Shown: piece after piece, positions 1 through 36,493 of the stretch | Position numbering within the stretch: the first letter of the stretch is position 1 | Layout of the letters: each line of letters starts with the position of its first letter | Assembly: GCA_963663965.2 (NCBI GenBank) | Contig: CAXXFK010000039.1 | Coordinates: forward strand, 1-36,493 | Reading direction: 5' to 3' | Length of the DNA stretch: 36,493 nucleotides | Source: Sedimentisphaerales bacterium | GTDB lineage: Bacteria > Planctomycetota > Phycisphaerae > Sedimentisphaerales > SM23-30 | The notes under the pieces: model-generated | What the model was told of the DNA's origin: nothing | The model's input: the letters and a program-made list of their open reading frames with translations, nothing else | Databases searched by the model: none | Position numbers and translations under genes: made by a program

Positions 1-66
1 GCACCCAATCGCTGATACCAGCAAGGCGGCAACTACCAGGCATTTTAACACATCCATTTTTTTCAT
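1..66 (-). CDS. 5' end of a putative lipoprotein (runs off the window)
   Basis: Reverse strand reads AAGGAG-N8-ATG (66), giving MKKMDVLKCLVVAALLVSAIGC: basic N-terminus, hydrophobic core and lipobox-like AIG-C. Confidence 0.7.
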   Translation of the reverse strand, partial: MKKMDVLKCLVVAALLVSAIGC

Positions 67-158
67 ATTATGTTCTCCTTAACAGGTAAAAATTTGTCCG
101 ACTGAGTCGGCACCTACGCTGAACCAACAACATATCCTGGTCTGAACCATTTTGAACC

Positions 159-356
159 TCAGATTTCCAGAGGGCGCTTGAAAAACAAAATGACTTCCCG
201 ATGGACATCATGATCAACCTGGGGACTGACTGCCCGGTTCAATTCCCAGCCTTCCGCGCCTAAATCATTCATTTCCCGTTCCAGATCCTTGATCATTTCA
301 CTGCCACCGGATATTCCTTTGGTCTGATGCTTGATTATTTTATATTCCCACTTCAT
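159..356 (-). CDS. DUF4177-family small protein
   Basis: MKWEYKII...LEREMNDLGAEGWEL...ILFFKRP matches the DUF4177 pattern. CAGGAG RBS precedes ATG 356, so this start is preferred over the ORF-track start at 539. Confidence 0.8.
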   Translation of the reverse strand: MKWEYKIIKHQTKGISGGSEMIKDLEREMNDLGAEGWELNRAVSPQVDHDVHREVILFFKRPLEI

Positions 357-691
357 GGCAAGCTCCTGTAAAAATTGATTAACGCTTTCGTATGAAAGCC
401 ATCCAGAAAACAAGGCCATTATAGGGCGACGAGACCTCAAGTTGCAAGTTGTAATTAAGGCTCTCCAGGGAAGTTTAGAGATAGGCCCCATTTTTTTACT
501 GTTTGATTCAAAATTCTGTTTCTGTCCAGTCTCACCCAAATCCCCGAATATCTTTATTTTGAGCCGATAATTGAGGCGGGACCAGTTTCATATAAGCGCT
601 TTTCACTCAAACCGATCATTACGGTTCTATTTATATTAACTGCCGTCACCCTTTATCTGTCCGGATCATCAAAGATTAGCCTGTGGGCGCG

Positions 692-716
692 TAATTAATT
701 GTAAATAAATAGGTTA
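692..716. promoter_or_regulatory. 25-bp palindromic intergenic motif, copy 1
   Basis: TAA TTAA TTG TAAAT AAA TAGG TTA; same spacing as the copies at 10517, 10705, 19330 and 21526. Confidence 0.5.
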
Positions 717-904
717 CAAAGCATTATCCGGCTTCCCATTTCTTTGGGATCAGATATTGGAGTCGAAATCCTATCCCTGATTTGATCATTGAATTTATCT
801 GGCGTTATTCATTTTGGCATTTATTTCTTATTTCCCAATTCATGCCAAACGATATTACTTATGTCTCTAAATATTAATACTTTTTGAGAGAAGGAGAGAT
901 CGTT

Positions 905-1846
905 ATGGCAGAGGGCATTCTACTGGAAGCCGGGACCAATGAGATGGAATTGCTGGTATTCCGTCTGGGTAATACGCCCATGGGAATCAATGTCGCGAAA
1001 GTTCGGGAAATCGTTCAATGTCCGGATAATATTATTAAAATCCCTCATGCACCCTTTGCCGTTGAAGGTTCTTTTAAACTGCGCGATTCGATTATGTCCC
1101 TGGTAAACCTCGGGCAGTATTTCAATATGACCATAAAATACGATACCGGCGATGCGCCCGAGCAGAAAAATCCCGCCATGATTATTGTTGTGGAATTCAA
1201 TGCCATCCAATGCGGTATTCTGGTGGACGCTGTGGAAAGGATTCACCGGCTGAGCTGGGACAACATCCATCGTCCCAGCGATATTCTTATTGATATGAAT
1301 GTCCCGGTAACGGGAACGGTCAATATCGACAACAAGACAGTATTGATTGTCGATTTCGAAACGGTTATCAGTCAGATACTTGGTATTGAAAGCGCGCCGG
1401 AGCCTGAGGATCTGATTGCGAATCCGGTTTGCACAGCGGAACGAAAAGACATAAGGATTCTGTTGGCGGATGACTCGATTGTCATTCGAAGTTCTTTAAT
1501 TAAAATACTCAAAGATGCCGGTTTTGAAAAACTGGTTGTTTGCAGTGATGGTCAACAGGCCTGGGAATATGTCAATACGCATCGTAACGATGAAAATGGG
1601 CCCTGCGATCTGGTCATGACGGATATCGAGATGCCCCGGATGGATGGGTTGCATCTGACCTCACGCATCAAAAAAGATGAGAGCTTGAAGCATATCCCCG
1701 TGGTGTTGTTCTCATCTTTGGTCACCGATGACAATATCAAAAAAGGAAAATCAGTCGGCGCGGACGCACAAGTCAGCAAACCTGACAGCAAAAATATGCT
1801 GAACGCGATTGAGAGTTGCCTGAGTGATCGGCTGGCGCCGGTATAA
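905..1846 (+). CDS. cheV: Chemotaxis protein CheV (CheW + receiver domain)
   Basis: N-terminal ILLEAGTNEMELLVF...GINVAKVREI is the CheV/CheW signature. C-terminal REC domain has LADDS, MTDIEMPRMDG (phospho-Asp) and VSKP. AAGGAGAG RBS precedes ATG 905. Confidence 0.92.
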   Translation: MAEGILLEAGTNEMELLVFRLGNTPMGINVAKVREIVQCPDNIIKIPHAPFAVEGSFKLRDSIMSLVNLGQYFNMTIKYDTGDAPEQKNPAMIIVVEFNAIQCGILVDAVERIHRLSWDNIHRPSDILIDMNVPVTGTVNIDNKTVLIVDFETVISQILGIESAPEPEDLIANPVCTAERKDIRILLADDSIVIRSSLIKILKDAGFEKLVVCSDGQQAWEYVNTHRNDENGPCDLVMTDIEMPRMDGLHLTSRIKKDESLKHIPVVLFSSLVTDDNIKKGKSVGADAQVSKPDSKNMLNAIESCLSDRLAPV

Positions 1847-1882
1847 GATCTAATGCGGTTAAAAGCATGTTTTCTGTTCCAT

Positions 1883-1913
1883 AAGCGGCTTTCAGGTGAG
1901 AGCCGCTTTTTTA
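1883..1913 (+). terminator. Intrinsic terminator after cheV
   Basis: Stem AAGCGGCTTTC / GAGAGCCGCTT (one G-U pair) followed by a T run. Confidence 0.8.
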
Positions 1914-1935
1914 TTTGACCCTTTGAGTCGCCATA

Positions 1936-1978
1936 GAAATAACAATCCCGGAGAGTCTGTGTTTTTACTCCCCGGGAT
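1936..1978 (-). terminator. Probable terminator of the hydroxyproline operon
   Basis: ATCCCGGAGAGT...ACTCCCCGGGAT hairpin (1945-1978), followed on the minus strand by TGTTATTTC; lies downstream of the dapA-family stop. Confidence 0.5.
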
Positions 1979-2095
1979 ATGAAAGGGTAACCGGCAGCGC
2001 CGATACTTGATGTTGCACTGCCGTATTGGGTCTAAGTTAAGAGGGGATGCTCGTTTGTGCTGGTTTGAATTTGCAAGGGATTGGAAAATTAATGA

Positions 2096-3001
2096 TCAAT
2101 CCATTTCATATTTTTTGACCGTTTCCAGCATGGCGGTTAATTGCCTGATTTCGTCCGGGGATGCCGGATTGAGCGGTTGACGCGGGCCGCCGACGGGTCG
2201 TCCCATCGCCGTGCAGCCCGCTTTGACGAGTTGAGTATACTTGCCGCTGTTTTCAATGGCCTGCAAAACCGGCAGCAATTGATAATAAAAATCCAGCGCT
2301 GCCGGGATATCCTGTTTAGTTACGGTCAGATCATACAGTTTAACATGGCAGCGAGGGATCACATTAACAATACCACCTACCCAACCGGCTGCTCCCAGCA
2401 CAAAACTTTCCAGCGCGACCGAATCGCAACCACAAAAGACCTTAAGCCGGTCGCCGCAACGGCGGATTAACTCGCTGATCCGGGTAATATCGCCGGTACT
2501 TTCCTTGACGTAGCGGATATTCCTGAGCGCCGTCAATCGCTCAATGAATTCCGGGGTCATATCCACGCCGGTCCGGCCGGGATAATTATAAAGCATAACA
2601 GGAATATCAATGGCGCCGTCAATCGCCTTGAAATGCTCGTATAATTCATCCGGTGTCGGCAGGGAATAATAGGGTGGGGCCAGCAACAGGCCGGCGGCGC
2701 CCTGCTTTTCGGCAGCGATGGAATACTCGATAACTTCCCTCGTGGAACCTCCATTGGTACCCACCAGCACGGGAACACGGCCATTGACAGCCCTAAGCGT
2801 TTCGGCAACCACCTGAAGACGTTCCTGCGAATTCAGGGCGTAATACTCTCCGGTGCTGCCCAGCGGGATGATTCCATGGACACCGCTGTTGACCAGATAA
2901 TCGGCGTATGCGGCGACACCGGGGTAATCAACATTCTGTCCGGCATCCATCGGGGTAACCATCGCGGCGTAAACACCGGCAAACGTTTGTGCGTTATCCA
3001 T
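2096..3001 (-). CDS. DapA/DHDPS-family class I aldolase; in context probably 1-pyrroline-4-hydroxy-2-carboxylate deaminase (LhpC/HypD role)
   Basis: GSTGE, LYNYPGRTG and Schiff-base Lys in YVKES. It is the last gene of an operon that starts with a hydroxyproline epimerase. Family call is firm; the substrate is inferred. Confidence 0.85.
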   Translation of the reverse strand: MDNAQTFAGVYAAMVTPMDAGQNVDYPGVAAYADYLVNSGVHGIIPLGSTGEYYALNSQERLQVVAETLRAVNGRVPVLVGTNGGSTREVIEYSIAAEKQGAAGLLLAPPYYSLPTPDELYEHFKAIDGAIDIPVMLYNYPGRTGVDMTPEFIERLTALRNIRYVKESTGDITRISELIRRCGDRLKVFCGCDSVALESFVLGAAGWVGGIVNVIPRCHVKLYDLTVTKQDIPAALDFYYQLLPVLQAIENSGKYTQLVKAGCTAMGRPVGGPRQPLNPASPDEIRQLTAMLETVKKYEMD

Positions 3002-3037
3002 GCAAAATCCTTATTCAGAGAAATCTATGCAAATAAA

Positions 3038-4537
3038 CTAACCTAACTGCATCCAGATTGTTTTAATTTGGGTATAGTTATCATGAGCCAGTACCGATTT
3101 ATCGCGGCCGATAAAGCCTGATTCCTTGTAACCGCCAAACGGCGCGGTCATGTCTCCCTCGGAGAAGCAGTTGACAGAGACGGTGCCGGCTTTAATCGCA
3201 CGCGCCACTCGATGGGCCGTGTTCAGATCGGAAGTATAAAGGGATGAGGCCAGACCATAGTTGGTTTGATTGGCCAGTTGAATGGCCTCGGCTTCGGTTT
3301 TAAATGTGATAACACTCAGGACCGGCCCGAAAATTTCTTCCCGGGAAATTTTTTTGTCGTTCGTTACCCCATCAAAGATGGTCGGTTCTACAAAATAACC
3401 CCCGGTTTCTGGCAGAATACGATGGCCGCCCATGACGATCTGACAGCCTTCGGCTTTACCGGATTCGATATAGCCGAGTACTTTTTCCATATGTGGTTTT
3501 TCGATCATGGAGCCCACCCGAACGGTGGGATCCAGTGGATCACCCACCGGCCAGGTTTGAGTGAAGGCAATGATCTTTTCCACCAGTTTATCTTTGAGCG
3601 ATTCGTGAACGATCAATCTCGATCCGCAACTGCAATTTTCGCCCATGTTCCAGAACGCCGCATTGACCGCGTTTTCCGTGACCTGATCCAGATCCGGTGC
3701 GTCAGCCATAACAATTTGAGGACTTTTGCCGCCGCACTCCAGAATAATCCGCTTCAGGTTGGATCTGGCGGAATATTCCAGGAAATAGCGTCCAACCTCA
3801 GTGGAACCGGTAAAGGCCACCATATCGATATCAGGATGCAGGCCGATGGCCTGGCCGGCGCTTTCGCCCAGTCCCGGCAGGACATTGAAGATGCCATCGG
3901 GAATACCGGCCTGACTGGCCAGTTCCGCCAGCCGGATCGCGCTGAGTGATGTGAGTTCTGCCGGTTTTAAGATAACACTGTTACCGGTCGCCAGGGCCGG
4001 ACCGATTTTCCAGGCTGCCATCAGCGCTGGAAAATTCCAGGGAATAACCGCGCCGACAATGCCTATTGGTTCTCGAACGATCAGACTCAGATTACCTGGT
4101 CCGGTTGGAGAAATTTTATCGAAAAGTTTATCGATCGCCTCGGCATGCCACCGAATACAGCCGGCAGTTTCGGGTATATCGATGGAACTGCAATCCTGAA
4201 CCGGCTTTCCGGCCTCCAGACAATCCAGCAAGACCAGTTCATCCGCGTTGGTATCGATCAAATCGGCAAATCGATAAAGGATTTTCTTGCGTTCGGCAGG
4301 ATGCATACGCGACCAGGCACCTTGGTCAAACGCACGGCGCGCGGCCTTAACCGCACGTTCCACATCCTCCGCACCGCAGGCGGCTATCTCTGCCAGCAAC
4401 TTACCGGTGGCAGGGTTTTCCGTACTAAAGGTCTGGCCATCCGCCGCATCAACATACCGGCCATCGATGAACGCTTGTGTTTTTAGTGACAGCTTATCGA
4501 GCGCTGCCTGGATTTCCTGTGTGGTAGTTAAGCTCAT
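3038..4537 (-). CDS. NAD(P)-dependent aldehyde dehydrogenase (PuuC-like); in context a candidate alpha-ketoglutaric semialdehyde dehydrogenase
   Basis: IPWNFP, FTGSTEVG, LECGGKSP (catalytic Glu), GENCSCGSR (catalytic Cys), EEIFGP, PFGGYKESG. Confidence 0.9.
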   Translation of the reverse strand: MSLTTTQEIQAALDKLSLKTQAFIDGRYVDAADGQTFSTENPATGKLLAEIAACGAEDVERAVKAARRAFDQGAWSRMHPAERKKILYRFADLIDTNADELVLLDCLEAGKPVQDCSSIDIPETAGCIRWHAEAIDKLFDKISPTGPGNLSLIVREPIGIVGAVIPWNFPALMAAWKIGPALATGNSVILKPAELTSLSAIRLAELASQAGIPDGIFNVLPGLGESAGQAIGLHPDIDMVAFTGSTEVGRYFLEYSARSNLKRIILECGGKSPQIVMADAPDLDQVTENAVNAAFWNMGENCSCGSRLIVHESLKDKLVEKIIAFTQTWPVGDPLDPTVRVGSMIEKPHMEKVLGYIESGKAEGCQIVMGGHRILPETGGYFVEPTIFDGVTNDKKISREEIFGPVLSVITFKTEAEAIQLANQTNYGLASSLYTSDLNTAHRVARAIKAGTVSVNCFSEGDMTAPFGGYKESGFIGRDKSVLAHDNYTQIKTIWMQLG

Positions 4538-4566
4538 AATGATCCTTTCTTTTTTTCCGATGATTA

Positions 4567-5847
4567 TTACGATACGTTCTCATAGGCCGTATCGAACCGC
4601 ATGCTTTCCAGAGATACGGGAAACAGCGGTGAGCGCAATGACTGATTCTCCCAGCCATACAGTATTTCCATAATAGTCCCGCAAGTCCGCCCCTGACACG
4701 CCCCCATCCCACAGCGAGTCTGTAATTTGGCGCTGCGCCAGTCATTAAATGTCAGTAAATCGCCCAGTCGAATATCTTCGCAGCGGCAAATTATCGTATC
4801 ACTTGTGGTGATCGTTTTAAGGGCCTCCCTCAGTTTGAATGACTCCGCCAGCTTTTGCGCGAAGGCCTGGTAGCGGTCACGTTTAAGATACCAAACTTCC
4901 GCCGATTCTTTTAAACCGGCAGCGCCATAAGCCGCGATTTTTCCTTCAATCAAAGCCTTCTCCACACCACCGATCCCGGTCAATTCCCCAGCGGCGTAGA
5001 TATCCTCCTCGCTGGTCTGTTGCAAATCGTTGACTCTGACCAATCCCGCTTCAACCTTACAGCCCAGTTTTTTGGGAATCTCTAACATCGGAGTCAGACC
5101 AAAGCCGCAGGCCAGATAATCACAGGGTACTTTCCAGATTTTATTGCCACGTTTGAACGCGACACTTTTCAATACTTCATCGCCATTGGCCCTAATCGGG
5201 TAACATCCGGTCAGATAGGGTACCCCCAGAAGTTTGCCTTGATATTCAACCGCCTGAATCAACTTGCCCGGACTCAACCAGGGTAAAGACATGCCAAACT
5301 GCATCAATTTTAAGAGGCTGCTTTGTTCCGCGATTAACACGACTTTAGCGCCGGCCGCACGCAGTTCTGCTGCGACGGCAAACAACAGCGGTCCGCTTCC
5401 GGCTACGGCGATTCGTTTTCCACTCACCGGCCAGCCGGTTTTGACCAATGCCTGTAACGCGCCGGCGCCATAGACATTCGGCAGGGTCCAGCCAGGAAAT
5501 GGGATAAATACTTCCCGTGATCCCAGGGCTAGAATCAACTTCTGATAACGAATCTCGACAGATCCTTCATGATTCTCCGCCAGAATAACCCCGGGTTCCG
5601 GACAATCATACACCGTGGTATTCAGGTGCTGTGACACCCGGGACTGCTCCAGTCGATGAAACCATTTTCTTGCCAGAGGGGATTGTGCTTTGAGGCTGCC
5701 ACCCCGCCAGATCTGTCCGCCCGGCCAGGGCAATAGATCGATAACCGCAGTCGATAATTCTGACTGATCGGCCTTGACAGAAGCGGCAATGCCGGCCGGA
5801 CCGGCGCCTATCACAACACAATCATACATAAAAAAGCGCCTACTCAT
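4567..5847 (-). CDS. FAD/NAD(P)-binding oxidoreductase with C-terminal BFD-like [2Fe-2S] domain (HcnB/OoxA-like; D-hydroxyproline dehydrogenase alpha subunit)
   Basis: VIGAGPAG, PFPGWTLP, AGSGPLL, IICRCED, TRCGMGACQGRTCG. Start at 5847 overlaps the upstream gene's end; 5829 is an alternative start. Confidence 0.85.
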   Translation of the reverse strand: MSRRFFMYDCVVIGAGPAGIAASVKADQSELSTAVIDLLPWPGGQIWRGGSLKAQSPLARKWFHRLEQSRVSQHLNTTVYDCPEPGVILAENHEGSVEIRYQKLILALGSREVFIPFPGWTLPNVYGAGALQALVKTGWPVSGKRIAVAGSGPLLFAVAAELRAAGAKVVLIAEQSSLLKLMQFGMSLPWLSPGKLIQAVEYQGKLLGVPYLTGCYPIRANGDEVLKSVAFKRGNKIWKVPCDYLACGFGLTPMLEIPKKLGCKVEAGLVRVNDLQQTSEEDIYAAGELTGIGGVEKALIEGKIAAYGAAGLKESAEVWYLKRDRYQAFAQKLAESFKLREALKTITTSDTIICRCEDIRLGDLLTFNDWRSAKLQTRCGMGACQGRTCGTIMEILYGWENQSLRSPLFPVSLESMRFDTAYENVS

Positions 5848-6088
5848 CCGTTTGCACCTCCATCCCATGCTCACAAAGGGTATGGCAACTTTTACAGTGC
5901 GGCCGTCCGTTTATTGTCACTCGACATTCATAACAGACGCCCATGCCGCACAGCGGAGCCCGCGGCTGACCCGAAACCGAACTCCGGAACCGGCGAATCC
6001 CCAGATCCGCCAGCGCCTTCGCCAGCACCGTACCCGCTGCTACCTCGACCGATTGGCCATTAACCTTTATAATCAATGATTTATCCAT
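5840..6088 (-). CDS. Small [2Fe-2S] subunit (HcnA/OoxA-associated type; D-hydroxyproline dehydrogenase gamma subunit)
   Basis: PRAPLCGMGVCYECRVTING...SC..LCEHGMEV ferredoxin motif; overlaps both neighbours. Confidence 0.88.
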   Translation of the reverse strand: MDKSLIIKVNGQSVEVAAGTVLAKALADLGIRRFRSSVSGQPRAPLCGMGVCYECRVTINGRPHCKSCHTLCEHGMEVQTDE

Positions 6089-7211
6089 GCGTTAAACCCA
6101 CCCTCATAAATCGCATCGGACTGAATGGTTCGATGTTGATTTCAGGCTGTTGTCCCAGGATCATATCCCGAATAATCCGCCCGGTTCCCAACGCTGTAGT
6201 AATTCCCAGCCCTTCATGGCCGGTTGCCAGCCAGACCGCTTCATGGCCGGGATCGGGTCCAATGACCGGCAGCTTATCCGGCGTGGCCGGTCGAAAACCC
6301 GTCCAGCCACGAATCGCTTTGGCTGACCGCAAATCCGGTATATATTCAAACGCGCGATCCAGCATCCGCGTCAGTATGCGATAATCGATTCCATGATCCT
6401 CTGTATCAAACTGCCTCGATGAACCTATCAGCATCTGACCAGTCTTGCGCGGCTGGATATTGAATGCCACCGAATCGGCTGTCATACTGTGAGCGCTTTT
6501 CAGATAACCCAGTTCTACTAATTGATGATTGACGAAATTCGGATATCGTTCTGTAACAACCAGATGGCCTTTTCGCCGGCGGACTGGCAACTCAGGACTT
6601 AAATAAGGTGAAAAACATCCCGCGGCAATAATGATACGGTCGGCGGATACTTTCTGGCCATCCGCCAGCAAAACGCCTCCATCCGGGATAATGGCTGACA
6701 CTTCAATCCCGGTCCGTATCTCTGTTTGATATTGTTTGGCCTGATTGAGCAGGTAATAAGTTGCTGCCGGAGGATAAAGAACCGAATCACTCTGAACCAG
6801 CAGGCCTCCCGCCAGTCCCGGTCTTAAATGAGGTTCTGCCTGATATAACGTGTTCTCGTCCAATATTTCGACGGTTAACCCCACTTTTTTATAGACCTGA
6901 AATTTTCGATGAACCTCCTGCATTTCTTCCGAATCCGCGGCGATCCAGATCGTTCCGCACTGCCACATCTCTACCGAATTGGGTAAGTCACCGGCGATGT
7001 CATGCCATAACTGCTGGGAATATCGACTGAGCGCCAACTGGGCTTCACAATCATCCAGTACGACGATATGTCCCATTCCCGCGGCAGTTGTACCACCGCC
7101 AATCTCAGCGCGATCCAGTACCAGCACGGTCATGCCCGCCCGGGTAAGTTCCAGGGCGCAACTGGCTCCGACAATTCCGGCTCCCACCACAATCGTATCA
7201 AAAGAATCCAT
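6081..7211 (-). CDS. FAD-dependent D-amino acid oxidase-family subunit (HcnC/DadA-like; D-hydroxyproline dehydrogenase beta subunit)
   Basis: IVVGAGIVG, GTTAAGMGH, WTGFRPATPDKLPVIG, ATGHEGLGIT. ATG at 7211 forms a TGATG overlap with the epimerase stop. Confidence 0.88.
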   Translation of the reverse strand: MDSFDTIVVGAGIVGASCALELTRAGMTVLVLDRAEIGGGTTAAGMGHIVVLDDCEAQLALSRYSQQLWHDIAGDLPNSVEMWQCGTIWIAADSEEMQEVHRKFQVYKKVGLTVEILDENTLYQAEPHLRPGLAGGLLVQSDSVLYPPAATYYLLNQAKQYQTEIRTGIEVSAIIPDGGVLLADGQKVSADRIIIAAGCFSPYLSPELPVRRRKGHLVVTERYPNFVNHQLVELGYLKSAHSMTADSVAFNIQPRKTGQMLIGSSRQFDTEDHGIDYRILTRMLDRAFEYIPDLRSAKAIRGWTGFRPATPDKLPVIGPDPGHEAVWLATGHEGLGITTALGTGRIIRDMILGQQPEINIEPFSPMRFMRVGLTHG

Positions 7212-8152
7212 CACACACGAATTCCCCAACAGAACGGATCTTTCTTATCCAGCATCAAGGTTGTTTCCGCGCTAATATAAGCAGAACCGGTAACAAACGG
7301 GATAATCTGATCCCGATCCCGTTTAAAACTCCCCTTAAAAATACTGCCGATAATGCTCTCCTGCAGCCACTCATCACCTTCCGCCAGTTTGCCATCGGCT
7401 GCCAGACAGGCCAGTTTCGCGCTGGTGCCGGTACCACAGGGTGAACGGTCATAGGCGCGGCCGGGACACAGAACAAAATTTTTACTGTCCGCGCCCGGCA
7501 TAGTCGGTGGGCCAAACAATTCAATATGATCGACTTCTGGATACCCGGCAGCATTGACCGCCTGTCGTACCCGCCAGGCATAGTCGGTTAAGGCGTCAAT
7601 ATTATCCTGTCGAATGGCCAGTGAATCACATTCGCTCAGGAAAAACCAGTTGCCACCCCAGGCTACATCCCCAGTGACGGTTCCGATATTGGCAACGGTG
7701 ATTTCCAGATCTTTTTTAATTCGGTAACTGGGGACATTTTGAATCGATACTTCTCCATTTTCATGCAGGGTGGCCTTGACAATGCCAACCGGGGTTTCAA
7801 TCAGATGGACTCCGGCATCAATACGGCCCAGATGAAATAACGTCGTAATCAATCCGATCGTCCCATGCCCGCACATTCCCAGATACCCTACATTATTAAA
7901 GAAGATCACTCCTGCTGTGCAGGTTGGATCGGTTGGTTCTACCAGAAGCGCACCCACCATAACATCCGATCCTCGGGGTTCTTCAATAATAGCAGCGCGC
8001 ATCGCATCGAAATGTTGTCGGAATAAATCCCGTCGTTCGCTTAAAGGCCCTCTGCCCAGATCCGGCCCGCCGGTGACGACTACCCGGGTCGGTTCACCGC
8101 CGGTATGAGAATCCACTACGGATATTCGCCGGCATGTTGACATTTTTGTCAT
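7211..8152 (-). CDS. 4-hydroxyproline 2-epimerase (proline racemase family)
   Basis: DSHTGGEPTR, two catalytic Cys motifs GMCGHG and DRSPCGTGTSA. EPRGSDVMVGA and FVLCPG are typical of 4-Hyp epimerases rather than proline racemases. GGAGA RBS precedes ATG 8152. Confidence 0.88.
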   Translation of the reverse strand: MTKMSTCRRISVVDSHTGGEPTRVVVTGGPDLGRGPLSERRDLFRQHFDAMRAAIIEEPRGSDVMVGALLVEPTDPTCTAGVIFFNNVGYLGMCGHGTIGLITTLFHLGRIDAGVHLIETPVGIVKATLHENGEVSIQNVPSYRIKKDLEITVANIGTVTGDVAWGGNWFFLSECDSLAIRQDNIDALTDYAWRVRQAVNAAGYPEVDHIELFGPPTMPGADSKNFVLCPGRAYDRSPCGTGTSAKLACLAADGKLAEGDEWLQESIIGSIFKGSFKRDRDQIIPFVTGSAYISAETTLMLDKKDPFCWGIRV

Positions 8153-8299
8153 ACAATCTTTCTCCAAAGCCAAACAGCAAAAAAATCATGCAATCGTCGT
8201 TGTGTTCATAGCACTAATTAATATAATGAATCCCAAACCGTTTTTTTTCTTGTGACTTATATGAGCAAAACCTGAATTTTTGGCATAAAACCATAAAAA

Positions 8300-9067
8300 A
8301 TGATAACTTCTGCCATTCAACGCGAGTTTTTTTCGCAATTGATCGAATCTTTTACGGGTGAAACCCTCTTTGATTACCTGACCGACACCCTGTTTTTTAT
8401 TAAAAATATCCGTGGCCAGTATATCGTCATCAATCAGGCACTGGTCGAACGATGTGGTTATGAGAGTAAGGATGACATTATTGGCAAGACCTCCGAAGAG
8501 GTATATCCGGAACCCCTGGGCCGGGAATATCTCTTACAGGATATCGAAATTATTAATAAAGGTAAACCCATCCTTAATCAGTTGGAATTGCATTTATTTC
8601 CATCCCATGTGACCGGCTGGTGTATTACCAATAAGGTCCCATTGCATGGCAAGGATGGTTCGGTTATCGGACTGGCCGGTCTCACCCAGGATCTCTATAC
8701 TCCCGGTAAGAAAACCCGCCAGCTCAGCCAGATTGCCAGAGCCGTTAACTATATCAAAGATCATTACGCCAAGGCACTCAAAGTGGATGACATTGCCGAA
8801 CTGGCCGGGCTATCCACCTATCAGTTCGAACAGCGGATACAATCCATTTTCCACCTGACCGCCGGCCAGTTTATTCAAAAAACCCGGATGGACGCTGCGA
8901 TCTGGAAACTGAGCCAAACCGATGAGCCACTGGCTCATATCGCTTTAAGTTGCGGCTATGCCGATCAAAGCGCGTTTTCACGGCAATTCAAAATGGCCGT
9001 GGGGATCTCTCCGGCCCAGTATCGCAAAATGGTCAAAAAACGGATTACTGATCGCGTAGAACCTTGA
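8300..9067 (+). CDS. AraC-family regulator with N-terminal PAS-like domain (LhpR-like), divergent from the hydroxyproline operon
   Basis: FFIKN..GQY..INQALVERCG...IIGKT..EVYP PAS fold; C-terminal HTH IALSCGYADQSAFSRQFK...GISPAQYR. Confidence 0.9.
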   Translation: MITSAIQREFFSQLIESFTGETLFDYLTDTLFFIKNIRGQYIVINQALVERCGYESKDDIIGKTSEEVYPEPLGREYLLQDIEIINKGKPILNQLELHLFPSHVTGWCITNKVPLHGKDGSVIGLAGLTQDLYTPGKKTRQLSQIARAVNYIKDHYAKALKVDDIAELAGLSTYQFEQRIQSIFHLTAGQFIQKTRMDAAIWKLSQTDEPLAHIALSCGYADQSAFSRQFKMAVGISPAQYRKMVKKRITDRVEP

Positions 9068-9101
9068 TTCGAAAACAGGATATTTATTTCAGGAGTAAAC
9101 C

Positions 9102-10514
9102 ATGAATCGTGTTTCGTGTTCACGCCGAAGTTTTTTAAAACAATGCGGCGCAACCTTTCTGGCCGGATCATTATTACCCGCAGGTTGCAAAGCCCAAACC
9201 CAATCCGGGCCGAACCGCAAACCTAATATTCTATTCATTCTAACCGACGATCATCGCTGGGATGCGCTGGGTTGTGTCAATCCAATCGTCATTACTCCCA
9301 ATATGGACCAGTTAGCCCACGACGGGATTCTTTTTAATAATATGTTTGTCACCACCAGCATCTGCTGTACCAGCCGGGCTTCGATCTTTACCGGACAATA
9401 CGCCAGCCGGCATGGCATTCATAACTTCTCGAAAAATTTTACACCGGAACAATTATCTCAAACCTACCCGGCCCTTTTACAGCAAAATGGCTATCGAACC
9501 GGTTTTATCGGTAAATATGGCGTAGGCAATAAAATGCCGGCTGACCAGTTCGATTACTGGAAGGGATTCCCAGGGCAGGGCCAATACGAAAAGAATAAGG
9601 ATGAAAACGGCCAGCCAATCCACCTGACCCGATTAATGGGCAACCAGGCTGTCGAGTTTCTAGAGGGCTGTTCTAGGGAGCAACCATTCTGTTTATCGAT
9701 CAGTTTCAAGGCACCCCATTGCCAGGATGGCGATCCCCGGCAGTTTTTATATGATCCCGCTTATAAAGATTTGTATCAGGATACGGTTATACCTCCGGCA
9801 CCCCGAGGCAGCCAGGCTGATTGGGATCGGTTCCCAGAGTTCTTCAAGGCCAGCAATGAAGCGCGCAACCGCTGGGAAATCCGCTTCTCGACCCCGGAAC
9901 TGTATCAGGAAATGGTGAAAGGGTATTACCGCCTGATTTATGGCGTCGATGTCCAATTGGGCCGCATTCGCAGCAAATTACAGGAGATGGGAGTGGCGGA
10001 CAATACCATTATTGTTTTAACCGGCGATAACGGTTTTTACCTTGGCGAGCATGGCCTGGCCGGTAAGTGGTATGCGCATGAAGAATCGATCCGGGTACCT
10101 CTGATCATTTATGACCCGCGCCAACCCAAATCGCAACAGGGGCGCCACCGTGATGACTATGCACTTAACATAGATATCGCCCCAACTTTACTGGCTTATG
10201 CCGGTATTACCGCACCAGCCAATATGCAAGGCCGGGACATCTCGGCTTTATTGAAAAATAAGATTAAATCATGGCGACAAGATTTTTATTACGAACACCT
10301 CTTTAACCATGCTGCCATTCCGAAATCCCAGGCTCTTGTAACCAAGCATTATAAATATATCCAGTGGATTGATCAGGATCCGGTCTATGAAGAATTGTAC
10401 GACCTCCAAACCGACCCTGGAGAAATCAGAAATGAGATTTCCAATCCCCAGTATCAATCAATTCTCAACACCCTGCGTGCCCGTTTTGAAACCCTTAAAC
10501 GGAAGGCTAAGTAA
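9102..10514 (+). CDS. Formylglycine-dependent (S1) sulfatase with twin-arginine signal
   Basis: SRRSFLK Tat motif, [68 protein letters not shown]. Confidence 0.92.
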
Positions 10515-10516
10515 TA

Positions 10517-10541
10517 TAACGTATTATAAATAAAGTGCTTA
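10517..10541. promoter_or_regulatory. 25-bp palindromic intergenic motif, copy 2
   Basis: TAA CGTA TTA TAAAT AAA GTGC TTA. Confidence 0.5.
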
Positions 10542-10593
10542 ATTAATATCAAGCTTCCCTGAACGGGTGATTCCCACTTAAGCATATCATCGT

Positions 10594-10631
10594 AAGGGAG
10601 GGCGATTTTGATAATTTATTATCCCTCCCTT
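10594..10631. repeat. 9-bp inverted repeat (possible hairpin) between the sulfatase and glyQS
   Basis: AAGGGAGGG-N20-CCCTCCCTT; there is no T tract, so it is not a clear intrinsic terminator. Confidence 0.45.
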
Positions 10632-10657
10632 GCTGGAATGAATTAATCAGGTATAAT
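10630..10657 (+). promoter_or_regulatory. Candidate sigma70 promoter of glyQS
   Basis: TTGCTG-N16-TATAAT, about 90 nt upstream of the ATG. Confidence 0.5.
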
Positions 10658-10704
10658 AAACATTTTGTCAACGCAAATAGCGCTGATCGTGTTTTGGTAT
10701 ATCA

Positions 10705-10729
10705 TAACTTGTTAATTTATAAGTTCTTA
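10705..10729. promoter_or_regulatory. 25-bp palindromic intergenic motif, copy 3
   Basis: TAA CTTG TTA ATTTA TAA GTTC TTA. Confidence 0.5.
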
Positions 10730-10749
10730 CAATAATAGAGAGGACCCAT

Positions 10750-12204
10750 ATGGCTGGATCAATCAAGAAACTGGACGAACTGGTAGCCTTGTGCAAACGG
10801 CGTGGATTTATCTTCCAGAGCAGCGATATTTATGGTGGGCTAGCCAGTTGTTACGATTACGGCCCATTGGGTTCTGAGTTAAAGCGTAATGTAAAAAATG
10901 CCTGGTGGAAATCAGTGGTCCAGATGCGGGATGATATGGTTGGGGTTGATTGCAGTATCCTGATGCATCCCATGGTCTGGAAATCATCGGGACATGTCGA
11001 TAAGTTTGCCGATCTGATTGCCGAGTGTAAAAAATGTAATACTCGAACCCGGGCCGATCATCTTGCCAATGCCGAGGGAAAAACGACTGAAGGGGCTAAA
11101 ACGGCGGCAGAATTAGCGGACAAGGTCTGTCCCAAATGTCAGACAGTCGGGCAATTTACTGAACCTATGCCCTTTAAATTAATGTTTGAAACTAAAATGG
11201 GCGCCAATGCCGATGACTCTATGACCGTTTATCTGCGGCCGGAAACCGCACAGGGGATATTTGCCAATTTTCGTAATGTGCTGGACAGCACGCGGGTAAA
11301 AGTGCCGTTTGGTATTGCTCAGATGGGCAAGAGTTTCCGTAACGAAGTGACGACGAAAGCGTTTATTTTCCGGACCCGGGAATTTGAACAGATGGAGATC
11401 GAGTTTTTCTGTAAACCGGGTACCGATGATGAATGGTATGAACACTGGAAAGAACAGCGCCTGAACTGGTATTATAACCTGGGCATTCGCAAGGAAAACC
11501 TGCGTTTCCGTAAACATGAGGATGACGAACTGGCGCATTACGCCAAAGGTTGTGTTGATATCGAATATCTGTTTCCGTTTGGCAAAGGTGACTGGCAGGA
11601 ACTGGAAGGTATCGCGAATCGGACCGACTTCGATTTGCGTCAGCACCAACGTGGTATGCGTTCCGTGACGCAATGGATTGAGAATGGACGTAATACGGAA
11701 ATAACCCCATTGCTTCCAGAAGCGGAAGACTGGCATAAAGGGCCGTTAAGTTTCTTTGATGAAGAAGAAAAAAGCCGCTTTATTCCTTATGTCATCGAAC
11801 CTTCGGCAGGCGCGGACCGCGGGACACTGGCGTTTCTGGTTGATGCTTATTGTGAAGAAGAGGTTAAGGATGGCGAAACCCGAAATGTATTGAAATTCCA
11901 TCCCGCTCTGGCGCCTATCAAAGCCGCCATATTCCCGCTGGTTAAAAAAGATGGCATGCCGGAAAAAGCCCGCGCCATCTACGATGACCTGAAGAAGTTG
12001 TTTAACTGTTTCTATGATGAAAAAGGCGCGGTTGGACGGCGTTATCGCCGGCAGGATGAAGCCGGGACACCGTATTGCATCACCGTTGACGGTCAGACCA
12101 ATGAAGATGGCACGGTGACTGTTCGTGACCGTGATTCCATGGAACAGGTACGAATCAATTCGGATCAAATCCGAACTTATCTGCGTGAAAAGCTTGGTCT
12201 CTAA
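10750..12204 (+). CDS. glyQS: Glycine--tRNA ligase, homodimeric (alpha2) type
   Basis: CKRRGFIF...YDYGPLG, YLRPETAQG, GKSFRNE...FIFRTREFEQMEIE, ELEGIANRTDFDL, PYVIEPSAG, anticodon domain GRRYRRQDEAGTP. Confidence 0.96.
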   Translation: MAGSIKKLDELVALCKRRGFIFQSSDIYGGLASCYDYGPLGSELKRNVKNAWWKSVVQMRDDMVGVDCSILMHPMVWKSSGHVDKFADLIAECKKCNTRTRADHLANAEGKTTEGAKTAAELADKVCPKCQTVGQFTEPMPFKLMFETKMGANADDSMTVYLRPETAQGIFANFRNVLDSTRVKVPFGIAQMGKSFRNEVTTKAFIFRTREFEQMEIEFFCKPGTDDEWYEHWKEQRLNWYYNLGIRKENLRFRKHEDDELAHYAKGCVDIEYLFPFGKGDWQELEGIANRTDFDLRQHQRGMRSVTQWIENGRNTEITPLLPEAEDWHKGPLSFFDEEEKSRFIPYVIEPSAGADRGTLAFLVDAYCEEEVKDGETRNVLKFHPALAPIKAAIFPLVKKDGMPEKARAIYDDLKKLFNCFYDEKGAVGRRYRRQDEAGTPYCITVDGQTNEDGTVTVRDRDSMEQVRINSDQIRTYLREKLGL

Positions 12205-12280
12205 TATCGCGAATAATCATACCGGCGCCGGTGTAATACTGTCTTGATTGCAAATGACTCTATTGCTGACATTATCAATA

Positions 12281-12583
12281 ATGGCATTCGATTACGAATT
12301 GAAAAACAAGGCTGTTATCCTGCCGGTTAAGGCTGTGCCAGGCAGTTCCAAATCCCGCTTCGCCGGGATCTGGGATCATAAACTGAAGATTGCCATTGCC
12401 GCGCCGCCGGAAAAAGGCAAGGCGAACAAGGAATTGATCCGTTTTCTGGCCAAAACCTTAAAAATTTCGAAAAGTGATATTCAAATTATCGCGGGCGAGC
12501 ATGATACCCATAAAAAGGTTCAGTTGGCGTATAGCGATCCCGCGGAAATCATTGACAAACTCTCATTGCTTATATCAACTTGA
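12281..12583 (+). CDS. DUF167 / YggU-family protein
   Basis: VKAVPGSSK...LKIAIAAPPEKGKANKELIRFLAK.L.I.KSDI.II.G...K signature. Start is uncertain (12248-12281). Confidence 0.88.
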   Translation: MAFDYELKNKAVILPVKAVPGSSKSRFAGIWDHKLKIAIAAPPEKGKANKELIRFLAKTLKISKSDIQIIAGEHDTHKKVQLAYSDPAEIIDKLSLLIST

Positions 12584-12683
12584 TCTTTGGCCGATTGTTT
12601 TGTAATACCTTAACAATTCGAAATGGATGTATCGTTTGTTTATTGTGAATCTTTTATGAGAGAAATTATCCAGGGCATATAGA

Positions 12684-13217
12684 ATGTACGGAAACTTTCA
12701 AACTGTTTATCTGGGGGTGGGCAGCAATATCGGCGATCGGGCCGGATCCATCAACAAGGCGCTGGCCATACTGGAAGACTCGCCCGGGGTTCAGTTGGAA
12801 CGTGTATCGCCTGTGATTGAGACCCGCGCCATTGGCGGCCCGGCCATGCAGGCTCGCTATCTCAATGCGGCTGTGCGAGTCCAGTATAGCTCGACTCCAG
12901 TTAAATTACTGGAACTGTTAATGACCATTGAAAAGCGTCTGGGGCGTATCCGGACCAGTGAAAAATGGGCGCCCCGCACCATCGATCTGGATATTCTGCT
13001 ATTTAATAATGAGATAATCGAACTGGACGAACCGCCTCTTGCCATCCCGCATCCACTGATGCAGAGCCGGTTGTTTGTGTTGGGGCCCTTGTCGTTAATC
13101 GCACCGAACGTGGTTCATCCCAAACTGAATAAAACCATTAGTGAATTGCTGGCCGATTTACAAAAAGAGTTGGGTGTTACCGGATTCGATTTGCCACTCA
13201 TGAATGATGGAGAATAA
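12684..13217 (+). CDS. folK: 2-amino-4-hydroxy-6-hydroxymethyldihydropteridine diphosphokinase
   Basis: VYLGVGSNIGDR, YLNAAV, IEKRLGRIR..KWAPRTIDLDILL, IPHP.M..R.FVL.PL. Confidence 0.95.
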   Translation: MYGNFQTVYLGVGSNIGDRAGSINKALAILEDSPGVQLERVSPVIETRAIGGPAMQARYLNAAVRVQYSSTPVKLLELLMTIEKRLGRIRTSEKWAPRTIDLDILLFNNEIIELDEPPLAIPHPLMQSRLFVLGPLSLIAPNVVHPKLNKTISELLADLQKELGVTGFDLPLMNDGE

Positions 13218-13226
13218 AGGAAGGGT

Positions 13227-13892
13227 ATGGCGTCAAAAACAATCCATGACGACATCTTGCCGCCTGCGCCAAAGGCATCACATCTCATTGCGGTTTCCGG
13301 CCTGATAGGGGTTGGCAAAACGACACTGGCGAACCAATTGGCTACCCTTTTATCCGGTCGGATGATCCATGAAGAATATTTCAACAACCCGTTTCTGGCT
13401 CGCCAGTTTCAAGGTGACCGGGAGGCGGCGTTGCCTTCGGAGTTGTATTTTCTGTTGAGCCGGGCTCGTCAACTGGACCGGACCAATTTGCAGGGCAGTC
13501 CAATCGCGGTCTGTGATTATATCTTTCAGAAAAACCGGATTTTTGCGGGTTTATGTCTGGATAGCGAACAATTCGCGATATATGACCGCGTCGAGCGTTC
13601 CATTCTCCCCTATCTGACAAGACCCAGTATTGTCATCTATTTGAATGATCACATCGAAAATTGTCTTCAACGCATTGCCGGCCGGGGAAGAGATTACGAG
13701 CGAACCATTTCGGCGGAATGGCTGGAACGACTGCATCGAAAATACGAAACCATGTTCGAATACTGGTCTGATTGCCCGTTAATTCGGATAGAGTGTAACG
13801 AATTTGATTTTCGTCAAAAAGCGGATGTCCTGAATGTCCTCGAACGGATAAAAGAGGTGGCGCCGTCACTGTTTAATGATTCTGGTTTATAA
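13227..13892 (+). CDS. Deoxynucleoside kinase family protein
   Basis: P-loop GLIGVGKTT, E...NPFL..F, DYIFQKNRIFA, lid RIAGRGRDYE; follows folK, a common linkage. Confidence 0.9.
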   Translation: MASKTIHDDILPPAPKASHLIAVSGLIGVGKTTLANQLATLLSGRMIHEEYFNNPFLARQFQGDREAALPSELYFLLSRARQLDRTNLQGSPIAVCDYIFQKNRIFAGLCLDSEQFAIYDRVERSILPYLTRPSIVIYLNDHIENCLQRIAGRGRDYERTISAEWLERLHRKYETMFEYWSDCPLIRIECNEFDFRQKADVLNVLERIKEVAPSLFNDSGL

Positions 13893-13905
13893 TCTGGAGT
13901 CTGAT

Positions 13906-14166
13906 ATGGAATTATTGTTCAAATACTATTGTACCGACTGGATTGCCACGGTTTTGACTATGGTTGGACTCTGGAAAGTCGGTAACCGTAACCGGTATGG
14001 ATTTGTCATTATGGTCATGGCGAATTTTTTCTGGTTGATTTTTTCTATTCTGGCGCAAAGTCCCGCGACCAGTCTTGCTAATATTATCGTGGGAATTATG
14101 AATATGCGGGGTTTCTTAAAATGGCAAAAAGAAGATAAAACGCTGGCTGAGACCACGACGGACTAA
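13906..14166 (+). CDS. Small 3-TM membrane protein resembling half of a PnuC transporter
   Basis: 86 aa with three hydrophobic segments: DWIATVL..VGLW.VG.RNRYGF.....ANFFW.....GFLKW. GGAG RBS precedes ATG 13906. Confidence 0.6.
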   Translation: MELLFKYYCTDWIATVLTMVGLWKVGNRNRYGFVIMVMANFFWLIFSILAQSPATSLANIIVGIMNMRGFLKWQKEDKTLAETTTD

Positions 14167-14387
14167 ATAAACATTGGATATGGAAAATCGATAAGTAATC
14201 ATGGTGGCAAGATGGGTAAAATGTGATGTTTGGGCGAATTATATCAATCATTGGGATTTTGTGGCTTATCTCAGTTTAATCCTGGTTCAGTGATATCCTG
14301 CCAGGCATTAAACGACAGAATTTTTGGCCTTTTTAAAGAAATTTCTCCAAATTTGCGTAACATTCGCTATAATAAACAGACTTAATA

Positions 14388-14423
14388 CTTATCGAAGGTT
14401 CTGTTTTCGATAAGCTTTTGTTT
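14388..14423 (+). terminator. Hairpin with T-rich tail; possible terminator or operator
   Basis: CTTATCGAA-N9-TTCGATAAG followed by CTTTTGTTT. Confidence 0.4.
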
Positions 14424-14587
14424 GAGTTAGGCTTATGATTCAGTGCCGATATGGTTAAGTCAAATTCAAGCCTGTTCAATTGATTACCCACGGAGGGTGG
14501 GTATCATGCCTGAATTGCATGCCCAGTGTTCGGATATGCCAATCCGATTAGAATTCTGTAAAATATTGGTTCAATTCACGTTAGCTT

Positions 14588-16138
14588 ATGATACGTTTTA
14601 CGATATATCAAGATGGTAAGAAGCCGGATAAACTGGATCCGTCCAGTATTTACTTGTTTGGTCAGGATGAGATCCCTGTTCGTAATCAAGTCGAATATGT
14701 CGATGGGGAGTTAATGGGTATGCGCCACAGCGATACGGCTGTGGGATTGGTGACCCTGTGGAATATTAATGGTTTTGGCAAGGTAGTCCAGCAAACCACC
14801 CGTTTGCCGGAGCGAAAACAGCCTTACAATCTCAATGTTGAGATCGTTCGTGGTCGACTTCTGAGGGTATCGCAAAAACGTGAAGAATGGGGCATGTCTG
14901 AACTGACGCTGACTGAACAGCAACACGAGTTGCTGGATAACGCGTTGGAGTATTTTATTGACGCGCTCTGTAACTTGAATGAAGAAGAAAAAGCGTCCTT
15001 GCTTGCTGATAAGGCATTGGCCTATGCCATGCATGCCGGCGAAGAGATGGCGCTGTCTCACGCCAAAATATTCCTGGGGCGTCGCGCGTCGACCCAGGGT
15101 ATTAACCGGCATTGTTTTGGCGCCTGTATCGATCCGGGCCGGATGCATGATAAAGACTATCTGCGGTTTATTCGCGACCAGTTTACTTATGTGACGATTC
15201 CAATCGCCTGGCGGCAATTGGAGCCGGAAGAACATCAGCAGAAATATGATGTTCTGGATGAATGCATCAACTGGCTGCATAAGCATAAAATAGCCGTTAA
15301 GGTTGGCCCGCTTCTGCAGTTTACGCCATCCTTTTTGCCGGATTGGCTGTTTATCTGGGAACACGATTTCGAGCAGGTTCGCGATATGGCGATGGAGTTT
15401 GTTAAAACGACGGTCGAACGTTACGGCAAGCATGTCCAGGCCTGGAATGTCGTTAGCGGAATGAATTCGGAAAATTGTTTCAAATTCAGTTTTGAACAGA
15501 TTGTCGAGATGACGCGTTCGGCGGTTATGGTCTCCCGGCAGGCGGGTCCCAAATCGTTGCATCTGATCGAAGTGGCTGAACCCTGGGGCGGTTATTATGC
15601 CCAGAATCAGCGTACTATTCCGCCGATTTACTATATGGATATGATTTGTCAAAGCGGCGCCAATTTCGATGGTTTTGGCTTGAAGATGCGGTTTGGGCGA
15701 GGCAGCGGCGGCATGCAGACACGCGACATGCTGGATATTTCCACCTTGCTTGATAAGCTCAGTGTATTTGGTAAACCGTTGCATATTGACGCGTTACAGG
15801 TTCCCAGCCAGAAAGACAACCGGGACAAGAATGGCGACGCCGGATACTGGCATATGCCCTGGTCCGAAGCCATGCAGGCCGACTGGGTCGAACGCGTGTA
15901 TCAGATTGCGTTGAGCAAACCTTTTGTGGAAGCGGTGACCTGGCGCGATCTGACCGATCGTCCGGAAGGCGCCCTGCAGCATGGCGGTTTATGCCGGCCG
16001 GATCTGATGCCCAAACCGGCTTTCACGCGATTGATTCAGTTGCGTGATGAATTGCTGAATATCAGCCAGAAAAATGGAGCAGTTAAAAATGGTGACAATC
16101 CCTCAGTTGCCAGGGAGACGCCAGCCTCTGAAGACTGA
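14588..16138 (+). CDS. GH10-like TIM-barrel protein, probably non-catalytic and cytoplasmic
   Basis: GH10-like pattern (F..V.IP..W..LEP, P.W, V.RY...V..W.VV, KPLHI, V..VTW, GL...D..PKPAF). WNVVSG replaces WDVVNE and HIDAL replaces ITE. No signal peptide. Confidence 0.75.
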   Translation: MIRFTIYQDGKKPDKLDPSSIYLFGQDEIPVRNQVEYVDGELMGMRHSDTAVGLVTLWNINGFGKVVQQTTRLPERKQPYNLNVEIVRGRLLRVSQKREEWGMSELTLTEQQHELLDNALEYFIDALCNLNEEEKASLLADKALAYAMHAGEEMALSHAKIFLGRRASTQGINRHCFGACIDPGRMHDKDYLRFIRDQFTYVTIPIAWRQLEPEEHQQKYDVLDECINWLHKHKIAVKVGPLLQFTPSFLPDWLFIWEHDFEQVRDMAMEFVKTTVERYGKHVQAWNVVSGMNSENCFKFSFEQIVEMTRSAVMVSRQAGPKSLHLIEVAEPWGGYYAQNQRTIPPIYYMDMICQSGANFDGFGLKMRFGRGSGGMQTRDMLDISTLLDKLSVFGKPLHIDALQVPSQKDNRDKNGDAGYWHMPWSEAMQADWVERVYQIALSKPFVEAVTWRDLTDRPEGALQHGGLCRPDLMPKPAFTRLIQLRDELLNISQKNGAVKNGDNPSVARETPASED

Positions 16139-16228
16139 CCGGATTATGGTGGCGGATGAAATATTGATTTTTGAAACGTCTTTATGTTGGTGTCGGTTCA
16201 ACAGTGTTCATGCCATGATCGGTTGCTC

Positions 16229-16963
16229 ATGAAATTTACTTTTCCCAGTTTATCTGATCATCAATGTGAAAAGTTTTCCAATTTCGCTGAGATGCTTATG
16301 CAGGCGAATCTGCAGTATAATCTGACCGCCGTGCGAAATCGAGAAGAAATTTATTTGCGTCACTTTGCCGATTCGCTTATGCCTTTATCGGTTACGGATC
16401 TGGATCTTTTTAAACGAAAAGCAATCTCGATGATCGATATCGGTTCCGGAGCCGGATTGCCGGGTTTAGCCCTGGCAGTAGCACGCGGCGGCTGGAGCGT
16501 GACGAGTCTGGAAGCGACCGGCAAGAAAGTATGTTTTCAGCAGCAAGTGGTTGACGCTCTCGATCTGGCCAATGTTCGAGTTATTCAAGGGCGCGCCGAA
16601 GAAGTCGCACACGAAGCCATTTATCGTGAACGCTTTCATCTGGTGACGGCTCGCGCGGTGGCGTCGTTGACAGCCCTGGTCGAGATTGGTTTGCCGTTTC
16701 TTCGCCCGAATGGCCTATTGCTGGTCTGGAAGGGCCCGGCAGTGGAAAAAGAAATCGATCAGGCTGGTCATGCCCTGGATCTGCTCCATGGCGAACTGGA
16801 GCAGGTGGTTGAATATAACCTGAGAGAACCGGCCAGTTGGCTGGACGTTCCAGTTAATGAGGATTATCCCGATTTTAATCTGGTTATGATCCGCAAGACT
16901 TCATCACTATCCAGTCAAAAATATCCCCGTAACTACAACTTGATCAAGAATCAACCACTATGA
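16229..16963 (+). CDS. rsmG: 16S rRNA m7G527 methyltransferase RsmG (GidB)
   Basis: NLTAV, RHFADSL, IDIGSGAGLPG, EATGKK..F, GRAEE, VTARAVA, KYPR. Start may be 16184 or 16229. Confidence 0.95.
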   Translation: MKFTFPSLSDHQCEKFSNFAEMLMQANLQYNLTAVRNREEIYLRHFADSLMPLSVTDLDLFKRKAISMIDIGSGAGLPGLALAVARGGWSVTSLEATGKKVCFQQQVVDALDLANVRVIQGRAEEVAHEAIYRERFHLVTARAVASLTALVEIGLPFLRPNGLLLVWKGPAVEKEIDQAGHALDLLHGELEQVVEYNLREPASWLDVPVNEDYPDFNLVMIRKTSSLSSQKYPRNYNLIKNQPL

Positions 16964-17778
16964 CGATATCTCAAGACAGAGAATTGATTATTGAAATCGA
17001 TTCTGTTTCACTGGAGCGATCCGGCCGGGTGATTCTGGACGGTATTAACTGGGGAGTTACACGTGGCAGTATTGCGGCCCTGGTAGGGCCCAATGGCTCA
17101 GGGAAATCGACACTGGTGTCAGTGATGGGTGGGTATATATGGCCGAGTTGTGGCTTGGTTCGAGTGTTAGGGCAGCGATATGGCGCAATTGATTTACAGG
17201 AACTCCGTAAGCGTATTGGCATCATTGAAACATCTCGAGCGCCGGAGTTTGTCCATGGACTTACCGTGAGAGACGTTGTGGCCACGGGGTTGTTCAGCGC
17301 ATTTATGCTGCTGCGTAAAGAAGAAATCGGACTGGAACAGTGGCGGCAGATCGACACCGAGCTGGAGCGCTTATTGTTGATGGATTTATGTGATCAACCG
17401 TGGCGGAAGTTGTCTACCGGAGAAAAGGCGCGGACTCTCATCGCGCGGGCCATGGTGGCCCGTCCGGAATTACTTATCCTTGATGAACCGGCGTCCGGAT
17501 TGGATATTGCCGGGCGGTTTCGTTTTGTTAAATTACTCGAGACACTTCATCGGCGGCCGGATGCCCCCACGATGATTATCGTGACTCATCATCTGGATGA
17601 ATTACCAGCAACGACCGATTCTGTCGCTTTAATGAAAGATGGGCGAATCGATTTTCAGGGATCGGCTTCAGACACACTGACCAGCATGACTATGAGCCAG
17701 ACATTTGATTGCCCCATCGAAGTTGAGAGACAAAATGGTTATTATTCGGCCAGGGTGATGGATAATTCCGCTGAATAG
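16960..17778 (+). CDS. Stand-alone ABC ATP-binding protein (ModF/YlmA-like)
   Basis: Walker A GPNGSGKST, signature LSTGE, Walker B LLILDEP, H-loop VTHH; ATGA overlap with rsmG. No permease nearby. Confidence 0.88.
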   Translation: MTISQDRELIIEIDSVSLERSGRVILDGINWGVTRGSIAALVGPNGSGKSTLVSVMGGYIWPSCGLVRVLGQRYGAIDLQELRKRIGIIETSRAPEFVHGLTVRDVVATGLFSAFMLLRKEEIGLEQWRQIDTELERLLLMDLCDQPWRKLSTGEKARTLIARAMVARPELLILDEPASGLDIAGRFRFVKLLETLHRRPDAPTMIIVTHHLDELPATTDSVALMKDGRIDFQGSASDTLTSMTMSQTFDCPIEVERQNGYYSARVMDNSAE

Positions 17779-19013
17779 ATTGCGGTTGGGTCGCCACGCT
17801 CAGACAAGGTTTGGTCAATCACTGCCGGGGTGCGGTTAACTTTTTCATCAACAACGGTTTTGTTATTCCAGATTACTTTTACGGGTTGATCCAGATCCAT
17901 CATCGTGTCATTCAGACGAATCTTAAGTATTTCTACCAAATCCGCTTTTTCGATGGTAATGGTTTGGTCTTGGTAAAAAACCACGGCCTCGGCTCCTTTT
18001 TGTGCTTTGCCGGCCGGCACTGCCAGCCAGTAGAATCGATCATGCGTTACGTCGTCCTGTTTCCATACGACCTTTGTGGGAAATGGGTTACGGGTGAAGG
18101 TTGCCATCCACGGTACTGCCGCGGCATCGGTACGGTTCATCCAATGGCTCATTCCCGGTTGAATGTGTACTTCAAAACGATAACCATCCGGATCATTCTG
18201 GTGCAGGGCGGTCAGTTTTTCGCCCCATTCCTTAACGACTTCATTGCGTTTATAAGCACTGTCGTTTTCACCAACCCACAACGAAAAGCCAATATTGCGG
18301 ACACCCAGTGGTGACGAGTCGTTGGGGTGTCCTGCCATCATAGAGGCTGCGGCCCAGCGGTCCGCCATACGACCGGCCAGTTGATAAACACCATCACCAC
18401 CGGCTGAATAGCCCATGATATAAACCCGGTTGGGATTGACATTTCCCAGAACTATGGCATTTTCGATTAATCGATCAAAAAAATCATCGATATGATCTTT
18501 GTGCCACAGGTTCCAGTCATTAGTGGGGGCGCGAGGCGCGACGTAAATTCCTTCTTTGGGTTCATATAAACGAATCTGGTTGCGCCATTGCTGGTCATTC
18601 ACCTGAGCCGGTGCATTGCCTCCACCATGCATTGAAATATACAAGCTATGGCCATCTTCAGGGGCCTCTCCGTATATAATCGCTTCGTATTTCATTGTCA
18701 AATTATCGAGTTCCATTTTTTTGGCTGTCCATTCATCCCGCCGTGTTGCGATAATTCGTTTGATGTGGGCATCCCAGAGTAGCTTTTCAATTTCTTTTGC
18801 TTGTGCTTTTGTCAGTGCCTCAGTGGCGAAATCCTGATCAGGTAATGTCCCTCTTGATTCGGGAGGAAGCGCTAACCATTTTTGGATTTGCTGTACAGGT
18901 TGAGGCTGATTTTTAATTGACGCAGAGGGCACATCAGCGGATAGATTGCAGGAAATAATACCTATGACAGAAAATGTAATTATACCAAACCGATATAATG
19001 ATGAGTTTATCAT
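17742..19013 (-). CDS. Secreted alpha/beta hydrolase (esterase/peptidase-like)
   Basis: Signal peptide; SMHGGG oxyanion motif, nucleophile GYSAGG, VGEND (Asp), GMSHWM (His). Confidence 0.8.
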   Translation of the reverse strand: MINSSLYRFGIITFSVIGIISCNLSADVPSASIKNQPQPVQQIQKWLALPPESRGTLPDQDFATEALTKAQAKEIEKLLWDAHIKRIIATRRDEWTAKKMELDNLTMKYEAIIYGEAPEDGHSLYISMHGGGNAPAQVNDQQWRNQIRLYEPKEGIYVAPRAPTNDWNLWHKDHIDDFFDRLIENAIVLGNVNPNRVYIMGYSAGGDGVYQLAGRMADRWAAASMMAGHPNDSSPLGVRNIGFSLWVGENDSAYKRNEVVKEWGEKLTALHQNDPDGYRFEVHIQPGMSHWMNRTDAAAVPWMATFTRNPFPTKVVWKQDDVTHDRFYWLAVPAGKAQKGAEAVVFYQDQTITIEKADLVEILKIRLNDTMMDLDQPVKVIWNNKTVVDEKVNRTPAVIDQTLSERGDPTAIYSAELSITLAE

Positions 19014-19070
19014 ATCCGGGCCCTTTTCTTTGTTGTAACTATCTAAATCATCAAAAGTTTTAATGCAGTT

Positions 19071-19091
19071 TCATAACTATGATAGTTATGA
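19071..19091. promoter_or_regulatory. Perfect 21-bp palindrome, probable transcription-factor operator
   Basis: TCATAACTAT-G-ATAGTTATGA, about 60 nt upstream of the hydrolase start in the divergent hydrolase/ltaE region. Confidence 0.55.
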
Positions 19092-19329
19092 TGAAATGAA
19101 TGTCAATTATCAACTTCGATGTGGAATGAATAAAGTCTCAATATTACATAAGAAAGGTTAGGGGCTAAATATAATCCGATTATGAAATTAGATTGGTAAA
19201 TACTTGTCGGATTGAAAGAAAGAAATCCAATGTAGAAATGAATGGTGGTTAGGTTAAAAATAGGTGTACAAAATCCAATAGGGTGGCTAAGCTATAGCAG
19301 AAGGATATGGTTGACAGGAACAGGATTGA

Positions 19330-19354
19330 TAAGTAGTTATTAATAAAGGTATTA
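19330..19354. promoter_or_regulatory. 25-bp palindromic intergenic motif, copy 4
   Basis: TAA GTAG TTA TTAAT AAA GGTA TTA; abuts the ltaE start and lies just downstream of TTGACA (19311-19316). Confidence 0.45.
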
Positions 19355-20385
19355 TGATGAATATTGATTTACGTAGTGACACGGTGACCCAGCCGACGGA
19401 GGCGATGTTACAGGCGATGATGACAGCCGAACTGGGAGATGATGTATTGGGGGATGATCCAACCGTAAATGCCCTGGAGGCGCGGGTAGCCACCTTGCTG
19501 GGTAAGGAAGCCGCGGTTTATATGCCATCGGGAACGATGACCAACCAGGTAGGGATACGGGTACATACCGAACCGGGGGATGAGATTGTGCTGGCGGATA
19601 ACGCGCATGTCTATTTTTATGAGGCGGGAGCGCCTGCGGCTTTATCGGGGGTAATGCCACGATTACTAGCGGCGCCGCATGGGATATTTACTGGCGCGAC
19701 TCTCAGGGCGGCCCTGCGTCCGGCGAATTTGCACTTTCCACGAACTAAGCTGGTTTGTCTGGAAAATACTTCCAACCGGGGTGGGGGGGCGTGCTGGCCA
19801 ATATCAACGATTCGGGAGGTCTTGCAAGTGGCTCGTGAAGCAGGGCTTAAATTGCATCTGGATGGCGCGCGGCTGTGGAACGCGGCCGTGGCGACGGGAA
19901 TCTCCGAAAAAGAATATGCCGGCTATTTCGATACGGTGAGTGTGTGTTTTTCCAAGGGGCTGGGAGCACCAGTTGGATCGGCTTTAGCAGGAAGTTCGGC
20001 GGATATTGCCCGGGCTCGACGGTTCCGCAAGATGTTTGGCGGTGGGATGCGGCAGGCGGGCGTAATTGCGGCGGGGGCGCTGTACGCGGTTGAGCATCAC
20101 CGGGACCGGCTGGCGGATGACCATGCCAATGCCCGGCGGCTGGCTGAGGGACTGGCGGAGATACCGGGGATCGAGATCGATCCTGAGACGGTGGAGACGA
20201 ATATAGTGATCTTTAAAGTGACCACGATGCCGGCGGCTGCATTAGTTGAAAAGCTGGGAACTGACCAGATTCGGGTACTGGCTACCGGAGCCGATACGAT
20301 ACGGGCGGTGACGCATTTGCATATTAGCCGTGAGAATATTGAACAGGTAATCGAAATTTCGAAGAAGTTAGTAAAATCAGCTTAA
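19354..20385 (+). CDS. ltaE: Low-specificity L-threonine aldolase (PLP)
   Basis: [67 protein letters not shown]. Confidence 0.94.
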
Positions 20386-20408
20386 TTGGGCTGTATAAAA
20401 GGATTTTC

Positions 20409-21461
20409 ATGGCACGTGAACGAATCATAGATGCGGAATCGAAGGGGCATGAAGAAGAGCGGTTTGATCTGGCGTTGCGGCCTCAGACGATCGATGAGTG
20501 TATCGGTCAGGAGAAGCTGCTGGAGAAGATCACCATTGCGCTGACGGCGGCTCGGCAGCGGGGTGAGCCGATGGAGCATACGCTGGTTTATGGTCCGCCC
20601 GGACTGGGCAAGACGACAATCGCGCATGTGATCGCCAACGAAATGCAGGCCAACTTGAAGACGAGTTCCGGCCCGGCGCTGACGCGGCCGGGTGACTTGA
20701 TGGGGATCCTGACCAATCTGCAAAAAGGCGATGTGCTGTTTATTGATGAGATCCATCGTCTGCCGGCGATAGTAGAAGAATTTATTTATCCGGCGATGGA
20801 AGATTTCAGGGTGGATTTTACCGTAGACAGCGGCATGCACGCCAAAACGATCAATATTCCCTTGCAGCCCTTTACCCTGATCGGCGCGACGACCCGGGTG
20901 GGTTTGATTACATCCCCGTTGCGCGCCCGGTTTGGTATTCAGCATCATATGGAATTCTGGTCAGAAGCCAATTTGAAAAAATGCCTGATTCGCTCGGCCC
21001 AGAAACTCAAGGTGCCCGCTGATGATGACGCGCTGACCCTGATCAGCCATTGCAGCCGGGGCACACCACGTATTGCCAACCGGTTATTGCGTCGGGTGAG
21101 GGATTATGGCCAGGTTCATGGCGATGGCGCGATTCACCTGGATACGGCCCAGTCGGCGCTGAAGATCGAGGAGATTGATCCGCTGGGGCTGGATAATCTG
21201 GACCGGTCTTTTATGCGCGCGTTGATCACGGTATATAATGGGGGGCCGGCGGGCATAGAAGCACTGTCAGCGACCCTGGGTGAGGAACGTGATACATTGG
21301 AGGATGTGGTGGAGCCTTACTTGCTGCAGATTGGTTTTATTGCCCGTACCCGACAGGGGCGCATGGCAACAGACGCGGCTTATCGCCATCTGAATATAAA
21401 GCCGCAGCCCAGACAGAAAGTAGAAGCGGTTGCAGAGGAAGAAGACGATTTGCTGTTTTGA
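20409..21461 (+). CDS. ruvB: Holliday junction branch-migration helicase RuvB
   Basis: LRP...E.IGQ, GPPGLGKTT, LFIDEIHRL, FTLIGATTR, RGTPRIANRLLRRVRD, EPYLLQIGFI.RT.QGR. Confidence 0.97.
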   Translation: MARERIIDAESKGHEEERFDLALRPQTIDECIGQEKLLEKITIALTAARQRGEPMEHTLVYGPPGLGKTTIAHVIANEMQANLKTSSGPALTRPGDLMGILTNLQKGDVLFIDEIHRLPAIVEEFIYPAMEDFRVDFTVDSGMHAKTINIPLQPFTLIGATTRVGLITSPLRARFGIQHHMEFWSEANLKKCLIRSAQKLKVPADDDALTLISHCSRGTPRIANRLLRRVRDYGQVHGDGAIHLDTAQSALKIEEIDPLGLDNLDRSFMRALITVYNGGPAGIEALSATLGEERDTLEDVVEPYLLQIGFIARTRQGRMATDAAYRHLNIKPQPRQKVEAVAEEEDDLLF

Positions 21462-21463
21462 TC

Positions 21464-21587
21464 TTAAGGGAACCTCTAAAAATACATTTTGGGCTACAAG
21501 CGGTCTGATTTTAATATTTTTTTATTAACCTATTATTATTTAACAGGTTAAGATCACCTTTGTCAGTTTTTTTATTCGGGGCCATCC
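21464..21587. mobile_element. Possible IS5-family terminal-repeat remnant or degenerate MITE
   Basis: TTAA-GGGAACCTCTAAAAAT directly after the ruvB stop resembles, from memory, IS5-subgroup ends. Only a poor partner (TTTTTATTCGGGGCCATCC) lies about 100 nt downstream. No transposase. Confidence 0.3.
21526..21550. promoter_or_regulatory. 25-bp palindromic intergenic motif, copy 5
   Basis: TAA CCTA TTA TTATT TAA CAGG TTA. Confidence 0.5.
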
Positions 21588-21608
21588 AAGTAAATCGTAA
21601 TATTTGTC

Positions 21609-21638
21609 TTGTGATCAGAGTTAAGATAGGGTTATAAT
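21609..21638 (+). promoter_or_regulatory. Candidate sigma70 promoter of the GH2 cluster
   Basis: TTGTGA-N18-TATAAT, about 75 nt upstream of ATG 21715. Confidence 0.4.
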
Positions 21639-21714
21639 ATATCAACACTTGAGATATATCTGGGCTTCTTATTTTCCTGCAATCAAGCATATTTACTATA
21701 CAAGGATCCTGAAA

Positions 21715-24700
21715 ATGGCAGCCAGTCGTTTCCATGTCATTGCTATTGCCCTGCTGATATTGACGATATACGGATTGAACAATGTTTATGCGGTGACGAT
21801 TTTCGAATGTTTCGATAGTGATCCGGCAGATCGAAACTGGCAGAGTCAATCCAGCGATAACACCCGATTGGTCTATAACAGTCAGGGGTATCTGGATGCA
21901 TCCGTTTGCCGGGAGGCCGGGCAGAAAGTGGGTTATTCCTACTTACTACAAACACCGATCGAGCTGACGGATGAGTTCTGGTTTGAAATGGATTGTCAAT
22001 TATCCAATGGTCAGACTGACTCCTGGGGACGGGCATTGTTTGGGGTATTTAATGCCTCAGCGGACCATGCCGAGTTTGTCGGTTGCCGGTTTGCATCGCC
22101 CCAGGTTAACAATCGCTACGATCTCTGGCGTCAGGTATCCGATGGCAGTTATCAATATTTTAACGGTCCTGCTCCCATACCGGATCACGCGCTGATTCGA
22201 GTTAAAGGGCATTACTGGAAAAATAACAATAATGGTTACGCGCAAATTGAAGTTGTAGATATTGTCAGTGGGGTGGTTTATGGTTCCACCGGTCCCCAAG
22301 TCGTCTATGATGCTACCGCGGGTGTTGTCTTTAACCAATTTGGCTTGTGCAATCGTACCGATGGCGGACTGACCAGTCCAACTGTGTTCAAGGTCGATAA
22401 TCTTTATTTTTCCACTGAAGGCCCCAATACCAACACCCGGATCCCCTCTTTTTATGATCCCTGGCAGGGTAAGCTGACACTGAGTGATGTTTTTGCGGTG
22501 GCCAGGGCAGATTCATTAACGGTACAAACCCGGCTAAAAAATGAGTCCAGTCAACCACTGACCGCTACTATCCGATATCGGGTTTATGAAAACGAATCAC
22601 TCGATCACGCCCCATTCCTGGAGATCATCGAAGGGCCGCTGACCGTTCCCGCCGGTGGGGAGCAGGTTTTTGAATCGCATCGTAATCAATTGCAGCCTGA
22701 ACTCTGGTCGCCCGAAACTCCCAATTTATATTTGCTGACAACTGAGATCCTCGATACCAGCATGAACCAGGTTATCAGTCATGATACAGCGATCGGGTTT
22801 CGCACGTTCGAAGTTGCCGGAAAACATTTTCATTTAAATGGCAAGCCCATTTACTTATTTTCTTTTCACCGTATGCCTCCGGGGCGTATTCCATCCGCCG
22901 TGCATGAAGATTCGGCCTTTATCGCCCAGCATATCGCCCGGTTAAAAGCGTTGAATGTCAATTTTGTCCGTTTAAACGAAGGGGCATCCCCGGCATGGTT
23001 TGAGGCTTGTGACCGGGCCGGGATTATGGTCATGGCGGGTTGTTATTCGGGCGCCGGGCGAACCGATCCAAGCCTGTGGCAAAGCAATCTGGAGCGGCTT
23101 CAGGCAGAAATACCCCGGGTGCGCAACCATGCTTCGGTGTGTATGTGGATATTGGGTAATGAATGGAATTTTGGGATCAGCGGCATGCGGCAGGCGGCGG
23201 AAGATTTGTATCATGCGACACTGGAACTGGACAGTTCGCGCCCAATGTTCAATACCTGGACGGCCAAATATTACAACGGCGGCGATTTAATAGCCGGTAC
23301 CGGTTCGGATTTTCTTGATTATCATACCTATACCGGCTGGTATGGCGGTTCAGTTTACGATTTGTATAAATATCATATTGACGAAGATTTTCCCGTGACG
23401 ATCAGTGAATGCGTGGGGGCTTATACCGCGCTGGATCCGTATGATATGAGTTTTGCGGCGCAGGATAACAAGATATTTGACAAATACCTGGCCAACCTGT
23501 TACGGAATGTCGGGCACAGTTATGATCTGTCGAATGACAGCCTTAGCTACCAAACGTATCTGACACGTGAACTGGTGGAGATGTGCCGGCGTTTTCGCAG
23601 TCCGGACAGTTCGATGTGCGGCGCGATGCCGTTTACCAATGGCTACGCGTATCATTGCTATTACGATAGCAAAGACATAACCGAGATTGCCAAACCGGTG
23701 ATGGATTCGCTGGGGCAGGCGTATCGACCGGTTCATATCAGTATCCGAATTCCCTATCCCAACTTATATGCCGGGGACAGTACCACGGTTCGTTTTTTCG
23801 TGCTGAACGATGACCGGATAAACTATAATCCGCTATTGCCCGCTTCCATGCTTGAATTGGATCTGATCGATCCGCTGGGAAAGGTCGTGTGGCATACCAG
23901 CAATTCCGTTCCCGATGTTCCTTATTATTCCAGTTGGGATTCTAATATCCCGATTAATGTCCCGGCGTCCGGGATAGCCGGCGATTATGAGATACTGGCT
24001 CGTTTAGTTAAGAATGGTCAGGAGATTGTCAGGAGCTCATCTGAACTCACCGTGGCCCGGCCTGGTTGGGCGGTTGTACGCTCGTTGTCTTATGGGGCAG
24101 TGGCGTTGTATGATCCAGCCAATACGACGCGTGATGAATTGCAGGCGCTTGGATTGAAATTTCAGTTGATTTCGAACTTCAATAATCTCAGTGGTTATCA
24201 ATACCTGATTATTGGTAAAAATGGATTTGACGGATCCGTATCCGCTGCTGAAGCAACCTTGGCGTCTTTTATTGACGGAGGGCACCGGATTCTAGTGCTT
24301 GAACAGGAAAGTTCAAGTGCGGAAACTGCCTTTGATAACGCCGGCTGGCTGGGCACTCATCTGACGCTTTCGGGTGCGGATAAGGGTGAGGATTTTGTTA
24401 ATATGGAGCGGCCCTGGCTGGTCAACCTGATGGATGGCCTGGAGCGGGGGGATTTTCGGATCTGGAACCGTCATTCATCCGCCATGCCCCAGGACCGGGC
24501 TCTTTTCAGCCGGTATTATGAACTTGAGTATGCTGACCTGGATAGCGTGGCGGTGTTAGCCAACGCCGGTCATCATTTGTATAAAGCGATTCTGGTCGAA
24601 ATTTTCTCTCAGACCGGAACCGGCGGAAGTTGTTTATGCAGTCAGCTCCGGACGATCGACCGTTACAAGACCGATCCCAAAGCGGATAAATATCTGGCCA

Positions 24701-25395
24701 ATCTGCTGGACTATTTTCTTGAATCGGACAGGCATTACCATTCTGTCCAGGTCGGTCATCGGATAGATTTCGGTGACTTTGCCTCCGAGAAAGGGCTGAT
24801 TTTTGCCCCCATGCTCCAGGGGATGGCGGTGGCTTATCATGGCGGCCCATTTTATCTACCGGGCAATGGCCGGGATTTCCGCGGGCAGATGAAGATTGAA
24901 AATTCACTGGGATATCTGGAAGAAGATAATCCGGCCGACATGGAACGTTGTCCGATGTATCTGAGATGCGAACAGAATCTGGGGTGTGTGCCGGTGGTCG
25001 TGGAGGTCGAAAATGCTTACAGCAGTCCGCTGGGATTTCGGATCATCGTTAATGACTGGTCTTCCGAAAGGCAGACTATTCAGCCTGGGGTAAGAACTCA
25101 ACTGGCTTTCGAACTGCCCGCGTTGATCCCTGCCGGCACGCCCATAAAATTGCAAATCGAAGCGGATGAAGGTGAACATTATCACGGCGGCAGCCGGGGG
25201 CTGATTTTTCACAATATTCAATTGCATCATTCGCCCGGCGATTTGAATGGTGATGAACGTGTGGACCGGAACGATCTGGTTTGCCTGCTGGACCGCTGGC
25301 TGGCAACCGGGTTGTGTCTGGATGACTATGACGGAGATAACAAAATAAACCTGAACGATTATCGGATTCTCGCTAAAAACTGGCAGCTTTGGTGA
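21715..25395 (+). CDS. Secreted multidomain glycoside hydrolase family 2 with N-terminal lectin-like domain and C-terminal dockerin-like domain
   Basis: Signal peptide from ATG 21715 (AAGGA RBS). LWSPETPNLY, IGFRTFEV.G..F.LNGKPIYL, CDRAGIMV, RNHASVCMWILGNE (acid/base Glu), VTISEC (nucleophile). C-terminal GDLNGDERVD.ND...DYDGDNKINLND. Confidence 0.88.
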   Translation: MAASRFHVIAIALLILTIYGLNNVYAVTIFECFDSDPADRNWQSQSSDNTRLVYNSQGYLDASVCREAGQKVGYSYLLQTPIELTDEFWFEMDCQLSNGQTDSWGRALFGVFNASADHAEFVGCRFASPQVNNRYDLWRQVSDGSYQYFNGPAPIPDHALIRVKGHYWKNNNNGYAQIEVVDIVSGVVYGSTGPQVVYDATAGVVFNQFGLCNRTDGGLTSPTVFKVDNLYFSTEGPNTNTRIPSFYDPWQGKLTLSDVFAVARADSLTVQTRLKNESSQPLTATIRYRVYENESLDHAPFLEIIEGPLTVPAGGEQVFESHRNQLQPELWSPETPNLYLLTTEILDTSMNQVISHDTAIGFRTFEVAGKHFHLNGKPIYLFSFHRMPPGRIPSAVHEDSAFIAQHIARLKALNVNFVRLNEGASPAWFEACDRAGIMVMAGCYSGAGRTDPSLWQSNLERLQAEIPRVRNHASVCMWILGNEWNFGISGMRQAAEDLYHATLELDSSRPMFNTWTAKYYNGGDLIAGTGSDFLDYHTYTGWYGGSVYDLYKYHIDEDFPVTISECVGAYTALDPYDMSFAAQDNKIFDKYLANLLRNVGHSYDLSNDSLSYQTYLTRELVEMCRRFRSPDSSMCGAMPFTNGYAYHCYYDSKDITEIAKPVMDSLGQAYRPVHISIRIPYPNLYAGDSTTVRFFVLNDDRINYNPLLPASMLELDLIDPLGKVVWHTSNSVPDVPYYSSWDSNIPINVPASGIAGDYEILARLVKNGQEIVRSSSELTVARPGWAVVRSLSYGAVALYDPANTTRDELQALGLKFQLISNFNNLSGYQYLIIGKNGFDGSVSAAEATLASFIDGGHRILVLEQESSSAETAFDNAGWLGTHLTLSGADKGEDFVNMERPWLVNLMDGLERGDFRIWNRHSSAMPQDRALFSRYYELEYADLDSVAVLANAGHHLYKAILVEIFSQTGTGGSCLCSQLRTIDRYKTDPKADKYLANLLDYFLESDRHYHSVQVGHRIDFGDFASEKGLIFAPMLQGMAVAYHGGPFYLPGNGRDFRGQMKIENSLGYLEEDNPADMERCPMYLRCEQNLGCVPVVVEVENAYSSPLGFRIIVNDWSSERQTIQPGVRTQLAFELPALIPAGTPIKLQIEADEGEHYHGGSRGLIFHNIQLHHSPGDLNGDERVDRNDLVCLLDRWLATGLCLDDYDGDNKINLNDYRILAKNWQLW

Positions 25396-25503
25396 TAATC
25401 CGTTCAGCTGGAACGGAAAGATAAAATCGCGTAATAGCCGAGGCAGGGAATTTCTTGCTTTGGTATCGATATTATTCTGGTCTCTTTTATAAAGGAGCTT
25501 GTT

Positions 25504-28296
25504 ATGAAAAGGAAATGTTCTGGTTTAATGATCGTTTTGTGGCTGGCGTTTCCGATTTCGGTATGGGGAGCCGGGTTGGATACGATCGTTTCGGACGATT
25601 TTGAAGATGGTAACCGGGATGGCTGGTTTAAAAGCAATGACGCTTCGTCTTATGAACTGGCGGTTGCCGAAGATCCGAATCTTGGCACGGGGAAAGCGTT
25701 GCTCCTGACCAACACCAGCACCACGGGCCGGTTTCTGATTTGTCCGTTTGATCCTATCGTCTTGCAAAACCCGGGCGAAACGATCCAGGTCAGTATTGAT
25801 GTCCGGGCCACGACGGCCACATCCAGTACAACCGGTTTTCGACTGGGCCTGATGAATTCCAATGGCACGCCGCTGATCGTGGATGAGACAGGTAAGGCCA
25901 TCACCGATGATGACTATGGCTATTTTATTCGTATGGCGGTCGCGCCCGGTTCGGGTACGCTACAGATTTGGGACGATCCGGGCGTCAGTACAGTAGCCGG
26001 CGGCAGCAATATCGCCAAATGTGCAGAGACAAGTTCGAATTACGCGCTGGATGGCAATAAGCATTCGTTTGTTTTCAGAGTCACACGGCTGGCGGATGGC
26101 TCCGGCATGCAGTGGGATCTGGTTTATGATGGCGAAAAGATCATTGACAGCGTCAGCGGTGATTCCGATTCACCCGTAACTGAGTTTGATGAATTTGTAC
26201 TGGCTTCAGGCGCCAATGGTGTCGATTTTGCCGTGGATAATGTCGTGATTCAGACCGAAACGGTGCCTCTGGTCGATGCCGGCCCGCAATATCTTATTGG
26301 GCCTTTCTCCGGTATCCAACTGCAAGGCTTGACCGACGCAACCAATCCGACGATTCAATGGATTCAACTGGATGCACCGGCTGAACCGAATGTGGTCTTT
26401 AATGATCCTGAAGTCCTCGATCCAATTATTACAGTCGATGAGCCGGGTATTTATACTCTGCGTATGACTGTCAGTGTCGGGAATTTTACCGGTTACGATG
26501 ACATCACAGTCCGGGTCAAGCCCGATGACCTGATCCATGCCCTTCAGGCTCACTGGAAATTTGACGGCAACAGCAGCGATCCCGACGATTATTATTACAA
26601 AATGACCAGCGTCACCGGCACGCCGCAATTGGTTACGGTTGGCAGCGGCTATCGCTGCGGCACGGCGCTGGAACTGAAAAAAGGGGACATTCTCAATTAT
26701 GGTCCCGCTGTAGGCGGTGATACCAGCGTATCCATTGCGTTCCGGTTTAAACCGGCCGCGGATGTCGGCGATGAAGGGATCGGGATTATCAGCAAATACT
26801 CCAGTGTCAGTGCTGATCCTCATGGCGGCTGGACGGTACAATACCGCAACGATGCGGATCTGCGGTTCCGGATTTCTTCGGGGTGGAACAACGGTACCGG
26901 CGATCTGAAGATTGTGGGCTCATTCCCGCCCGGCCAGTGGACCCATGTGGTGGGTACTTTCGATGAGACCACCGGCGAAATGAACTTTTATGTTAATGGT
27001 GAATTAACGGATACACGTACTACCAGTCAGACCTCATTAGATCTGGTAACCGACTTGAAGATTGGCGGCGAGAACTGGTCCGGTCTGGTTGATGAAGTGT
27101 ATCTCTATGACTATGCTATTAACGCGGAGCAGGTATACGAATTGTACGGCGCCTGTCAGAATGTTCCACCGCTGGTCAATGTAATCGAAGAGCAGGTCAA
27201 GGCAATTCTGCCGCAGGATACGGTTATACTGCATGGCGAAGTGGCCGATGATGATGAGACGACGGTAGCCTGGTCGGTAGTTGACAATTCGGTAGGCGCC
27301 CAGATCACCTTCGGTTCTCCTGACGCGCTCGAAACCACCGCTCAGTTCAGTATGCCGGGTAACTATACCCTCAAACTGACCGCCACCGACAGCGAAGGAT
27401 TAAGCAACAGCGACACGGTTGTTGTTAAAATCCGGCCGGAAGACTTCGACGGTCTCGAAGCCCATATCACTTTTAATTTTACCGATCCCAATTCGCTTGA
27501 TCCCAACAGCGCCCTTGGCAGCAGTGTTTATTACGGCGCGACCATCGGCGGCGCTCCCGGTGTTACGGCGGGTATCGATCCCAATATTCCGACCGACCGG
27601 GCGGTTCGACTGGATGGGCAAAATGACTTCCTGGATTATGGCAAATACCTGGGTTCCGATCCGGCCTGCACGATTGCCATGTGGATCAAGCCCGAAAACT
27701 TGGTCGGTGGTAACCAGTTCCCTGCCGGGAAATGGTCCGGCGACAGCAGCGGCAAGGGTTGGATGTTCCGTCTGCGTGAGGCCGATAATATATCGGCAAT
27801 GGTCGGCAGCAAGTTTGACGGCCCCGGCGTCTTTCTTCAGGCGCCTGGCGCCATCTCACTGGTTGACGGCGTATGGGTACATATCGCACTGACCTTTGAT
27901 GGCGACACCTTCAATCTTTATCAGAACGGCGCTCTGGTTCGGAGGGCAACCGGTCTGGAGTTTTCTACGGATGATCTGGTCACTCCGATGGTGCTGGGGT
28001 ATCGTTCCATTACCAGCACTGAGTTTTTTGGTGGCGTTATTGACGAGGTTCGTATTTATGATTATGCGTTGACACCGGACGCGATCAAGGCGATCTATGC
28101 TGCCGACGGCGGCGATCCGTGGGTGACCTGTACCGCGGGTATCGCCAGCGACCTGACCGGTGATTGCCGGGTCGATCTGCGCGACTACGCGTTATTGACC
28201 GGCGACTGGCAGCAAGCTTACACCGTCAATGATCTTTCGCTGATGGCGACGAATTGGCTGGATTGTGACGATCTGGATCTGGCTAACTGTCAGTAA
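25504..28296 (+). CDS. Secreted protein: lectin-like domain + 2x (PKD/Ig-like + LamG jelly-roll) + dockerin-like C-terminus
   Basis: Signal peptide. PKD-like VDAGP...W.Q...PGIYTLR.TV and FSMPGNYTLKLTATD. LamG AHWKFDG...WTHVVGTFD..FYVNG...G.VDEV..YDYA, found twice. C-terminal DLTGDCRVD..D...WLDC. Confidence 0.85.
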   Translation: MKRKCSGLMIVLWLAFPISVWGAGLDTIVSDDFEDGNRDGWFKSNDASSYELAVAEDPNLGTGKALLLTNTSTTGRFLICPFDPIVLQNPGETIQVSIDVRATTATSSTTGFRLGLMNSNGTPLIVDETGKAITDDDYGYFIRMAVAPGSGTLQIWDDPGVSTVAGGSNIAKCAETSSNYALDGNKHSFVFRVTRLADGSGMQWDLVYDGEKIIDSVSGDSDSPVTEFDEFVLASGANGVDFAVDNVVIQTETVPLVDAGPQYLIGPFSGIQLQGLTDATNPTIQWIQLDAPAEPNVVFNDPEVLDPIITVDEPGIYTLRMTVSVGNFTGYDDITVRVKPDDLIHALQAHWKFDGNSSDPDDYYYKMTSVTGTPQLVTVGSGYRCGTALELKKGDILNYGPAVGGDTSVSIAFRFKPAADVGDEGIGIISKYSSVSADPHGGWTVQYRNDADLRFRISSGWNNGTGDLKIVGSFPPGQWTHVVGTFDETTGEMNFYVNGELTDTRTTSQTSLDLVTDLKIGGENWSGLVDEVYLYDYAINAEQVYELYGACQNVPPLVNVIEEQVKAILPQDTVILHGEVADDDETTVAWSVVDNSVGAQITFGSPDALETTAQFSMPGNYTLKLTATDSEGLSNSDTVVVKIRPEDFDGLEAHITFNFTDPNSLDPNSALGSSVYYGATIGGAPGVTAGIDPNIPTDRAVRLDGQNDFLDYGKYLGSDPACTIAMWIKPENLVGGNQFPAGKWSGDSSGKGWMFRLREADNISAMVGSKFDGPGVFLQAPGAISLVDGVWVHIALTFDGDTFNLYQNGALVRRATGLEFSTDDLVTPMVLGYRSITSTEFFGGVIDEVRIYDYALTPDAIKAIYAADGGDPWVTCTAGIASDLTGDCRVDLRDYALLTGDWQQAYTVNDLSLMATNWLDCDDLDLANCQ

Positions 28297-28317
28297 AGAT
28301 ATTGTTCAAAATGAATC

Positions 28318-28353
28318 AGGCAGGTCCCGGGATTTAACCGGGGCCTGTCTTTA
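28318..28353 (+). terminator. Hairpin between the LamG gene and the prepilin gene (weak terminator or mRNA stabiliser)
   Basis: AGGCAGGTCCCGG-N7-CCGGGGCCTGTCT with a short T tail. Confidence 0.55.
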
Positions 28354-28379
28354 TAACGGTTTCATTCAGGTATACAAAG

Positions 28380-29210
28380 ATGAATGAAAAACACCTGGCC
28401 GATAAAACTTTTCATTACGGATTTACCCTGATTGAACTGCTGGTGGTGATTTCGATCATTGCCATACTAATGGCGATATTAATACCCGCTATGGGTCGGG
28501 CGCGTGAAATGGCCCGCAAGACAGTCTGTCTGACAAATTTAAAGACACTGGGTGATGTTTCGGTCATGTACGCCTCCGATCAGAAGGATTTACTGCCGTT
28601 CAATTATTCGGTTGGGACTAGTAATGGGGTACCGGGGTATATGAACTATACCCTGAAATGGCATACCGATATTCCGGGATATGATACGCCCTGGCTGAAT
28701 CATGGTCTGTTGTTTGGGCGGGGCTATCTGAAGGAACCGGAAGTCTATTATTGTCCCACGCAGAAGAATGATCCGCGCTATGCCTATGAAACCCATTTTG
28801 TCCGTGGGCAGTTACGGCCATTGGCAGAGCGGTCGGCGATCCTGAAAGCCAGTCGCTGGGGCGCGGAACTGTCTGATGACCAACTGGACCGGGTGCGCGG
28901 GTCTTATATCGCCAGAAATTTCAATCCGGCGTTGAAAACCATCAGTAATTATAACGATCCGGAAGCACGTAAGATCAAATACGGCGGTCAGTACGCTTAT
29001 CTGGCGGATCGCTGGACTTTTGGCAGTTCCGGAGTTCACGATAAGCAGTTCTATAACGTACTCTACAGCGATTGTCATGTTGCCACTATCAGTGATTATC
29101 TGGCACGCATCAGCCAATTGGGCGAAGGGATTATTCCTGCCGATCTTGATCCAACCCGGTTTCAGACCTGGTCAGATGGCTGGCGGTTATTCGACCAGGG
29201 AGAATTTTAG
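28380..29210 (+). CDS. Prepilin-type N-terminal cleavage/methylation protein (DUF1559-like, H-X9-DG class variant)
   Basis: [31 protein letters not shown]...VC..NLK, YYCP, and C-terminal H....NVLY.DCHV. Confidence 0.9.
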
Positions 29211-29212
29211 AC

Positions 29213-29246
29213 AAAAAAAAGGCGTCATGAAACGATCATGACGCCT
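29213..29246 (-). terminator. Intrinsic terminator of the alpha-2-macroglobulin gene (between convergent genes)
   Basis: Perfect 11-bp stem AGGCGTCATGA-N5-TCATGACGCCT with an A8 run on the left, which is a T run on the minus strand. Confidence 0.85.
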
Positions 29247-29264
29247 GAATGAAATGGGGGTCTT

Positions 29265-32200
29265 TTATTGCTGATTGACGGTCAGGGCGACCGGTTGACT
29301 TTCGGCTCTGATATCGGGATTGTAATATTCGTAAACCACCGACTTCTGCGTCTGGGCCTTGAGCGGGTATTTGGCCAGCAGTTGGTAGCTGACGGTAACG
29401 GGTTGTTTATTATCCACTTCACGGAGATAGATAATAATCTGGCGGCCGGTGGTGTTGTATTTTTCTATCGCACTGCTTTCCACCAGTTTATCCAGTTTAT
29501 CGGCGATCAGGGTAAAGCCCGGCGGCAGGCCGAGGTCGATCATGACCATTTTGGCTTTGCCCGGCCGGTTGTTGGTGATCGTCGCAGTGGCTGTGATGAT
29601 ATCGTTGGTGGCCAGTTCGGTCCGGTCATATACCAGTTTGATTGACATGGGTTCTTCAACGATGCGTGGTCGGTCCGGCCAGGGCAGGTAATAGCGGCCG
29701 ACGACCTGGTACATCATGGACCCTTCACCTTTAAAATCGATTGCGATCTGGTGATCGCCGGTTTGGGTCTGGTCTTTAAGGTCCACCAGTTGCAGGACAT
29801 CACTGTTGGATTCATTGACGGTCAGAGTTTTCATGGGTTTGCCGTTCAGGCTGATGGTAATCGAGGCGCTGGTTTTCTGGGTGGCGCCGCTTTCGGCCAT
29901 GAGCATGGCGCGTAAGGACTGGATGGTGGCCTGGGTCGATTGCCAGGAGCCGAACGAGTCCTTGTTTTTAACCAGGTAGCTGACGGCTTTGCCGACTGTG
30001 CCGAATTCCCGGCCGCAACGGATAAAGGCCTGGATCGCCAGTGCGGTGGTTTCGATATCGCCAGAGAGACCGGTGCCATTGGTGGGGGTGGCTTTGTCGG
30101 TTTCCCACCAGACCAGGTCATCTTTTTCTTTACGCAGGTCGTGCAGGGTACGCAGGGTATCGAGGGTGGTCTTGTCTTCCGGATCGAGAGTCGCCAGGGC
30201 GTTGACGACCAGGGTGCGGGTGAAGACATCTTTCATGTCATCCAGATGATTGCGGATGTATTGCGCACCTTTTTGGACGGCGTTGCCTTTGTAACCCGTG
30301 GAGGCCAGTGCCCAGGTGATATAGGCAGTATTCCGCAGCAGGTCATCGGTATATTTGTTGATGGCGCCTTCAGCGATGCCGCCTTCGGAGGGTTTCCAGG
30401 AGCCATCTTGTTCCTGCTGTTTAACCAGCCAGTACTGGGTGCGGGCGATAATGGCCGGATCGACCTGGTAAACTTTGCTCATATCGTAAAATTCCATCAG
30501 GCCATAGGCAGTCAGGATTTTGTGGGCGGGCGCTTTGCCGAACCATTCGAAACCACCGCCGGGTACTTCGAATGAAACCAGGCGCTGATAGCCGTTATTG
30601 ATAAAGCCTTCCGCTTTCATTTGCAGTTCCGGGGTGATCTTGCCGGTGGTCTTCATGTAATCCAGAATCAGGATATTGGGATACGTGCTTGACGAGGTCT
30701 GTTCAAAACATCCGCCCGGCATCCGCAACATGCCATCCAGTCCTTCAACGATCTGGCTGAGTACACCGGGGTACACTTTGACGAAAATCTTACTGGCGCC
30801 TTCGATGGCGGAATCCGGGATCAGGATCGTATGAGTGGCTGTGTCTTTCAGGCGGCCGTTGTAGCTGAGAATGCATTCTTTGCCGTCCGGGACAATCTCC
30901 ACCTGACGGGCAACCGCATCACTTTTGCTGCTGCCCCGGGCAGTGATGGTAAAGGTCTGGTAGCCGACTTTCTTAGCGATGATGGGGAAGTAGACCGCAC
31001 GGACCTCTTCGGGATCGAGGGTGACCTGCATATGATCGAGCCCCTGTAATTCGAACCAGGGCTCTTTAGTGACCTCCAGTTCGATCGTCTGGCGGGCATC
31101 GAGATAGTTATAGATGGCGACCGGGACATGGATCAGGTCATTCTGGGTGAGCGCTACCGGGAAATCGATATCGACGAAGAATTCCTGGAAGACTCGCAAT
31201 GGGGCAGTGGTGGAACCGAGTTGGCCGGTTGCGGTTGAGGCCAGGGTGGACAGCCGCCAGGTGGTAATCGAATCGGCCAGGGGAATATTCAGTACCGCGT
31301 TGCCGCGGCGGTCGGTAATGACCGCCGGATTGAAATATAGGGTTTCGGGAAAATAGTTGCGGACACGAACGGGTTGCGAACCACCGGCTCTGTCGAATAT
31401 TGAGCTGGTAGATTTTTCGCGTTTCGCTTCAAAGGTCGCTTCCATGGGCATGGCCATATCGAAGACAACCGCTTCGTTGGCAACTATCCCGGGTTCTAAG
31501 CCGCCGCCCATACCACCCATGCCTCCCATTCCAAATCCACGTTGTCGCATCTGCCTGAACCACTGATTTTTACGCAGATTACCATCTTTATCGTTCAGGG
31601 CAACTGACATGAATTCATCAGTCGAGAAGTCGTCTATGGTATTCCACTGGCCATCCAGACCGGCCGATTTTAATGTGAATCCGTGATAGTTGCGGCAGTT
31701 GGTACACCAGTTGCCTTCGAGAGTCATGGCTGTACCCCAGGGATCGACTCCATTTTGCTTTGTCAGAAAATCTTCCTTGATCAAAGTATCCAGGGTGACG
31801 CCGGTTTCAATCGTATCTTGTTTGTGTCTGGCCGAGTATTTTTCCAGGGCTTTGAAGATGGCTTCGTATTTTTTACTCATGGGATCAGCGAAACGGGCCA
31901 GGTATTTACCTTTCATAGCGGTGAGTTTATTGTCCCGCTCCAGGGTATTGACGTTCAGACTGAATTCGTCGACGCCTTCGGCCGAGGCTAACAGTACCCG
32001 GGCGGCAGTGTCGCGGTTCTGGCCGATGACTTCCGGGGTCAGGGGCCGGGGTTTCAGACAGTCATCCAGATCCCAGCCGTGGACTTCGTAGCGCGGGGTG
32101 GCGATTTCTTTTTCCAGATAGAAATAGATTTTTTCCAGTCCGGGCTGCATTTCCTGCAGGGCGAAGACCGCTTCATCCACGACCATGACACCCAGGGCGC

Positions 32201-34199
32201 CAGCGACGCCTTTATTGCGTTTGTCTGTGATTTTGAATTTCAGGCGAGCCTGTTCCGCGGGCAGGTAGCTATCCTGATCAGCGGTGATTTTTATTTTCAG
32301 GTCGTTGGCCGGATCGACAATGACCAGCCGTTTATCGCGTACGATCACACCGTTGGCGCCGATGAGCCAGGCATTGATCTGGATAGTGCCGGCATGGATG
32401 GCATCGAGAGTGAGGGTATCATGGGCGCGGCCGCCGACCAGTTCCAGTGAGCGGGTCAGGGTAGTTTGTTTGTCTTTGATCACATCCAGATAGATAATAC
32501 CCTGTTGACGGGTGGAGAAGATAGACAGGTTGACCGGTTCACCCACTTGATAAAGCGCTTTATCGGATCGAAGCAGAACCTGTTCATCGGCGGCGGCTTT
32601 GTGTTTCAGTTCGATACTGGCTTTACCACGCTGGCCCCGGGTGTCCTGAGCGGACAGTTCCAGCTTCAATAGTTCTGAATCTTCAGGTTTTAAATTGATT
32701 TCGCCGAAACCGGCGGTGTCAGTTTCGAGGGTATTATTCTGGTCGCCAGTCTTAATTGTCACTTTACAACTGGCCGGTGTGGCGTCGGCGTAGGTGGTGA
32801 CGATATAGATTTTGTTTTCCAGATTGGGGATCAGATCGCCGGCTTCGGGTATGGCGGTAACCAGAATGGGATTGGCGGTGACCGAGATGTTTTTGGTGAT
32901 GGTTTCTTTATGATCGGCAGTATCGATCACCGATACTTCAAATTTGGCCGAGGCTTTGCCTGCTTCCAGTGGCTGGCCGACGAAATGTTCAGGTAATTTT
33001 ACTTCAAAGGAGTAATGGCCCTGGTCATCGGTTTTGCCTTCGATCTGCTGGAAGTCGGTGTATTCCAGATCAAATTTGGCGCATTGGATGGAAACTTTGC
33101 CGCTGCTGACCGGTTTACCGAAGAAATAATCAACCTGGATTTCACCTTTGACCGTTTCTCCAGGTTGGTAGAAGGGCTTGTCGGTATCAAGTTTGACTTT
33201 GAATTTGGGCAGGACATATCTGGCGACGGTGACGGTTTTTTCTTCCGTCGCGCCGGCGGCCATGGCCCGTATTTTCCATGCGCCCATATTCAGTTCATCG
33301 GCCAGGACAAAATCGACACTGGCGATACCAAAATCATCGCTCTGAATGTTCTTTTTGAATACCTTGTTGCCTTTGGCGTCTTCCACTTCGAAGATGACAG
33401 CCGTGTTGGCCAGGGCCGTCATTTGGGGGCGTTGTAGTGATAATGACCGGATATGGATAATCTGGCCGGGTTGATAGAGCGGTTTATCGGTGGTTAGCAT
33501 TGTCCGGGTGGCGCTGACAATCTGGATCGATTCTTCGACGACATCGGTGGACTTACCTGATTTGACTTCGACCTTCAATTTGGCATCTTTTCCGTCTTGT
33601 TTGGGGATATTCAAGGTAACCAGCAGTTCGCCTTCGGCATCGGTCTGGCCGGTCTCTTGACGACAAGGGAAATCCTTTATATTACCCAGATTAATATAAA
33701 GGGTGGTAGTGACCTGGGCGTTGGGGATGGGATTGCCGCTGGAGCGGTCTTTAACCATAACCCGAATAACAGCCTCTGATCTGGACATATACTCGCGCTG
33801 GCCAAGTACGGTTGTTTGCAGTACTTCACTTAGAAAGACCAGACTGCGTTTCTGAAAAGATTCATTGGTATCGTAACGATATTTGAGATAATAGCCGGCC
33901 GCATCTTTGTCTTTTATAATCGCGGAGAAATTAATTTTTGTGGGCCCACCTTCATGCCGCTTCATTACCTTGGCTATCAGCCGATCTTCGATATCGTAAA
34001 GTTCCGCTTCGATCAGGCCGGATTTACTGGTGGGGGGCTGAATTTCCACGGTGATGCCGTCATCTCTGATGTCAACCAGGGAGAGTTTTTCGGGGGTGGC
34101 TTCGCCGGCGGCGTACACCAGCGCTATAAGCGAGGTTGTAACACATAACGACAGGATGGATAATAAGACAATACGACTGCGCTTGCTGGTAACGAACAT
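29265..34199 (-). CDS. Alpha-2-macroglobulin / thioester-containing protein with internal GspG-like insert
   Basis: MG domains (TDKPLYQPGQ, YVLPKF, TDKPFYQPGE, SDKALYQVGE), VVDEAVF, VRNYFPET, DSITTW, FQEFFVD, thioester GGCFEQ (30699-30710 for CFEQ), GGFEWFG, LTAY, ETTALA, STQAT, VYEYYNP. Sec-type signal peptide. Confidence 0.93.
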   Translation of the reverse strand: MFVTSKRSRIVLLSILSLCVTTSLIALVYAAGEATPEKLSLVDIRDDGITVEIQPPTSKSGLIEAELYDIEDRLIAKVMKRHEGGPTKINFSAIIKDKDAAGYYLKYRYDTNESFQKRSLVFLSEVLQTTVLGQREYMSRSEAVIRVMVKDRSSGNPIPNAQVTTTLYINLGNIKDFPCRQETGQTDAEGELLVTLNIPKQDGKDAKLKVEVKSGKSTDVVEESIQIVSATRTMLTTDKPLYQPGQIIHIRSLSLQRPQMTALANTAVIFEVEDAKGNKVFKKNIQSDDFGIASVDFVLADELNMGAWKIRAMAAGATEEKTVTVARYVLPKFKVKLDTDKPFYQPGETVKGEIQVDYFFGKPVSSGKVSIQCAKFDLEYTDFQQIEGKTDDQGHYSFEVKLPEHFVGQPLEAGKASAKFEVSVIDTADHKETITKNISVTANPILVTAIPEAGDLIPNLENKIYIVTTYADATPASCKVTIKTGDQNNTLETDTAGFGEINLKPEDSELLKLELSAQDTRGQRGKASIELKHKAAADEQVLLRSDKALYQVGEPVNLSIFSTRQQGIIYLDVIKDKQTTLTRSLELVGGRAHDTLTLDAIHAGTIQINAWLIGANGVIVRDKRLVIVDPANDLKIKITADQDSYLPAEQARLKFKITDKRNKGVAGALGVMVVDEAVFALQEMQPGLEKIYFYLEKEIATPRYEVHGWDLDDCLKPRPLTPEVIGQNRDTAARVLLASAEGVDEFSLNVNTLERDNKLTAMKGKYLARFADPMSKKYEAIFKALEKYSARHKQDTIETGVTLDTLIKEDFLTKQNGVDPWGTAMTLEGNWCTNCRNYHGFTLKSAGLDGQWNTIDDFSTDEFMSVALNDKDGNLRKNQWFRQMRQRGFGMGGMGGMGGGLEPGIVANEAVVFDMAMPMEATFEAKREKSTSSIFDRAGGSQPVRVRNYFPETLYFNPAVITDRRGNAVLNIPLADSITTWRLSTLASTATGQLGSTTAPLRVFQEFFVDIDFPVALTQNDLIHVPVAIYNYLDARQTIELEVTKEPWFELQGLDHMQVTLDPEEVRAVYFPIIAKKVGYQTFTITARGSSKSDAVARQVEIVPDGKECILSYNGRLKDTATHTILIPDSAIEGASKIFVKVYPGVLSQIVEGLDGMLRMPGGCFEQTSSSTYPNILILDYMKTTGKITPELQMKAEGFINNGYQRLVSFEVPGGGFEWFGKAPAHKILTAYGLMEFYDMSKVYQVDPAIIARTQYWLVKQQEQDGSWKPSEGGIAEGAINKYTDDLLRNTAYITWALASTGYKGNAVQKGAQYIRNHLDDMKDVFTRTLVVNALATLDPEDKTTLDTLRTLHDLRKEKDDLVWWETDKATPTNGTGLSGDIETTALAIQAFIRCGREFGTVGKAVSYLVKNKDSFGSWQSTQATIQSLRAMLMAESGATQKTSASITISLNGKPMKTLTVNESNSDVLQLVDLKDQTQTGDHQIAIDFKGEGSMMYQVVGRYYLPWPDRPRIVEEPMSIKLVYDRTELATNDIITATATITNNRPGKAKMVMIDLGLPPGFTLIADKLDKLVESSAIEKYNTTGRQIIIYLREVDNKQPVTVSYQLLAKYPLKAQTQKSVVYEYYNPDIRAESQPVALTVNQQ

Positions 34200-34412
34200 G
34201 ATTGAGCCTCCATTTCGGTGGGGTAAAATTGAATGCGTCTCTATTGATAAACCTTTAGAGCTTTCAGTCCTATTATAGTTGCGTAAAAGTCGTGTAAACC
34301 AGATTTAACAAAAATGTTGGGCGGTTTGTTAAGTGAAAAGTGAAAATTGGGTTCGTTTGGTACTGATAGCTACTAGGGGAGATATGATAGATAGTCTGTC
34401 TGTGTATTTGTG

Positions 34413-34437
34413 TAAAGTGTTGTAAATCAAAGACATA
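34413..34437. promoter_or_regulatory. Near-match to the 25-bp palindromic motif
   Basis: TAA AGTG TTG TAAAT CAA AGAC ATA (CAA in the inner arm, ATA in the outer arm). Confidence 0.35.
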
Positions 34438-34622
34438 TGCTTGTTTGAGCTTCTTGTCAACAAAATAATAAACACTGTGTATTGTAATAATTGGGGGCTG
34501 GTTACAGATTTTATATTGGTTATAAACTGGCTTATATTGATGAGTTAAAGTATAAAAGTATGCATAAAGTATTTGAGATAATATGCTTAAATTGAATTAA
34601 GATCAGCTTAAGGGGATCAACC

Positions 34623-36493
34623 ATGAGTAGAGTGCATCCTGGTAGTCTGTGTGGATTTTGGATAATTGTCGCAGGTTGCATGGTCAATTGGGGCTGGGCG
34701 GCCGAGAAGGTGGTGATTACTAAGGATATGGTGATTAATGAAAGCCCGGTGGGCGACCCAACCTTATTGTTCGATGAACAGCAGATGGTTGATGATCCCG
34801 AAGCGAAGCCTTCGACGAACTGGTTTGCCGGCTGGAAACAGGAGACCTATCCGCTCATTTGCACGCTGGATCTGAAGACGAAGCGTGAACTGCAGATGAT
34901 TACCCTGTATGATATCAACAGTGACGGCCGTTTGAGGTGGCTTATCAACAGGATGGCAAGTGGCAGACCATTATTGAGGAAGACTGCAAAAGCTATCAGC
35001 AATGGAAGCGATATCCGGTGGCTATTACCTGCCGGTATCTGCGATTTACGAGAATTTCGCCGGGGGCCAATATTGCCGAAGTCGTGCTCTATGAACGCAG
35101 TGAAGCGGAAAAGCAGGCGATACAACAGGCGGCCAGGCGGGAGCGGGTGGAGGCCGGGAGGTTGTTTGGCAAGTTGCCGCTGGTGGATGAAATACTCTGC
35201 GGGCAGGAGAGTAAGCATCTTTTTAAAGAGAGTGAGCCGGGTGTGAGCCGGGTTGAGACGATACTGGGGCGGCCCTGCCGGGTATTGCCCAACGAGGGTG
35301 AAACGCCGCCTTATTTTGCCTACCGGATGGCGCAGGGCAAGTATCTGGCGCCGGGACAGTGTTATCTGTTGACAGTTGAGTATCCGGATGATCAGCCGCG
35401 CACGATTTATATGATTAACCAGGGTTGCGAAACGCCACGCGGTTTCCACAGCGGTAATACGGTGGGGGACGCACTGCATCCCAAGTATGTGGGGAGCAAT
35501 CCCGAATCGCTGCAATTGCCGGTTTCGGGCGAGTATCAGACCTGGAGCATGTTGTTTTTCATGCAAGACCGTTTTCCGGATTTGAATCAGCCGCGCGGCG
35601 CAGGGCCGCGGCCCCTGACGCCGTACGATGGCTTCTGGGTGGTAGTGGCGCAGCCGGACGCAGCCAACGCGCCGATGTCGGCCGGGGCGGCGGTGGCGCG
35701 CATCCGGCTATTTGATGTGCCTGAGCCGGAACACTATCAGGCCCGTTATCAGCTGCCGCCGGCGCCGCTGCCCAGGCGTCATTTATTCTGGCGTGAGGAG
35801 ATGTCGGACGGGGTGATCCAGAGCTCCAACGAGGCCGAGCGGGGCATTCAAACGGATGTGGCGTTTTATGAATATAAGGCGAAGCTGATGGGGTTCCTGG
35901 GGATGAATACCTTCTGCAAGGATCTATTGGAGTTTGGCCATAACCAGGGCTGGGACGCCGGGCCCAACTGGTATAATCAGGCCCACAACCCCCAACGCTG
36001 GCAGCAGATCCTGGCGATGGTGTCGAAGTATGGCTATGATGTGCTGCCGTATTATGAGTATGCCGGCAGTATCGGGCCGGGCGGTATCGGTAATCAGAAA
36101 CGCTGCAAAACCCTGGGGGGCCAGCCGGACTATACGCATATTTCGTGGTCAGAAAAGGCTAATGCCGATGTAACCGATCCGGATATTCTAAAAGACGCAA
36201 AGAAATTGCTGGACTATACCATTATCCGACATAAGGACAAGGTGAATTTCATCGGGGCGTGGTTCCGGCCGCGCTCCAGCGCGATACCGATCAGTTTTTC
36301 GGATCGTTGTCTGAAGCTGTTCGCGGATGTGTCGAACGAGGGCAAGCCGGTTACCCGCGTCCAATTGCAGCAGGACGATGCGTTATTACACGGTATTATC
36401 AATGGTGGTTTGGGCAGCGCCAGGCGTTTCTGGTGGCGTTGCAAGATCATCTGAAGCAGGCGCAAATCTCGGACGATCCATTTATACTGTATA
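34623..36493 (+). CDS. Large secreted protein: F5/8-type C (discoidin/CBM32-like) domain + putative glycoside-hydrolase-like barrel; two apparent 1-nt deletions; 3'-truncated by the window
   Basis: ORFs 34623.. and 34937.. join if one T is added at 34931-34933 (…DGRFEVAYQQDGKW…CRYLRFT…IAEVVLY completes a discoidin fold). A second shift near 36390 restores RYYQWWFGQRQAFLVALQDHL, open to the window end. Could be a pseudogene or sequencing error. Confidence 0.7.

Follow-up and report, generated by a model that had tools for sequence, protein, structure and literature searches.

A predicted GspG-fold head ahead of the bait in a thioester alpha-2-macroglobulin from the Planctomycetota

The macroglobulin gene and its surroundings

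The window analysed here, a stretch of 36,493 nucleotides from a Sedimentisphaerales bacterium (assembly GCA_963663965.2, contig CAXXFK010000039.1), carries on its reverse strand a gene for a thioester alpha-2-macroglobulin (A2M). The gene converges on a prepilin-type gene, as an initial annotation of the DNA had noted. The features relevant to the analysis are as follows; the roles given for YVLP and RNYFP are those in the accessible sections of PMC9156758.

28380..29210 (+): prepilin-type gene converging on the A2M gene (Pfam: N_methyl, PF07963; weak DUF1559)
29220..29246 (-): terminator-like hairpin, 11 pairs and a T run, directly after the A2M stop
29265..34199 (-): thioester A2M gene, 1644 aa (ORF call and Pfam)
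30699..30719 (-): PGGCFEQ thioester motif with Cys1164 (codon TGT at 30708-30710)
31347..31361 (-): RNYFP, aa 947-951, bait-end plug
31368..31613 (-): probable bait, aa 863-944, Gly/Met-rich
31620..31928 (-): predicted GspG-fold head, aa ~758-860, comprising a long helix and short ones, DPWG, a beta-hairpin and the calcium loop
31629..31664 (-): predicted calcium loop, aa 846-857, fitting the PERCAL motif
31695..31706 (-): CTNC, aa 832-835, at the tip of the hairpin, a possible disulfide
31734..31745 (-): DPWG motif, aa 819-822
31929..32162 (-): linker (LNK) region, aa 680-757, helical, with low model confidence in part
32163..32183 (-): VVDEAVF, aa 673-679, closing the first half of MG6
33207..33218 (-): YVLP, aa 328-331, conserved in MG2-MG3 and part of the plug-in-channel trigger
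34110..34199 (-): predicted export signal, read by eye (basic n-region, hydrophobic core, V-Y-A end)

Pfam places MG2, MG3, MG4, A2M_BRD, A2M, TED and A2M_recep above their cut-offs in the 1644-residue protein, and the MG domains, TED and MG8 follow one another in the order of the A2M superfamily. The CxEQ motif of the superfamily reads CFEQ here, the thioester bond itself being predicted, and linker and exposed bait lie within MG6, together with the YVLP and RxxFP triggers. The closest solved structures are human A2M (E 2e-65), A2ML1, CD109, C4, TEP1 and C3, whereas likeness to Salmonella A2M (4u48) is weak (E 3e-5). By sequence, the protein is thus an animal-type thioester A2M, far nearer to human A2M, CD109 and TEP1 than to Salmonella A2M. 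With A2ML1, CD109, TEP1 and human A2M it shares the MG ring, linker and bait in MG6, the plug motifs, a TED with CxEQ and a C-terminal MG8, and the animal A2M family provides the best PDB matches (E 2e-65 to 1e-42). It differs from these proteins in having a folded GspG-type domain ahead of the bait, in its CFEQ motif, in its bacterial host and in that its relatives swap the content of the slot between linker and bait. In the alignment, the loop facing human A2M's specificity loop contains no histidine; the residue used for this comparison is the one that we take to match the catalytic His of C3. The closest named relatives, among the best 80 of 114 loci, come from Planctomycetota genomes.

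The bacterial macroglobulins described so far are of the E. coli and Pseudomonas types, and a 2004 paper in Genome Biology is said to survey bacterial A2Ms. Type I members such as E. coli ECAM have a lipoprotein signal and an adjacent PBP1C gene. The protein studied here is, like E. coli ECAM/YfhM and Salmonella A2M, a bacterial thioester macroglobulin, but it is distant from them, as the 4u48 comparison indicates, and has no bMG match in Pfam at E 0.01 and no clear lipobox at its N-terminus by eye. The neighbours of its gene are the prepilin-type gene and unannotated ORFs, with no PBP1C gene adjoining.

Elsewhere in the window, two overlapping ORFs of 207 and 505 residues in different frames (34623-36454, +), neither with a Pfam match and the shorter with an export-like N-terminus, are possibly one frameshifted gene. 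Genes for proteins of the proline racemase family, an FAD oxidase, an aldehyde dehydrogenase and a DHDPS-family protein, beside a PAS-AraC regulator (2096-8173, -), form what looks like a hydroxyproline catabolism cluster.

The head between linker and bait

The stretch between VVDEAVF (aa 673) and VRNYFPET (aa 946) has no Pfam annotation. In A2M-family proteins MG6 is interrupted by a single insert made up of linker and bait, at the place where complement proteins have their anaphylatoxin domain (PMC9156758, accessible sections). The initial annotation located a GspG-like domain here, inside the A2M just before the bait and at the position of the anaphylatoxin/bait region; the residues it quoted are in frame with ORF 29265-34199 (-), and the position corresponds to the LNK-to-bait slot as the same sections define it. 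Profile, hhalign and structural matches agree on the domain. Its proposed span, 31626-31880 (aa 774-858), is part of it, but the domain starts before that span, its long helix beginning near aa 758.

Searched alone, the insert gives no match to PF08334 even at E 10 and no GspG match in a phmmer search of the PDB, and the 1644-residue protein does not reach the cut-offs of PF08334 or TIGR01710. A word-indexed homologue search with aa 740-890 returned the query itself and nothing else. A match of the insert to MLD (E 0.04) was rejected, as it covers the helix only.

Relatives were gathered from 11 of 61 genomes and then from the best 80 of 114 loci. Among 77 distinct slots of close relatives, 72 hold the head, 63 of them recognised by a DPWG-to-GxD pattern and nine more by eye; five are without it. 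An alignment of 48 of the 63 pattern-matching slots, profile A1, ranks GspG 3g20 first in the PDB (E 4e-4), GspG accounting for five of its eight matches. The anticipated match to PF08334 is thus absent from the segment alone but present, at E<=0.1, in 13 of the 48 A1 members (best 7e-6). In hhalign the insert family matches the heads of the genome's five GspG proteins over 75 columns (probability 96.2, E 2.3e-9). The insert itself scores 11.1 bits against a profile of these five heads; 500 shuffles reach no more than 6.1 bits, and reversed A1 members (n=48) no more than 4.3.

Structural comparison points the same way. The AF2 model of the head (pLDDT 89.9) has 3g20 as its best match (Z 7.4, rmsd 2.8, 86 aligned), and a comparison with 48,161 chains places PulG at rank 1 (Z 6.8), although these Z values, 6.8-7.4, are middling. 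The first match in the ESM Atlas is a T2SSG cluster (0.94). Foldseek returned nothing under E 0.001, with GspG at E 0.11, so the likeness to GspG expected of a model is upheld by the best structural matches but not by the Foldseek statistics. By profile and by model, then, aa ~758-860 form a GspG-fold head. Like GspG, PulG and EpsG, the head has the alpha-beta fold, DPWG and a calcium loop in which the three side-chain ligands are the same; unlike them it has no prepilin site or hydrophobic helix, is embedded in 1644 residues, scores below PF08334 and is encoded outside a gsp operon.

GspG binds calcium via D117, T122 and D125 (PMC3396595; PMC13081927; accessible sections of both). These residues correspond to D849, T854 and D857 of the head, and the calcium loop is therefore kept, as had been proposed. 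Among the 48 A1 members the T854 position is T in 45, S in two and G in one, and the D857 position is D in 47 and E in one; both positions lie outside the selection pattern, through which D849 is invariant. The loop fits the PERCAL motif, G-x-D-G-x-x-[GN]-[TN]-x-D-D, exactly, as that motif is given in the accessible part of PMC3396595; 10 of the 48 members have it in strict and 47 in relaxed form. The head is thus likely to bind calcium, to judge from sequence and model. In contrast to PERCAL as such, the motif here lies within a whole GspG-fold domain, and the 75-column match reaches GspG heads with a different loop. A reading of the insert as a PERCAL loop with no GspG domain was rejected because the match spans the helices and DPWG.

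In a model of aa 540-1110 the MG strands are confident, the linker is weak and the head (aa ~770-860) has a pLDDT of 84-95, while aa 885-940 of the bait fall under 50 and are disordered. The pTM of this model is 0.42, so the position of the head relative to the MG domains is not fixed. According to the model the head lies N-terminal to the disordered bait, and since it precedes the bait, a single bait cut would leave it attached. Identity to 21 close kin is 56% for the linker, 35% for the head, 15% for the bait and 66% for MG6b/7; within the head, the long helix shows poor conservation (23%). A CxxC is present in 13 of 48 aligned inserts.

Slot contents in relatives and links to pili

The head profile matches 1914 representative proteins at E<=0.001, and among the best 150 of these about 108 resemble A2Ms or have anchor motifs. 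Many of the listed A2Ms of 1800-2100 residues hold two to four tandem heads, often followed by a CarboxypepD_reg domain, and in a scan of 27 proteins eight of the ten of A2M length pass the PF08334 cut-off. Named loci, among the best 80 of 114, belong to Planctomycetota, Acidobacteriota, Verrucomicrobiota, Deltaproteobacteria and Spirochaetia. The taxonomic spread of the A2M-plus-head layout, a point raised by the initial annotation, is therefore wide, taking in several phyla with one to four head copies. Two loci labelled Clostridia (L065) and Aggregatilineales (L079) were rejected as evidence of monoderm hosts, being 3-kb acidobacterial-like contigs.

The head is dispensable for the family. 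In a phylum-wide Planctomycetota sample a homologue was found in 100 of 301 genomes, and 29 of 40 loci, a non-random set of 20 strong and 20 weaker matches, are without a head: heads are found in 11, membrane helices in 18 and a plain bait in the other 11. A large sister group, together with a paralogue in the genome of the window (G000:C20), has two to six membrane helices in the slot, often with a prepilin-like helix at the end, which matches TIGR01710 positions 4-57 (E 5e-4). A pilin-helix profile is matched by 82 of 225 slots, and the canonical G-F-T-x-x-E site is kept in four of 119 slots of the membrane-helix group. Other relatives hold beta-sandwiches or a plain long bait. Among the slots examined, head and membrane bundle were never seen together and none held a full-length pilin (helix and head); two candidates for a head plus a pilin helix, P0160 and P0161, were rejected as helix-only matches. 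P0160, P0161, P0195 and P0252 are A2Ms that retain, within the chain, a canonical prepilin cleavage motif, and prepilin peptidase could, on the strength of this motif, divide each of them in two. A tree of 88 C-terminal halves requires at least five head/no-head changes, compared with a shuffled mean of 29; because its sampling was steered by the query, its deep supports are weak and an animal outgroup was left out, no order of events is claimed.

Heads also occur away from macroglobulins. Seven non-A2M proteins (P0013, P0017, P0054, P0057, P0075, P0130 and P0137) have three to four tandem GspG-like heads and lack a prepilin end; several appear to carry export signals, and P0017 gives a weak TraB/GumN match.

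Several relatives are associated with sigma factor regulation. The head-bearing P0004, P0051 and P0058 have an N-terminal zf-HC2 anti-sigma domain. Three zf-HC2 A2M paralogues (L115:6254-11203:-, which is G000:C20; L116:832-6072:-; L117:5588-10858:-) have two to six slot helices with a prepilin-like end, and in L116 and L117 an ECF sigma gene lies directly upstream; by its gene content this type is a candidate protease-sensing ECF system. In the flanks of 80 loci the commonest A2M neighbours are an ECF sigma/anti-sigma-like pair, at ten acidobacterial loci. There, directly upstream of head-bearing A2Ms (L077, L078, L080, L086, L092, L093, L095, L097, L099 and L101), one member of the conserved pair resembles by eye an ECF sigma factor and the other a zinc-finger anti-sigma factor with a beta-sandwich domain. 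The genome's third A2M (L118:5570-9750, G000:C31) has a plain short bait, CGEQ and N-terminal stops, and is split or broken.

The initial annotation had suggested that the head might bring the protein into a pilus or type II secretion system (T2SS). This was not supported. The hydrophobic N-terminal prepilin helix is absent from the head, with no N_methyl or TIGR02532 match and no membrane helix in the slot, and no prepilin cleavage/methylation site was found in it; a head without the pilin N-terminal helix cannot join a pilus by the known route. The A2M gene is not in a gsp operon, and no gsp/pil neighbours are conserved among 80 related loci. A pattern search of the flanks of these loci (up to 6 kb, some shorter) found a pilin-type ORF at one of the 80, and a terminator-like hairpin separates the A2M gene from its prepilin neighbour, for which reasons their linkage was rejected; the hairpin scan overall gave 8 sites compared with 8.0 in shuffles, that is, no excess. 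Of 20 genomes whose A2M bears a head, 18 were found to have GspG genes, as were 14 of 20 whose examined A2M is headless. GspG presence does not track the head, and the co-occurrence is uninformative.

The converging prepilin-type gene is thus a neighbour and not part of the system. It stands in a row with genes for a GH2 glycosidase and a LamG/PKD protein (21649-29210, +), and this polysaccharide-use layout accounts for its presence. The genome has 73 prepilin motif matches and five GspG loci. One true prepilin, within a pilus-assembly gene cluster (L119:4417-5067:-, G000:C11), has a C-terminal calcium loop that is the genome's best match to the insert (tblastn E 0.1); prepilins of this type are a possible donor for the head.

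Possible roles of the head, and the thioester codon in relatives

The reading we favour, with somewhat better than even confidence, is that of an exported thioester A2M trap with a GspG-fold head that is predicted to bind calcium and likely serves as an attached binding module and not as a pilus subunit. It takes together the domain order, motifs, homology and spread observed above and the predicted head fold, calcium site and bait disorder; from the animal homologues we infer trapping activity, and a binding role is proposed for the head. The protein is likely exported and likely a covalent protease trap. A protease would cut the disordered bait (aa ~885-940), the RNYFP plug would retract, and the Cys1164-Gln1167 thioester would become exposed and acylate a nearby nucleophile, probably an amine, since the aligned loop has no histidine. 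The head, ahead of the cut, would remain connected with linker and MG ring and would hold a target or envelope partner beside the bait. In its favour, the YVLP and RNYFP triggers are kept as in A2ML1, the head folds alone in the model while aa 885-940 are disordered, and tandem heads in non-A2M proteins are what would be expected of a reusable binding module. The poorly conserved long helix does not point to one fixed partner surface. For A2ML1 there is a proposal that the linker and N-terminal bait residues help to hold the protease (PMC9156758, accessible sections).

Alternatively, the head may be a structural spacer. It would then be a stable folded passenger with no specific partner, keeping the bait at a distance from the ring. 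Surface residues vary, conservation being limited to the core and calcium-loop residues, and the slot takes heads, membrane bundles, beta-sandwiches or a plain long bait, with at least five changes in the 88-sequence tree. However, the head is kept across several phyla, and three to four copies occur in separate clades, which is more than a spacer needs. We consider this reading unlikely, though the least unlikely of the alternatives.

Less probable is a calcium switch, or conditional bait, in which low envelope calcium would unfold the head and make it cleavable, arming the thioester or, in the anti-sigma fusions, a stress response. The calcium ligands are conserved, head-bearing relatives with zf-HC2 domains exist, and PulG without calcium unfolds and is degraded; OutG, on the other hand, remains stable without it (PMC13081927 for both, accessible sections). 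Moreover, the 1644-residue protein still has its ordinary disordered bait and has no anti-sigma domain.

Non-covalent docking, with the T2SS pseudopilus or a type IV pilus machine as its site, or service as a decoy for pilus-recognising agents, would be in keeping with the five GspG loci of the genome and with the prepilin-like helix in the slot of the sister group, through which two kinds of pilin piece occupy one slot. It is made improbable, more so than the calcium switch, by the missing prepilin helix, by gsp/pil neighbours that are not conserved and by GspG presence that does not track the head; the G-F-T-x-x-E site is rarely kept in membrane-helix slots, and prepilin genes are abundant donors in such genomes. 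Release of the head on activation as a signal, like C3a, which had been suggested from its anaphylatoxin-like position (PMC9156758, accessible sections) and could draw on a low-confidence linker open to cutting, is very improbable, since the head is N-terminal to the bait and would require a second cut N-terminal to it where 22 sequences show no conserved basic site, and since relatives with membrane bundles in this slot could not shed them as soluble signals.

As in C3, C4 and C5, a small folded domain lies between the linker and the alpha-chain N-terminal stretch, and C4 and C3 match at E 1e-42 to 5e-33. The differences are that the inserted fold is pilin-like and not an anaphylatoxin, that there is no furin-type site (no basic processing site is conserved between linker and head in the 22 sequences), that a disordered bait is kept and that the aligned loop has no histidine. 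There is no extra C-terminal domain, the protein ending 11 residues past A2M_recep.

The pilin-head A2M architecture is real and conserved, and it is apparently undescribed in the searchable literature. No account of an A2M with a pilin-type head was found in a literature search that had most subscription papers and supplements outside it, in agreement with the initial annotation, which knew of no described system with this layout. The accessible part of a 2026 A2M review (PMC12939704) does not mention pilin, and that of PMC8416519 treats archaeal A2Ms. Databases already contain such proteins under automatic names, and a mobile GspG head outside pili explains names such as 'pseudopilin PulG' on 1700-residue proteins. 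The protein represents a large branch closer to animal A2M and complement and has a folded domain at the anaphylatoxin place; it illustrates that this slot tolerates unrelated folded modules and that the GspG head is a mobile domain with a life beyond pili. As a soluble member with a single head, it offers a practical test case for the function of the insert and for the gain of small domains by A2M-like triggers.

A broader and doubtful view, which we rank between the spacer and the calcium switch, is that of a complement-like branch whose slot is an exchangeable targeting cassette of pilin parts, either calcium-binding heads (one to four copies) or a membrane bundle with a prepilin helix at its end. 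These would hold a covalent trap in place at pilus or secretion pores, or would serve to attract attackers that bind pili, some members having in addition a selenoester and anti-sigma signalling.

The selenoester concerns relatives that have TGA, in frame, in place of the thioester Cys codon. Among the loci collected this is so for 20 of 119 distinct motifs, in 15 Planctomycetota genomes (L123, L126, L131, L132, L134-L136, L138-L142, L145, L155, L165, L176, L180, L183, L184, L186 and L188; for example L141:2170-2232:+). To judge from sequence, this TGA is likely to encode selenocysteine. The reading does not apply to the gene in the window, where Cys1164 is TGT. No macroglobulin appears among the 119 families in Table 1 of a 2026 catalogue (PMC13188914, accessible part) or in the accessible main text of the deep-Sep paper (PMC12013277), and the literature search found nothing on selenocysteine at a macroglobulin thioester. 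RNAalifold gave no consensus hairpin for the TGA loci, and covariation in the one register tested downstream of the TGA was not above shuffles. Predicted folding is more stable in the 60 bases that follow TGA (mean z -2.04, n=21) than in those that follow Cys codons (-0.66, n=120; -0.91 at 55 GC-richer Cys-codon loci), the kin sequences not being independent. The genomes with TGA have selA over cut-off in 15 of 15 cases and selB in 13 of 15. The 15 of 53 genomes without selA, the present one included, have TGT or TGC at all 18 loci checked; 23 selA-positive genomes have no TGA at the loci examined. Among the 40 Planctomycetota loci, TGA is found in nine of the 11 that bear a head.
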